Position numbers and translations under genes: made by a program
Shown here: positions 1 to 64,000 of the stretch, piece by piece
Position numbering within the stretch: the stretch's first letter is position 1
How the letters are laid out: each line of letters opens with the position of its first letter
Assembly (NCBI RefSeq): GCF_000002075.1
Contig: NW_004798383.1
Span: forward strand, 55,631-119,630
DNA length: 64,000 bases
Source: Aplysia californica
Taxonomy: Eukaryota
Direction of reading: 5' to 3'
Notes under the pieces: model-generated
What the model was told of the DNA's origin: nothing
Databases searched by the model: none
Seen by the model: the letters and a program-made list of their open reading frames with translations, nothing else

Positions 1-1407
1 CCTCCTCCTCCTCCTCCTCCTCCTACTCCCCTCTCTTAAAAGGCTCTGTGTCATTTCAGAGAGTTTTGGTAATATTTTTCAAGACCTTGAAATTAGCTGA
101 GTTAACAGCTTCAAATAAATAGGCAGTTTGTGCACTGTTTTCAAATGTCCGCATCAATTAAGAAATATGTTTGCGTATGAATAAAGTTATATGGGGGACT
201 CCTGCAACCTTCGCATAGAGGCAAACTTGAAAGTCTACAATGCTGTCTGTTGTACAGAGTGCTAAGACGGTGCCTCAACAGTGTATACTAAAGCCATGCC
301 GAGAAGCTTATAATTTCCACTTGAAATGTTTCAGGAGAATTTATTTATGGTATCAGTATGGAACCCCATTTAGACAGCAATTCAAGTTTTCAAAAGTAAG
401 AATGCCAAGATCCTGTTTTCTAAGCTAAAAGAGATTTAACTATAAATTATAAATTGCTAGGTAGGAGAATGTCTGATTTCAAAATCCCATCAAGGTGGTA
501 CGTGTTGGCGCACCAAAAAAAAAAAAATTAATTAAAAAATAAATAAATGCTATAATACACCAAGAAACTTGTCTTCAAGGGACTTCAACGTAAATCTCTA
601 GATATGGGTGAGTTCCTGATAAACCCAGTAGGAGAGCAACAATCACAGAGGGGCAGAAAATCATGTTTTGAAGCTTCAGGAATTAGAAATGCTGACATGA
701 AACAAAAGGCCCGCGAGCTGCCCGCATCCACAAGTTGAAATGAAGATTTCTATGTTAGATGCATGGCATAGGCTATATAATATCGTGGTAAAACCAGGCA
801 CTCTTTAAAAAAAAAACCTTTGGGGCCACTTTCTTAGCTTATTTATGCCTTTGCACAGAATTCTACACTAAGTGTAGAATTCTGTGTGCCTTTGACATCA
901 GGCGACCCAACCTTCTTGACTCACAAATTTCTCGAATTTTGGATCTCTTTTATCAAAAGCAAGACGAATGAATAATTAGCTTTATGATGATACCAATAAC
1001 TCCATAATATGAAAAAAATTGACAAGCGCCTGATTCCACTGCTGTCTTCCCTGTCGGAATTGGTCTCATTAGCTATGGTGATAGGCTATGGCATGACAGA
1101 GGGCCCAAGTCATCTTTAACTTTATTTCTTCTTGGGGGCCTACTTTGTTTGAGATGCTATTCCCCTTTTCAAATGCATTGGTTACCGCCAAACAATAATA
1201 TGGCCAATGAACTAGCCTAAATAATGTGCATGTATACGCTTTGTGGTAACAAGTGGACGATAAATACGTGTCCTTATTTTTTGTTCTACTTAGCAATAAC
1301 TTGCCCGCTAGTTGTCATGCGCATTGCACCTAACAACGCTAACAATAATGGCTGCTACTGTGTTGGTTGTCTGAACAAAGTCGCAAGATACATTTCAGGA
1401 GGACAAA

Positions 1408-1503
1408 ATGAGCAGCAGAAACAAGAAAGTTAGGGTGTGGGGCCGATTCAGGCCAACCGCAAATTTTGCTCATGAAAATATTGAGCTGTTACCTGACAAC
1501 AAG
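1408..1503 (+). CDS. KIF9: KIF9 coding exon 1 (MSSRNKKVRVWGRFRPTANFAHENIELLPDNK)
   Basis: ATG at 1408, kinesin RxRP motif, donor AAG|GTAATG. Confidence 0.9.
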
Positions 1504-2729
1504 GTAATGTATCTTTCCTTAGAAAGTTAAATGCTAGGGATTTTTCTAGATATAGATCTAGATTCTAGATCTGGCCGCCGATGCCGATACCATCACTGAC
1601 TGGCAAAGGAATAAAAGTAAACACACTTTCTAAAAGCTAATACTTCGTTACGGAACTCCTCCCCTTCGTTACTCCCTTGTCGTACCACTTTATCTATATG
1701 TGAGTTTAGAGGACTTTTAACTTTTGTTTAATCTAAGATCTTGATTAAGTTGTTCCTAAAGCAAGCATATCCCCTTCCCCAACAAAAAGAGAGAATATCC
1801 CTGCACCCTCTCTTCATACTGCCCACCTTTATATGAGTGAACTGGTTATATTCATATCATATCATCGTTATGTAAATTATGACCTTAAGCTTTAAACGTT
1901 ATTTTTCATTGAAAGTGGCTATTCTCACCCGCCCGGAAGTTCTCGCAACATCTACTCCTCCCCTCTTCTCTCTCTCTCTGTCTCTTTCTGAATACTGTCT
2001 ATCGGTGTGGACGATCAAATTGACCAAAACAAAGTTAAAAAATGATGTTAAAACACAAAAGTAAATTAATTTGGTTGTCTACAAAGATGCTACGGCTATT
2101 TAACTTTTCGAATCGAGCCGAACTACGCGGGTCGCCATTTTGTTTTGTTCTCTCTCTTTCTCTCTCTCACTCTCTCTCTCCACTGCACACATACAAAATT
2201 GTGCGCTTTCAGTAGGCTACAAGTACAGTTGTAATGGAACGTTTCTTCACAGCACAGAATTCTACAATTTTTCTGTTATCACAGTGTAAAATTCTGTGGT
2301 TTAGGGTGAACGCAAAATTTGTTGACACGCGCACCGGGTGAGAATAGCCAAAAGACTCGCCTGCACTATTCTCACCCCGGGTGAGAATAGAGGTGGCCTT
2401 TTTCATTATAGATCTAGTTGTTCTGTTCCTANNNNNNNNNNNNNNNNNNNNNNNNNNNNNNNNNNNNNNNNNNNNNNNNNNNNNNNNNNNNNNNNNNNNN
2501 NNNNNNNNNNNNNNNNNNNNNNNNNNNNNNNNNNNNNNNNNNNNNNNNNNNNNNNNNNNNNNNNNNNNNNNNNNNNNNNNNNNNNNNNNNNNNNNNNNNN
2601 NNNNNNNNNNNACATTGCATGAGAAGAAAGGAAGTAGATAGTAAGAAATGTTTTTGAAAAATGGGTATTCCAATGTAAAGCGTATTGAGCTACTTTTTTG
2701 GAAATACGCTAATATAAATGTTATATTAC

Positions 2730-2776
<47 letters not shown>

Positions 2777-5700
2777 TATTATTATGAGGTGTCTTTAGAG
2801 GTTGATCCTGTAAAACCAGATTTCTGTATGATCTAGGCCTACTTAGATTTGACATGATTTGTATATTGATTACTGTCTGTGCAGCTGTTCTGGCCAGATT
2901 CAAATCTACTTGGGCAGGAGCGTTGGGCTTTGGCACAAAAGGAAATCTCCGACAATCTAGCCATACATGCTTGTTTTTCTGGGTCACAGCCAAATCCAAT
3001 GCAAGGAGAATGAATAAATCACAAGTTATGCTATAGTTGAGTCTTGCATTGATCTATCCCTTATTCTGGCCTGGACAATATGATTGAAGTATATCAGAAA
3101 AACAAAAAAAATTATAGCGTGGTGATAACAATAATGATAACAAGTTTAGACTCCTTGAGCACTTATTAAAAGTCTTTCGTTCAACCAAGTTATAATGTTT
3201 ATTAAGTTCAATATTGTTGTACTAGCCTGATAATTTGACAAAAGCAATATTCATTCAATTAATGGCACAATAGTTATATTTATTCATTAGCATGTGACGA
3301 GCATTTCATGTAGAGGTCAAAGTTTCTATACGTGCTGTTCTCTGCATATTACTAGGACTTTAGCTTTCTCTCTTTTCTACCTGGACCGTATAGTGTAGAA
3401 TAATCGTCCGAATAAGCATCAATGTGTATTGTTCTTTCGAGTATGTATCTCTATAATTCTAAAGGTCTTGTAGTTAAATTCCTGCAAGTGGATGAATGAT
3501 GCATCTGATGTGAATGTACATTTTGTCAGTTTTACTTCTCTTTTCATATTGAATTTTAATGAGAGTAATATATAATTTAAATTTTTATGTATACTTACAT
3601 GTGTTTTTACAGTCCTGTACAGCCAAGAAAAATTCCCTCTGGGATAATAAAGTATTTATCTTATCCAGTGGCGGTGGGTAGTGAAGGGCTCACAGGCTTG
3701 AGCCCCTACCCTCTCCCCAACCACCACCCCCAACTCTATCTCAAAGTAAATGAAAGTTTCTCCATAATGAAATAAGCAGTTGAAACCGTTTTGACCGCAC
3801 GCAATGAACACAGAGTGATCCACTCCGCGGCTTGCTCGCTTATCCAATCACTGTTGTCACCGCTTACATAGTAACCCAGCAGCCAATCAAATGTCTTTAG
3901 GGCTCAGCAAAGATGAGCCCTTTTCCCACAGCCCTGATCCTTGATGAAACTCTTCTTGTAAAAAGGTAGAAGACTGGGAAAAAATAACAGTGTACCGAGG
4001 GCTCACGCTCTCCTAGCCCTGACAATGGGGTAAAAGTTTACGACACACTTTCCCTCACTGACACAGATACCTATGTGCTCATTGGTTCTTTGTTGGGTGC
4101 GTTCTACTTTCTCGACTACACGGCCTAATCCAGCTCTTAGAAGTATTATGTTTGAAGTGCTGTGTGTGCATGTTTGTGTTTGTGCTGCTGAAATTTAACA
4201 GTTATAAATCAGGTTGAACTACTTGTAAGGGAACTTTTTCGTCACTCAAAAACTAATTAGAGGAAATTTGGAGGTTAATCGGTTTCGTCCCTACCATCAA
4301 CAAGAATTTAACTAAGAACTAAGAGATTGAAAACAAAGGCAACTCTTTTCGTTTGAATGGTTCTCAAACTGCCGTGGCTGACCGTGAGTACAGAAAAATC
4401 TTCACTGTTTAATTTTTATTGCTGGCTATTAATTGGTGGTAAAGAATTGGAAGCAACCTAAGCCCCACCCAAATTTTGGTCCACCCACCGCCTCTTATCT
4501 TATATCTTATCTTATCTTATCTTAGAAAGGAAAAGTTAAACAACAGTTCATCCCATAAGAGATTCTGCTTTGGTAACTTTTCAGTTCCGTGGATTCAAAT
4601 TTCAACTGACAACAAAAGAGACATTTTCAACTCGAAGACTTATCTCACCAGTATGACTAAAAGACTGAGCATATCAACTGATTGGTGTTAAACTCCGTCA
4701 AACGTCTCTTTTCAAAATGGCTTTACTGGAGTCTTACACTAGTACTAAGCAGTCAATATGTGGGGTAGCGTGGTGAAAGCAGGCCCTCAACAAAATCACA
4801 ATGTTGAAGAAACTGGCATTCTTCTGCCAGTTTGGCAATTTTTTAAAGATTTTCGGTTTTTTGGCTTGGCGCCATTATTGTTCAATTAAGAACACATTTC
4901 TGTTTGGATTTTACTGAAAAACGTTGATTAAAGGCACAATTAATGTAAGTTTTCAGTTTCCACAGACTATCAAGCTATGGAAATAACCAGACTTTGGCAG
5001 CCATTTTCTCGCTAATTCTACCTTTCAAAACCAGGCGACGCCACCTTCTTCAATCTCAAACATCTTGACTTTTATAAATGGGTATTTTATTTTTTATTGA
5101 TAGCAAGATAACTGAACATGCTTTAAGATGATACTAGTAACTCCACATGCCCAAAAATTGACGAGCGCCTGATTCCACCATGTCGCGACACAAAAAGTCT
5201 TAGAGTAGAGGCGGTAGTCCGCACTACACTAAGCATATAAAGTCACTTTGCCTGTCCTTGGTGAGAGGGGAGGTAACCCCACATTAACTGGTGAGAAGCA
5301 AATTTTGTCTGCTATCGTCGGCCCAATGCGCTATTCCTGCTTCGTTTACCCTTCTCCCACAGTAGTGGCTTTTGTGTGGCAAAGTGAGGACGGGTGTGTG
5401 TGACAATCAGCGGGTATGCACGTTCCTGCTGGAGGGTGATGCGTTTTATGGAGGGGCTGCTGCTAGGATAGGGTGGGTCTTGCAACATGCCCTTATTATG
5501 AATCGTATAGGCTAACGTATGATTTTCATTATATCACAAAGGAGGAAATGTACTTACAAATTACACCAGAGTTAGTTACAAGTGATGCTCAATTTTTATG
5601 CATAGCCAAAATAGAAAGAAAACAAATAACTGGAGCCAACACTTACAAAACATTAATCTTTAGTGAGTCTAGATAACTCTGAAAATCATGAATTAAATGA

Positions 5701-8700
5701 TATAAGAACAGCAAAGTAGATCTACATGTGAATCGTATTGCACATGAATAATTAAAGATATTGTTCACATTATTTATATGGAACAAATTGGGATGGGGAG
5801 ATTAATCAACACAGCAAAAGAGCACGATGTCCACGGCATCCAGGTCTTCCTGAGTCTTGTCCTTCAGGTCCATCTGTTTGACACAGTTGGCGTGTTACCA
5901 CTTGTCACAAAGCATGCACTGAGTGAGCACTACTTGTCTTGGGGTGGTGGCTCCACTCCCAGCACAGTCGACCGTAATGTCCTCACATTCGTCGGAGCTG
6001 TTGTCATACACCGGCTCTTCTCCCCAGTCAGAGGAATCTTCGTCCTCTTTCTTCTTTTGTGAGGCTACAACCAAAGCATTCATCTTCTTATCCTGAATTC
6101 TCCTCTTCTCCTCGTCTTTCTCCTTTTTTGCCTTCTCCCTTCGTTTTTTCTTCTCTTTTTGGCGTTCCTACTTGTCTTCAGCTCATGCTAGCCGTTCCTT
6201 CTTTCTGTACTCCCTTTGCTTCTTTCTCCTCTTCCTTCTGCTGTTGTTCTTCTTCCACCTTCATCTTCTTTGTGAGTATCATCTCTTTCTAGTCATTTCC
6301 ACTGATGGACGGTGGCACAGGTGGCTGAGGCCTTCTAAGTATGCTCTTGTTCATTGAACACCACGGCAGTGTGAGCACCTTGTCCATGGTCGTCTGCCTG
6401 GAGGGGCTCTGAGTTTCCAGGGCTCTTGCTGATGGCTGGGGGAGCAGAGGAGCCAGTTGTTCAAAAGTGTCCATCAGACAGGACCACGTATTGTAGTCGG
6501 GGTCGATATTTCCTTGAGTCGATGATGGCGAGTTTGTGACGTTGTGGATGGCTCAGAGGCTGTGTCAGGTGGCTGGTGTGGGTTTTGAGGCAATAGAATA
6601 TTACCTCGTTATCGCTGCAGAGGTCTGAGACATGAAACCCCGCCTTACCAGACGCCATGTCGGCACTGCCCGCCTACCCCCACCCATCCCCTCAGACAGG
6701 ATGAGCGGCTCCATGCTTTGCTTAGCACTTATGCTACTTGCACAAGACACTGCTTTGTGTGCAGTACAAGTATACACATCTTTATAAAATGCATTGGCAG
6801 CCTTACAACTGCAGGTTGATGCACTGTTAGATTACATAATCAGCAAGTCTGGAAATAATTGAAGTCTGTGTACGTGCATTAAGCAACCACAGCGACCAGC
6901 CAAGAATCTCGTGCCACAGGAAAGGATGCTGCCAGATGTTGATAAACGTGGAACCCTGTCACTACTCTATGGTCTTCTTGAGAAACAGAAAACTTCTTTT
7001 AAAATTTTTCAACCCTTTCCATGTTAGTACTTGGGAGTTTAAGTTTATATTAAAAAAAAAAAATTATCAACCTTATTTGGCTTGGGAGTACTTGGGAGTT
7101 TTAGTTTATATTAAAAAAAATAATTATCAACCTTATTTGGCTTCTTATGCTTTAATCACATTCATTCTTTTCCTCTTTATCCAGGGTGTCAATGTGCACA
7201 TGCGACGAGACCCCAAGAAAGGTGTAGTCAATAACCAAATTTTGGACTGGTCTTTCAAGTTAGATGGAATTTTTAGCAATGCTGATCAAGACACAGTATA
7301 CAATACCGTGGCCTCTGATATTGTTAGAGGATCACTGGATGGGTATAACGGTAAGTTATTTGAAGTTTTACTGATCTTCCATCTATAGGCTATGTTATTC
7401 TTTACAATATGATTACTTTTATTGGTTTCTATTCTTACGACTCGATTCGAATCAAACTGTGATTAAGAGAAGTCTGAAGATATCATAGAAGATGAAAAAG
7501 ACGGATTAAAAAGAATTTACAATGAAGACAAGTCAAAACAGATGAAACAGAAAAGCATAAAGGAGATACTAATAGGTTGGGTTGTGACTGCACATCCTTG
7601 TCTGAAAATGAAAATGAAATCAGTACTTTAAAGAACTGGTCATAGTGGAAAAGATTTGTTGAAACAATGATATTGAAGAAAAGTTATCTGAGTGTAATGT
7701 ACTCTCACTCTCAGTATGCTACAAGCATCTTCTCTAAATTGCTCTATATGCTTGCTACTCTTTGCAGTCAGTCTTCTTCCTCTTTGTGTTCCCTTGCTAG
7801 AGATCTCAGGGGTAGTTGAGTGCTGGTTCTTCAACTTGCAGCGCAACTGATTTTTATGTATGTGACCATTTTTCATACTCAGTAGGGCCTTTGCAATCAT
7901 TTAATTTAATAAAGTATGTTGTCTTTTTCCTAGTCCGGCTTGACAAAAAGTGTCTAAAATCATTTTGTTCCAGGTACACTGATGTGCTATGGGCAGACAG
8001 GAGCTGGCAAGACATTTACCATTACAGGAGCAACTGAAAGTTATCGCCACAGAGGCCTCATCCCTCGTGCTATTTCCCAGCTTTTCAAGCAAATTGAGGA
8101 AAGACTGGAGTACAGTATTACTGTTAGGTAATACCCTTCAGTGTAAAACATTTTAATAGAAGCCTTTGCTGATAAAAAAAACCCCGATTAGTTAAAAATT
8201 GTTTTTCCAAATCGATACCATTGAATCTGTCCAAGAAGACCACCCATCATTGAAGAGAAAAGTGGTCTTCCTAGACAGGTGAATCCTCTTGGACAGTGTC
8301 ATCGTAATATCTAAAAAATGCAGAAGGCGGGAGGAGAGAAGTGGGGAGTGGTCATTTGTGATTGTCTTGGAAAAGTGGTCGTTACAGCAGGTTTGATTGC
8401 ATTTGCAAAGTGACAAAAAATCCCTTTGCTAGTTTCATAAACTTTTGTTAGAGGTAACTCATTCCTCCGTTTAGGGCAATTTGTTATAGTATTTTGGTCA
8501 CGGCATTATTGATTTATCTGGCTGCAGGTGGTAAGGATTGCTGTTAACTCTTTCCGGACGTAGTTTTTTTGGGGTCTAGACATAATTAACTTGTGGCTCG
8601 ATTTGGCTATGCTGGTGGTGTACAAAATAACTTCATAGAAGCATAACTATCACCCAAAATGTAACATTATGATACATCAAATTGAAGGAAATTGAATGAG

Positions 8701-11700
8701 GAATACATCCTAGTTGAAACTAAGATTAATTTTGTACATACGTATGCATTACAAGGGTTAGAAATGGTGATGGTGATGGGAAAAATAAATTTTGACTGAA
8801 AAAATAACTTTCACCTCACATGTGAGAGCAAATCAGCATTGCTAGCTTATCATATACAGGCCAAGAACATAATCCATAAATTTCTGAATGCGCAGCTTTT
8901 TATTTGAAAGCAATATTCCAATTTTTATTTGAGTTATGATATTTCTACTGAGTACCGTTACATCGTTTTGTTGATGCAAGACCGCAAGAACTAGTTCACT
9001 CATTATTCCTCAAACCCACGCTTTGACAAAGTGAAACTAGATGTTTTCGTTTCCTAAGTCCTTTCCGAGTTTTTCAATAGCAATAAAAAGTAATTATAAA
9101 TGACGGACCGAGTTAAAACGAAAAAATACTTAGGCACCCTATCACAGCCGATATATTGGTGAAACGTCCGCAAAGGGTGTGGACTCGCGCCAATATTTCG
9201 GCCATACGTCCGGAAAGAGTTAATAATTGGTGAAGGGCAAAAAATAGGGGTATAGCACTTTTTAATTGTCTAAAAGAAAACACCAAGGAAATGCTCCATT
9301 AGAGAGATGTGAAGATTTTTTTAACATCATAGAAAGAAAGCTTGAGTAAAGACTTGGAACATAAGAACGATGTGAACTGTCAACATCCTGAACTGGGTGC
9401 TTGATACGTAAGTGAGTGAGAGAATGAGTGAGTGAATGAGTTGAATCTATGAGAGAAGAGAAATGTGTTTGTTAAATTGGTAGTAAGCAAATGATTAAGT
9501 GTTTGTTACATTCTTCTTTCCCTTTCAATCTTTTATCTTTGTATTATTAATTTTTTTTGGCCTTACAATTATCAATTATTATTTATTTGATTTGAAAAAA
9601 TTGTGAAAATAAAGCTATTGTTTGCCACTGTCAGAGAAATCTCATTGTAAGTACTGTCACTCTTTTCCCTTCAGAGTGTCGTACATGGAGATCTACAATG
9701 AAGGCATGTTTGATTTACTGAGCTCTTTGCCTGAAGCAACTTGGAACAACAACAGCAAAGACCCCTATGCTACTCCAGATCCCATGGTTGTCACAGAAAA
9801 CCAAGATGGAGTATTTGTCAAAGGTCTCTCGTGCCATTTGGCCCAGAACGAGGAAGAAGCTTTGAATCTTCTCTTTGAGGTAGGCTGAGTTTGTTACTAG
9901 TAAATTATTAAGTTGTTTTGCTGAATAGCTACAATTAAAGCTGCAACTGATTTTTGTCTTAATGCCACATTTTAGTATCATAAACTTATTATTTAACTTT
10001 TAACAAAACGGAATTCAACTTCTTTGATTTGTTATTTTTTAAATATTGAATAATTATAGAGAAGAGGAAAGAGTATTTTGAGATAAAAAGGTGTGGGGAA
10101 GTAGGTGTAGCTGGAATATGTTGTGTATGAATAATGTGTGTGTGCTCGAGAGAAGGGAAGAGGGCAGATGAGAAGATAATAAATAGCAAAAAGATAAGAA
10201 TTATTATTTTATGGATAAACATTAAGCTCACATTAAGTATTCAAAGACAATGAATAACATATAATGATTAACAATATCATTTCAGAGCCATGTAGGTTTG
10301 AATAAACGTGAGCTTTTTCTACGTTTCTTTAAAGCTGGACAAAGATAGTACGTTGTAAACATCTGTCGATATGTAAAAGGAAGGATACACTCTTTTCTGT
10401 TGGTATATCCAAGGCAAACAAAGATTGCACAATTCTGTTCATCATGTGTTGCAGGGTGAGACAAACAGGTCCATTGCTGCTCATCAACTGAACAAACAGT
10501 CCTCAAGATCCCATTGTATCTTTACAGTCTACCTTGAGGTGAGTCATAACATAGAACAGTATCCTTCATCACTGATAAATGTTGAAAAAGTCAGTAATGC
10601 TGGAATTTACAGGTTACCTTTTAAGATATAAGATAAGATAAGATTAGATAACATTCTACTTATCTCCACAGGAGAAATTTTCTGCAGCTTAGTAAATAGA
10701 TACACGCACACAAACACATAATGTCATGTCTTGAAATTATTTTTAGGAGGAAGCATATCTTGAGAGCTAGATTTCAGGTGCAGATTTACATTTTGTTTAA
10801 TATGTAAGTATTTGTTTTTGTTAAAAAATGGTTTGATACTGTGTTTTAATTTAATTACAAAATAAAGTGCATGGTTCATTTAGAAATTTTGAATTAAGAG
10901 AGTTTTTGCAATTGTAGCATATGAAGATATTCCGTTTTTCTCTGTTCAGTCAAGATCAAGGACTCAGTCCAATGCCAAATACACGGTGTCCAAGGTGAAC
11001 TTTGTGGATCTTGCTGGATCTGAGAGGCTCAGCAAATCAAAGGTGAGGATGTGGTTTGGTGAAAGTCTCAAATTTTGACCTAGCATGCAATCAACATGTG
11101 TGTACAGTTGATATGACTTTTCTTGTGACTTATGATGAATAGTTGTTAATAGATTATAGGAAAACTAACACTTTAGAATGGCCTGAAACATATGCACGCT
11201 TTCATTTGAATATGGAGAAATGTTTTGAACAATAGCATAATACAAAATGAAATGGACTGGGAGACAAGGAATAGATGTTACAAGTTTTCAAAGGCATTGT
11301 TGATGTAAGTAATCCCATCGTTTATGTGGATGTGTTGAACAAAGAAAGTCAAATCTCCAAACGCCATTCCAGCCTAATGTGTCTACGTCTGCATTCTCTC
11401 CAAAGATGTCCTTTGTGATCCTCAACGATATGAAGAAGTTTTCAAATAGGAGAAGTGATGAGAATAGTTTTTATTCTCCACCAGACTGGGTAAGGGGTGG
11501 GGGGGGGGGGGATAGGAGAGAACTAGCTTGCAAAATGAAGCTGTATTCAGCATATGAAGAAAGAAGACGTCCTTGTCTCTTCTTATTCATTTCTGCTTTT
11601 TCAAGAAAATTCTGCTTCCTTCTACTCAATTAATCAAACTCAATCATGGTAAGAATAATTTTCTATAGCAGTATGCTTTTGACTTTTTTTTCAATGTACT

Positions 11701-14700
11701 ACCAGTCACATATACTTAGGATACCTTGTCGAGGGGAATATTATATATTATAATGATAATGTTTATATTGCTCATAACTACTTTTTTGTGGAAAAGAAAT
11801 CTAACAGAACTTTTAGAAGTGCTATTATTCCTCTTCATCTGTATATCTTTCATTGTCTCTCCAAGTCGGAAGGAAAAACGAAAGAGGAGGCCATGTACAT
11901 CAACAAATCTTTGTCCTTCCTGGAGCAAGTTGTGATAGCCCTGGCTTCTCGCACCCGTGACCATGTTCCGTTCAGGCAGTCCAAGCTCACCCACTACCTG
12001 AAGGACTCCATCGGAGGGAACTGCAACACGTTACTGGTTGCCAATATGTGGGGGGAGCCAGCCCAACTGGAAGAAACGGTGAGTTAATTATTTGTTTTGT
12101 TTGTTTTGTGTTTTAGGCCTTGTGCTCGCTGGGGGGTAAAATATAACCCCTTGGACTGTGAATACTTTTCATTAAAAATTCAATTAAAAAATTTCTTTAC
12201 ATGGGTTGCAAACTGAAGGTATACACAATACTCTTACATTATGTATGATCGACATTATTACTATTATTATGTACATGAAAGAAAATGCAGAATATAACCC
12301 TATATAAGTATAAGTAAGCAACAGGCAAATGCATGGCTAAAACAAACACAGCTGCATGAATGCAAATGAGGTATTTTCGCCTGTTCATCTCTCTTCATCG
12401 CCAAGTGATGTCATACTTAGCAGCCGTGTGACAAGTAGAAAGTAGAAATTCTCCTCGTAGGCCTATGCCTGGGGCATTAGGAGCAAGTAGATGTTCTTAT
12501 TCCGATATGAGGTAAACTTTGTTCTGTGAGAGAGTGGAGTTCATCATCTTTGTTCTACACTTGCCTCTCAAATTTTTTCACGAGGAATAATATTGACCTG
12601 AAATGAAAATGAAGATTAAAAACTCAAGTCCTTTACACTTACCGTTCACTGTTGTGATTGTATTTTAGGAAAATATAACGGGTTTCAGCTCAATTGATTT
12701 TTCAGAACTATTGATAACACTTCTTTTTTGGCAAATTCCAGAGGAAGAACTAAGCCTTAGAACTCAAAGATAGTTATAATAATATATCAATTTATATAAA
12801 ACCTTATCCCTGGAGGACTCGACGTACTGCACAGTGCAAAATTATCTTTCAATACAACTTACAAATCAAATGACAGAAAATGTACATTTTTCCAATTTAA
12901 CACTATACACACTCACACACAGGCCCACACACATTCTCACAATCAACAACTAATGACAGGCAATGAGATAAACAGTGCATCAGTAACATCTCATAGAAAT
13001 TAATATTAATCTTCAAACGAGCTGGTGGTACACATTATTGAGCGATTTATAACAGTAAATATCTTGTGAGAAAATATTCTGGAATGGAGAATTGAGGTAA
13101 ATGCAGAGTGAATTAATGTAACTGTTCGTTGCTTTTGTCAGGTGTCCACGTTGCGTTTTGCCACCAGGATGATGTGTGTGGCCAGCGAACCAGCCGTCAA
13201 CGAAGTCTATGATCCTGCGGTGAGCATCGTTGTGGGAAAACTTCCTTTTGTTCTTTTCACTGATATTTCAATACGATTAATTTTTGTCTTCTAGACATTT
13301 AGAAAGTTTTGAAATTGTTAGGTTGTGGTGGGAATGATTTAAAAGTATAGCAGTTGTATGTGAAGATAAGATGATCCATTTACCTCCTCATTTTTAATAT
13401 TTCTATATTATAAAAATACAAGATAATATACTATTTTGATTGATGCTGTAAGAATAACAATGCGCTGAATGCATATCAAACAATTCATGCAGCTCTTCTA
13501 AAAAAGAAAAATAGATTGTGGGTGAGGTAGGAAAAGGCTGCTGAACCCTTCATTATTAATTAACTTACTGATGTTTCATTTGTTTCTCAAAACATTTCTG
13601 TAATTCTTAAAACTTTTTTCCAGTTGTTGGTGAAGAAACTCCAGAGAGAAATTCAGCATCTGAAGTCAGAGCTGGCAATGCACGACACTTTGGTAAGAGA
13701 TCTCCATGATTTTTTTCTTTCATGACTATCATAATATTTTTAAAAATCTAAGTGTAAGTATGGATCGTGAGGAACTTGGAAGATCAGGTTGTTTGTTTTC
13801 TAAAAAAGTATCTTGTGAAATGGCATCAAATGATATGCAGTCTACTATTCTTGGGGAGATATGTCACCTTGATTGTATGGATTTTTTGTTACAAGAACTG
13901 TAATTATGTGATCATCCATGGCTCAATGGTTTTTTGGATCATTGAGTTGAGTACTTTGATGTGTCCTGTCTGTCAGAGGCTATCACATGATTGAGAATAT
14001 GAATTTCATGAAGATTAATTTTTGTTTTGTACACCTCTTCCCCCCCCCCCCCCCCCCTCCCCAACTGTTATTCACAGACAAACCGTAGCATGGTGTGGTA
14101 TGACCCTCTGTCGGAGCAACAGAAGTATGAGATCCGAACTCAAGTCAAACGTTACCTGGATGGAAGTCTTGATGAAATCGATGTGAGTATTCCTATTAAT
14201 GCTATCTCTGTGAACAGCCTCAAGCGTTTTCTAAGAGCTGTTGTCTTTAGGCCCACTGCTCATTTGACTCAGACCTCTTGCAGATGAATGATAAATAGAA
14301 ATAGCCATACTGAACGGAAGGGATGATAAAACCGTAACCACATATTGATGTATATGGAGCTGTGAAGACTTTTTTTTTTGGTACCTAATCAAAATTGTTG
14401 TTAGTTCTCTTCCCACCTCTGGGCTCAGTGATTTATATGCTTTGTGGATGTTTTGTAACACATGATGAAACAGATGTTTTCTTCTTTCTCTTTTTCAGAT
14501 CGTGAACATACGGCAAATTGTTGGAACTTTTGAGTCCTTTAGAGAGTTGTATCTGTGAGTGCTTTGGGAAGCATTGTATCAAAATATTACAGTTTAAAAA
14601 TGTTCATGTTATGAGTAAAGAGCTTAGAGGGTAGTGTCCTTTTTACGTGAGACCATTGAATATCTTTGCTTCTCTTTCTATTGTTTTCTTCAAAAATGTA

Positions 14701-17700
14701 AGCGGGCAGTCACAAATGGGGAAGGAAAGCTATAAATTAGACATATCTCATTAAACGCAAATTTTAATTCTTGTGAACAGTGATATCACGAATATTTTGA
14801 TGTTTGTTGTGGTTCTTCTTTGATTTTTTAATTTTTGTTTTGTTTGTTTTTTGTGGAGGGAGGAGGGTGGGTGGGATGTTTGTTGTTGTTCATTTGTTTG
14901 CTGGTTTTGTTTTTTTTGGAGTGGGGGGGAATTAAAGCTGTAAATAAATGGTGCAAAAATGGATATCTCACTCAAATATTTTATATTAGTAATGAACTCT
15001 AAATAATTGATATTTCATCTTTTTTTTGTGCCTTTTATTTGTTCCTCATTTGACAGGGACATGGAGAAGGACATGGAAGCCCGGCTGAAGGAGAAGTACA
15101 TGCTGATTGACAAGAACGACCCAGCATCCATCGCGGCCGCCCAGCAGGTTAGTGACCTTTGCCTTGACCTCTTAGAATTTGTGTAATTTCTCTCAATAGA
15201 TCTGACTGACGTGAAATGTATTATTGGTGTTTCTAGGGTTTGTTGTTTTCTGTCAGCTTACACAACTTGTGCTCTGTGTGGAATGTTTGACTACTCTTGC
15301 TTGCAGTGCACGGGTGAGAAGCATAATTTTTTAAAGTTGAGGACTGGGCTTGATGTTATTTCTCATTTATTTTAGGTCACGCATGAAGTTTGGGTTTGGT
15401 ATTCAAATAACTTTGTGTGCATGTCTGTGTATGTATGCATGTGTGTTTGTGTGCTTGTGGGTGTGTGTATTTGTGTGTAAGAGTGTGATCTGTGTGACTG
15501 TGTTTATGGTTGGGTGCGGGTGTGTATGTGTGTGAGAGAAACTGTAAGAGTTATAAATTTAGAGTCAGTAGTCAAACCTCATATTTTGCTTGTTGTCAGA
15601 ATAAATATTTCACTTGACACATCTTTAACTTACCACAGTAATGTGTACGATACTTGCAACATGAAAGACTATGTGTTCTGGTTATGAAAAGTTAAAGATT
15701 TCATCTTAAAAGAAATATAAGTGTGGGTCTGCAAAGATTTCTCTTCTACAAAAGGTTAATTCACTTAAATCCATTTCATCAGAGTCATATTCCACACACG
15801 GCGTCACTTTTGGCCCGATTCTGTTACTTTTAGTTAGCGTGACTCAGTAGCCCGCCGGAGCTCCCCGGCTCGGGGTCTCAGGGTTAATGAGCCTTGAAGC
15901 GACACTTCCGGTGTCGGTTAAGAAGTTCACATTTTTGTCTACGTTTGAAACACTATAACTTCTTCCCCATTCCACACCAAAAACCATGACACTGATGTAC
16001 TGAAAGCTCAATGTCTTGAGATTTATTCTGCGTTAAAATGCTTAATTTCTGTGCCTTAGTTTTTGTTCTAGGCAAGTGTTTGTAGAGTACCCAATTTGCC
16101 CTATTTTAGTTACAAACGTATGAATAAATTATTGTTTATTTAAAAACGCCACAACAGATCTCTCCCAAACATTGTTAAACTGACTACGAATATCATGTCT
16201 TTTACCATGAGAAATCTTAAATCTGCACAAGTAGCAATTATCAAGTTATAAGAGAAGAAAGTTGCACATCTGTATTTTTTAAACTAAAAACACTCAGTGT
16301 TAGCTCTTGTTCTACCACTAAACAAGAGAAAGTTACTCTGTGTTTGTTCATGAATCATGATGGGTCTGTGGCAGCCTGCATACAACTAAGAAAGGTATAT
16401 TATGCGATTTTTTAAAACACAAAACTGTGTAAATACATGGATAGAGATAAACTTCTTGTATGGAATAAAAATAATTACAGCTAGCACCTTCATTCTTAGT
16501 TTTTGTGTCAGAAATATGTGCGTACACTTACGAATGTAAAGAAATCAGAACTCTGTCAGTTATTGCAAATGGTAACAGATACGAAAATAAAAGCTGGAAA
16601 CGTCTGGTGCTGATTCAGTGTCACTGAAAACTAGAAACTATTCTTATAATCCAAGTTATCCTTGTTATTCAGTCAACTTACAAAACCGAGGCTTAGCATT
16701 TTAAGAAAAGTAAGGAATTTCTGGAGTGTAACACTAACAGATACTGTTCGTGTATTGCATCATAGATGTATTCTGGCACTAAAATCGATTTGTATTACTT
16801 CATATAGAGACTACAGGGTAATTTTTATAACTTTTCAAGAAAATATGTGAATATTCATGATTATATTGGACACATAAAGTTGTGTTTGGAGGAATTACTT
16901 CATAGTGAATTGTGTGCCAGATGGATAAAGTTGCAAAATTACAGCTTTCTATTATATGCGCAGATATAATCTTTTCTGAGTATCTGCACCACTGTTATGT
17001 TGTTCATGTTCCAAAAGTTCGACAGTTTTTGTCGTGCTGTTTTTTTATAATGATTTTTTTTTCCTTCACAGTTGTCCAAAAAAATTTAGTATTTAGCTTT
17101 GCCGACTTGAAGAATAACCAGACAAACTACAATGGTCGTTCTTTTTTGAGTCTCAAGAGCAGAAATGCATGCTTTGGGTGCATAAAATGATAATTACCAT
17201 AAATACAAGGATACACCTAAAACAGCATGCTGAAAAGTAACAAAAATTAAGTCAGCCCAATCAGATCGGCGACAGGGGGCTGACCCCTGTGAACCTGACA
17301 TGATAAGGCGCTCGGTGGGGAACCCCCTGCTGCAACTAAAATTCCACTGCCGATGCGCTGTACGCAGTGTATTTTTGTGAACAGTGAAGCTGAACTGATT
17401 AAATTTATTCCTCCGAGATGTCTTTGAAATTGGCCTCTGCTTTTCTATAGCAAGTCAGTTTTGGGGTGAGGAAAATTTTTTACGTGATTTGACAGTCCAA
17501 AAAAAAATACTGAAATTTATTTTTCTTAAGCTTGAAGAATGATGATTGACTTTCACTTAAAGGTCAATAGTGTGTGATTAAAATGGGACGATATTATTTT
17601 GTAAGACAATAATATGTTTCTAATGTAAGTTTTCTAAGATCAGAGTAGGCCCACCCACTTTGATCTTCTTTCTTTGTCACCTTCCTACACAAGTATACAG

Positions 17701-20700
17701 TTTCACAAACGCATACTGACTTCCACACTCTCTTAGTCTTATGTGAACAGCAAACAGCTGTTGATAAACAGTCAGTTGCCTTGGCCCATCCTTTTCTTTC
17801 GCCCNNNNNNNNNNNNNNNNNNNNNNNNNNNNNNNNNNNNNNNNNNNNNNNNNNNNNNNNNNNNNNNNNNNNNNNNNNNNNNNNNNNNNNNNNNNNNNNN
17901 NNNNNNNNNNNNNNNNNNNNNNNNNNNNNNNNNNNNNNNNNNNNNNNNNNNNNNNNNNNNNNNNNNNNNNNNNNNNNNNNNNNNNNNNNNNNNNNNNNNN
18001 NNNNNNNNNNNNNNNNNNNNNNNNNNNNNNNNNNNNNNNNNNNNNNNNNTATCTCTGTGTCTTTCTCTTTTTCTGTCCCTCTTTCTCTCTATCTGTCTCT
18101 TTATCTCTCTCTANNNNNNNNNNNNNNNNNNNNNNNNNNNNNNNNNNNNNNNNNNNNNNNNNNNNNNNNNNNNNNNNNNNNNNNNNNNNNNNNNNNNNNN
18201 NNNNNNNNNNNNNNNNNNNNNNNNNNNNNNNNNNNNNNNNNNNNNNNNNNNNNNNNNNNNNNNNNNNNNNNNNNNACTCACACGTATACACATATTTCCA
18301 AGCGTACATTATGCATGCACACACACACAACACACACATATGTACTGACTGGCAAACACATTCACACGCACATAGATATATGCACCATCCACGAAAACAC
18401 GTAGAAAGACATGCACTCTTTGGTTTTCATTCAGATCTTGATTCAGAAGCTGCATATTTCTCTACTTCTTTGTGAACTGAGAAAAAGTTGAATGCAAGGC
18501 AAAGAGTATCTTACTCATATCAGAATGAATGGCCCCGGTTGGAGTTGAAATAATCCCCCATTTCTCCAAAATTAAAAATGAGTAACCCAGTGAGATATGT
18601 CCGTATGATAAAGAAAGAAAGATTTTCACCCAGATTAACCAATCACTTTAATCTTAATCTGTAGATATTACCCAATCACAAGTAATGTAAGATAAGGTCT
18701 CATGTAGAACCCAGACCTGTTAAGAATATCCGTACTTGTATCGACTTTGTCTTAATGATTTACTGTCTTTGCATCAGTATGCAAATTAGTACAATAAAGT
18801 ATTTACATTTACTTTTCATTAAAACTTTACTTCTCCGTTTCCAGTGTCTTTGGTTTTTTGACAACCTAATAGTCTGTAGACTTTGAACCACCCCCATTTT
18901 AAAAAAAATAGTTTAGAATGAACGTCAAGTTGAGCAAAGATGTTAACCGATTTTCGTTTTTACTAAATCACTGATTTTTGCTTACCTTTACAAGACTCCA
19001 ACTTTTTAACACATTTTTGGGAAATGTTTTTTTTTCTGTGTTCTCTGACTTGAGTTTTTTTTCCACCTGTTCTGTCGTTTTCACTATGAGTAATTTGACT
19101 TGTGCGTGGTTTGTTTGACTCTGTCGCTTTCACTATGAGTTATTTGACTTTTGTGTTGCCTTTTTGACTCTGTCGCTTTCACTATGAGTAGTTTAACTTG
19201 TATGTGGTTTGACTCTGTCGCTTTCACTATGAGTAGTTTAACTTGTATGTGGTTTGACTCTGTCGCTTTCACTATGAGTAATTTAATTTGACTTGTGTAT
19301 GGTCTCGGTGCCAGGACTTAACCTTGATGCTAGATGCCCATGAGAACCCAGCGAGTGAGGTACAGCTTCTTCGTTTGATCAATTTTCTCTTCAAATGTTT
19401 GGATCTTACCGACTTGCTTTCTCCATGCACAGCTTCATATCGTACCTCATTACACTTGTTTTGACACTGATTTTTTTTCCTTGGGTGTGTGTGTTTATGA
19501 TCATATTGTTCATTATTTACTTCTGTTTGTTGTACAGATGTACCCGCTGTCAATGTCGTGTATTACTTGATTTCAACTTTCTTTCTTGCTTCTTTTTTTG
19601 TCAGTTGTATTTTTCTTGTATGATATATATTATATGTTCGCACAAAAGAGAAAGATGCCATTTTTATGTATTAGTAGAGATTTGAGCTTGAAAACATAGC
19701 TTTAGGCATGTTTTCTCCAAGTCTAGCACCATGTCTATTCTTTAAAAAAACCCACATTTTTGTTCATAATACATTCACCAAATATATCCATTATATTACC
19801 CATAACACTGACAGTAATGGTTGAGAATTGCATTTTTGAAGTAGATGTTATCCAAAGCAATTCTTTTGTGACGCTTAAGTTTCCATTCTACAATATCTCA
19901 AACGTAAACATAACATCTGGGCCACAGTTTTTAAACACTGCTTTTAATACTTGTATGATCACATTAATACAAATTTCTTGGCCAAAAAAACAAAACAAAA
20001 CAAACACCCTCCCCCCAAAAAACAAAACAAAAAACAAAACAAAAACAAACAACAGAGATTGGCATGTCGTGAATATTAGCCTGCATTTTGACAATAAGGA
20101 TTCTTTCATCATAAATGCAATCATATCGCTTACGACAAGGCATGGGCTGAAATATTCATGTTTTTTCGCTGTTCTTTGATTCTTTTTGTTTGTTTGTTTG
20201 TTGTTTTTTTTTTTTGTAATTAGTTTTCAATTTAGTTTTACTTTCTTTCAGTTTGTGCACCATGATATCCCTTTTCCCTTCTCTTTTTGGTGTAGAGAAA
20301 AGATTAATTTTTCAGCTTACTGAAAAAAAAGATGCAGTCTCTCTTTTGTGTACTTTTTGTGTTAAATGTAATAAGAAAGCTTTGCTTGCAAGTGTCAGTT
20401 TAGAGTAAATGATTGCTTTAAGTTTTGTGGACTTCAATAGGCCTACTCTTTTGTATTTCTTAAACTTCAGGATGCACCATCATTGTACATTTTGACCTCA
20501 TGATCACCAATCAGATTTATTTCTAGTAGGGAATTCACCCAATAGGTTGATAGAAAACAGTTCTTATATTCAAAGTAGCTTTGTCCTCAAAGTGTGAATT
20601 TTCAACATGTTTTCAATGCTATTTTTCAGTTAGTATAAAAAAGTTGAATGGAAATGAAAAGGATTTACTCCCATTTTTAGGGTAAAAAGCCATTAACCCC

Positions 20701-23700
20701 ATACAGGCCTTGTTCTTTTTTCTGAATTGTTTAATGGGAGGGAGGGGGGCGTCATCTCTTCTCTGTCGTCTTTGCCCAGAGGGGACTGAGATATTTAAAT
20801 GTGTAAGTCCAAATAGTTTTCGGTCCCATCAACAGGGTTCCTTTCACCTTACCATTAATTGAATGTAACCCACGAACAAGAGTAGCCTGTCTGATACAAT
20901 GGTGCAACCCCCCCCCCCCCCTAAATTGTGTCATCTGACCAACTTTTTCATGCTGAGCTATCAACACAGGGTCAGCATTTCTTACAAAAACAAGACAACA
21001 GATATATACCACTCCCGAACCCCAAAGAAAAGAAGGGACAAAAAGAAAACCTGCACATACTCTGGAGATATAAGCTCTTTATGAAATGTAGACCTACGAT
21101 TCGAATTGTATATGTATTTCAGTTTTTTTGTCTCATGCCTGTGACTTTTTCATGATGATCTTTCCTCAAAATCACAATAAAAAGTAGATGAGAGTAATAA
21201 TTAGCTAGGCTTTTAAACTTCACAAAAAGAAAAATAAGCATCTGCTTCCTCAGTTTTCTAAATGAGCTCCGCTCCGTACTGATAATACAATGAGAACATT
21301 TCTCTTTTATTTCTCCCACCCTTTCTTCCGTTTCAGAAAACAGTAGCGTTTTAGAAAATAACACCTCTATTCACCTCATTAACCCTATCTGTATTCCCTG
21401 GGGTCTTTTTGTACCCCCGGGGTTGTATTCTTCACATTTGAGAATGCTTTTAGTACAAAGATTTCTTCGAAACTTTCTGTATTTCTCAAAAAATCATTTT
21501 GACAGAATGCTATGCAAAGCGTATGGATAGGAAAACGAACAAATTTCCTCTTTGGAAAGTGGTGGCACAGAGTTCCCCACGTATTATGGATACGATAGTA
21601 AAACACGACGTACGGATAGGGTTAATAGTAATCGGTTTATGGTTTGGAATTGTTCAGTTACAGTTACTTCCATAATCAACATATTTTGTTTCATGTTTCA
21701 AACTAGCTTTCCTTTTCACTTCTCAAGGCTGGTGTACCCATTGCTGATGATGGTTCCCTCGTCGGTGATCTGGAGGGTGGAAATTTTGGACTGGGTACGG
21801 CGCCGAAAACATCCAAGGCCGACTCCTCCGCTGTTGTCCAGCTGAAGAAGAAAGAGAGGGAGAGAGACAGAAAGCGTGGATCACGGGGAGCCACGTAAGT
21901 GTAAAGATTAATTTTAAAAAAGTTGTTTTACTTCAAATGTTTTAAAATGTCAGATCAAACACATCAGCTTTATGGGAAGTTGTCGTCTTTTCTGTCAAAC
22001 GTTCAAAATCATCTCTGGTTCAGGTTCCCCTGTATCTTTTCTCTGTATTCAGTATCCCATACCCCTTCTAATTCTACCCCCCCCCTGTCAGTATGGTTGT
22101 GCCAAAAGCAATGTTAGAGTCTATAATCAGTGTCACGGCACTGCATCTCAGAAAAAATGCCTTGGACATTGACTTGCCAATGTATACATGCTTAATGGGC
22201 AATACGAATCCTTCTTTGGAAAGTGTGTCTTCAAAAGTAGATCCTGTGAAAGTGACACGACTGTGTCAAAAGAAACATAAGAAGGAAATCATTGTATAGT
22301 GTTTGTCAAAGATGTAATTTTTAGAATTGGAAATGTATGTAAGAAAAAAAAAACGCACCAAAAACTAATGATGTGATTATCTTTAAGGAATTTTAGTTAT
22401 TTCTTTAGGAGATTGAGTATCTCTTTGGGGAGATCAATAATGTAAAACCTCATGTCACCTCACCTCACCTCGCCTCACCTCACTTCACGTTGCCTCACCT
22501 TATCTCACCTTACCTCACTTCACCTCTCCTTCATAAGATACATTTTACTCTTTGACTCTCTGTATGTGCTCAGGAGCCCTGTAGCTGGAAAAACAGCTTC
22601 CAGCCCATCCCACAGTGCAAAGGGTGAGCGCAAGATTGAGTCTCCGACAACACCTGGAGGCGAGAGGGCAGACAAACCGGAGAAAGATCTGGAAGGTTCT
22701 GCTTCCCCTGTCAGCTCTGCCGGGAACCTGTCTCGTTCGGAGAAAGTCCAGAGACCCAGGTTTGTTCAGAAGAAACTTTATGATAAATGTTTCAGGTTTG
22801 TAGGTTTTTTTTTCATTATAAGGTTTGGGAATTTTTAAAAAAAATGAATTAAAAAATGTATAAATAAGAAAAGACACATTATTCTTTATGGCATGAAGAA
22901 ATGATCATGTTGCCTACTTTTGTTCTTCTTTCCCTGATTTTGATCAGTTTTTTTTCATGAAACAGCTCTTGGAATAGTCATCAGTTCTGGTATGCTATTC
23001 TGAAATCTTCAACTCCTAGCATCACATGCCTACCGTCCAGTTCAGTTTGTAATGATGACAGAATGGACAAGAACACGGTTAAGGTGGCACGTACAACAGT
23101 GTTATCTGATCTGTCTTGTTTCTTGTTTGAGAAACAATGGGAAACACTTTTATAATGAAGAAAGAAGCTTATTGTCAAATTAAACTTTTTGAAGTTTATC
23201 TATCTATGAGCACTGGGGGGGGGCATTTTGTTCTCGGTAGTTCAGAGTATTATTCATCCTTTTTTCAAAAACTGAATTGTGAGGTAATGTTTAAGATTTG
23301 GCTTGTTATTTGTCTCATTGTTTAGTAGGAATTGGTATGCTATAAGCTACAGATTCCATGAAGAGTAAAGTAGGAAATGTAATTTTAATTGACTGATAAT
23401 TTGTGGGACATAATATAGCATGTTCTTAATGCCTTCTTACATTTCAATGAATATTTTATGATCTGTTAGGAAAAAAACACCCGCAGTGGAAGAGTTACCT
23501 CCAGTAGTTGTCAAGTATGGAAAAACATGTATTGTGTGTTTGGTGTTTTCTGGCGAACATATCATGTTCCATATCAATAAGCTTGGGAGTTGTGGTCTAG
23601 CTTTGTTGCAAGGAGATGGCTGTGTACTCCTTACTTACCTCTGTCTGCTACATGGGGCTTTGAAATCCCTTTGTGGTCCAAAATTGACTGGTGTTTCAGT

Positions 23701-26700
23701 AAAAGTGTTTAGCTGTATCATGTGTCATCCCCTATAGTTTGTTTTCAGTCCTGAATCAAATCAACTGTATGCTTACCCTTCAGTTCTTAGTCTAACCTAA
23801 ATATTTGTAAAATTCAATCAAGTCAGATTTAAATCCTGAGAATAGTCAGCGGATGAAACTTAAGAGTTTTTGCATTCTTCAGGTAGATACATACTTCACA
23901 TTTAGTGAAAGGGTAATGGTTAGAAAAGGTTTAACGAAATCAATTTTGACGGGTATGGTATTGTACAATAGTTTGTCTTTCACCAACTAATAAAGGCTAT
24001 TCAGTTCTTCTATATGAAAATTTGTTTTTATCATTAGATGACTGTAAGCTAATTCATAGGTTAGAAATTTCATAAGAAAAGAATTTAGATAAATGAAAGG
24101 TAATGCACTCCATTAGTAAGTTTGAATTTCATTCTCTGACTTTTTTTGTACTTGTTAAGTGCTTTATTTTTCAACGTGTCCTTGGATTTGTCTGTAGCTT
24201 TGTTATACGTATAAAGCGTTGTATCCTACATTTCCCTTCATGTACTTACATAATGCAAGAGTGTTGTGTATACCCTCCATTTGTAACAAGTGTCAAGAAT
24301 TTTTTAAATTGAATTCTTGATTAAAAGTATTCACAATCCAAGGGATAAAAAAACACAACCAAAAATGAAAAACATAGCATGAGGAAAATGATTAAAATTT
24401 GTTGGCATGTACTCACAGAAGAAAAAGAAAAAGGAAGGTGGAGAAGAAAAATAAGTGATGAAAGAGAAGACGGACAGGGATAAAGAAACACAGAGACAAA
24501 GGAATAAGTTAAGGAGTCCGTTGGTTTCAACAGCAACATACATAATATTATGAAGGCTAAAATTATCTACATGTTTTTGTGTAAGAAGGAGAGAAAGGTC
24601 TTATGTTTGCCTGACTAACATCTGTGCAATGCACTGGGTTTATTGTTATGTTCTTGTTGTTCCCTCTAACCCCATCAGTAGATTGGCAGAGGATGCTGAA
24701 AGGTATATCTTTGGTTTTTCCTTTTGATTTTTCCCTTTTCATTTCTTCCTTTACTATTTTATTCAGCTTTGGTAGATTCTACAGCTATATTTCTTTAACC
24801 TGGAAAATTGAATTAGCTCCACCCCCCCCCCCCCAAAAAAAAAGTAAAAAATTAGATTAAATAATCCCTTTATATGTCCAATTGCATATCGCATATACTC
24901 CCAGCTTGCTGTTCTGCTTAGGCAGCTACTAAACTTTATCTTTGCATAACCTACAGGAGCATTTCCCTTCTCAGAATGGATTATTTACTTTGATGAGGAG
25001 AAGGCATCTCTTTGTTGTGATGTTTTGTGTTCTGTTTGCTTTCCTCCTTTTCCTTCTATAATTTGGCTTAGGTTCATCTCTTGTTTGTTTTTAAAATGTG
25101 GTTTTTTGTTGGGGGGTATGAATCCTGAAAGAATCTGTTCTTGCGATGATGAGCTCCGACTTTGCCAGTTCATGTGCTCTTCTGTTACTCTGTCATGTTT
25201 GGGATTACTTTTTGACTAAATGCAACCAACTAATATCTTTATCATTCTGAAAACCCAGTTTTGTCGTGTGACCCCACCTGTAGATTCTCTTCTTAATTCT
25301 TTTTCAGGTTTTCTTGTTTATTATCCTCTGTAAAAACTGTCTCCTGTAGTGTGAATGCTTTATATTTAGTTTAGATCGAGATGCTTAGATACAGTTTAAT
25401 ACATGTAACCTAGTAGATATGTTAATCCCCTTTTCTTGGACTGTACCTTGCTCTTCTCTTCCTCTTATTCTCTTTCTGTCTTATGGTCAGCCTTAGGTGA
25501 AATTCTGATTACTTCTGCCTGTCTGATTTGGTCACCATAATTTTTCTCTTCTACTTACATGTAACTTGGTATAAATCCTTTTGTCCTTTCTCTTGCTATT
25601 GTACATTATGTAATCTATCTTGTCCATAGTATCTGTTTTTACTAGAACCTTTCAGACATCTAACACGCTCTAATAAAGACCAGCTTTGATAGCTTCACGA
25701 AATAATGTTAAGAACAAATGTTCATTTACTCAAACCAGTGGAGTAGGTGAGGAGGGTGAGGAGCCTGCCGAGGAAGAGGAGGAACATGCAGATGGACCTC
25801 CGACTGAGTAAATCCAACAATGAAGTTTTCAATGTATTATTTGCTTCTGAGTTCCTTGTTGGACTTTTTTTAAAGCAGATCATCACAATCTTGAGCACCC
25901 TGGACTTTTTTTGTTGTTGTTTTTTTTACTTCATGCCTTTGAATTTTTTAGTTCATTTATTTAGGACTGAATTGTTCTTTTAGGTTTCCTTTTTATACTC
26001 CAGTGATGTTCCCGTTCTTTCCTCCAGATCTGAAAAATAAAGTAAAATCTTTTTGTCACTTGAAAGTCACAGTACTCTTGATGCATTACTGTTTGCAAAC
26101 ATACATCTCTTTATTTCTTCACAAAGTTTCATCTTTGTCTCTGTGTCCCTTTTTTATTTCCACGGAATGGTTTCCTTTCACATATGGTATTCTTCTCCTA
26201 GCAAAGACAGGTGATGTGTAGGTCTACTATATACACTTCTGTTAGTGAGATGGTCCTTGTGAGTGAAAATACAGTGTTCATTAAGCACAGGTGCAATGAG
26301 TAAATGTTCTTTGGAAATACTTTTCCATTTTATCCACTGTTACTGTTAAGCATCGAGGGGTTCTTTGAAAAAACATTTTGTACCTCTTTTAAATGTAAAC
26401 ATTTTACTATGTCAAGGAACCGTTTTAATAACAAGCAATTTTTAACAATATCTTAATCAGTATGGTATCATCATTAACCTAAAGTTATTAGCCAAATTGT
26501 ACCAGTACCTACATGTGCTATATTATATAGAACTCTCAAAGCACTTCTGCAGTCAGTTGTTCAGTTTTAACAATTACATAAGTTGTATTTTCCCATCACA
26601 TAACTTCTTAGCAGCTTTGTACAATGTTCACTGTGTCACAGAATCAAAATGTATTGAAAGAATAAGTGATCTTGACCCAATGCAATAGAGGGAACTTTTA

Positions 26701-29085
26701 ATGATATCGAAATATTTTTCTAGCATTTGTAAAATCAGCACCCGTAAGAGGACACGTGCGTTAATCAGGAAACAAGACCACTTCACAGGTTACTTACTCC
26801 CTCTGGCACTAGCAGTCAAAGCAATCTTCAAAGAGATTTAGATGAGAAGTGTTGGGCTAAAACCGTGAAAATTAGTTTTAGGCTTGGCATGTATGAGATG
26901 GGTTCTTCTTTGTTTTTATTATTAGAGGTGTCTCCAAGAATGAAGGAGAAAAATAAGAAGCAAATTTAGAACTGTGTTTGTCCAAGAAAAAATATTATTG
27001 GCATTCCACTCCTGTGAACTGGCAGAAGTGCTGAAAAATAAAATAAAACAGAGTTTTGTAACTATTCTTTAATATTTGCCGTGAATTACTCTCGCAGAAA
27101 AAGAAGCTATCTTTGCTAAATCCCTGATTGAACATGATCAAATTAAAATTTCCTGGAGTATCTGTTGTTGTAGATATTTACTCTTCAAAGGAACACAGCT
27201 GGTTATCAAGCAGATCAAATTAACGATTCCTTGTTGTTAAATGTCTTTTTTTCTATTTAAAAACAACAACAATAAAACTATTCAGCACCATGTTTTCATT
27301 CATGTTTCAGTTGTTTGGTATTTTATTTTTCAACATTTCGTTTTGGGCACTTTCTGTAGCTTCTGTCAGCACTGAGACACTGATGACAACTACATATTGA
27401 CTAAGAGCAGAAGAAACAAACAATAGCACTAAATGAAGGCAGCAACAGTTTTGATAACAGAAGATAATTAGAAGTGTTGCAACAGGCAAAAACTTTGGAA
27501 AGAATAAATTCCACAACTGCTATTACTATTAGATTGTCAATCCATTATTTTTATCTTGTTTTGTATTACAGAATAACCTATAACTGTGTCAGTCTAGCCT
27601 AACAACTGCAAATCTCACATTAATCACTCAGCACAGCGGGTGGTTGGCAAGTGCTCTGGAGTGGTTTGCTCCTTCTTTCCTATCAAACATCTATCGTCCT
27701 TATCTCTTCTCCTTTTTTGTGTTTGTTACTCTCTTGTAACACTTCTTATCTTCTGCCCTTATATGACCTTATTGTGTTGCAAGTGCCATAGAACTCTTAC
27801 TAAAACTAAAATTCAGCACAGGAATATACAAACATGAGTGTAACAAAATATGTTGTTTCCCTTTATATTGTGGCTACTTCTGTCTGTTTGGCTGAGCAAA
27901 TAGTTGTGAACTATTGCTTTACACTTATTGTTTGTTATACAACATTGACCTGACTAACTTATTGTTGTTTTACTCAACTTACATCTATCTCTAGCACTCC
28001 GCCAAGTAGAACTTCAGCCTTTGAAGATTTTAAAGCTGAGAAGGGCAGTGAGATCAACAGAGTACTCATTGGAAACAAAGGTGAGTTGTGAACTGATCCT
28101 GTTGGGTTTGATTTCAATAGAATAGTCGAAATTGTCCAAGATGGTCTGTCATTGCGTAGGAGAAAAAAGGTTGTCTTAGACAGGTGGATGTCTTGGACAA
28201 TGTCATTATTATATAGAGAAAAGGTGCGCNNNNNNNNNNNNNNNNNNNNNNNNNNNNNNNNNNNNNNNNNNNNNNNNNNNNNNNNNNNNNNNNNNNNNNN
28301 NNNNNNNNNNNNNNNNNNNNNNNNNNNNNTTTTGGGGGGGGGGGGGGGGAGGCGAGAGTGAGAAGTGGTTGTTTGTTCTGGTGGTTGTCTTGAACAGATG
28401 GCCATTAGAACAGGTTCAACTGTGTTACTCTTGCAGTCCACAAAGGGTGATTGAAAGATTTCAATACTGCTGTGAGGAGCAACTTTATTTCCTTTTTTGG
28501 AAACTATTTTTATGAGCAAGCAGCCCACATGGGCTTCTTCAAGCACATCCTCATTTTTATTTCTTTTTCTACCAAGAATTTCTTAGCGGGAAAAGAAATC
28601 AAATGAGGTTTGAAGAAACCCACTTGGACTCCTTGCTGATAAAAACAATTAGGAAGAAACAAACATAGTTTCCAGGACACTTGAATAGATGTAAGAGTCA
28701 TCTAGCTGTCACTGGCAAAATGGAAGGTAAATGAGGCATGGATAGACCCATAGCAACTTACTTGGAGTTGGAGAGCCTGACTAATGCATAATGGGGAAAG
28801 ATCAGGATAGTATAGCTTTTCTGAGAGAAAATGAACAAAGGAATGAATGGAAAACCATGATTGCCAATTTCTGTCACATATCTGGCACTTGTTGATGATG
28901 ATGATGGATAGTAGTTAGTGGGAGATGCTCTGGTGTGGATTTTCTTCTTCCATTTCTTTTCAGAGTTATTGTTTTCCTAATCACTTCCAAATGATTGAAA
29001 TGAGTTGTGTGACATTGCAATTCAAATCCGCTATTTAAAAACAGTTTCCTAGCACTTTATAACCATGATCATGTTATTATCTTTA

Positions 29086-29132
<47 letters not shown>

Positions 29133-30244
29133 CATAAATATGAAATATTTCAACTATGATGTGACTGAGCCATTCAGCTTTGATTTAATGCTTTTAGAGT
29201 TGTTTCTGCTCAGTGTATCAGTCCATCTATATCAAATCACTTCAGTGAAACCCTGGCAGCTCCTTAGTTACACAATAGTGGCCAATACACAATGTGATTG
29301 AGCACAGTGCTTTGTATAGCACAAACAATTCCTAACTACCCCCTTGCTTTCTTAATATTCTTTTCAGAGGAACTGGCTAAGAGGAAGAAAGCGTACTCTG
29401 ATCTGGCTAAGGACGTGAACAACATCAAAGTTTCCATTGACCAAACTAGGCAAAAGCTGGAACAGCTTAGACAAATTAGGGAAGCTGAGGGTGAGACTTG
29501 CATTTTTTTACTTCCGTTATACAGTGGAGTCTGCTCAACTCTTTATCTCCGGGTTGAGACTTGCACTTTTTTGCACTTCTTTATTCAGTGGTGTCTGCTT
29601 AACTTTTTATCTCCGAGGAGGGTAAACCCACTATGCCAGGGCCTTCTTTTGGTACAAAATCTTAAAGTGACAAATATACCTGACTAAATTTTTCATTAAA
29701 TCAAAACAAGTGAACCTGTTTTGATAGTTCTTCATCTAATGAATAAGCTCCCGGTAAAAGAGACCTGTTTTCAGCAATTGCCGAAAAGTTGTAAAGGAAT
29801 CTTTTGATACAGAGAGGTCACTCAAATAGAAGAAAAAAATAGGGGATTTTGTTTTCTTTCGATTTACTGCTATTTTTGCATCAACTACGAAATCAGTTTC
29901 AGTGGACTCCATTGTAGTTCCTTGCTCTAAGACTCACAAATTCGACACTGTAATAGATAATTTAAGCCTGTATTTTTAATGTAACTCTGAAATTTAATTA
30001 GCGGTCTTGTAGGCCTACCTCTTTTGTCATGACTGGGTGAGAAAATATGTGAAAAAAGAAAGATAATGATCCGAGGTTGGACTCANNNNNNNNNNNNNNN
30101 NNNNNNNNNNNNNNNNNNNNNNNNNNNNNNNNNNNNNNNNNNNNNNNNNNNNNNNNNNNNNNNNNNNNNNNNNNNNNNNNNNNNNNNNNNNNNNNNNNNN
30201 NNNNNNNNNNNNNNNNNNNNNNNNNNNNNNNNNNNNNTCCATTC

Positions 30245-30301
<57 letters not shown>

Positions 30302-30732
30302 TTCACTCGCACTCACACGTGAATATCGGTATAAATGCACACATATCTTCTCATAATCACAGACAATTTCTTAATGTGCGGAACGGGGGAGGAGCGGTTA
30401 TTCAAATCAGATTAGATTCATTTTCAGTACAGATCAGAGAACTCATAAGTGTTCTCCCGTTCTTGATCTCTTACAGACTAGCGTCAAGACTCGTAATTGG
30501 ATGAAGAAAGAATACATGGGAATTTGCGTGTTTCTAAGTTGTTAGAATCGCCGGCCATGTCAAGAAGTGGGCAGACCCNNNNNNNNNNNNNNNNNNNNNN
30601 NNNNNNNNNNNNNNNNNNNNNNNNNNNNNNNNNNNNNNNNNNNNNNNNNNNNNNNNNNNNNNNNNNNNNNNNNNNNNNTCTCTCTCTCATATATACTTGT
30701 TTTCAAGCATGAATGGCAATGATATAAACAAA

Positions 30733-30767
<35 letters not shown>

Positions 30768-33700
30768 AGATGTAATTGCGAGTACTGCAAAACTCTTACA
30801 ACAGCTACTACCACTACCCACTTACATACACAACTAACTATAACCTTACTCACTCTTTGTCATCCTAGGCCCGATCCTGAACGAGGATGGTGACATCATC
30901 ATCAGTGAGGAGGAGTTCATGGAAATCCAGCGGCTGAAAGACCTCAAGATCAGCTACCGCAGCAAGTATGATCAGCTGCATAACGGCAAGTCGGAGGTTG
31001 TCTACTGTCAGAACATGGTGGACCAATGTCGGCTCAAGCTCATACAAGGTAGGCTACATGATTTAAGCCTCTCAAAACTTGTGTATTTTATTTGTTTAGC
31101 CCAAACAAGGTACATTCATCATCATCATGCAAGTTTAGCCCTAGCTCATACAAGGTACGTTCATCCCCTAAAAAACTTAGTGTTTAATTTGTTTTACACA
31201 AACAAGGTATGTTCATCTTTTGATTGTGAGTTTAGCTCATACAAGGTAGGCTACATAATTCATCCTCTCAAAACTTTTGTATTTTATTTGTTTAGCCCGA
31301 ACAAGGTACGTTCATCATGTGAAGCATTCTGGTGAAAAAAGGCACTGGGCAAAATAATTAAATCAAATAAACAGGCATTTTCCTGCCAGTGTTGCAATTT
31401 TTAGCAAATTTTTTTTATTTAGCTCTACACCGTTTATGTCCATATAAATACTTGAATTTTACTGAAAAATGTTGATTGAAGGCACAAAAAATATAAATTG
31501 TTAGTTTTCAAGGAGTCGAAAGCTATTGAAGTTTGCAAACTTTAGTGGCAATTTTCTTGCTAAATTTACCTTTGAAACCAAGCGAGACCCACCTCCTTCA
31601 ATGGCAAATATTTTGACTTCTTTTCAAGATAGATGGATATTTTAACAAATCAAAAGCAAGGCAAATGAATAAACTTTTAGATGATACCACTAACTCCACA
31701 TACCCAAAAATTGATAAGCGTCTGATTCCACTGCGTCATGACACATATCTGTTCAAAGTTCATAACACAGAGGTAATTGAAGTTTTCATGCTTGTAATTA
31801 GGGTGACATTTTTGTTTTCTTGCAGAGTTTGACAACTGGTACAGCGAAAGTTTTCTCTCGGCAACTGATGAGAGCCAGACAAGTCTCGGGGTCGGCATCG
31901 GCGGTAGACCGGGAGTCATTGTGCCCATCACAAGCCTGGCGGTCAGTCTGTCTTCATACGTCCACTGTCTATGTTTGTAGATGACTTGTTTTAGATTTAC
32001 ATCTCGAAAAACTAGTTGAAAATGTGCTGGTCAAAACTAAGTTGCTTGTTTGTGTGTGTAAAACTGATTAGTTAACGTTTGGGGTAAATCACTCAGCACA
32101 ATAACTGTCCAACCTGTTATTACACCCACAGAACCCCTCCCTCTCCCCTTTTTAAATAATTATAATAATAATGATAATAGATAACATTTGTATTGCGCAA
32201 ATTCCAACTCAACAACAAGCTCAGTCTGCCTTACAATCTATTTTATTACCCCAGCAGACCCAATAACATTCTGAAACAGTCACAACTTCCTGTGAAGCAT
32301 ACAGTGCAAGCTGCCATTTTACAGGCACTTAAAACACTATTAACATACTCAGACAAGATCTTTCGCCGTCTATGGTCCCATACCCATTCACATCTGGGTG
32401 AAGTGAGGAAAATTCATGTAAAGTGCCTTTCCCAAGGACACAACGTAGTGCCTGAGGCTCGAACCCCCGAATCCGCGACCTCATGATTACTTGTCTGGTA
32501 GCCCATAAACTCTATATCCATTAAAAGTAAAAGACTTAGATTTTACCACTTTTTCCTCAATCCCCTTCTTTACACTACAATATCAATTGTATCAGGTTTC
32601 CCAGAGTCTGCAGAATATTGAAGTTTGTTTGACAATGCCTGTATTCATTTCTTAAATGTAATTATCTAACTTTAATTGCAACTTACTCCAGTGATGTTTG
32701 CTGACTTATTCATTTAGAAGAAAAACTGTGGGTGGATACTGCAGTTTAATTTTGTGACAAGTTTTTCATTACTGGGAACACTGATGCCCTGATACAGCAC
32801 TGCAGCAAATAAAAACTACATCTTTCCGGACGTGAAATATAGAAGGATGTAAAAACTCCCATCTTCAAAGCCTCATAGTATTCATATAATAAGCAGTTCA
32901 TCAAGATACCAGCTGGTATTAGGGATGGATGTTCTTTTATTTTTAACTTTCCTAATGATTCTTGATGAAGAAGTAATGCTGTAGTCCGATGCTAATAGTC
33001 AATCATGAAAAAAACCCGTTTTATGTTTTAATTAAGAGTTTTACGGCACTTGCAACACAATCACAGTGGAGTCTGCTTAAACTGAACACGGTTTATCTGA
33101 AAAGAGCGATAAATTGAAAGAAAAGAACATCCTTGATCTTTTTTCTTCTATCTGAGCAACCTCTCTAAACCAAAGATCTGGCTAAACCGAAGAAAATTCA
33201 ATGGTCCCGCAGATTTCGCTTTAAGAGGGCTTTACTGTTGGTCATTTAAGTGCTGATGATTAGAGGTATTACAAGATAGTAACAAACACAAAAAGGAGGA
33301 GCGATAAGGAGGATAGGTGATTGATAGGCAAGAAGGAGCTGATCACATGCAAACACCTGCCAGCTACCCACATAACAGAATACTAGCATGGTTATTTGTG
33401 ACTGCTTGACTGAAACATTTTTTTTTCTGTGTGTCTGGACAGACGGAGGATGAGCAGGAGAAGTTTGAGCGTCTACAGCTGGAACTGATGATGAACAACC
33501 CTGACTCAGCGGCTTTCTACAATGCTCAGATGAGGACCTCGAGAAGGGTGAGTGTAGGAAGAACAGTTTCTGTGACTCTACACGAGCACATGGTGTTTTT
33601 TTACAGCCCCCCGGCGACACTATTTAGATCAATTAAGAGGCAGGCTTCAGTCTTGACTGTCAAGGTCAACCTGGGTTGAGAGGGATGTAACATTCCAGCA

Positions 33701-36700
33701 TGTAAGCACCAAGATACTGTTAAAAAGTCTTCCCACATTGGAATCCAACTCAGGCCTTCTGTGTGTGACGGCAAAGCACCTAACCACTACACCACAGACG
33801 TCCAGATGTGTGTGACTGGTACTAGGGATGCATGAGGCATCTAAAAATTTTCAGTTTATAAGATAATATACTGATTTTGAATTATACTTTTTAAATGTTG
33901 GAAATGACTATACGATTACTTGACGAATAGCCAAAAGAAAAAAAGATCATTTGTATGCACCCAGGCATAAAACACATTTTGGAATCAATTACTCTAAACG
34001 GCTCTTACCAAATTTTTGCTATATAAATTACACATCTTTAAGCATGGTAACACATTTTGGACTCTAGTACGCTAAATGGCTCTTACTGAATTTTTGCTAT
34101 ATAAATTACACGTCTTTAAGCACGGTAATTTCGGCTTCGGGGACGCTTCATTTACAAGACAGTCAATACTTTCATGATGACCCATCGAAGTTCGAACACA
34201 GTCTACACTGCAGCAGTGAATGTGTTAAGAAAAACACAAAGAACTCAAGTGATGGAGACACTCACACACACTCGCGCGAAGAGGAAGGCAGAGAGATGGA
34301 CATAGCTGGGCACGTGGACATGGGATCTAGCCTAGGGCAAAGCTACACACAGACGGAAAAAAAACAAAGAGAGTTGGGGAGACTAGAAAGGGAGGCTGGC
34401 TGCGATGTCACCTTTGCCTCTCGCTATCTGATAATCCTGAATGTATCACGCGCGAGGTGGGATGAAGGTGGTGGTATGAATGTAGCACAGCGGGCAGTGG
34501 TACGCACATGCAGTGTGTAGGCCTAGTGTGCTGTATCGTGACTGGCTGTCCAAATTTAGTTTTCCTTTCCCATTCGACTACAAAACAAAACGAACAAAAA
34601 CTACCATGGCGGGTAAAAATGACTACGCACACTTTTGTGCGATCACTGCTTACAAAGAGAATAACTAAGGAAATTTTCTAAATAAAAATCTCTGGATTAT
34701 GACAATGTCTACTTCGTACTCAAGCACGCTTCGGCATTAAGCATGCTTATGCTTTCTCCCGATGACCGTGCTTAAAGCCGGCATGGACTGTACAATTTCA
34801 ATTTTTTAGTTTTTGAGCGATAGTAGGCCTAGATCCTAAGAATTTGTCAACTTTGGCGATGAAGTTTTCTTCTGGGATAACTTTCTTGAAAGCTGGCCTT
34901 GTAATACATGATGTAGTAGTACACCTTCACTTGAGCAGCAAACCGGGCACCGCTTGCCTGCAATCCTTTACCATGTATAGCGTAACCTATGACTGAATGA
35001 GCTGAGCAAGAAACTAATTCTAATGTACTTTACATCTTCTTCTTGATAGAATCACACTTGAAGACCAGTATCTATCTTATACTGGGCCATCCTGCTCATC
35101 TCTGTTGGCCTATATAACTCCTCCTGAAGTGTTAATGGGGTTGGCCACGTTTCATATCCATGGGTCTCAACTCAGAATTCCAAAAAAGGAGGAACTTTCC
35201 AGGAGATCGCCACAGAAGCCCATTTTCGCGAAACACCCATTATTATTATACTGTTGAACCCTAGAATGCTGAAATAAAAACCATCAATTTATCACAGCAA
35301 GGTTATTTCACACTAATTTGAGAGTTTGGAAGATAATTTCAAGTAAGAGTCACGTACCAAATATTTACAATCTTGATTACGTACAGAAAGTGGTGGCGCC
35401 TGGGGTCTTGTGTGACTTATTAATATTTTCCCTTCATCATATTCGCCTGTATACATAAACTATACAGAAATGAATCTTGTTTTGAGCCTGGAACCAGAAT
35501 ATCGACTGTCATGATTCATGTCATATATATAGGCCTATATAATAAACGTGAAAGACAAAAATAATGCTCAAACTCAAAGTACAGTAGAATAGCTCAAGTA
35601 GACCTATTCAGTGTGAGAGGTGTAAGAACTGTGGGAGGGCAAGATGCAGTGATACTGAGAATCTGCGAATCTTGAACAGAAAGCTAAAATATAGAGATCT
35701 AATTTACTGTCACCAATCCAATGAAACGCGAACACTCAGGCCCCTAAGTTCCATAACTCGTTTACAAGTTATGACCGTTCCCGATTTCATACAAGGCCTG
35801 CACCAACGCAGAGAGCTGAAGTAGTAATCAAAATTCTATACATTAAACATTTATTTTCAGTTTCAGCTTGTCTGTTTTTGTCCACAGGTGTTGCGTCCAG
35901 CCCTCCCCCTATCCCCGAGTGCGTCTTTTAAAAAAATCAATAATCTCCCCCCATTCCTGAGTCCTGTACTTCGCAGCACTCAGAATGCGCGCAGGCTCAT
36001 TGACCGGTCACAATGGCGAGCCCGACAAGACGCTTGTATAACTTTCTTTTCTTTTTTTTGTTTGTTGCCCGCACAAGTGACAGCACAGTGACGAATATTT
36101 ATTTATTTTCATGGCGACACCCCGTTTGTAATGCCGAACCTGCATGTTACAATAAACGTTGTGTTATCAGACAATTACTGACAAATTTCTGGATGGTAAC
36201 AAAAGCGAAAGTAGATCTTGATTTTCTAGTCGAGCATTGGTGACACAATTCCGCTTGCCGCCAAAGCCACTAGTTCGCGTGAAACGTACTCTCAGAGCCG
36301 AATTAATGTCACAATCGCGACCGGCAGAAATGAACTTATAGACGTTATTGGATATGGTTTTCAAATATTTGAGATCTTTTATGTATTTTCCGGGTCTCCG
36401 CCATTTTTTTTAAATTCCCGGGGCCTGGCAGTCACCCTGCTCCCAACAACTCTCTTTCTGATTGGCGCGCTATCGCGGTAGCGGAGTTTAGCGGAGGAAC
36501 TGGCGGTAGCGGAAATCCGCTAAATAGTGGACTATTGAGACCCATGGTATCTTAGGGCTGTGTGTCTGCACTGCTGGAGGATGTGTTCCAGAGTTTTACA
36601 GCCTTTGCAACGCAATAAGGTTATATAAATGCCGAAGATTAGAGGTGATGATACAAAGGAATGAAAAATACAAAAAAGAAGGAGAGATAAAGACAATAGA

Positions 36701-37041
36701 TGTTTGATAGGATAGAAAGAGCAAACCACACCAGAATACCTGCCAACAACCCATGTTGGTGACTCTATACGTATATATAAGACATCCATACAACACACAA
36801 TGTTTGAGTCCAGTTAGCTGTTCTTGGTCTGAAGATAATCTCTTTTTAATGTACATAATAAGGCTTGTTTTCACTTTTTAAAATATGATGCAATTAATTA
36901 CCAACCCCCCCCCCCCCCCCTCAACAGAAAATCTATGGATCTGCAATGAGCCAAGCACAGCCAGCCTACAGACACCAGCCTGGAACCCCCACCAAGAATG
37001 TCCTGAACAGACCACCAAACATGCTGCAAGTCCAGTACTGA
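1408..37041 (+). CDS. KIF9: Kinesin-like protein KIF9 (kinesin-9), whole gene: 20 core coding exons, 2487 nt, 828 aa
   Basis: join(1408..1503,7185..7350,7974..8127,9675..9879,10455..10538,10950..11042,11866..12078,13142..13219,13624..13692,14078..14182,14499..14554,15057..15147,21728..21894,22574..22759,27995..28080,29368..29490,30869..31048,31826..31941,33443..33547,36928..37041). All introns are GT-AG with compatible phases. Motor motifs: GQTGAGKT, NKQSSRSH, DLAGSER, HVPFRQSKLT. KIF9-specific segments (GVVNNQILDWSFKLDG, TPPSRTSAFEDFK, FDNWYSESF, PDSAAFYNA) recognised from memory of human KIF9. Confidence 0.95.
1917..2349. mobile_element. MITE with 15-bp TIR
   Basis: GGCTATTCTCACCCG (1917-31) and CGGGTGAGAATAGCC (2335-49); an extra palindromic copy of the motif at about 2365-2391. 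Confidence 0.6.
2722..2783. repeat. (TAT)n microsatellite
   Basis: Seen directly. Confidence 0.9.
5805..6660 (-). mobile_element. Decayed pogo/Tigger-like (DDE_1) transposase with C-terminal PHD finger, in KIF9 intron 1
   Basis: Fragments VIFYCLKTHTSHLTQPL (DDE_1 LPPHTSHxxQPLD motif), a Lys/Glu-rich linker, and TQCMLCDKW*HANC...FCC. Confidence 0.7.
7185..7350 (+). CDS. KIF9: KIF9 exon 2 (GVNVHMRRDPKKGVVNNQ...SLDGYNG)
   Basis: Acceptor ccag|, donor G|GTAAGT; lies within ORF 6936..7388. Confidence 0.93.
7974..8127 (+). CDS. KIF9: KIF9 exon 3, P-loop (YGQTGAGKTFT)
   Basis: Acceptor ttccag|, donor AG|GTAATA; Walker A motif. Confidence 0.95.
8548..9219. mobile_element. Non-autonomous piggyBac-like element (672 bp)
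   Basis: Perfect 15-bp TIR CTCTTTCCGGACGTA, flanked by TTAA at 8544-47 and 9220-23. Confidence 0.8.
9675..9879 (+). CDS. KIF9: KIF9 exon 4 (VSYMEIYNE...LNLLFE)
   Basis: Acceptor ttcag|, donor GAG|GTAGGC. Confidence 0.95.
10455..10538 (+). CDS. KIF9: KIF9 exon 5, switch I (NKQSSRSH)
   Basis: Acceptor tgcag|, donor GAG|GTGAGT. Confidence 0.95.
10950..11042 (+). CDS. KIF9: KIF9 exon 6, switch II (FVDLAGSERL)
   Basis: Acceptor ttcag|, donor AAG|GTGAGG. Confidence 0.95.
11866..12078 (+). CDS. KIF9: KIF9 exon 7 (YINKSLSFL...HVPFRQSKLTHYLKDSIGGN...EET)
   Basis: Acceptor ccaag|, donor ACG|GTGAGT. Confidence 0.95.
13142..13219 (+). CDS. KIF9: KIF9 exon 8 (VSTLRFATRMMCVASEPAVNEVYDPA)
   Basis: Acceptor gtcag|, donor GCG|GTGAGC; end of motor domain. 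Confidence 0.93.
13624..13692 (+). CDS. KIF9: KIF9 exon 9, neck coil (LLVKKLQREIQHLKSELAMHDTL)
   Basis: Acceptor tccag|, donor TTG|GTAAGA. Confidence 0.92.
14078..14182 (+). CDS. KIF9: KIF9 exon 10 (TNRSMVWYDPL...YLDGSLDEID)
   Basis: Acceptor cacag|, donor GAT|GTGAGT. Confidence 0.92.
14499..14554 (+). CDS. KIF9: KIF9 exon 11 (IVNIRQIVGTFESFRELY)
   Basis: Acceptor tttcag|, donor CT|GTGAGT. Confidence 0.9.
15057..15147 (+). CDS. KIF9: KIF9 exon 12 (DMEKDMEARLKEKYMLIDKNDPASIAAAQQ)
   Basis: Acceptor gacag|, donor CAG|GTTAGT. Confidence 0.92.
19070..19303 (+). repeat. Minisatellite, 5 copies of about 45-49 bp
   Basis: Unit TGACTCTGTCGCTTTCACTATGAGTAGTTTAACTTGTATGTGGTT. Confidence 0.9.
21383..21621. 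mobile_element. piggyBac-like MITE (239 bp)
   Basis: TTAA-CCCTATCTGTA...TACGGATAGGG-TTAA. Confidence 0.7.
21728..21894 (+). CDS. KIF9: KIF9 exon 13 (AGVPIADDGSLVGDLEGGNFGLGTAP...)
   Basis: Acceptor tcaag|, donor AC|GTAAGT; matches the KIF9 LVGxxEGxNFGLG segment. Confidence 0.9.
22574..22759 (+). CDS. KIF9: KIF9 exon 14 (Ser/Pro-rich linker SPVAGKTASSP...KVQRP)
   Basis: Acceptor ctcag|, donor AG|GTTTGT; phases fit the neighbouring exons. Confidence 0.85.
27995..28080 (+). CDS. KIF9: KIF9 exon 15 (TPPSRTSAFEDFKAEKGSEINRVLIGNK)
   Basis: Acceptor tctag|, donor G|GTGAGT. Confidence 0.92.
29087..29128. repeat. (TA)n microsatellite
   Basis: Seen directly. Confidence 0.9.
29368..29490 (+). CDS. 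KIF9: KIF9 exon 16 (coiled coil ELAKRKKAYS...IREAE)
   Basis: Acceptor ttcag|, donor G|GTGAGA. Confidence 0.9.
30869..31048 (+). CDS. KIF9: KIF9 exon 17 (IISEEEFMEIQRLKDLK...VDQCRLKLIQ)
   Basis: Acceptor cctag|, donor AAG|GTAGGC. Confidence 0.92.
31038..31318 (+). repeat. Degenerate tandem repeat of the exon-17 donor region
   Basis: Six ACAAG|GTA motifs with shared flanks. Confidence 0.8.
31323..31733. mobile_element. About 410-bp dispersed repeat (MITE-like); further copies at about 4768-5180 and partial 895-1042
   Basis: Shared GGTGAAA start and AATTGAC(G/A)AGCGCCTGATTCCAC(TGC) end, with collinear internal similarity. Confidence 0.65.
31826..31941 (+). CDS. KIF9: KIF9 exon 18 (FDNWYSESF...GRPGVIVPITSLA)
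   Basis: Acceptor tgcag|, donor GCG|GTCAGT. Confidence 0.92.
32155..32510 (-). mobile_element. tRNA-derived SINE with (ATT)n tail
   Basis: Minus-strand B-box GGGTTCGAG near 32465, followed by the GTGTCCTTGGGAAAGGCACTT core; simple-repeat tail at about 32155-32185. Confidence 0.65.
33443..33547 (+). CDS. KIF9: KIF9 exon 19 (TEDEQEKFERLQ...PDSAAFYNAQMRTSRR)
   Basis: Acceptor gacag|, donor AGG|GTGAGT. Confidence 0.92.
33640..33800 (-). mobile_element. Degenerate tRNA-derived SINE; related copy at about 47290-47450
   Basis: Minus-strand GTGGTGTAGTGGTTAGG A-box-like head; shared TGAGAGGGAT..ACAT..CCAAGATACT block in both copies. Confidence 0.5.
36928..37041 (+). CDS. KIF9: KIF9 terminal coding exon (KIYGSAMSQAQP...MLQVQY*)
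   Basis: Poly-C tract plus aacag| acceptor, phase 0, TGA at 37039-37041, followed by AT-rich 3'UTR-like sequence with AATAAA motifs. Confidence 0.8.
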   Translation, partial: KIYGSAMSQAQPAYRHQPGTPTKNVLNRPPNMLQVQY

Positions 37042-40000
37042 ATGACTGAATGGCTTCTCTCAGTCATGTACTGGTGGATCCCCAGCCTTTGTTTACAAGA
37101 GTTTAATGAAATAAATCATAGTTATGTAATGGGATCTGAAAAGTCAAATTTAGATGCTTCATCTGAATCACTCAGTCTCCAAATGTTAATGGAGCTCAAG
37201 AGTTGGATTCTACCAAGTTCTGTTGAAGAAGAAAGTACACCAAAAAAAAAATGTCCAGTATAAACTAAGGAGTTTTGTTGACAATCTTCACGTACAAAGT
37301 CCACTTCCAGAATAAAAGAAAAAAAATATAACTTATCAAATTTTCTGATAACAGACAAAGTTGTAGGATGTTCAGAGATATTTTATAGTTTGTACCCATC
37401 GTTTTAATCTTATTTGTTTTCTATCATTTGTCATAAGTGCCTGTTAAGGTTTTGCCATCTTTGGACACAAGACCTTTAAAAAATAAAGAAACCATCTCAG
37501 CACGAAGATTTCATCAGCATGTGTATCAGATGCTTAATGTTTTGCTAATTTGTCAATTTGTGAAGCAAGACTTTATTATAAGTGAAACGCGTTTTTAACT
37601 TAAAAAAAAAAAATCTTCATGCTATGTTTGCAGTAGTTATCGTGTGAGTGTGCATGTGAGAAAGGGAGGATTGTACTCCTTGCCTAAGTATTAAATCAGA
37701 GGCTGAATGTCTTTGTTTAGGCAATAATGATTCACTTATTTATTCCAATGTCTTAATGTTTCTTTCCCTAAGCAAATCACAGTTATTTTAGGAGAAAGCT
37801 TGAAAGATGAGCACAGATATACTGGCACCAAAACATTTTTATATATCTATGTCAGCAGACTGTTCTGATGTATATACATTTATTTCATGCCTCATTACGT
37901 TCACCTAGCAACGATTAAGCTGAGTCCATCCAAAGCATTGTTGATTGTTTTGTTTGGTGACGAGTTTGTTAATCAAGCTTTGACGTGTTTCCTTTTTGTC
38001 CGAGTCTTCGTTGAACATTGTGTATGAAGCATCTGTGACCGATGAGGGTACACATGTTAGGATTGCTGTGATGTCAACACAGAATAGCCTTTTATGTAAA
38101 CTTATGTTTGTGCAACACCATGACTTTCATCAAGCAATAACATGGCATGACATGCTTTAGCTCTTATATGGTCAAATTGAACTGAAGTGACATAAAAATT
38201 ACACATGTAAAATCGCACCCCATCAAGCTGCTTGAGCCTAGACTTTATTTCTAGATTTAGGACAAAGTGGAATTGATAAAGGATATCACAATTTCAGACA
38301 AACAACCTGCACAGCGTTTGTGTGCCTGTTTTATTTGTGCTGGTTTAGTATTTACATAAATTTTGCTAGACTCATCCTAATTCCTTGGTGAGCTTTGTAC
38401 AAAGAAATTTTTATGGAAGTTGACGCCTCTATCTTATATGGTATGTATTTGTTGCTGACTTACTGAATTCTGTTCTAAATGAGGGGACATGTCCTGTATT
38501 ATTATAATGAATAGAAGAGAAAAACTAAGGAAATGACAATAGCATATGGTTGGGGACTTTCCTATGAATTCTGCGAACAAAGCTTTTTTATTCAGGGATC
38601 ATTTATGTACGCTTTGAGATGGCATATTTAATTACATGTAAATTAAATCTGTTCCTCATGAAGATGGGGTTCATAGTTAATTAAGTTACATCTGCTCTAA
38701 TACATTTTTGTATCCACTCGGTAAAGGCTTTCTGCTCTCATTCTCCCCCCTACCAATCATCATTTTTTTCTCTTTACCCCCTGTTTGTGAAAGGAAAACT
38801 GAAAATAATAGAAATGTAAATTATGATGTGCTTTGTTCGAGTCTTGTTTTTTTCTGCTTACAACTTCTTGAGCACACTTTTCGTATTAATTGCAACTCTT
38901 GACAATTTGAGGGCAAAAAATGATCAAATACCCTCCGAGTATCAGAAAAGGTAGAGGGGAACTCCAAGACTGATATATGCACCATCAAAAGTCAGAAACA
39001 GATAGCCTAAAAGGAAATTGTTGGCGAATGTCAAAGAGACGACGGCGCAGCCATGTGGCTTTCAATGCAACCACCCCCCGACCGTAAATTCATGAACGAC
39101 ATCATAGATCTCTACATTTAGAGAAACATTTCTCTTTTGATTCGATGAACTAGTACGTTATAAGTTCTTCGAGCTCAGCTGATTAAGTTTACTTGACTAG
39201 GCCTATCTAATGTTTACAGCATTCACTCGTGTTGCGCATCATAGGCCTAGGTCTAACTAAACAATACTAAACATTACATGCAGTCACCCAAACACCAGTC
39301 AGAAACCTCACACAGATGCATTTCCAGTGACCAATCAAAAAACATTTCCCAACCCCTCAACATTTCATTGACCAGTCCTAGACCTATGTGTCAGTGGAAA
39401 GTTGGGTGTGAAAACGCTGCCCATCACTCTCTTTGTTCGGCGAGAGGGGCAGTCTCGCCAAATATCCTGTTTTCTAGGCTTGTCTTATGCATTAAGCTGT
39501 GCAGGTTGCAGTGGAAATTTCCCCTTGTCAAGCTTTACCAGTCGGCTTGTTTTGCAGATCAGAGCATGCATTTAGAGGGAGTGACCGTGCGTTTGTACGT
39601 CTAAATTATATAGTAAAAAACTCGTCAGATGACGAAACCGTGCGTTTGAGCGGAGCGTGTTTTTGTATGGCGTGCGTTTCGGCAGAGACTACTGTATAGT
39701 ATTTTTAAGAGCTCAAGCTAACCTGCTGAGTCTCAAAAACAGAGTAAATGAGGTCTGTCCCAAACTCGAAGAGCTAAGACAAAAAAAAAAAAAGGTTACT
39801 TTGCACTTGCAATGTGTAAGTCCAAACCACATGGAAATGTTCAATTTAGATTGCAGTTCAGGAATAGAAAAAAACTAAGTTGTCATCGTTGTAACCTTTT
39901 TCTGACACTGTTACAATCAGTCGTGCAGACTATGACCATGACATTCAACGTTCATGAGTGAACTGACTATGTTCATCAAATTGGAAAGCTTTGACTTGCT

Positions 40001-40512
40001 TGTTGTTAGATCTACATTGTTTGACATTAGAATCACAATTAGAGTTTATTTGTGGTTCTAAGTCAGCCTCACAGCCCATGGTCAATATGACAAGGACTTT
40101 TTACTTTGAACAGTATGCACCCTATAAATTCTCAGAAAAACACAAAGAAGCATATAAATGAGTAACAAGAACAAAGCACACCCCCCCCCAAAAAACCCAA
40201 ACAAACCCCCCCCCCCCCCCCACCAAACCCCCCCCCCCAAAAAAAAACCCTGTCAACTTTCAACCTCCATGAAAGTAGAAGACTCAACACTGTACTGTAA
40301 AAATATAGAGAATAAGTATAATTTTGGTTATTGGTAATTGTACAGGTCAACAAAGTTCAATAGAGACCTTTCAACCTCATAATTCAAGGTGTACACATCA
40401 ACAATATATGTATGCTAAAAAAATGACTCCACACAGGTCATAAGATGGGTCACTTGGGTATCTATTTAATCACAGGTTGAAAAACATAATGTACAGCTAC
40501 TGATGGTGAAGG

Positions 40513-40581
40513 TCATGAGGCAGATTCTTCAATTGTCAGCTTTGATATTACTTTAGCAGCAATAGATTTGTAAACTTTGCT
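40513..40581 (-). CDS. NUBPL: NUBPL terminal exon ([22 protein letters not shown])
   Basis: Acceptor ttttcag|, stop TGA at 40515-40513. Confidence 0.88.
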   Translation of the reverse strand, partial: SKVYKSIAAKVISKLTIEESAS

Positions 40582-43314
40582 CTGAAAAAAAATAGACAAA
40601 AGCAGAAAAAAAGACATTAGAACAGAGTCTCATACACACTGCTTTCAAACAACTTCATTAATCTGTCGTTTTATGCTAGAAAAATTCTGAAATTATGCAA
40701 ACTGAGCCAAAAATGTGAAATGATGCGATTCTGTTAATTTTAACAAAGAATAATAAAGGAAAATAATCAGAAATTATGCAAAAAATGATCAAATTTTGCT
40801 AAATTATGCGGGGTGCATAAAACCATGGGGACAGATTAACACACACAAAAATGAAACAAAACCTGAATCAATTCAATGGTACATACATTTTTAAAAAAGG
40901 AATGCATCTCTAATGTTGACACAGAAACTGTTCTTCAAAATATGTGTGTGTGTGAATTTGGCAAGAAGGCCTAATTATGAAGCAACACTGAAAAAAGAAC
41001 AATTATGCATCCATAAATATGAATGGGAAATTGACACAAGATGAACTATAGTAAAAGGGAGAGGTTATTTTCACCAAAATCTTACTTTGCCTTATAAACT
41101 GCTATTCCCCCTTGGTTGGTTCAAGGTGCCGCTGTGGAGATCCCAGATGCATTATTTCCACCCATCTATTGTTTGTGAACTTCCTCTTGTTTTTTTCACG
41201 AAATAACAATTACTTATATTACTGATAGGACGATCCCCCATTGTCAAGAAGAAAAGTGGTTGTCTTAGACAGGTGGACATCTTGGACGCTGTCATTATTA
41301 TATATATTTTTCTAATGCAATGGACAGGGGGGGGGGGGGGGGGGGGGGGGAGGAGTGGGAAGAGATCCTTTGTACATGACATGTTTGTCTACGACAGGGT
41401 GCTGTTGAGCAAGTTCGACTATTCTTATTTTATTGATGGAACATTCTCCTTTACAATCTCCGTTCACATAAAAAAGTACTCCTCCTAGGGCAGTGCCACT
41501 GACAGTGTCTTTTGGCTATTCCCAAAGGGGGGACATTTCTTGTTCTTATGCGCGGTAGAATTGTAAATGGGCTGATTAAAATATGTCATGCTCATAACTG
41601 TGCCTGAACTACAACAGGGAACTGCTGCTTTTTCTTTCCTAATACTTACTATCGTCATTTTCCTCTACTTCTTTTGTATGTTTTTGTCATACTCTTGAGA
41701 CCCGCTATTTCCGGGATGCCTTGATAGTCGAAGCAGACTTTGTGCAGTTGAAGCTAAAGAGGTGAGCAGAGTAAGTCTGATTCCCTGTAAGGACTTTTCT
41801 GTTGACATCCACCCTTTGGCGCTCGTATGACCTTATGCAGTTGTGAGCGCCGTAAAACTTCTACTACAACTTTTTTTAAAGTACTGTAAACCCTGTTTCA
41901 TACAGGGACTAAATTCTGTTTGTATGCCAGTGTAATGATATGGGACATAATCCAGAATCGACTTCAGTTGCTCGTTCATTATCAGGAGTTGTTTCCCTTC
42001 CATGAGCAGTTCTCACATTGACTCTAGATTCAGGGCTTCTGGGAACATGGGGTCTTGGGTATGTAAAGCTGTGTCTCTTTCTCTCTTTTTGGTCATTTTA
42101 CCGATGTGTAAGTGAACCCTGCCATCCTCACAGAAAGTTACACACAAATATAACCAGTTCACTCAAAAATTAAATGCCCCATTTCATGTGTGCTCCATTC
42201 AAACAAAAGACATTACACAATAAAAATCTGACTAAAACTTGCAGTTACCTCTAGACTGTCTGGTTCAGCAATCACGAGGGGCTGCCCTGAGTCTGAAAGT
42301 TCTCGAATCGAGCGTGTTAGGGGCACTTCACCTGTAGAGTGAAGAGCATAATCAAAATGCAAGTGTGTGAGCATTCTTGAAAGAAAAAATTTCAATCTAC
42401 AAGTACACAAGTAAGGTCCTCAACAAAGAAGAATAAAAAGGACATGTTTGGGAAATGTAAGTGATTTCAAATACTTGCTTGGGCTCGAATAGAACATCTG
42501 ATGGAACATACACTAAAGATGTCAAATGAAGAATAAGCACCTCAAAAGAGAAGAAAGTACAGCTAAATAACATTTAGAAAAACAAAACGAACTCAAAATT
42601 TGAATTCTGAAATTTTTTGTTTCACCATTAATCTCGTATGAGAGTAATTAAGTAACAAAACATGACGAAAACACAGTTCAAGCAGTAGAAATGTAGTTTT
42701 ACGGAAGACTGCCTCTTGCTAAAGGGGCTGACAAAAGAAAGAATGAAAATGTTTTGAAAAAACTCAGTGTGAGTTACATGTTCTCTGAGGCCAGCAATAG
42801 GAAGCTCAAGTACCTTTGTCCTTCAAATAGAACAAAAACAGACCTGATAGCAATGGGGTAGCAGGACAAAATAGAGGCTAAAAGAAACCAGTAAAGACTT
42901 CCTACATCATTCAGTGACATGTGAAAGGTGACATTGGCGGTACTGGACACCCAGTGCTTGTCAGGTATTGGAACTCAATTTCACCAGTACTGCCCAGCAC
43001 TAGTTTGCAGCAGTTTTCTCATAATCATAATATATGTGGTTTTATAGGTGACTGCCAGGTCATGCAGTATTGCACAAAATAGAACAAAAAGAGGCATGAA
43101 AATGAACATGAAGCAAAACGAACGAATAACCCAGGGGTACCTACAAAGCATCAGTGGACAGATCTAAAAAGGATGTGTGTGTGAGTGTGTGGGTGTGTCT
43201 GTGTGTGTGTACAGTGTGCCATTTATGAATCATGAGTGGGGAGAGAGAGATTGAAAGAGAGAAAGAGGGTAAGCAAATGAGAGATACAGAGAGAAGAAAA
43301 GAAAGAGGGGGAAG

Positions 43315-43375
<61 letters not shown>

Positions 43376-45623
43376 GAAGTGAAAGAGAGAGAGAGAGAGG
43401 CACTGAGACTGAGAGAGAAAGAAAGGAGAGGTAAAGACACAGACAGACAGAGACAGAGAGAGAAACGTTGTGCTTACAAACCTAAAATCTCTGTTCCAGT
43501 CTCAGCGGTCAAGTTTTGAGCACCGTGCTGACCAAATATGTGTTCGTGGTGTCCACAAGACGGGCAGACAAACACACTCATGTTTTCAATGACTCCCAGA
43601 TTGGGAATGCCCACTTGAGAGAACATGGTAACAGCGCGATGAGCATCCATCAAAGCCAGATCTTGCGGAGTGGTGACGATGACTGAACCTAGTTGTGAAA
43701 AAAGGTACAATAGTATATAAGATACACTGTAATAGAGGGGGCCGTCCAAAACATAATTTTCTCCTTTTTTGAGTTTAATCATGTATGCTGGGCCCGGCAG
43801 GAATGATCATTTATCAAGTTTCCATGTGATCAACCTTTTAGTTGCCCTGAAAACACTGAAATATCTAAATTTCAAGTTAGAAAATGGTACTGATACAATA
43901 AAAAGGCCATAATTTCTCACAGTTTGAAAGAGATGGACACACAGTTGGCTGTCACACACTTTTCATGTCATTATCCGAAATCAAAGACATCAATCATTCT
44001 TTAAGAAACACCCGAAGAGAACATGGTGATCGTTTTTATTTTATAGCAAAGTCCAAACCGTGAAATTCCTTCAAAAGCACTTTGCAAATACGGGTGGCAG
44101 CACATAAACAGAACATTGTGTTCCGAATAAAAATCTAGATAAATCTCTTAAATTAATTTAAAAACAGAAACTTAAGCTGACTTTTGAATACATTAAAAGA
44201 TTTGATTTCTCATACATCATTACCTGGAAGTGCATTCCCTTACCTGAGACAGGAATATTCTGAGAGATGGACAGCTGGACGTCACCTGTGCCAGGTGGCA
44301 TGTCCACAATGAGGTAATCCAGGGGACCCCAGAGCACCTGCCGTCAGAAAACAAAACATCTTTGTTTGTATTTAAAGAAATCCTGCCCCATCAGGTCCTT
44401 CTACTTTTCAATTTATTATATTCAATCAAAATTGTCCGAGACAGCCTCCCATTCTCAAGGAGAAAAGCCGTTGTCTTAGACAGATAAAAGTGTCCCTGGT
44501 TTTAGTGATGTGCTGGCATCAGAGGTCCAGATGTCTTTTTTTTTTTTCAAAATTTATAAAAATCATTTTTCTCTCCTCTACAGCTGAAACTTTTTGGTTG
44601 TTTTTTTTATCTGACTGATGTGTATCTTTCAAAATGCCAAAAAAAACCCCTACTAATACTGATATGTTATGTTTTTAATTCATCTGTAGGCCTACATAGA
44701 TCTAAAACATGAAAATTCTTGTTGAAAAAGAGCAAAACATGTCCTGAATGGCATTATGGTAACTTGCATAATTTAGAATTTGTCTTGCATAATTTGGCAA
44801 TCTAAATTTGCATAATTCTGCCAGAGAGAGTTTACAGCAACAGAGAGATGTCACTCGTGGCGGTACTCCATAACAACAATGCATTGTTTCGCGTATCGCC
44901 CGGCGCAGGGCGTGAAAACACTTACGCGCGGTAATCGCTGCCACTGCGATGCTCAGGGATGCTGTTATGTCAAAAAAAAATGTAGTGCCGTCTGTTTTAA
45001 TTCACTGGGTTACTAGAGGCCTTTAACAAAGAAGGAAGCCTGTGATTTCTATCTCATATTTTAGGCAACTCCCCTGTCTCCCACGGCCATAAACTGTAAG
45101 ACTTTGGCTTAAGTTAACATATATTCTAATAAACAAATAGATGCAAATACATTACTTCGTCACTATAGATCTGAAAAAAAAAATCACTGTATAATTAAAA
45201 GCATAATCGGTTTAATTTTAACCATAACTACTTTTTCTCCAGTGTCCCCCTGTCCTCTCTCTCGCTCTCTGTCTGTCTGTCTATCTCTCGTTCTCTATCT
45301 CTCTTTTTCACCCCTCTCTCGCTCTGTCTGTCTGTCTGTCTCTCTCTTTCTCTCTCCCTGTCTCTCTCTCTCTCTCCCCTCTCTCGCTGTCTATTTGTCT
45401 GTCTGTTTGTTTGACTGTCTGTCTGCCTGTCTCTGTCTCACTCTCTCTCTCTCCCTGTCTTGCTCTGTCTATCTATCTGTCTGTCGGTCTGTCTCTATCT
45501 GTCTCTTTCTCTCTCCCCCTCTCTGTCTCTCTTTCTCCCCTCCCTCGCTCTGTCTATCTGTCTGTCTGTCAATATGTTTCTCTCTCTCTCTCTCTCTCTA
45601 CCTCTCTCTCTCTCTCTCTCTAT

Positions 45624-45659
<36 letters not shown>

Positions 45660-48600
45660 GGTGCCTTTCCTAAAGGGTTCTCAATCTTATAAATGATTAA
45701 TTACCAAGGGTCGTTTGGGGGAATTCGCATGGCTCCCTGCTTTTGTCCGCCCTATATCATTACAGAGTTACACGTTGAATAAATACTAAAACAAACAACA
45801 ACAAGAAACATTCTTGAAAACGCATGAAGAGTTTGTTGTTACATACTTGCAATTTCAGATCATGGAAAAGCATATGAAGTAATAATGATAGAGCTACCAC
45901 ATAGCGAGTTCCACAGGATCCCCAACCCGTTCCTCCATCCCCCAACCCAACCCCATCCCCCCCCATCCCACAAAAAAAGTATTAATCGGACAAAATAAAC
46001 ATTTTTTAAAAATCATCAGGAGAGAATGCGTCCCTGTTCCGGGCTCTTCCTCTCTACAGCTTTTCTAATGCACCAAGCCCCCTCACCAATGTGAAGTCTT
46101 CTAGCTAGTCCGACTGTTTTTCTCTGCGGCCAACTCTTAGGATTAATTCCAGCCCGCGTCCTCTCGCTTCAACCAGATCCAGTGACTGGTTTTCTCTACT
46201 GTCTCCTGAAGGGAGTTTGTGAGTCTATTATTTTTCTTTGCAGTAAGTCCAGTCACTCTCATGCACTTTAGGACTCTTATAGGAAACCTCGGCATCCAAC
46301 CTGCCTCCTCATATTTTTCAACAAGCTCCTCATATGGTTTTCTTTCCGCTCATGTGCAGCATTGATGTTGTCCTCGTGAGGCACCGTGAGCTCCACTAGG
46401 TGCACCGCTTTCTCTTTTTCTTCACAAGGGCAAATACTGACATACATTTTCTCCATCTAATGTTAAAGGCTGGGGTTGCCATCCTTTTGGGGAGTTGATG
46501 GAAGAAAAATGTTGTTCAATGTGAGGATACATGGTAATGTTGAAGATGATGTTTATTTTGTCTCTTTGAAAATACATCAACCATTCTTGAAGTATGCACG
46601 CTGTGTTGTAATATAAACTATTGCTTTATCACATTGCCCACAAAAAAACACAACAACTTTGTACGTCATCACTAAGTCTTATCTTATTTAATCTCAGGGC
46701 TAGAGAACCGAATTTTGTTTACAGAGTGATTGTTTGTACAGAGTGATAGTTTGTCTTACCTCTCTTAACAGCTTCTGTACCGCTGACATGACCATAAGTC
46801 CTCTCCATACGATAGCCGCTTTCTCATCCACAAGAAAACCCATGGACATGCTGATAAGAAAATGTAATGCCATGCCCATAAAATGATCATAATAGAAATA
46901 CACTTTATTCATCTTGTCTTCTCAGTCAAGCACAAGTATAATTTTTTAGTATGGTAATCAGAACACGAAATGCATAAGTTTCAAATATTAAGAAAATTAA
47001 CAGTGACTTGGTTAAAAAAAGAAGAAAGAAAAAGGATACATACAACAACAAGGTCAAAAGGTTCAATATTTCAATTCCTTCAACTCATAGATCCGACACT
47101 TCTAACGCTACTACAAAACTTTCTTCTATGTTTAAATTGACTCAAAAAAACATGTAGCTATTCAAACTATTCTACATAGTAATATTTCCAACCATTGTGT
47201 ATCCAAGGTGGTTTGAATTTGTAAAAATGTTTTCTAAAGTGTTTTTTTAAGTTAGCCCCTATTAACACAAGTCACACCATTTTAAAGACAGGCTTGGACC
47301 CTGTCTGTCAGGGCTGTCTCAGTCTGAGAGGGATACAACATCCCTATCGAAAAACCAAGATACTCAATTAAAAAAATTCTCCCCTGACGAAATGGAACAC
47401 AGGTCTTCTACAAACGATAGCAAAATGCCTAACCTCCACACCATAAACCGATAAGGTGGTTTGAGTCAGAAATGGACTTAACACCTACACGAGAGCATCT
47501 CTTTGTAGAAAATCCTGATTTGAAGTCTTGAATAAGCTATGAATATTATTTTATTTTAGAAAGTTAAAAATATAGATGCATTACACTCCATTTTGCTACG
47601 CACTGAAAGTATTTGACTCTATGGACCCATCTTAACACATCTTAGCATGGGGCATTTTTACCCTTAAATATGCCAAAACCATGCCTCAGCCTGTGGTTAA
47701 ACAAATAACTAGCAGTCCGCCCTTCTATGGAGCTCAGGTGCAGTGGTCCTGTTGGTTTGGAAGAGGGGTGTCAGGGCTCAAAGGGTTAAAACTCGATATG
47801 AATCCACAAATGTACGACAAATATATCCATACCACTTTATTCCATAGTTGACCAAAGGTATCATGAGTTTTTCTGTAGAAATAAACAGAGAGAAAGTAGA
47901 CCTGATTTACAGTCAGTCAATTGAATTACGGTCTTTAAATAACATTGAAAGCATTAGATACTTGTATTACATCTCGCCAGTTCATACCCTAAACTGTCTT
48001 ATATTATCATTTCATTTAAAAAACCGTTTTGATTAATTTCCATTTCCACGATACAAAAAAAGTATAACAAGACAGACTTGCCAAACTGATCCTAGAATTA
48101 GTAATTTTGTGAATCTTACTCAATTAACTATGATCAAACAGGGTCTTCATAAGTCAACAAGCTTATTATCCCACTTCTGTCATGTATCCATCCAAGTCCC
48201 CTCTGTCTACAGTAAGAGAGAAGGCTACCTGTCTTTAAATAATGTGGTTAGCTGTGTGATTCTCGGGAAAGTAGTCGAGTACGGTAGGCTACCTATTTGA
48301 CATTGAAGAAACCAAGGACAGGCCGAGGCGTGAGCCACGGACTTTTGAAGACTGCGTGAGTAGCGGTCGAGGCGCAGAGCAGAGAGTTGCGACCAGTCAG
48401 TGCAAGTTGGATCGCTACATGAGGTGGGTGTGTGTAGTTAAACCACATGCATGTATAGTTAAACAACAAGCTATTTCGGCGAGGTGCTCATTCTAGAGCC
48501 AGATATTAAGTGCTAGTGATGGCATCGAAAATAACGACGGACATGATCAAGCCTTTCAGTGGCAATAGTGATGTTGTGGCATGGTTGGCTAAGGTTAAAC

Positions 48601-51600
48601 TCGTCGCGGGTTTGAAGAACATTCAGGATCTTGCTAAATTTGTACCGTTGTTCCTGGAGGGTGATGCATTGGCGTTGTACTTACAGCTTAGTGAGCTCGA
48701 AAGATCACAATATGAGACAACTGAGAAGCGTCTTCTAGAGGCATTCACAGACAGCTCATTTGTTGTGTTCAGTAAGTTGACACAGAGGAGGTGGGACGGT
48801 GAGCATGTTGATGTATTCGCAAACGAACTAAGGAGATTGGGAGGATTGGCTGGATTTTCAGGCAGCGAACTGGATAGGCTGGTTAGATTGTCCTTTGTAA
48901 ATGGATTCCCTGACCCGATATCGTGTGAGCTCCAACAGATGAGCCGGGTCTTCGAAGTTGAACTGTCAGAGGTAATAGCAAAAGCTAGAATCCTTACAGC
49001 AAGTAAGACTGGAATGGTCAGCATTGCGGCGGCAGGCGGAGCCATGGCAAACGAAATGGGAAGCCACAGTCAACGTGTGAGGGCATTTAAAGGTTCTTGT
49101 TATCGATGTGGTGGACCACATATGGCTAAGTTTTGTAGTCATCGTGCTGACATTGTTTGCTACCACTGCAATGAAGTTGGGCACATAGCCAGTCGATGCA
49201 GTCAGAGGGGAAACGGTGCCTATCAGAAGAAACAGGAAAACTAGCTTCGGGTGGCTGCTGCGCCGGCAGCTACCCGTTTGAAATAAGGGCGCAATCTTTA
49301 CCGATAATTCAAGTTGGCGTGAAGGGAGCTAAGGTCAAAGCATTGGTAGATACAGGTTGTATGGTCACAGTGGTCAGTTCACAGATAGATGGAAATTGCG
49401 TGGGCGAGAACTATATGGTAGCTTTTGATGGTTCACGAGTGCAGTGTCAGGGGAAGAAAGAGCTAATCATTGACGTGTGAGGTGTCTCGGTCTCCGTAAA
49501 TGCAATTGTCTCAGATTCTATTCTGTCTGATATTGATGTGGTACTGGGAATGGATGCTATAAACAACTTGGGAGGAGTTTCAGTCAACCATGGTACAGTT
49601 GAGTTTGGTGTCAAATGGTGTGGGGCAGCGGAAATAGAAACTGAATCTGATCCCCCAGACCAGGCAAAGGGGAACGTGAAGCGAGCAGAGAGCGCTGTTT
49701 ACGAACACAGGGAGGTTGAGGTTATTGACGACAGTGATTTTAAGGCAGTTTTTGATGGCAATACATGGACAGTAGAGTGGAAATGGAAAAGGGATCCTCC
49801 CCACCTGAAGAATAAGATTGGATGTTATGGTAAACAGATGGATATGAAGACTACAGAAGGGTTTGAGAAAGAGATACAAAGTTGGATAGAGGAAGGAATA
49901 CTTTTACCATGGAATGAGAAAGTAGAAATAGGCATAATTCCGCTGATGGCTGTTGTTCAACCTACCAAGAACAAGGTAAGACCTGTCCTTGACTACAGAG
50001 AGCTCAATAAATATGTAAGTAGTCACACGGGGGGTGACTTCACGGATGTATGCGGCGAGACATTGCGAGAGTGGCGACAGACGACAGATGCAGCAACGAT
50101 TGTCGACCTGAAAGGTGCTTACCTTCAAATTCGGGTGTCACAAGATCTATGGAAATATCAACTAGTGAATTTCAAAGGTAAAACATATTGCCTGAAAAGA
50201 CTTGGATTCGGTCTTACATCGGCACCCCGCATCATGATGAAGATCTTGAAAACGGTATTGAATAAGGATGAGAAGATAGACTCTGCCACGCAGTCCTACA
50301 TTGATGACATTCTGCTGGATGAGAGCAAGGTGACATCTGCTGCACTGGTGAAGCACCTGGCCAACTATGGGTTGACAACGAAAGAACCAGAGCCATTGGA
50401 TGGTGGCGCCGCATTAGGTTTGAAGTTGAAATCTGATTCCACAGGAGATCTCATATTTTCCAGAGCCAACAGGATTCCCCATGCAGTGTCTAAAGTCACC
50501 AAACGGGAGTTGTTCCCGATCTGCGGAAAACTTACAGGTCATTAACCGGTTGCTGGATGGTTAAGGATAGCATGCAGCTACATAAAGAGAAGGGCAAATG
50601 GTACCATTTGGGAGGAGATTGTAAACGATGAAGTGGAGAAAATGTTGAAGGAAATGTTGAGCCGTTTGACTAATGAGGATCCCGTCAAAGGCAAATGGTA
50701 CGTGCCTAGAGCAACCAAAGGAACCACGGTGTGATGCTAGCAGTATCGGATATAGTGTGTTACTTGAGGCCAATGGCAACGCAGTAGAGGATGCTGCATG
50801 GCTTCGGAAACCTTCAGATTTTGATCATATCAACGTAGCAGAGCTGGAGGCTGCGATGAAAGGTGTAAACATGGCCATCAAGTGGAACATCTCTGAAATC
50901 GAAGTTATCACTGACTCAGCAACGGTGGCTGGTTGGATCAAAACTGTTCTATCGGAAGAGAGGAGAGTGCACACCAAAGGGGCAGCGGAGTTGATTGTGA
51001 AGAGACGATTAGGGACATTGAAAAGCCTTATTAATGAGTTTGGCCTGGTTATGTCGGTCACCTTGGTTCCGACCAGAAAGAACAAAGCAGACATTCTGAC
51101 AAGAGTGAAAAAGGAGTGGTTAAGCACTGGCGGGTAAGGAATGGAGGAGGGAGAACCAGAACCATGCGTTTTTGCTACTGGCCATCTTGACTTGAAAGAC
51201 TTGCTCGATATGCACCATATGGGGGTAGACCGTACTTTGTATTTGGCTCGGAAGGTGCAACCAGAAACGAGCCGTGCTGATGTTAAAAAAGTCGCACAAG
51301 CTTGTGAGCAATGTCAGTCTATCGATCCTGCACCAGTTGTCCATGAGGCTGGCAACCTAGATGTCGCTACAGACTGGACAAGATTGGCAATAGACATAAC
51401 TCACCATCATCAAGTGCCCAGGGCAATTCGCAATTTGGAAGAAACTGAAGAGAGAGACAGCAGGGTTTGTGACGGAAGTAGTTAAAGAACTCATGTTTGA
51501 GAGGGGACCAGTGCGCGAGATCTTAATGGATAATGGCACAGTGTTTCATTCAGATTGTTTTTGGCAGATGCTTCAGAAATGGAATATCAAACCATTGTTC

Positions 51601-54600
51601 AGAGCTGCATATAGGCCTACGGGGAACGGGATTGTTGAGAGACACCACCGTACAGTGAAGTCCATTGCAGAAAGAGGAAACATTTCCCCCCAAGAAGCTG
51701 TGTTTTGGTACAACTCAACACCAAAAGCAGGTTTGGACCCAGCATCAGTGCCACAGAGAGCTGTCTACCGTTACGATTGGAGAAACCATATCGTTGTTAA
51801 TGAAGAAGAAGATGGGCAAGGAAGATTTGAAGTTGGAGATGATGTTTGGGTTAAACCACCCCAGAGCAAATGTACGACTAAGTGGAATAGAGGTACGGTT
51901 ACAGGAGTAAACTCGATCAACAATGTTGCTGTCGATGGTATGGCTCGTCACGTTCTCGATGTTAGAAGAGTGGTATGAGATGTAACTTCAGAGGAAGAGG
52001 ATGATGAGGGAGGTGGCGGTGAGCAGCAAACCTTGCAGACCCTGACGAGAAACGAAGGTGCAGGTAAACCCCCTCCCAGGCGGTATCCTGATCGAGTCAG
52101 GAAAACCCCCGGTTGGTTGGTGGACTATGAAACTCAGTAAATGGAGTAATCAAGTGTACAAAGTGTAGATAGCGTTGAACCATGTCCTGTTCGCAAGTTG
52201 AAGAACTTCAGAAAGTTTTTTTTTGTTGTTGTTTATTTTGTTTTGTTTGATCTTGATATCACGGGGGCGTGTGGTTAGCTGTGTAATTCTCGGGAAAGTA
52301 GTCGAGTACGGTAGGCTACCTATTTGACATTGAAGAAACCAAGGACAGGCCGAGGCGTGAGCCACGGACTTTTGAAGACTGCGTGAGTAGCGGTCGAGGC
52401 GCAGAGCAGAGAGTTGCGACCAGTCAGTGCAAGTTGGATCGCTACATGAGGTAGGTGTGTGTAGTTAAACCACATGCATGTATAGTTAAACAACAAATAA
52501 CAAAGTACTAGATGACATTGAGCTGACTTTTTAAAATGTAAACTCAACTCACATGAATCCTCAAGCCGAGCGTTGCACCTATTAGTAATCAATTCAACCC
52601 CCGTCCAACATTTTGAGTAAACTTGTAAACACTAATCTTAGATATCTAAAAAACTTTACAGCAACAAAACCATTCCATGATAAAGCAAAAGAAACATTTT
52701 ATACTTTAAACTCGATCAGGTCTTTTAATAAACGCAACTAGTCCTGGTACTAGCATCATACAATATCTGCGCTCAATTGGGCTAAAACTGTTAATGTGAA
52801 ATCTCTATCAGTCTTACGATGGTTCAATTCTGGCTGGCCAGACAGATTCATAAGGGTTGGAATTGAAGGTCCATATATGTCCGCATCCAGAATCCCAACT
52901 TTGATACCCTGGGGGTAAAAAAAGAGAAGAAAACTTGTAGGGAAGATTTATTTTCATACTTTTCCTTTCTATAAACTCCAGCAATTTATACAACATGAGC
53001 AAAATGATATGATGACTTTGTTCTCACTCCCAATTAAAAAAACCCCAATGAAACATTAGGATTGAGAGAAAGAACATACAAATGGAGAATGACACTTAAG
53101 GGGAGACGTACACTCCCGGAAAAATTTTCTAAACGAATGACTTTTATTCAATTTCATGTAATTGTGCAAGAAGTTCATAGGTAAATAGGATGTACTTGGG
53201 GTGAATTTGTTGAATTTTTCTGAAAAATGGGTTTCTGTGGCAGCCATCTTGAATTTTCAAACCAGTTTCTTAGTGCAGAAGAATGGCATAGTAAATATTG
53301 AATTATCAGCCTGGAATTTGGCACACAAGTACAAACCTATATGAACTGGGGATCTATGAAAGGATTTTGACTTATCTTTAAAACTAAAAAAGCGAGCCCA
53401 AAGTCATTGGACCCCCTAGAGTCAGTTGACGAAATTTTTGGGTACATATTACGAAAAATTTGAATAATTCCTGAAGTTACCAATATTTCCAAATTCCCTT
53501 ACATAGATCCCCAGAATCGATCTTAAAGCACCTGTACACCAAATTTGAAGCTTCTAGCTCCTGTAGTGTTTTTTCAACAGTTTTTTTTCATTTTGACTCG
53601 ATAGAACAGATGTCAAAGGATGTTTTTCCGCAAAAAACAAAAGTTGGATAGTTTGAAAAATTGTATCGATATTGCCTTGGATTGCCGACCCGGCGACCCT
53701 TAAGCTTGAAAAATAATGAAATCAAGGGACTTCATTTAAAACAATAGATTGGGAAAAACATACTATATATATTCATAATGATGTTCAATACCATGCATCA
53801 AAGGTTAAATTATTTTTATTTCATAATCTTGATAAAATGTTTGAACTTCTGAAAACACAAGAATTTCATATTTACTTCAAAACGAAAGAATATAACTTCA
53901 CACAAACATCTTACTTGCTGAGCTTGAGACAAGGCAACTGCCAAATTAACTGGGGGGAAAGATCAATATAGAATAAAGACTAGACATCATGATTATAAAA
54001 AAAAGTGAACATTAGCAAATCAAGAGTCCTCTATTATTTCTAATAATATATATAGACTATATAATGTTGAACCTGCTCTAATGACCATCTGCCCAAGACA
54101 ATCACCTGTCCAAATGATCACTCCCCCCACTCCCCCTTGCTTTTTTTCTATCATAATGACACTCCCCAAGTACTCCAAGAGAATCGACTGCCTAAGACCA
54201 CCACTTTTCTCCTTAACAATGGGTAGTCATCTTCGACAGTTTCGATTTAATGTCCATAATGTAACTGATATTGCATTCATTTTTAATCACACATATTAAA
54301 GTACCCTGAAATGGTAGAAGCTTTTGCATGATAATTTTCCATCCAATACGTTTATTTTTATCATTCTATGGACATAAATAAAAACCTTTAGAGCGGTCTA
54401 TTTTCTTGTCATAAAAATCATCAACAATACTATTTCATTCCCCTTCTTAACTTCTAAGAAGCATTAGCCTTATTCAACATAAACTAGTAAGAGTCTCTCA
54501 ATTCTCAAGCAAATCTCAGAACTACTTGCTTCATATGAGAAAGCAAAGTGTAATGTCTTTAGAAGTAACCCATTGACACAGTAAACACTTTCTGAGCTGA

Positions 54601-57600
54601 GATTCCATACACACTACACATAAAAACACCACAATTAGTTTGAATGATCATTTGACTAAATGATGGCCTGCAACACTCACCAGCAGTAGTTGATTTTCCT
54701 ACACCACCTTTGCCAGAGGCAACTGCAATAACATGGTCCACTCCCGGTATTGGCAACCTTTTCGGCAAACCCTTTGCTTGTCTTTGTCGTTGACTCTCAG
54801 AGGATCGGTTGATTCTTCCCTCTACGCCCTGGAATGAAATGAAAGAAACAAGAACCCTTTAGTATTCTAAGCAATAAAAAGCAATACAAATCAACATTGA
54901 AAAATCTGAGGGATGGATTAGTTGTACAAAGGCATAAAAAGAGAGATCATCAAGACATATACATATGAATTGTAGGAAACACGGTTAAAGATTTGAAATC
55001 TTTATCTAATATTTGTGTCCCTCTAAAATTTAACTTTACAGATCGGGGGAAGGGCCATAAAAAGTGGAAAAGTAGTGACAGAGGATAGAGGTACCCATTA
55101 AATAGACAGGAATGGATTTTAAAACCAATTACCCTGGCTCTTGTGCACTGAGTGTGAAACTGGAATCCTAAAGGCCTGTTTTGGTTAAACAGGTTTGTGA
55201 ACTCTTCAATTATACTTAAACAACCTTTCTCAGCAGACCATATATGTTTACAATTATATTCATTGTATTCATCGTGTAGGCAATCACACAATGCTGCACT
55301 CCTAGAGTGGGCAAATTCTGGACCAAGATTGGCCATCCCCGAAGCAGGCCTGCCTCTCCGGTGCACTACCACTACCAGGATCAGAAAGTCGTAAGTTAAG
55401 GTTTAGTTATACATGAAAATACAGAGCAAAAATCAGTTCTCATCCAGAGTAAATGTTAATTTGAATCAGAGCCCCCTATAATTTCGGTAAGTCATACTTT
55501 CCCTGAAATTAAAAAAAATACAGCTGTAGTGGAAACCTGTCCAAATGGAATCTCATTATAACCCCTAAAGCTTGCCTCCAACTTCTAAATAGCGGAAACA
55601 AAGGCTTAGTCTTTACTAAAAAACTTGGTTCTGGAATATTTCCGAAAAACAAGCCAAAATTAGCACTAAAAAAACCAAAACAGTTGTCACTAGTACTGGA
55701 CGCTGCCAGCATCCGACGGGGAACAGGTTATTACTGCCGGACGCTCCCGATGGGGTTCAAAGAGTTAAAGAAAATAGTAGCTGTTTTAAATATTATCAAA
55801 TTTGCTTCAGTCGCTAACCGGCTTGTTGTCCTCGTTGGATCCGTCCTCTCGTTGAACGTGAGTAAGGCTAAAGAAAAGAAAGGAAACAATTTATTATACT
55901 ATACAATGTACCAATACCAGTAATTAAAACAGTTGTTCTCCCTGATGACAAAAATCTCAAACAGCATCAGTGCGCGTGTATGAGCGAGGCACACTAGATC
56001 TAGCAATACAATGTGTTAGGAATGGAGAGGAGGATGGGCCTTGTGTTTCGCTTGAGATGGAGAGAAAGGAGAGAAATTCTACGCTTTTAGGGCCGCTAAT
56101 TGCTTTTATCTGGTTATCGCAACCTCGTTGAAAGCGACTTTGGTCTGTTTGCAACCTCGTTGGAGCTGACGTTCATTTACAAAGAGATATATGGAGGAAA
56201 AATCGGGGATTAATGATTGCCTCGTTGGAGCCGACTTCTCTTTGAATGTGACCTCGTTGAAAGTGACACCCACTGTATCGCCTTCCGATTCACACCCCTG
56301 TCGTTGTCACCACCATGCGGCTAGTTTGAAGCTCTATCTGATCTATAGACCTAGTGCTACTCGTATGTCACGAGGGCAAGAACGGAATATGGAACGGAAA
56401 ACTTAGCACAGCTCCCCTTATTTTACAAAAGATGGTACAGTCCAACCCCCCTATAAAAACAAAATGAACGGGTTCCAACCAATAGGCAGAAGGAATTTTA
56501 TGGAGCCATTGTTTTAGCGAATCTTGGAGTGGGGGGGGGGGGGGGGATTTATGGGATCGCTAATTGAGGTCAATAGAGCAGCGCAACGAAGGGTGGGGGG
56601 CTGGCGGAGAGGATGGCGGGTGAGACGTTTCAATGGCGGGGCAACAAGAGTGGGATTCGCGAAGTGGCGTTGATATGACACTGTTCTGTTTCACGTATAC
56701 AACGAGCAGCGTTCCACGAGCGCTCACGTACTCGCGATTCTTTGAAGCTGACTGAATCGCGAATCGCCACTCTCAGATTTGGCAAGCAGGATCCAGCTCT
56801 AGCCGTGAGTGCCCGCGAGGCCGTGTTTACGCTACCTATTAAAATGATAAAACTCCCAAATTTGGCTGGATTCATTCTAACCTTTATGCCATGCTGCTAA
56901 TTTAAAGCAAGGAAGCGGGGGAAGGGTGTGGTTTGGGGGGCTGTTTATATTGCTCCATTCATGTGAGCCCTGAGCGGTGCAGTTGTTCAAGATGTTGTGG
57001 GTGTGAAATCTCACCACTTCTTGAGAAAGTGCTCAAGTGGCACTCCAGCAAGGATCATTTCCTAGCCAGAGGTGTGAAATTAATTTGACCACTGTCTACT
57101 GCTTGATCCTGACTGCCACCGGACAGGCAAACTTCGATCCCACTGTGTACAGCGCTGGCACCCAACCCCATCACAAAATTTTGCCCCAATGATAGAACTA
57201 TGGAGTGTGGGTTTTGGCTCCATCGACGATTACTTCAGGTTCTAAACGATTACTTTTTCGATGGCATGCCGATGTGTTCGATGTGTGGCGAGCGAGAAAA
57301 ACCAAACTTTAAATTGCAAAACATCAAATTTTTAATTCATGGACATGCTCCCCTGAAACTCCCCATAGGCCTATTTTTATTATCGAAGTGACTATTCGGA
57401 CTCGAGTCCGAATATGAAAAAATGTTATTTGGACTCTGATTCTTGTCCAGCATGACATCACTTCCGACTTCCTGTGACTCGTGACTCCGGCTTCCTGTCC
57501 TGCCTCACTCGTGGCTCGCCTCAGGCTGGGTAAAGACTGGGATCACTTCGGGCAAAATGGCGTTAAATTGTGCCGGAGCCGAGTTTTTATCTTATGATGA

Positions 57601-59499
57601 ATTTGAGGCTGGCCTGAAAAGTTAGAGCGCTTCTAATAAATGTTTATTTGTCAACAGGTCATCAGAAGCAATTAAAGATGGCTCGTTAGCGTGTGTCAGG
57701 GTCGGATGGACGGCCTGCACAAGTGTGGCTGTGTGTGCGTGTCGGGGAAGGGCGCTATCGTCCGAGCGTTGAACGTCGCATACGCGTTAGTCCCCCCCGC
57801 CGGCAATTGATCATTATTACAATAATAAGCTAGTCTTGACGTAGATCTACGTAATGAATTGTGCGCTGGTCTATGGAATCAAAAGTTGCCGTATGCTTGG
57901 CTCTACACAGCAACACAGCTTTTTCTTGGTAAACAATCAAGATGACACAGGCTTGTGTAATTGAACGAATCGTTTTTTTTTTTTTTGCACAGCTCATAAT
58001 ATGCAGGTGCCAAGAGATCTGCTAATCTTCAATTTTACCTTTTTCTACAACAAAGAAAGTGGGGAACATAGGGGGCGGGGGGGGGGAGCGTATCAATGAG
58101 GCGGTGGGCATCGGATCAGAAGACAAGGTGTGGGGGAAACTAAAAAATGGCGGAAAATTGGAAGCACTGAACGTCAGATCTATAGAACGAAGACACTTCC
58201 TTTTTTTCCGGACCCGTGTCCGAATAAAAAATTTTCTTATTCGGACTCGAGTCCAAATATGAATTTTTAAAATTTGGACTTGAGTCCGAATATGAAAAAA
58301 TGTTATTCGGACTCGAGTCTGAATAATAAAAGGCCCCTTGTTAAAGACAATTGAAATATTACTGCTCATTTTGCACTGAAAAATAGCAGTGCACCTCTCG
58401 CTCTCTTTCGGGTAAAACATCCATACCAGATATTTAAGTCAGTATTGATATCCAGTACTCTTCGGGCCAAAACCGGAGAACGACAATTTTCCAATACGAG
58501 AGAGAGAAATTATATCGGCGCTTTTTCGGTCTAGTTCCCACCCCGCAATTGTTATTCACGGGTTTTGGCCCCAAGAGTAGGGGGGTTTCAGGGGGGCTTG
58601 CCCCCTGAATTTTACCACAATTTAATGTTTTGCTGTTGTTAGGTTTGATATCTTAGCTCACCGCGAATCAAACGTATAGATCTAGAATCTAGATGTAGGT
58701 CAGGCTCATAAGGGGGGTGGGAACTACCGAAAAAGCACCATTATATCCAGGTCTTATGATTAGGCCCAACTTAGATTAGATTCTAGATCTAGATCAAATG
58801 ATCTTAAACAATTTTTTTTTCTGGTTTAGATCTAGATCTAGATTATTAGATCTAGATCTAGAGATATCTAGATCTAGATCTAAACTCTAGATAGAACTAG
58901 ATCTAGATTCTAAAAAGAAATCTAGATCTAGATCTATCTAGATCAAGATTTCGGTGCTTTTTCGGTAGTTCCCACCCCCCTTATTTGAGCCTGACCTACA
59001 TCTAGATCTAGATCTATATTAATGTTTGATTCGCGGTGAGCTAAGATATCAAACCTAACAACTGCAAAACATTAAATTATGGTAAAATTCAGGGGGGCAT
59101 GCCCCCCTGAAACCCCCTACCTATTTTTATTAGGTCAGGGGGGCAAGCCCCCCTGAAACCCCCCTACTCTTGTGGCCCAAACCCGTGAATAAAATTGCGG
59201 GGTGGGAACTACCGAAAAAGCGCCAAGATTTCTAGATCTAAATGCACCCTTGTGATTCCATCTTAGACAGGTTTGACGGTAGATTCTAAATAGATCTATT
59301 TGTAAAATAATCTTACTAATGGGTCAGAATGTGAGCTGAAAGATTGACAAGCCATTCGTTTCCAAGGGTTTGTTCCAGATGACAGCGGGGTCCTCTCTGT
59401 TACTGTTGAGTCTGTTGTATTTGTGAAAATATTGCCAAGTCGTGATCCATACCGACAGAACATTCTCTCAAACGCTCTTTTCTGTATATTAAGTGCCAT
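40513..59499 (-). CDS. NUBPL: Iron-sulfur cluster transfer protein NUBPL/Ind1 (Mrp/NBP35 family, complex I assembly), whole gene: 10 coding exons, 1041 nt, 346 aa
   Basis: complement(join(59317..59499,54681..54828,53915..53949,52818..52908,47833..47872,46760..46850,44244..44337,43482..43688,42249..42331,40513..40581)). All introns are GT-AG and phase-compatible. Motifs: [55 protein letters not shown]. No N-terminal 4-Cys motif of Nbp35; Arg-rich presequence-like N-terminus. Confidence 0.94.
41220..41415 (+). repeat. Dispersed repeat family; other copies at about 8215-8410, 28120-28430 and 54065-54245 (inverted)
   Basis: Shared AAAAGTGGTTGTCTTAGACAGGTGGA..TCTTGGAC..TGTCATTATTATA core followed by a G-run. 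Confidence 0.6.
42249..42331 (-). CDS. NUBPL: NUBPL exon 9 ([19 protein letters not shown])
   Basis: Acceptor tacag|, donor GAG|GTAACT. Confidence 0.93.
43240..43462. repeat. (GA)n-rich microsatellite
   Basis: Seen directly. Confidence 0.9.
43482..43688 (-). CDS. NUBPL: NUBPL exon 8 (VIVTTPQD...[13 protein letters not shown])
   Basis: Acceptor actag|, donor G|GTTTGT; contains the Fe-S-ligating CxxC. Confidence 0.93.
44244..44337 (-). CDS. NUBPL: NUBPL exon 7 ([24 protein letters not shown])
   Basis: Acceptor ggcag|, donor G|GTAAGG. Confidence 0.95.
45245..45655. repeat. Compound (CT)/(CTGT)/(CA) microsatellite
   Basis: Seen directly. Confidence 0.9.
46030..46420 (-). mobile_element. 3' fragment of an RLE-type non-LTR retrotransposon (HERO/R2-like)
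   Basis: Minus-strand [23 protein letters not shown] and VGCRGF-like restriction-like endonuclease motifs, frameshifted. Confidence 0.65.
46760..46850 (-). CDS. NUBPL: NUBPL exon 6 ([30 protein letters not shown])
   Basis: Acceptor atcag|, donor GAG|GTAAGA. Confidence 0.95.
47833..47872 (-). CDS. NUBPL: NUBPL exon 5 ([12 protein letters not shown])
   Basis: Acceptor ctacag|, donor TG|GTATGG. Confidence 0.92.
48243..48468 (+). repeat. 5' LTR (226 bp)
   Basis: TGTGG...AACA; 2 mismatches versus the 3' LTR. Confidence 0.95.
48519..49244 (+). CDS. gag: Retrotransposon Gag, intact ORF with two CCHC zinc knuckles
   Basis: ATG at 48519 (MASKITT...); [13 protein letters not shown] and [14 protein letters not shown]. 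Confidence 0.85.
   Translation: MASKITTDMIKPFSGNSDVVAWLAKVKLVAGLKNIQDLAKFVPLFLEGDALALYLQLSELERSQYETTEKRLLEAFTDSSFVVFSKLTQRRWDGEHVDVFANELRRLGGLAGFSGSELDRLVRLSFVNGFPDPISCELQQMSRVFEVELSEVIAKARILTASKTGMVSIAAAGGAMANEMGSHSQRVRAFKGSCYRCGGPHMAKFCSHRADIVCYHCNEVGHIASRCSQRGNGAYQKKQEN
49196..52140 (+). pseudogene. pol: Retrotransposon pol (PR-RT-RH-INT), disrupted
   Basis: In-frame stops at 49478-80, 50543-45, 51135-37 and 51976-78; frameshifts or deletions near 50725 and 51420. Confidence 0.88.
52270..52495 (+). repeat. 3' LTR (226 bp)
   Basis: Preceded by a short G-rich PPT-like ACGGGGGCG. Confidence 0.95.
52818..52908 (-). CDS. NUBPL: NUBPL exon 4 ([19 protein letters not shown])
   Basis: Acceptor cccag|, donor C|GTAAGA. 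Confidence 0.95.
53915..53949 (-). CDS. NUBPL: NUBPL exon 3 ([12 protein letters not shown])
   Basis: Acceptor cccag|, donor CAA|GTAAGA. Confidence 0.9.
54681..54828 (-). CDS. NUBPL: NUBPL exon 2 with deviant Walker A ([13 protein letters not shown])
   Basis: Acceptor ttccag|, donor G|GTGAGT. Confidence 0.95.
57368..58334. mobile_element. MITE-like element with palindromic TTCGGACTCGAGTCCGAA subterminal repeats; a related element at about 60482-61130
   Basis: GGCCTATTTTTATTA...TAATAAAAGGCC ends; several copies of the palindrome at both termini. Confidence 0.55.
58517..59224. repeat. Two inverted copies of one MITE (58517-58739 and 58953-59224) around an (AGATCT)n-rich spacer
   Basis: Each copy has TIR GGYGCTTTTTCGGTAGTTCCCACCCC; the internal sequences are reverse complements of each other. 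Confidence 0.8.
59317..59499 (-). CDS. NUBPL: NUBPL exon 1, probable mitochondrial targeting peptide ([21 protein letters not shown]...SHSDPL)
   Basis: ATG at 59499; donor TTA|GTAAGA in phase 0, matching exon 2; basic/hydroxylated composition. Confidence 0.75.
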
Positions 59500-60040
59500 T
59501 ATGGAACTGTTATATGTATTCTACGTGATATTACGCCCATACAATTCGTTTGAAGACAATAGCAACAGTATGTACAAATTACGAGGCTTAAAAATACATC
59601 AACCAGGAATGAGATTTCGCTGCAGAAGGTTGCATGCAACCTCATTTGTTTACAACTTTGATCAATTCAGAGTCAGAGTGTCCTCCCTTCGAGATCCGAC
59701 CAGACTCGTCCAAATGTCAAAACCTAGCATAATGATAGACCTACAAACTTCTTCAAAGAATTCCCACTCACTTTTCGTTGTAATGATGCATTTTCTTTTC
59801 GAACAATAATAAACTAAAAGACATATTATTCCCTAAATATTTAGAATTGGTTATCTTTTTTAAAACACGAGAAAATTCGGCTTTAAAAAATTACATGTAG
59901 TTGCATACCGGTATTTAGACAGCTTAGAAAAAGTAATTGCAGTAAAATCTGGTAAAATTGACAAAAGGAGATAACTCTATGAGAATAGCAAACTCTTTAG
60001 TAGATCAAGAGAGGAAAGGATTAAAACTGCGGGGTCAAAT
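59500..60040. promoter_or_regulatory. Putative bidirectional promoter between NUBPL (-) and the aminotransferase gene (+)
   Basis: Inferred only from the divergent arrangement of NUBPL exon 1 and the candidate first exon. Confidence 0.4.
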
Positions 60041-60100
60041 GTGTTTTAGAATTCAGAATGTAAACACCGGCAGAGCAGCGCAGTCTACACTGTAAGAAGA
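60040..60100 (+). other. Candidate non-coding first exon of the aminotransferase gene
   Basis: GC-richer patch ending AAGA|GTGAGT at 60100/60101. Splicing to the acceptor at 62569 places an in-frame TAA upstream of ATG 62597. The 5' boundary is approximate. Confidence 0.4.
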
Positions 60101-61231
60101 GTGAGTTCTATCTCCGTTAGAATTCGCTCTCGTCCTGGGGTTAATCATCTGAACCCACCAGTTCAACATGTTTTCAACTTTCTAGAATAGATCGGTTGTT
60201 GATTGTTTGATGGTATGGAAATGGATAATTATTATCTAAAATTAATTGTATGTTTAATTTAATAGATTCTATAATAAGGGTAACTTACACAGGCACGGTA
60301 ATAATAGTATTTTCGGGGTAGGCTACTTTGACAGTTTTTTTTTCAATTTTCATAAAGGAAAAAGCCCATTTTCAAATATTGAGCATTTGTTATTTTCTTC
60401 TTCAAACCTTTCAACTTCATCTCCAAAAATATCAAATATAATGGGAAAATGTCCAATTAATGTGAAATAAAGGAATTTTAAGGCCGCCGCTATTCAGACT
60501 CGAGTCCTAACAGCCACAGGAAGCTATTCGGACTCTCGAGTCTGCTTTCGAATCCGAATAGAAGGCTATTCGGACGCAAACTCCAATGTGCGTGCGCAAT
60601 CAGGTGCACCGGGTGTGAAGCAGACAAGCAATTCGACCTTGGTCTTCCTCGGTTTCTACGATCTGGCCAAGGAACTTACAACAAATGGAATCCGGCTGTG
60701 GTGACCTAGTGCGAACTGTGGTCTTTTCTTTTCCAAGGATAATAATATAATAGTAGGGCTGGGCAGTGGGCAACGGTATGGGAGGGAATGTATAGCATGA
60801 TCATAAAAAAAGGGGTGAAGGAGGTGGGGCGGGCTTGGGGAAGTAAGATGGAGAAAGAAAAAGTAAGAGAAAGAGAGAGAGGAAAAGTAAGAGAGAGAGA
60901 GAGAAATGGGAGGGGGGGGGGGGCTGCCTTATAAGGACTGATTATAGTATTAATTTTATGTTTTGATCCCTTTGTAGTCGTGAAACGCTGTGTCATAGTA
61001 ATAGCCTACCATTAGTTTAAAGTCCGAATAGCAATGGGAGACTATTCAGACTCGAGTATAGACCTCGCTTACAGTACAACCGCACTGGAATTTGAGTCCG
61101 AATGAATAGCCTCCAGCGTCGAGTCCGAACAGCCACTTCGGAATTTTAAACAAAAGTAGTCAAGACGATTGTTTGGGGCTATAAAAGCTCCTCTATATAT
61201 GCATTTACATGTTGAATTGGTCTGTTCTGAT

Positions 61232-62260
61232 CTATAGTGGCTGGTGACAAAAGTCACACACCCACTCAACACTTTCAATATCTGTGCTGCTTGGAATATC
61301 TGTTCAGCCCAGATGATACCACTTTGCACAAATGTCACAAAACACACCCAGTTGTCGTCACCTTCAGCAGCACCACATTTGTGACAAATGTCACCTTCCT
61401 CATCTTAGCTGGATTCGATTTCTCTGTTCCTTTTCTTTCCTTTGCCTTTGCTCTTTGATTAACCTGACCTTGGCCTATTCCTATTGCTGCCGTCTTTGCT
61501 GACACCTTTCCCCAGTGAGACTCTCTCCATATCTGAATTGCAACACCCTTGCTGACCGACCACAACCACTCGCATTTCAAACCTTGGTTGAAGTTCCTTC
61601 AGGAAAAAGTCACGGATTAACTTTTCCCAAGAAGGCGTTCATGATTTGGAACCCTCTATTCTGGGGAATGTGGTGTCCACAGTGATGGGAGTAGATGATG
61701 CAGAACTAGTAGACATGGCATTGGTGGAGGCGATGGTGTCATCATTGATTCTACTGTGGTGGAAGTAGATGGTGCAGGGCCAGGAGACGACATTGGTGGA
61801 GACGATGGTGCCATCGATTCCGCAGTGGTGGAAAAAGATGCTGATGACTATGCTTTTGTGGCAGAAGGGGATATGGATCGCTCAGCAGTGGATGTATTAG
61901 GAGATGGAAGAGATACTTGGGGACGATGTTGAAAGGAAGAGGTGTCGATTGCATCCTTGTTGAAGGGGAATATATGCCTGTTCCCTGGAATCCCCCTTTC
62001 ACTTACTCCTCAGTGAAAGAACTTTCTAAAAGAGCTTTCAGCCTGCCTGGAAAGTGTTTTTTTGATACAGGCCCTGCATGAGTCCTTGCATACTTCACAA
62101 AGAGGCTTTGCCATTTGCGCTTCACAGGGCCAAGCCTGTGCGTTTGTGAGGTATGATTGCAGACGGAGCAGGATCACATTATTGGCCTTTCCTACCTTGA
62201 CGAGTTCCTCACTGATGTGGGAGGAATGGCCATCAAATATCAAAACTCGGGTGTGACTGG
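61232..62260 (-). mobile_element. Decayed pogo/Tigger-like (DDE_1) transposase with PHD finger
   Basis: LIFDGHSSHISEELV...NNVILLRL; C-terminal FCDICAKWYHLG*TDI...WVCDFC; stops and frameshifts. Confidence 0.75.
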
Positions 62261-62596
62261 CTAAGTGTGAAGTGTTAAGACAGGGTAATAAGCCCCTCTT
62301 TCTACTTATATGCTAACTTAAATTCTCTATAACTTATAAGACAAAACCTTTGGGGCCACAAGCCCCAGTCTGTTGCTTCTATAGATAATGCAGTTTTTTC
62401 ATGAAGCATGAGATGATTCTTTGTGACTTGGAAGCCCAGCAAGCCAGCTTTGCATATGTCTTTATAATATGCACTGGGTATTTTAAAAAGCGTGTATAAT
62501 GCAGTATTTTTTTATCGATTGATTGGAACTCATTCATAATATATATAACTTTTTTTTCATATTTTCAGAGCCGAGGCAGTGCGGTTTGAATACATA

Positions 62597-64000
62597 ATGA
62601 GTTATTCCGCCCTACCTTATTTCCCAGTGATAATCGGTGAGTATTTCCCTGTTATGGCATAGTTTTTCCTACTCCAATTTGACGTTTCTTTCAGCTCAAA
62701 CTTGTTACTGAGATGTGGAGCTGTACAAAAATAAAAAAGTTGTAAAGTTATGTTATTTAGGTAGTAATGGCATTAAGCTGAAATAATACAATAGTGTCAA
62801 ATGGATGGAGAGAAACAGTTGCTTAGTGCTGTGTGAAAGTGAGGTCTTTAAAAAAATTTAACTCCTCTGCTAAGACGTAGAATTATTAAAAACGCAGTAC
62901 ATGTAAGTTACCAACAGTGTGTCGTTACAAGTTCAGACGAAGCATGATATATATAGGTGTTATTTGCCCTTTCGTCTTTCTTCTTTTCATTGTTGTTATT
63001 GTGTTAATATAATTATGCACTCTGCCACTATCATTATGTGCTCATGACTTTATGCAATAGCAAGTACTGTAAAACTCTTACCAAACTAAACTCTGCAACT
63101 GGTGAGAATGTGAGAAGTTTTGATAATGGCATGAGCTTCAGTTTTGTTCCTTATTAATATTTATTTGTATTGACTATCAATGTCTCCAGATGCTTCGCTA
63201 GGGGACTTCAAGTATGCCGCCGACCAATGCATGAGATCTCACACTATGGGCCAGCGTGCTGAACTGGTCCAGACCTTGACCAAGATATGGATGTCCGAGG
63301 CCAATGCAAACTCTGTGCTGCCCTCACTGTCTGTGCGCTCAGGGTTTGATCTCTTCCTGCAGGCCAAGAGGTTCCCCAGAGGGAGCGAAGTCATAATGTC
63401 CGCTGTCAATATTCCTGACATGGGAAGGATTGTACAGAGCCATGGGCTTTCCATAGTTCCTTTAGATATTAGCATTGACTCTTTGGAACCTAAGATAGAG
63501 TCTCTCCCAAGCCTGATCTCTCCGAAGACAGTGGCTATAGTTGTGGCTCATTTATGTGGGAGGTGGATTGATATGGACCCTATTATTTCTGCAGCTCGGA
63601 TGTATGGCTTGACTGTGGTGGAGGACTGTGCTGAATGCTTCTGTGGTTTTGATCATCTGGGCCATCCAGAGTCGGACATTTCCCTATTCAGCTTTGGTAC
63701 CATCAAGTTTTCTACCTCATTTGGTGGGTGTATAGCAAAAGTCCGTGATTCCGAGGTCTTCCAAACCATGAGCAGCCTTCAAAACAACTACCCGGTTCAA
63801 ACTCCCAGCATGTACCTTAAAAAAGTTCTCAAACTGGCTGTACTGTACACCTGGATGCAAGTGAAGCCTTTTCCACAAGTTGGAAGAGAAGTTTTGTGTA
63901 GGCTAGGAGTGGACTACAAAGCCAAGTTTGTCAAGATGATGCGTGGGTTTCCCGACAAAATGCTGGAGTCCATTCGATGCCAACCAAGTTCTGCTCTCCT
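62597..64000 (+). CDS. DegT/DnrJ/EryC1/StrS-family PLP-dependent aminotransferase-like protein, 5' part (spliced; continues beyond the window)
   Basis: join(62597..62636,63190..>64000). Exon MSYSALPYFPVII+G|GTGAGT joins ctccag|AT in phase 1, then about 270 codons with no stop: SVRSGFDL, SEVIMSAVNIPDM, PKTVAIVVAHLCG, VVEDCAE (63621-63632), SDISLFSFGTIK (Lys 63705-63707), FGG. These are the fold-type-I DegT motifs. Confidence 0.85.

Follow-up and report, generated by a model that had tools for sequence, protein, structure and literature searches.

The window, a stretch of 64,000 nucleotides from Aplysia californica (GCF_000002075.1 NW_004798383.1:55631-119630), contains the KIF9 (kinesin-9A) gene on its plus strand. 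All joined exons are identical to the RefSeq proteins XP_005111798-801 and XP_012945481-483, and the protein has the N-terminal motor and KIF9 tail domain that define kinesin-9A (Pfam Kinesin PF00225, E 2e-94; KIF9 PF23735, E 4e-41, starting at residue 638 of isoform X1). The top PDB match is full-length mouse KIF9 (E 3e-249, residues 5-821). An earlier note on this DNA had named KIF9 as the host gene and pointed to a 5.2-kb phase-2 intron, and both statements agree with the exon model derived for the window, where this intron is number 14 (22760-27994, 5235 nt). The same intron position before the TPP motif was seen in four genomic loci of a metagenome scan (L002, L021, L023 and L026). The features of the locus are:

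1408..37041, + strand: KIF9 coding span from start to stop codon in the exon model; the last coding stretch ends at 37041
19315..19359, + strand: phase-0 cassette exon in intron 12, 45 nt, DLTLMLDAHENPASE; in six of seven RefSeq isoforms
22574..22759, + strand: exon 14, with Arg-Pro and the AG of a split codon at its 3' end (5' half of R-P-S|T-P-P); gene model, and run X8 has a contig (record 10) in which it is joined to exon 13
23470..23514, + strand: cassette A, 45 nt, KKTPAVEELPPVVV, giving a junction Asn before TPP; RefSeq X4 only, alone
24611..24678, + strand: signals upstream of B, namely the branch-point-like motif CTGACTAAC at -68, a 79-nt AG-free zone and TGC at -71, -54 and -49
24679..24702, + strand: microexon B, 24 nt, RLAEDAE; RefSeq X1, X3 and X5
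24682-24702, + strand: 21-nt form of B from a tandem CAG-TAG acceptor; RefSeq X2 and X6
25491..25496, + strand: candidate 6-nt microexon that would add Leu-Ser; AG-free zone of 72 nt, the 60 nt upstream being 82% pyrimidine, TGC at -42, AG|GTGAAA donor
25739..25807, + strand: cassette C, 69 nt, acidic, GVGEEGEEPAEEEEEHADGPPT, 3' end GA|GT; RefSeq X1, X2 and X3, always after B
26202..26210, + strand: candidate 9-nt microexon that would add Lys-Asp-Ser; 73-nt AG-free zone, 73% pyrimidine, CAG|GTGATG donor
27995..28080, + strand: exon 15, whose first base is the C of the split codon, followed by T-P-P-S-R, and in which the KIF9 tail domain starts; gene model, PF23735

The earlier note had described five segments in intron 14, of 45, 24, 6, 69 and 9 nt, and its description is accurate at the level of sequence: each is preceded by AG and followed by GT, is a multiple of three, is free of stops in the incoming phase-2 frame and encodes the peptide given for it, and all 32 combinations are stop-free. 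Frame and stop-freedom alone carry no evidential weight, because 103 of the 374 AG..GT pairs that enclose 3-27 nt within intron 14 pass as well. A splice-site matrix based on the gene's own 18 introns fails to separate real from unproven exons, the annotated cassettes scoring below the 6- and 9-nt candidates. As cassettes, the segments of 45, 24 and 69 nt are borne out by RefSeq isoforms while those of 6 and 9 nt occur in none of the seven models; the term "hidden" is therefore wrong for three of the five.

The exons of 45, 24/21 and 69 nt are thus already known as alternative exons of public RefSeq models. These isoforms, X1-X7 (XP_005111798.1-XP_005111801.1 and XP_012945481.1-XP_012945483.1), are computed models, and all seven were reproduced exactly from window coordinates when 96 combinations were tried. 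Inclusion and skipping are both on record in them for each of the three exons, with full skipping in X7. Their use is ordered rather than free. The seven isoforms contain four of the eight possible combinations of A, B and C (none, A, B, B+C); the 69-nt exon is preceded by the 24/21-nt exon in three of three cases and the 45-nt exon stands alone in its single one, so that C never appears without B, nor A with B or C. Cassette C ends in GA|GT, a poor donor (score -2.8), and the junction codon is therefore Asp. An alternative donor inside this exon (after 25746, score 10.1, giving an 8-nt exon) was rejected since it shifts the frame and is used in none of the seven models. The tandem acceptor of B, the cassette in intron 12 and the splitting of the conserved RPSTP motif by intron 14 were all absent from the earlier note.

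The 6- and 9-nt segments are candidates for additional minor microexons at the hot spot formed by the annotated exons, each with a chance of being one that is a little short of even. Their AG-free zones resemble that of the annotated 24-nt exon (72 and 73 nt against 79 nt) and their upstream tracts have pyrimidine fractions of 0.82 and 0.73, against 0.65. The earlier note had ranked the 6-nt segment as the weakest; in fact it has the most pyrimidine-rich tract and the top acceptor score of the five, and the poorest donor belongs to the annotated 69-nt exon. With the three annotated exons removed, the two segments are the only frame-preserving candidates in intron 14 that pass any of seven filter settings for AG-free zone, pyrimidine content and donor score, whose thresholds were chosen post hoc after the candidates had been seen. 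Under the three strictest settings 0-3 of 300 shuffles gave two candidates, and with two intermediate settings 1-17 of 300 did so; the strict filters are rarely passed elsewhere (0-1 site in 21,298 nt of other KIF9 introns, one site in 63,061 nt antisense). Under the two loosest settings, however, at least two candidates appeared in 33-95 of 300 shuffles. The segments could equally well be chance look-alikes, or recursive or cryptic sites that yield no in-frame exon. Both end in AG|GT, skipping of the donor would lead to an immediate stop (LR*, KDR*), and the 93 nt upstream of the 9-nt segment contain neither TGC nor a branch-point consensus. None of the homologues compared carries an insert matching either segment at the intron-14 site. 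Ten pattern matches to the two peptides were discarded because they lie at the exon 13/14 boundary of Biomphalaria and Bulinus proteins, and a search of short transcript fragments for the microexon peptides gave two matches, neither from Aplysia. On the other hand, exons shorter than about 10 nt are often missed by automated pipelines, and a spliceosome that scans the intron would be expected to reach an upstream AG first when it precedes the next by 6 or 9 nt.

Reads from four of 24 runs (X21 and X23, raw polyA; X6 and X8, contigs) were aligned to 19295-28200. Dispersed repeats at about 21380-21625 and 27636-27811 dominated the alignment; the KIF9 exons had near-zero depth in the raw runs, with a depth of 0 in the exon-14 bin of both. 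At this depth, no cassette joint or other KIF9 splice joint was seen among the 15 of 96 joints listed. Record 5 of run X6 spans the 69-nt exon unspliced (25632-25814) and may represent DNA or pre-mRNA.

The earlier note had put the cassettes in a low-complexity linker and taken this for part of the kinesin stalk. A structure prediction (alignment of 40, mean pLDDT 59) gives pLDDT below 50 and no secondary structure for residues 480-634, with a helix from 639; the insertion site is thus predicted to be the end of a disordered linker between neck and tail and not a coiled-coil stalk. A single-sequence fold was discarded (mean pLDDT 41). For KLP1, too, the part that connects neck and tail has been described as a "highly flexible region" (10.1101/2022.01.23.477438), in accord with the prediction, and the KLP1 structure does not resolve the linker. 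That inclusion alters length and charge, as also proposed in the earlier note, is correct: from exon 14 to TPP there are 62 amino acids with a net charge of +2 in the skip form and 93 with a net charge of -11 when the 24- and 69-nt exons are included.

The position of the intron relative to a conserved motif gives these inserts a further consequence. Intron 14 splits R-P-S|T-P within the Ser codon, and the choice of exon therefore writes Ser, Asn or Asp before the tail helix. In the alignment of 40 sequences, R601 is present in 32, P602 in 30, T635 in 39 and P636 in all 40, and annelid and mouse proteins alike preserve the spacing and the R-P that precedes TPP; the full motif recurs in mouse KIF9. 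RPSTP is the sole RPx[S/T]P in X7 and there is none in X1 and X4, since every Aplysia cassette destroys it and R-P-x-[S/T]-P is left in the skip form only. The motif is absent in scallops and Pomacea even without an insert.

The kinase CILK1 has the consensus R-P-x-S/T-P. This consensus does not appear for CILK1 in the accessible part of PMC7140639; that of flagellar CDKL5/LF5 is R-P-x-[S/T]-P (PMC12711092). From the motif, RPSTP is likely to be a kinase site, and a phospho-switch controlled by splicing is plausible there. In mouse sperm the KIF9 linker is phosphorylated at S514/S515 and S561, and the modification window in the row for S561 also carries a mark at position 572. This residue is the Ser of RPSTPP and has no row of its own among the rows listed (PMC7582274 supplement). 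The mouse mark is on Ser whereas the consensus predicts the adjacent Thr. A search of 11 of the 15 supplement files of the CDKL5 paper (PMC12711092) did not find KLP1/KIF9, and two papers contain the names of both kinase and kinesin, neither of them, by its listing, on this phosphorylation. Site-level phosphorylation of KIF9 was likewise found neither in the supplements of PMC12667522 and PMC13066092 nor by literature search.

Comparisons with other species bear out that inserts at the intron-14 site recur in related gastropods. Counted as proteins and not species, with isoforms taken separately, inserts are found in 23 of 26 named heterobranch proteins, in 3 of 12 from caenogastropods (Pomacea, with unrelated sequence), in none of the 43 other named proteins, which come from bivalves, vetigastropods, limpets, cephalopods and non-molluscs, and in 3 of the 26 remaining. 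The last three are full-length open reading frames on contigs of 3.2-3.7 kb and therefore likely spliced mRNAs. In proteins without an insert the spacing stays at 15-20 amino acids. A search with exon 14 against representatives at 50% identity gave three weak matches, to unrelated repeats, and none of the 27 loci of the metagenome scan was a close relative with the intron-14 exon cluster.

Counterparts of B (24/21 nt) and C (69 nt) exist in four other heterobranch genera, Elysia, Biomphalaria, Bulinus and Physella. As in Aplysia, Biomphalaria glabrata (X1-X4), Physella acuta (X1-X3) and the single models of Elysia marginata, Bulinus truncatus and Lymnaea stagnalis have a short acidic insert, after which a longer one that ends in Asp before TPP is optional; the lengths and sequences of the inserts differ from those of Aplysia, and the exon boundaries in these species were deduced from proteins and not from genomic DNA. 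B-like peptides are RLQEDMES in E. marginata, RLDESES in Biomphalaria and RPEDSES in Physella. The first is identical to Aplysia RLAEDAES at five of eight positions and scores 27, against 11 for the next-best window in the same linker. For Biomphalaria, Bulinus and Physella the likeness of B rests on position and composition, because the ungapped score (12-17) is no better than background windows (9-14). B is present in all 11 Biomphalaria proteins, and the Biomphalaria and Physella models include both skip and include forms. C-like inserts with Asp before TPP occur in E. marginata, Biomphalaria, Bulinus and Physella, which with Aplysia makes five genera sharing the order B then C and the junction Asp. 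The C exon of E. marginata is not acidic and yet retains this Asp. The protein P0002 and Lymnaea have A-like inserts with Asn as the last residue, which are presumably homologous to cassette A. The long forms of Biomphalaria, Bulinus, Physella and P0007 restore RPx-TP, those of Hygrophila ending in RPD|TPP, unlike Aplysia and also E. marginata.

It is about an even chance that these ordered optional exons (45, 24/21 and 69 nt) act by remodelling the end of the predicted disordered linker, to which they add length and negative charge and from which they remove RPSTP, a likely kinase site. The skip form would be ancestral and would be phosphorylated immediately ahead of the first helix of the tail; the inclusion form might escape kinase control or imitate phosphorylation through the junction Asp. 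Either could alter the docking of the tail on the C2a base (CFAP65) or its folding back on the motor. The retention of the junction Asp of the acidic exon in five genera, though GA|GT is a poor donor in Aplysia, favours this explanation. It is limited in that the motif logic is not uniform across genera, and the shared Asp may be plain common descent. A wider version is quite unlikely: a heterobranch splicing switch in a phosphosite of a central-pair kinesin, which writes Ser, Asn or a phospho-mimicking Asp and in which up to five exons, the candidate microexons of 6 and 9 nt among them, would determine in each cell type how kinases control the motor.

The exons might instead be pure spacers that alter the reach between motor and tail or the electrostatics, the loss of RPSTP being incidental because any insert in intron 14 splits the motif. 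The change in length and charge fits this reading, as do the wide variation of the insert sequences between genera while B and most C exons are acidic, the RPxTP kept in the long forms of Hygrophila, and another hot spot for inserts at the linker's opposite end. At this intron-12 site P0007 has an insert similar to DLTLMLDAHENPASE, and different inserts are found in oysters, Physella, Biomphalaria and P0006. We nevertheless regard spacing alone as somewhat doubtful. Seven or eight more residues change little because the linker already has about 133-150, and neither the conservation around R-P and TPP nor the Asp kept by the non-acidic exon of E. marginata is expected from it. Nearly neutral birth of exons with little function, in a disordered linker whose symmetric phase-2 boundaries tolerate in-frame inserts, is unlikely. 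It would agree with the weak splice sites, the missing insert in all 43 proteins outside the snail groups named above and the rapid turnover of sequence (an unrelated insert of 53 amino acids in Pomacea, a segment 87 amino acids longer in P0007), but not with the resemblance of B between Aplysia and Elysia, its presence throughout Biomphalaria or the order and junction Asp common to five genera. The free combinatorial module of the earlier note, with up to 32 tissue-specific stalk variants, is very improbable given the ordered use of A, B and C and the predicted lack of a coiled coil at the site, even though every combination is stop-free and P0028 apparently has an A-like and a B-like insert together.

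The short exons resemble a known system. Neural microexons of the eMIC (Srrm3/4, Srrm234) are 3-27 nt long and frame-preserving, which holds for the 24/21-, 6- and 9-nt exons and not for those of 45 and 69 nt, and UGC is reported for 74-79% of known targets (10.1101/2021.02.24.432780; 10.1101/2024.09.17.613571). The traits given there (weak splice sites, a long AG-free zone, and a pyrimidine tract and branch point that lie at a distance) are seen in B and the 6-nt candidate and partly in the 9-nt one. In such targets the UGC is placed between branch point and AG; B and the 6-nt candidate have TGC at distances of 42-71 nt from the exon, and the 9-nt candidate has none. The microexons of this system are neural, whereas KIF9 is described mainly as a protein of motile cilia. 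In mouse and Chlamydomonas, KIF9/KLP1 sits on the C2 central-pair microtubule with the same arrangement of motor, neck, flexible linker and helical tail as in Aplysia (PDB 9ijj, 7n61), and the helical tail of mouse KIF9 binds CFAP65 (PMC12297659; 10.1101/2022.01.23.477438). By orthology, Aplysia KIF9 would also be on the central pair. Whether KIF9 is an active or an immobilised motor is disputed (10.1101/2021.08.26.457815 against 10.1101/2023.11.09.564704). Literature searches found no alternative splicing of the KIF9/KLP1 linker and no study of molluscan microexons.

Taken alone, the exons are unremarkable and for the most part already annotated, and any wider value would be as a pointer to the KIF9 linker. 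Should the 6- and 9-nt exons prove real, the thin record of molluscan microexons would be extended. Repeated splicing exactly through the conserved RPSTPP singles this motif out as a candidate site at which docking of the tail or autoinhibition may be controlled, in the KIF9 of mouse and human as well.

Intron 14 of KIF9 in Aplysia californica holds alternative exons that are present in public models and alter the protein sequence. The exons of the window join into a kinesin, and the numbering used in the earlier note fits: exon 14 is 22574-22759, exon 15 is 27995-28080, and intron 14 comes to 5235 nt and has phase 2 in the exon model, as stated there. Exon 13 agrees at 100% with KIF9 of Aplysia californica, and the cluster of this protein has seven members, the RefSeq isoforms X1-X7. 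Pfam places the Kinesin domain at 36-348 of KIF9 and the KIF9 domain PF23735 at 638-776 of X1, and the closest sequence with a solved structure is mouse KIF9 of the sperm central apparatus. Exon 14 (186 nt, phase 2 at both ends) is symmetric and rich in Ser-Pro. Mouse S515, a residue phosphorylated in sperm, is aligned with the first of its SP pairs.

The five segments of intron 14 were found exactly as the earlier note described them:

23470-23514, exon A, 45 nt
24679-24702, exon B, 24 nt, or 21 nt through a tandem CAG-TAG acceptor at 24676-24681
25491-25496, 6-nt candidate
25739-25807, exon C, 69 nt
26202-26210, 9-nt candidate

All 32 segment combinations are free of stops, as had been claimed. 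Presence and an open frame say little, however, because the intron contains 374 AG..GT pairs of 3-27 nt, and 103 of them keep the frame and lack stops. When 96 exon combinations were compared with the seven RefSeq proteins, each protein had one exact match, so three of the five supposedly hidden segments (45, 24 and 69 nt) are already annotated.

Intron-14 exons in the RefSeq isoform models, each an exact match to the RefSeq protein
X7: no cassette
X4: exon A (45 nt)
X5: exon B (24 nt)
X6: exon B (21 nt)
X1, X3: exon B (24 nt) and exon C (69 nt)
X2: exon B (21 nt) and exon C

These are computed models, of a type normally built on RNA-supported introns. A strong donor, TAG/GTGAGG (score 10.1), lies 8 nt inside exon C (25739-25752); it is far stronger than the exon C donor used by the models and would, if used, give a frame-shifting 8-nt exon.

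The earlier note took the inserts to tune the stalk of the kinesin. Residues 480-634 are unstructured in a fold computed from 40 aligned sequences (mean pLDDT 59), with helices from 639, and in KLP1, the Chlamydomonas counterpart, a highly flexible region joins neck and tail (10.1101/2022.01.23.477438). The cassettes therefore lie where a predicted flexible linker ends, just before the tail, and not in a coiled-coil stalk. In the mouse structure the C-terminal coiled coil is bound to CFAP65 in two conformations (PMC12297659). With the cassettes, the segment from exon 14 to the TPP motif goes from 62 aa with net charge +2 to 93 aa with net charge -11.

Exon 14 ends in Arg-Pro-AG and exon 15 opens with C-Thr-Pro-Pro; their direct joining in the skip form gives R-P-S-T-P-P, whose Ser codon is cut by the intron. 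In the 40-sequence alignment R is present in 32, P in 30, T in 39 and the following P in all 40. The consensus of flagellar CDKL5/LF5 is R-P-x-[S/T]-P (PMC12711092). Among 51 distinct windows, 30 have RPx[S/T]P, and five have Rxx[S/T]P. Of the 16 windows that have neither, 11 contain an insert, and the others come from scallops, from skip forms of Pomacea and from a single gene-call fragment. RPx[S/T]P is absent from every Aplysia inclusion form. Exon C terminates in GA, a poor donor in Aplysia, and the junction residue is therefore Asp instead of the Ser of the split codon. In mouse sperm, S514/S515 and S561 of KIF9 are phosphorylated, and the Ser of RPSTPP, at position 572, is marked as well in the modification window of the S561 row (PMC7582274 supplement); support for phosphorylation at 572 is weak because the position has no row of its own among the supplement rows listed. 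Four points speak against a simple switch: long forms of Hygrophila and of the stored homologue P0007 regain RPx-TP, while those of Aplysia and Elysia marginata do not; some molluscs lack RPx[S/T]P even without inserts; the mouse mark falls on the Ser and not on the Thr; and a search of 11 of the 15 supplements to the CDKL5 study (PMC12711092) gave no KLP1/KIF9 entry.

Counterparts of the Aplysia inserts occur across heterobranchs. Among 107 of 108 stored proteins with a measurable TPP anchor, isoforms and redundant entries being counted separately, the segment before TPP is lengthened in 23 of the 26 named proteins from heterobranchs, in 3 of the 12 from caenogastropods (all Pomacea, unrelated in sequence), in none of the other 43 named proteins and in 3 of the 26 remaining proteins without species label. 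With exon boundaries outside Aplysia inferred from proteins, exon B corresponds to RLQEDMES in E. marginata (5/8 identical; score 27, next window 11), and looser echoes are seen in Biomphalaria (RLDESES), Physella (RPEDSES) and Bulinus (KIEENER) with ungapped scores near background. The 21-nt form of exon B equals the E. marginata counterpart in length. An optional second insert with Asp directly before TPP is found in Aplysia, E. marginata, Biomphalaria, Bulinus and Physella, and is skipped in Biomphalaria X3 and Physella X2; A-like inserts with terminal Asn are found in Lymnaea and the stored protein P0002. The same intron position before TPP is present in four genomic loci of distant animals. 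Optional inserts are also seen near the neck in Littorina models (P0010/P0019/P0021) and at the exon 13/14 boundary in Haliotis (P0034/P0081), and Pomacea models (P0038/P0097/P0100) have a 53-aa insert ahead of the PP motif.

Exon inclusion would remove or imitate a phosphorylation site before the tail, and this together with the added length and charge would change tail docking or autoinhibition. Such regulation has about an even chance of being correct. Full-length Xenopus Kif9 fails to bind microtubules and a form cut at residue 461 binds (10.1101/2021.08.26.457815), but binding was not seen for the constructs of mouse Kif9 (10.1101/2023.11.09.564704); the C-terminal half may be regulatory. 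Two KIF9 bands have been described as possible splice or phospho variants (PMC3020916). Among the matches listed, in a search mostly outside subscription journals, there was no report on KIF9 linker splicing, on KIF9 of Aplysia or on comparable microexons in molluscs. A pure spacer is unlikely, and near-neutral cassettes are more doubtful still. Free combinatorial use, as proposed in the earlier note, is highly improbable: only four of the eight A/B/C combinations occur among the seven models, with exon C solely downstream of B (3/3 models) and exon A solely alone (1/1 model), although exon phasing in short-read-based models is imperfect.

Other elements lie in introns 12 and 14 and further downstream:

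19315-19359, 45-nt cassette exon in intron 12, in 6 of 7 RefSeq isoforms, at the opposite end of the same linker
19071-19290, array in which a 45-nt unit is repeated 4.7 times in tandem, stopping shortly before the acceptor of the intron-12 cassette
~21380-21625 and 27636-27811, dispersed repeats, where read and contig depth is very high in all four runs mapped
~48510-51978, + strand, fragmented LTR-retroelement-like region whose separate ORFs match zinc knuckle, reverse transcriptase, RNase H and integrase

The array may supply upstream signals of the intron-12 cassette, and the dispersed repeats are probably short mobile elements within introns 12 and 14. The cassette peptide resembles one in P0007. 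Different inserts at this site are found in oysters (4 aa, SEYE), Physella, Biomphalaria and the stored protein P0006, making the intron-12 hot spot more widespread than intron 14.

The 6- and 9-nt segments are in none of the seven RefSeq models and are absent at the intron-14 site from every stored homologue. Both end in AG/GT donors, with AG-free zones of 72 and 73 nt (exon B 79 nt) and 82% and 73% upstream pyrimidines (exon B 65%); AG-free zones of at least 60 nt also precede 6 of 17 internal constitutive KIF9 exons. With annotated exons cut out, they are the sole frame-preserving candidates at all seven filter settings. Local dinucleotide shuffles of intron 14 (four block sizes, 300 each) yielded two or more candidates in 0-3 of 300 at the three strictest settings, 1-17 at two intermediate and 33-95 at the two loosest, a comparison that is only suggestive because the thresholds were picked after the candidates were seen. 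The same filters gave 0-3 sites in 21,298 nt of other KIF9 introns and 1-7 in 63,061 nt of the antisense strand. Hallmarks of eMIC-dependent microexons are UGC and strong branch points together with AG-free zones and pyrimidine tracts that are both long (10.1101/2021.02.24.432780; 10.1101/2024.09.17.613571); the 6-nt candidate carries TGC at -42, whereas the 9-nt candidate has neither TGC nor a branch-point consensus. The unusual architecture is suggestive of microexons, and for the 6-nt and the 9-nt segment alike the chance of being genuine may be put at slightly under even. The observation is real, yet most of it is annotated already and of a well-known kind, and the interest of the intron rests on the split motif and the two candidate microexons.

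Follow-up and report, generated by a model that had tools for sequence, protein, structure and literature searches.

The window, a 64,000-nt stretch of Aplysia californica DNA, holds at its right-hand end the first three exons of a spliced gene for a DegT-type PLP enzyme with intact catalytic Asp and Lys residues, encoded on the plus strand. A contig of sequencing run X5 (contig 5; 1989 nt, depth 26.8) joins a 5′ non-coding exon (60071–60212, the 5′ boundary being the limit of the contig's reach), exon 2 (62569–62636) and the main coding exon from 63190 onward, with both joints (60212/62569 and 62636/63190) of the GT..AG type; the RNA status of this run is a program's guess, but both introns are missing from the contig. 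The gene is thus real and spliced, with a first intron of 2356 nt (60213–62568) and a second, phase-1 intron of 553 nt (62637–63189; GC 0.34 vs 0.48 in the exon), the latter being the splice that the first-pass annotation had proposed from canonical sites. Exon 2 contributes the start codon (ATG at 62597), 13 residues and one additional base before a GTGAGT donor, and the same short exon and phase-1 intron are found in a paralogue described below. Reads from two polyA runs (X21 and X22) were near zero on the exons, so expression of the gene may be low or tissue-restricted; read mapping covered the sequence up to the assembly gap described below.

The main exon (63190–64000 in the window) is stop-free across the 270 codons between 63189 and 64000 in our frame check, as first annotated, and continues intact to position 119787 of the host contig (C1113:119787), for a total of 323 codons that end at a phase-0 GTGAGT donor 157 nt beyond the window. 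The X5 contig departs from the genome exactly at this donor, with 815 nt remaining. The last coding exon, ending in SKL-stop, lies about 5.3 kb further downstream and outside the window (~C1113:125105–125308). It is separated from the main exon by a 1.9-kb assembly gap (C1113:121784–123690), which sits at the place expected for ~38 orthologue-conserved residues that are missing from the assembled locus. The gene is indeed absent from the list of open reading frames, as had been noticed, but only since its frame runs off the end of the window, and a public predicted model exists (P0001, 436 aa); database entries describe the protein as uncharacterised or give it a wrong name. P0001 runs past the real donor (C1113:119788 onward), so that its residues ~337–370 are probably intronic, and it also patches around the assembly gap. 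Searches were run exon by exon, and P0001 was used only for exon mapping and C-terminus counts.

Two short upstream open reading frames are present in the spliced 5′ untranslated region. One lies at 60168–60185 of the window; the other is formed by splicing because exon 1 ends in ATG|GT (60210–60212 joined to 62569–62589), and it ends 7 nt upstream of the main ATG. A high-copy repeat occupies 58670–61030 of the window (L009:1–2360), upstream of and within intron 1, and draws numerous partial reads and contigs.

Subfamily features, range and phylogeny

Exon 3 matches the DegT profile PF01041 with 71.7 bits against a gathering cut-off of 19.8 (model positions 50–200 of 360), which bears out the family membership first assigned, as do the two catalytic motifs. 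EDCAE (63621–63635), whose Asp binds the PLP ring nitrogen, is unchanged at its E, D and A throughout 139 aligned members, and FSFGTIK (63687–63707), whose Schiff-base Lys is encoded at 63705–63707, has an invariant S and a Lys kept in 139 of 139; this invariant Lys favours transamination over a dehydration of the ColD/E1 type. The residue following EDxA had been put forward as a clue to the substrate. It is E in 97% of aligned eukaryotic-type members and Q in 97% of bacterial ones, and perosamine synthase (EDAAE) carries the same E, so we regard it as uninformative on this point. Characteristic of the subfamily is an S-V-R signature in the PLP-phosphate loop region (63330–63338), whose Arg is kept in 98–100% of members and where classical sugar aminotransferases have NG or SG; RGF, W and P motifs are further marks of the subfamily.

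A structure predicted for the full-length Candidula orthologue P0004 (pLDDT 92) has a DegT-type, fold-type I PLP fold, with its best structural matches to perosamine synthase, TlmJ and ArnB at 14–20% identity (Foldseek E 3.5e-18; VIA Z ~30, rmsd ~3 Å over ~330 residues vs DegT structures). Set against this model, and by its lack of alignment to PDB chains and its hydropathy, a subfamily-specific helical insertion was placed at 63804–63974, after the Lys loop. It adds ~50 residues beyond the solved sugar aminotransferases, replaces the segment found there, and consists of hydrophobic (mean KD 1.3) and then amphipathic helices with the terminus RGFP..IRxQP, making it a candidate lipid- or membrane-binding part. 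The 270-aa exon part scores 29–45 bits with the NDP-sugar equivalog profiles ArnB, PseC, WecE, RfbH, LegC and DesI, for which NCBIfam cut-offs are 375–650 (45 vs 631 for ArnB), and full-length relatives score 65–79 bits, all below the cut-offs at about a tenth of their value. A search of the ESM Atlas returned generic DegT clusters only.

The paralogue, Aplysia californica LOC101848337 (C58, ~1398980–1402210, L005), opens, like the window gene, with a short coding exon followed by a phase-1 intron and also has the intron after WLFPxxx; its main exon is broken by one additional intron. The duplication took place before Aplysia, sacoglossans and pulmonates diverged. At E<1e-30 we collected 647 representatives, and the enzyme is not particular to this invertebrate: members occur in a cnidarian (Nematostella), a nematode (Romanomermis), arthropods (a centipede and a sea spider), a tardigrade, a nemertean, molluscs (gastropods, bivalves and a cephalopod), echinoderms, a hemichordate and a tunicate, as well as in Chromera, Aphanomyces and Discosporangium, with no vertebrate or insect among the matches listed. 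Bacterial members, ~35–45% identical, are commonest in Planctomycetota and sparse elsewhere, and phylum-wide genome searches, with members in 1 of 251 and 2 of 201, contributed little gene context. In the tree, animals form a single clade (support 100/97) in which the window gene groups with pulmonate gastropod orthologues (100/99), next to another group of heterobranch paralogues, and an AU test rejected a tree that constrained the window gene with bacteria (p-AU 3.2e-6). We therefore conclude that the gene was inherited vertically within animals. The intron-bearing, host-integrated enzyme of the first-pass annotation thus stands, on the strength of the X5 contig and of the introns common to the paralogue, whereas horizontal acquisition, one of its two proposed origins, is not supported as a recent event. 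A common origin of all eukaryotic members is weakly supported (45/75).

Some database models in this set have additional domains or insertions. In P0165 (Chromera velia) a Redoxin (peroxiredoxin-like) domain is joined to DegT. Further eukaryotic models pair DegT with a BSD or a glutamate-receptor domain, perhaps through the merging of separate gene models. Three echinoderm-like proteins (P0124, P0126 and P0127) have a low-complexity insertion of ~300–400 residues in a C-terminal loop, with SKL kept in two.

C-terminal tails and ether-lipid gene partners

Named full-length animal members end in [SAC][KRH][LM], mostly SKL, in 35 of 36 cases, and the last exon of the window gene ends in an SKL of this type; the tail was found in 0 of 64 bacterial members. 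Judged from its sequence, the animal tail represents a peroxisomal targeting signal of type 1 (PTS1) kept across orthologues, from which we infer peroxisomal import of the animal enzyme. This signal supplies an independent link to ether lipids: it would bring the animal enzyme to the site of alkyl-DHAP synthesis.

DegT, FAR and a GNPAT-like acyltransferase occur together in ~35 protein clusters, most of which have ACBP too, and AGPS directly follows the DegT/FAR/GNPAT part in the cases inspected. The full ACBP-DegT-FAR-GNPAT-AGPS order is seen in P0413 (a Chaetoceros debilis transcript) and P0432, and in P0376 without an ACBP match. Complete polyproteins are 2287–2479 aa long, with the HxxxxD motif, the AGPS motifs and the DegT Lys all intact, and SFGxxK is kept in all 47 EDCAE-bearing proteins longer than 1000 aa. 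At the locus of one diatom-type polyprotein (L180:693–7516) a 98-nt GT-AG intron keeps the reading frame, for which reason we treat it as one gene. No reductase domain was detected in the polyprotein, PF01370 matches in the diatom-type fusions overlap the FAR domain, and the C-terminus is without a PTS1. The diatom DegT domain is 26–32% identical to the window exon, and no clade with strong support unites it with the animal members. Such an architecture implies, as far as domain content can, the initiation of ether-lipid synthesis in diatoms.

The 927-Mb Aplysia assembly itself has an exon-sized AGPS-like match on another contig (C181) and weak FAR-like matches; its top AGPS-like match was rejected as host evidence, since the contig looks bacterial. 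An 11-kb contig (G000:C2291:6500–11251, L187) carries four tightly packed, intronless open reading frames on one strand, including one that by eye is PdxA-like and one AGPS-like FAD oxidase. It resembles a bacterial operon and is therefore probably contamination.

Bacterial members add further lipid genes, on separate branches of the tree. We found DegT-GlpD fusions behind PlsC and Lgt, or behind PAP2, acyl-CoA ligase/PlsC and Lgt; a PlsC-DegT fusion followed by a GlpD gene; a PlsC/DegT/GlpD operon; a DegT-ACP-PlsC fusion; and a DegT gene facing AGPS-like and FAR/AMP-binding genes. Fusions in bacteria most often involve a DprE1/ALO-like oxidase (~85 clusters), no fusion to an NDP-sugar enzyme was seen among the bacterial members, and LpxO/OlsC-like hydroxylases (in 16 partly redundant loci) and sulfotransferases also occur as neighbours. 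Among the 76 co-oriented neighbours drawn from 93 non-redundant loci, PF01553 acyltransferases are the top family (3 of 76) and PlsY is also present, while no epimerase, glycosyltransferase or NDP-sugar dehydratase family occurs twice (best 25 of 64 families). The majority of bacterial members (Planctomycetota) occur as singletons, and their surroundings are uninformative.

A proposed reaction on DHAP lipids and its alternatives

FAR, GNPAT and AGPS jointly yield alkyl-DHAP, whose sole carbonyl is the sn-2 ketone. On balance we favour a peroxisomal PLP aminotransferase that acts at the sn-2 ketone of a DHAP backbone, likeliest that of acyl-DHAP or alkyl-DHAP, with the substrate putatively assigned by guilt by association. 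The enzyme would be imported into the peroxisome through PEX5, where GNPAT and AGPS would provide 1-acyl- or 1-O-alkyl-DHAP; with an amino acid as donor (PLP to PMP), an amino group would then be passed to C2 of the DHAP lipid, replacing the usual ketone reduction and giving 1-O-alkyl(acyl)-serinol-3-phosphate instead of lyso-PA. An acyltransferase could N-acylate this product, and a phosphatase or head-group transferase could complete a ceramide-like ether-amide lipid. For bacteria without GNPAT and AGPS, the ketone might come from oxidation of G3P or lyso-PA by the fused GlpD-like or DprE1-like oxidase. The product is probably an undescribed N-containing ether lipid, because of the peroxisomal tag and the diatom fusion to the starter pathway of ether lipids. 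Chemistry of this kind has precedents, as RtxA converts DHAP to serinol phosphate (PMC3222319) and human PSAT1 does so as a slow side activity (PMC9283133). The main weakness of this reading is the low identity of the diatom domain to the window exon and its lack of a strongly supported grouping with animals; the uninformative surroundings of most bacterial members also count against it, as does the frequent bacterial fusion to a DprE1-like oxidase, an enzyme type whose known relatives use sugars, lipid-linked or free, as substrates.

A wider proposal, which we put forward tentatively and at less than even confidence, is that many invertebrate phyla, diatoms and other protists may have an unrecognised peroxisomal ether-lipid branch in which alkyl-DHAP is transaminated towards an undescribed, ceramide-like N-acyl-1-O-alkyl-serinol class of lipids, with the five-domain diatom polyprotein (~2300–2500 residues) making the precursor, and that this branch could be the source of marine 'serinolipids'. 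Sponges and tunicates are known to contain N-acyl-serinols and serinolipids, although symbionts may make the serinolipids of tunicates. The literature search turned up no alkyl-serinol phospholipid described from a mollusc or a diatom, which also weighs against the preferred reading. The branch may have escaped notice because no vertebrate or insect member is among the matches listed. Consistent with the earlier view of an uncharacterised enzyme pointing to an undescribed pathway, our literature search, which had most subscription journals outside its reach, yielded nothing on the subfamily, on its PTS1 or on the diatom polyprotein; a paper on Karenia wecE was set aside as concerning classical WecE. 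The words aminotransferase, DegT, diatom and ACBP are absent from a 2026 eukaryote-wide survey of FAR, GNPAT and AGPS in the plasmalogen pathway (PMC13012113). If true, the proposal would add an N-bearing branch to textbook peroxisomal ether-lipid synthesis, predict a lipid class across many invertebrates and marine diatoms, offer a candidate for the enzyme behind marine lipids that contain serinol and, by showing a 'sugar' aminotransferase fold acting on lipids, correct many 'perosamine synthase' annotations.

Several other readings have to be weighed against an aminotransferase of DHAP lipids. The enzyme could be a peroxisomal lipid aminotransferase that acts on another carbonyl, either the fatty aldehyde intermediate of FAR, with long-chain alkylamines as the product, or a keto-pentose or keto-polyol, lipid-linked, that the DprE1-like oxidase would supply. 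The position of DegT between ACBP and FAR in the diatom polyprotein, the oxidase fusions and the PTS1 would all fit; nonetheless GlpD and PlsC partners recur in the absence of FAR, and the usual substrates of the DegT fold are secondary ketones of polyols, so that we consider this reading unlikely. A different reaction on the same class of substrate, namely deamination of a serinol lipid to (alkyl-)DHAP or a PMP-dependent elimination of phosphate or alkoxide as in ColD and E1, we hold to be less likely still. Transamination is reversible, peroxisomes are degradative too, and PMP-dependent dehydratases share the fold (3bb8, ColD), yet the family has an invariant Lys in place of the ColD/E1 His, and its partners (FAR, GNPAT, AGPS, PlsC and Lgt) are biosynthetic.

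An NDP-keto-sugar or aminocyclitol aminotransferase serving mucus glycans or a defence metabolite, the role first suggested for this gene, fits the sequence and structure searches in that their top matches are sugar aminotransferases (perosamine synthase, ArnB and TlmJ), and an SDR or, by eye, glycosyltransferase-like frame lies near some bacterial loci. It is nevertheless improbable given scores far under every curated cut-off, the PTS1 tail, the ether-lipid fusions, the lack of recurrent NDP-sugar neighbours (best 25 of 64 families) and the helical insertion that replaces the segment after the Lys loop. That the locus is a contaminant, a pseudogene or a recent bacterial transfer into Aplysia would agree with the residues absent from the assembled locus and the near-zero exon reads in the polyA runs; we regard it as very improbable in view of the spliced contig, the paralogue with common introns, the nesting among gastropod orthologues, the AU result and the assembly gap where the missing segment belongs.

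The family resembles several known systems and differs from each of them. With the DegT sugar aminotransferases (perosamine synthase 3bn1/3dr4, ArnB, PseC, WecE and TlmJ) it has in common the fold, the EDxA Asp and the SFxxxK Lys, but it differs in the SVR signature, the insertion, the PTS1 and the lipid gene partners, and in its low identity and sub-equivalog scores. The PMP-dependent dehydratases ColD and E1 (RfbH) have the fold in common, with weak sequence matches, and bear a His at the catalytic Lys position, whereas the window family keeps the Lys. The Campylobacter capsule enzyme Cj1437 is a DHAP aminotransferase that makes serinol phosphate, and both it and RtxA probably belong to aminotransferase classes other than that of the window family. 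The N-terminal domain of Bradyrhizobium RtxA (PMC3222319) carries out chemistry at C2 of DHAP like that proposed here, the likeness put forward being one of chemistry. These enzymes use a soluble substrate, for toxin or capsule, in contrast to the lipid proposed for the window family. Finally, the FAR/GNPAT/AGPS route and its FARAT fusion (PMC13012113) would operate in the same compartment, and diatom-type proteins carry a domain of the window family in physical fusion with FAR-GNPAT-AGPS. In the known route the sn-2 ketone is reduced, whereas the window family is proposed to transaminate it.
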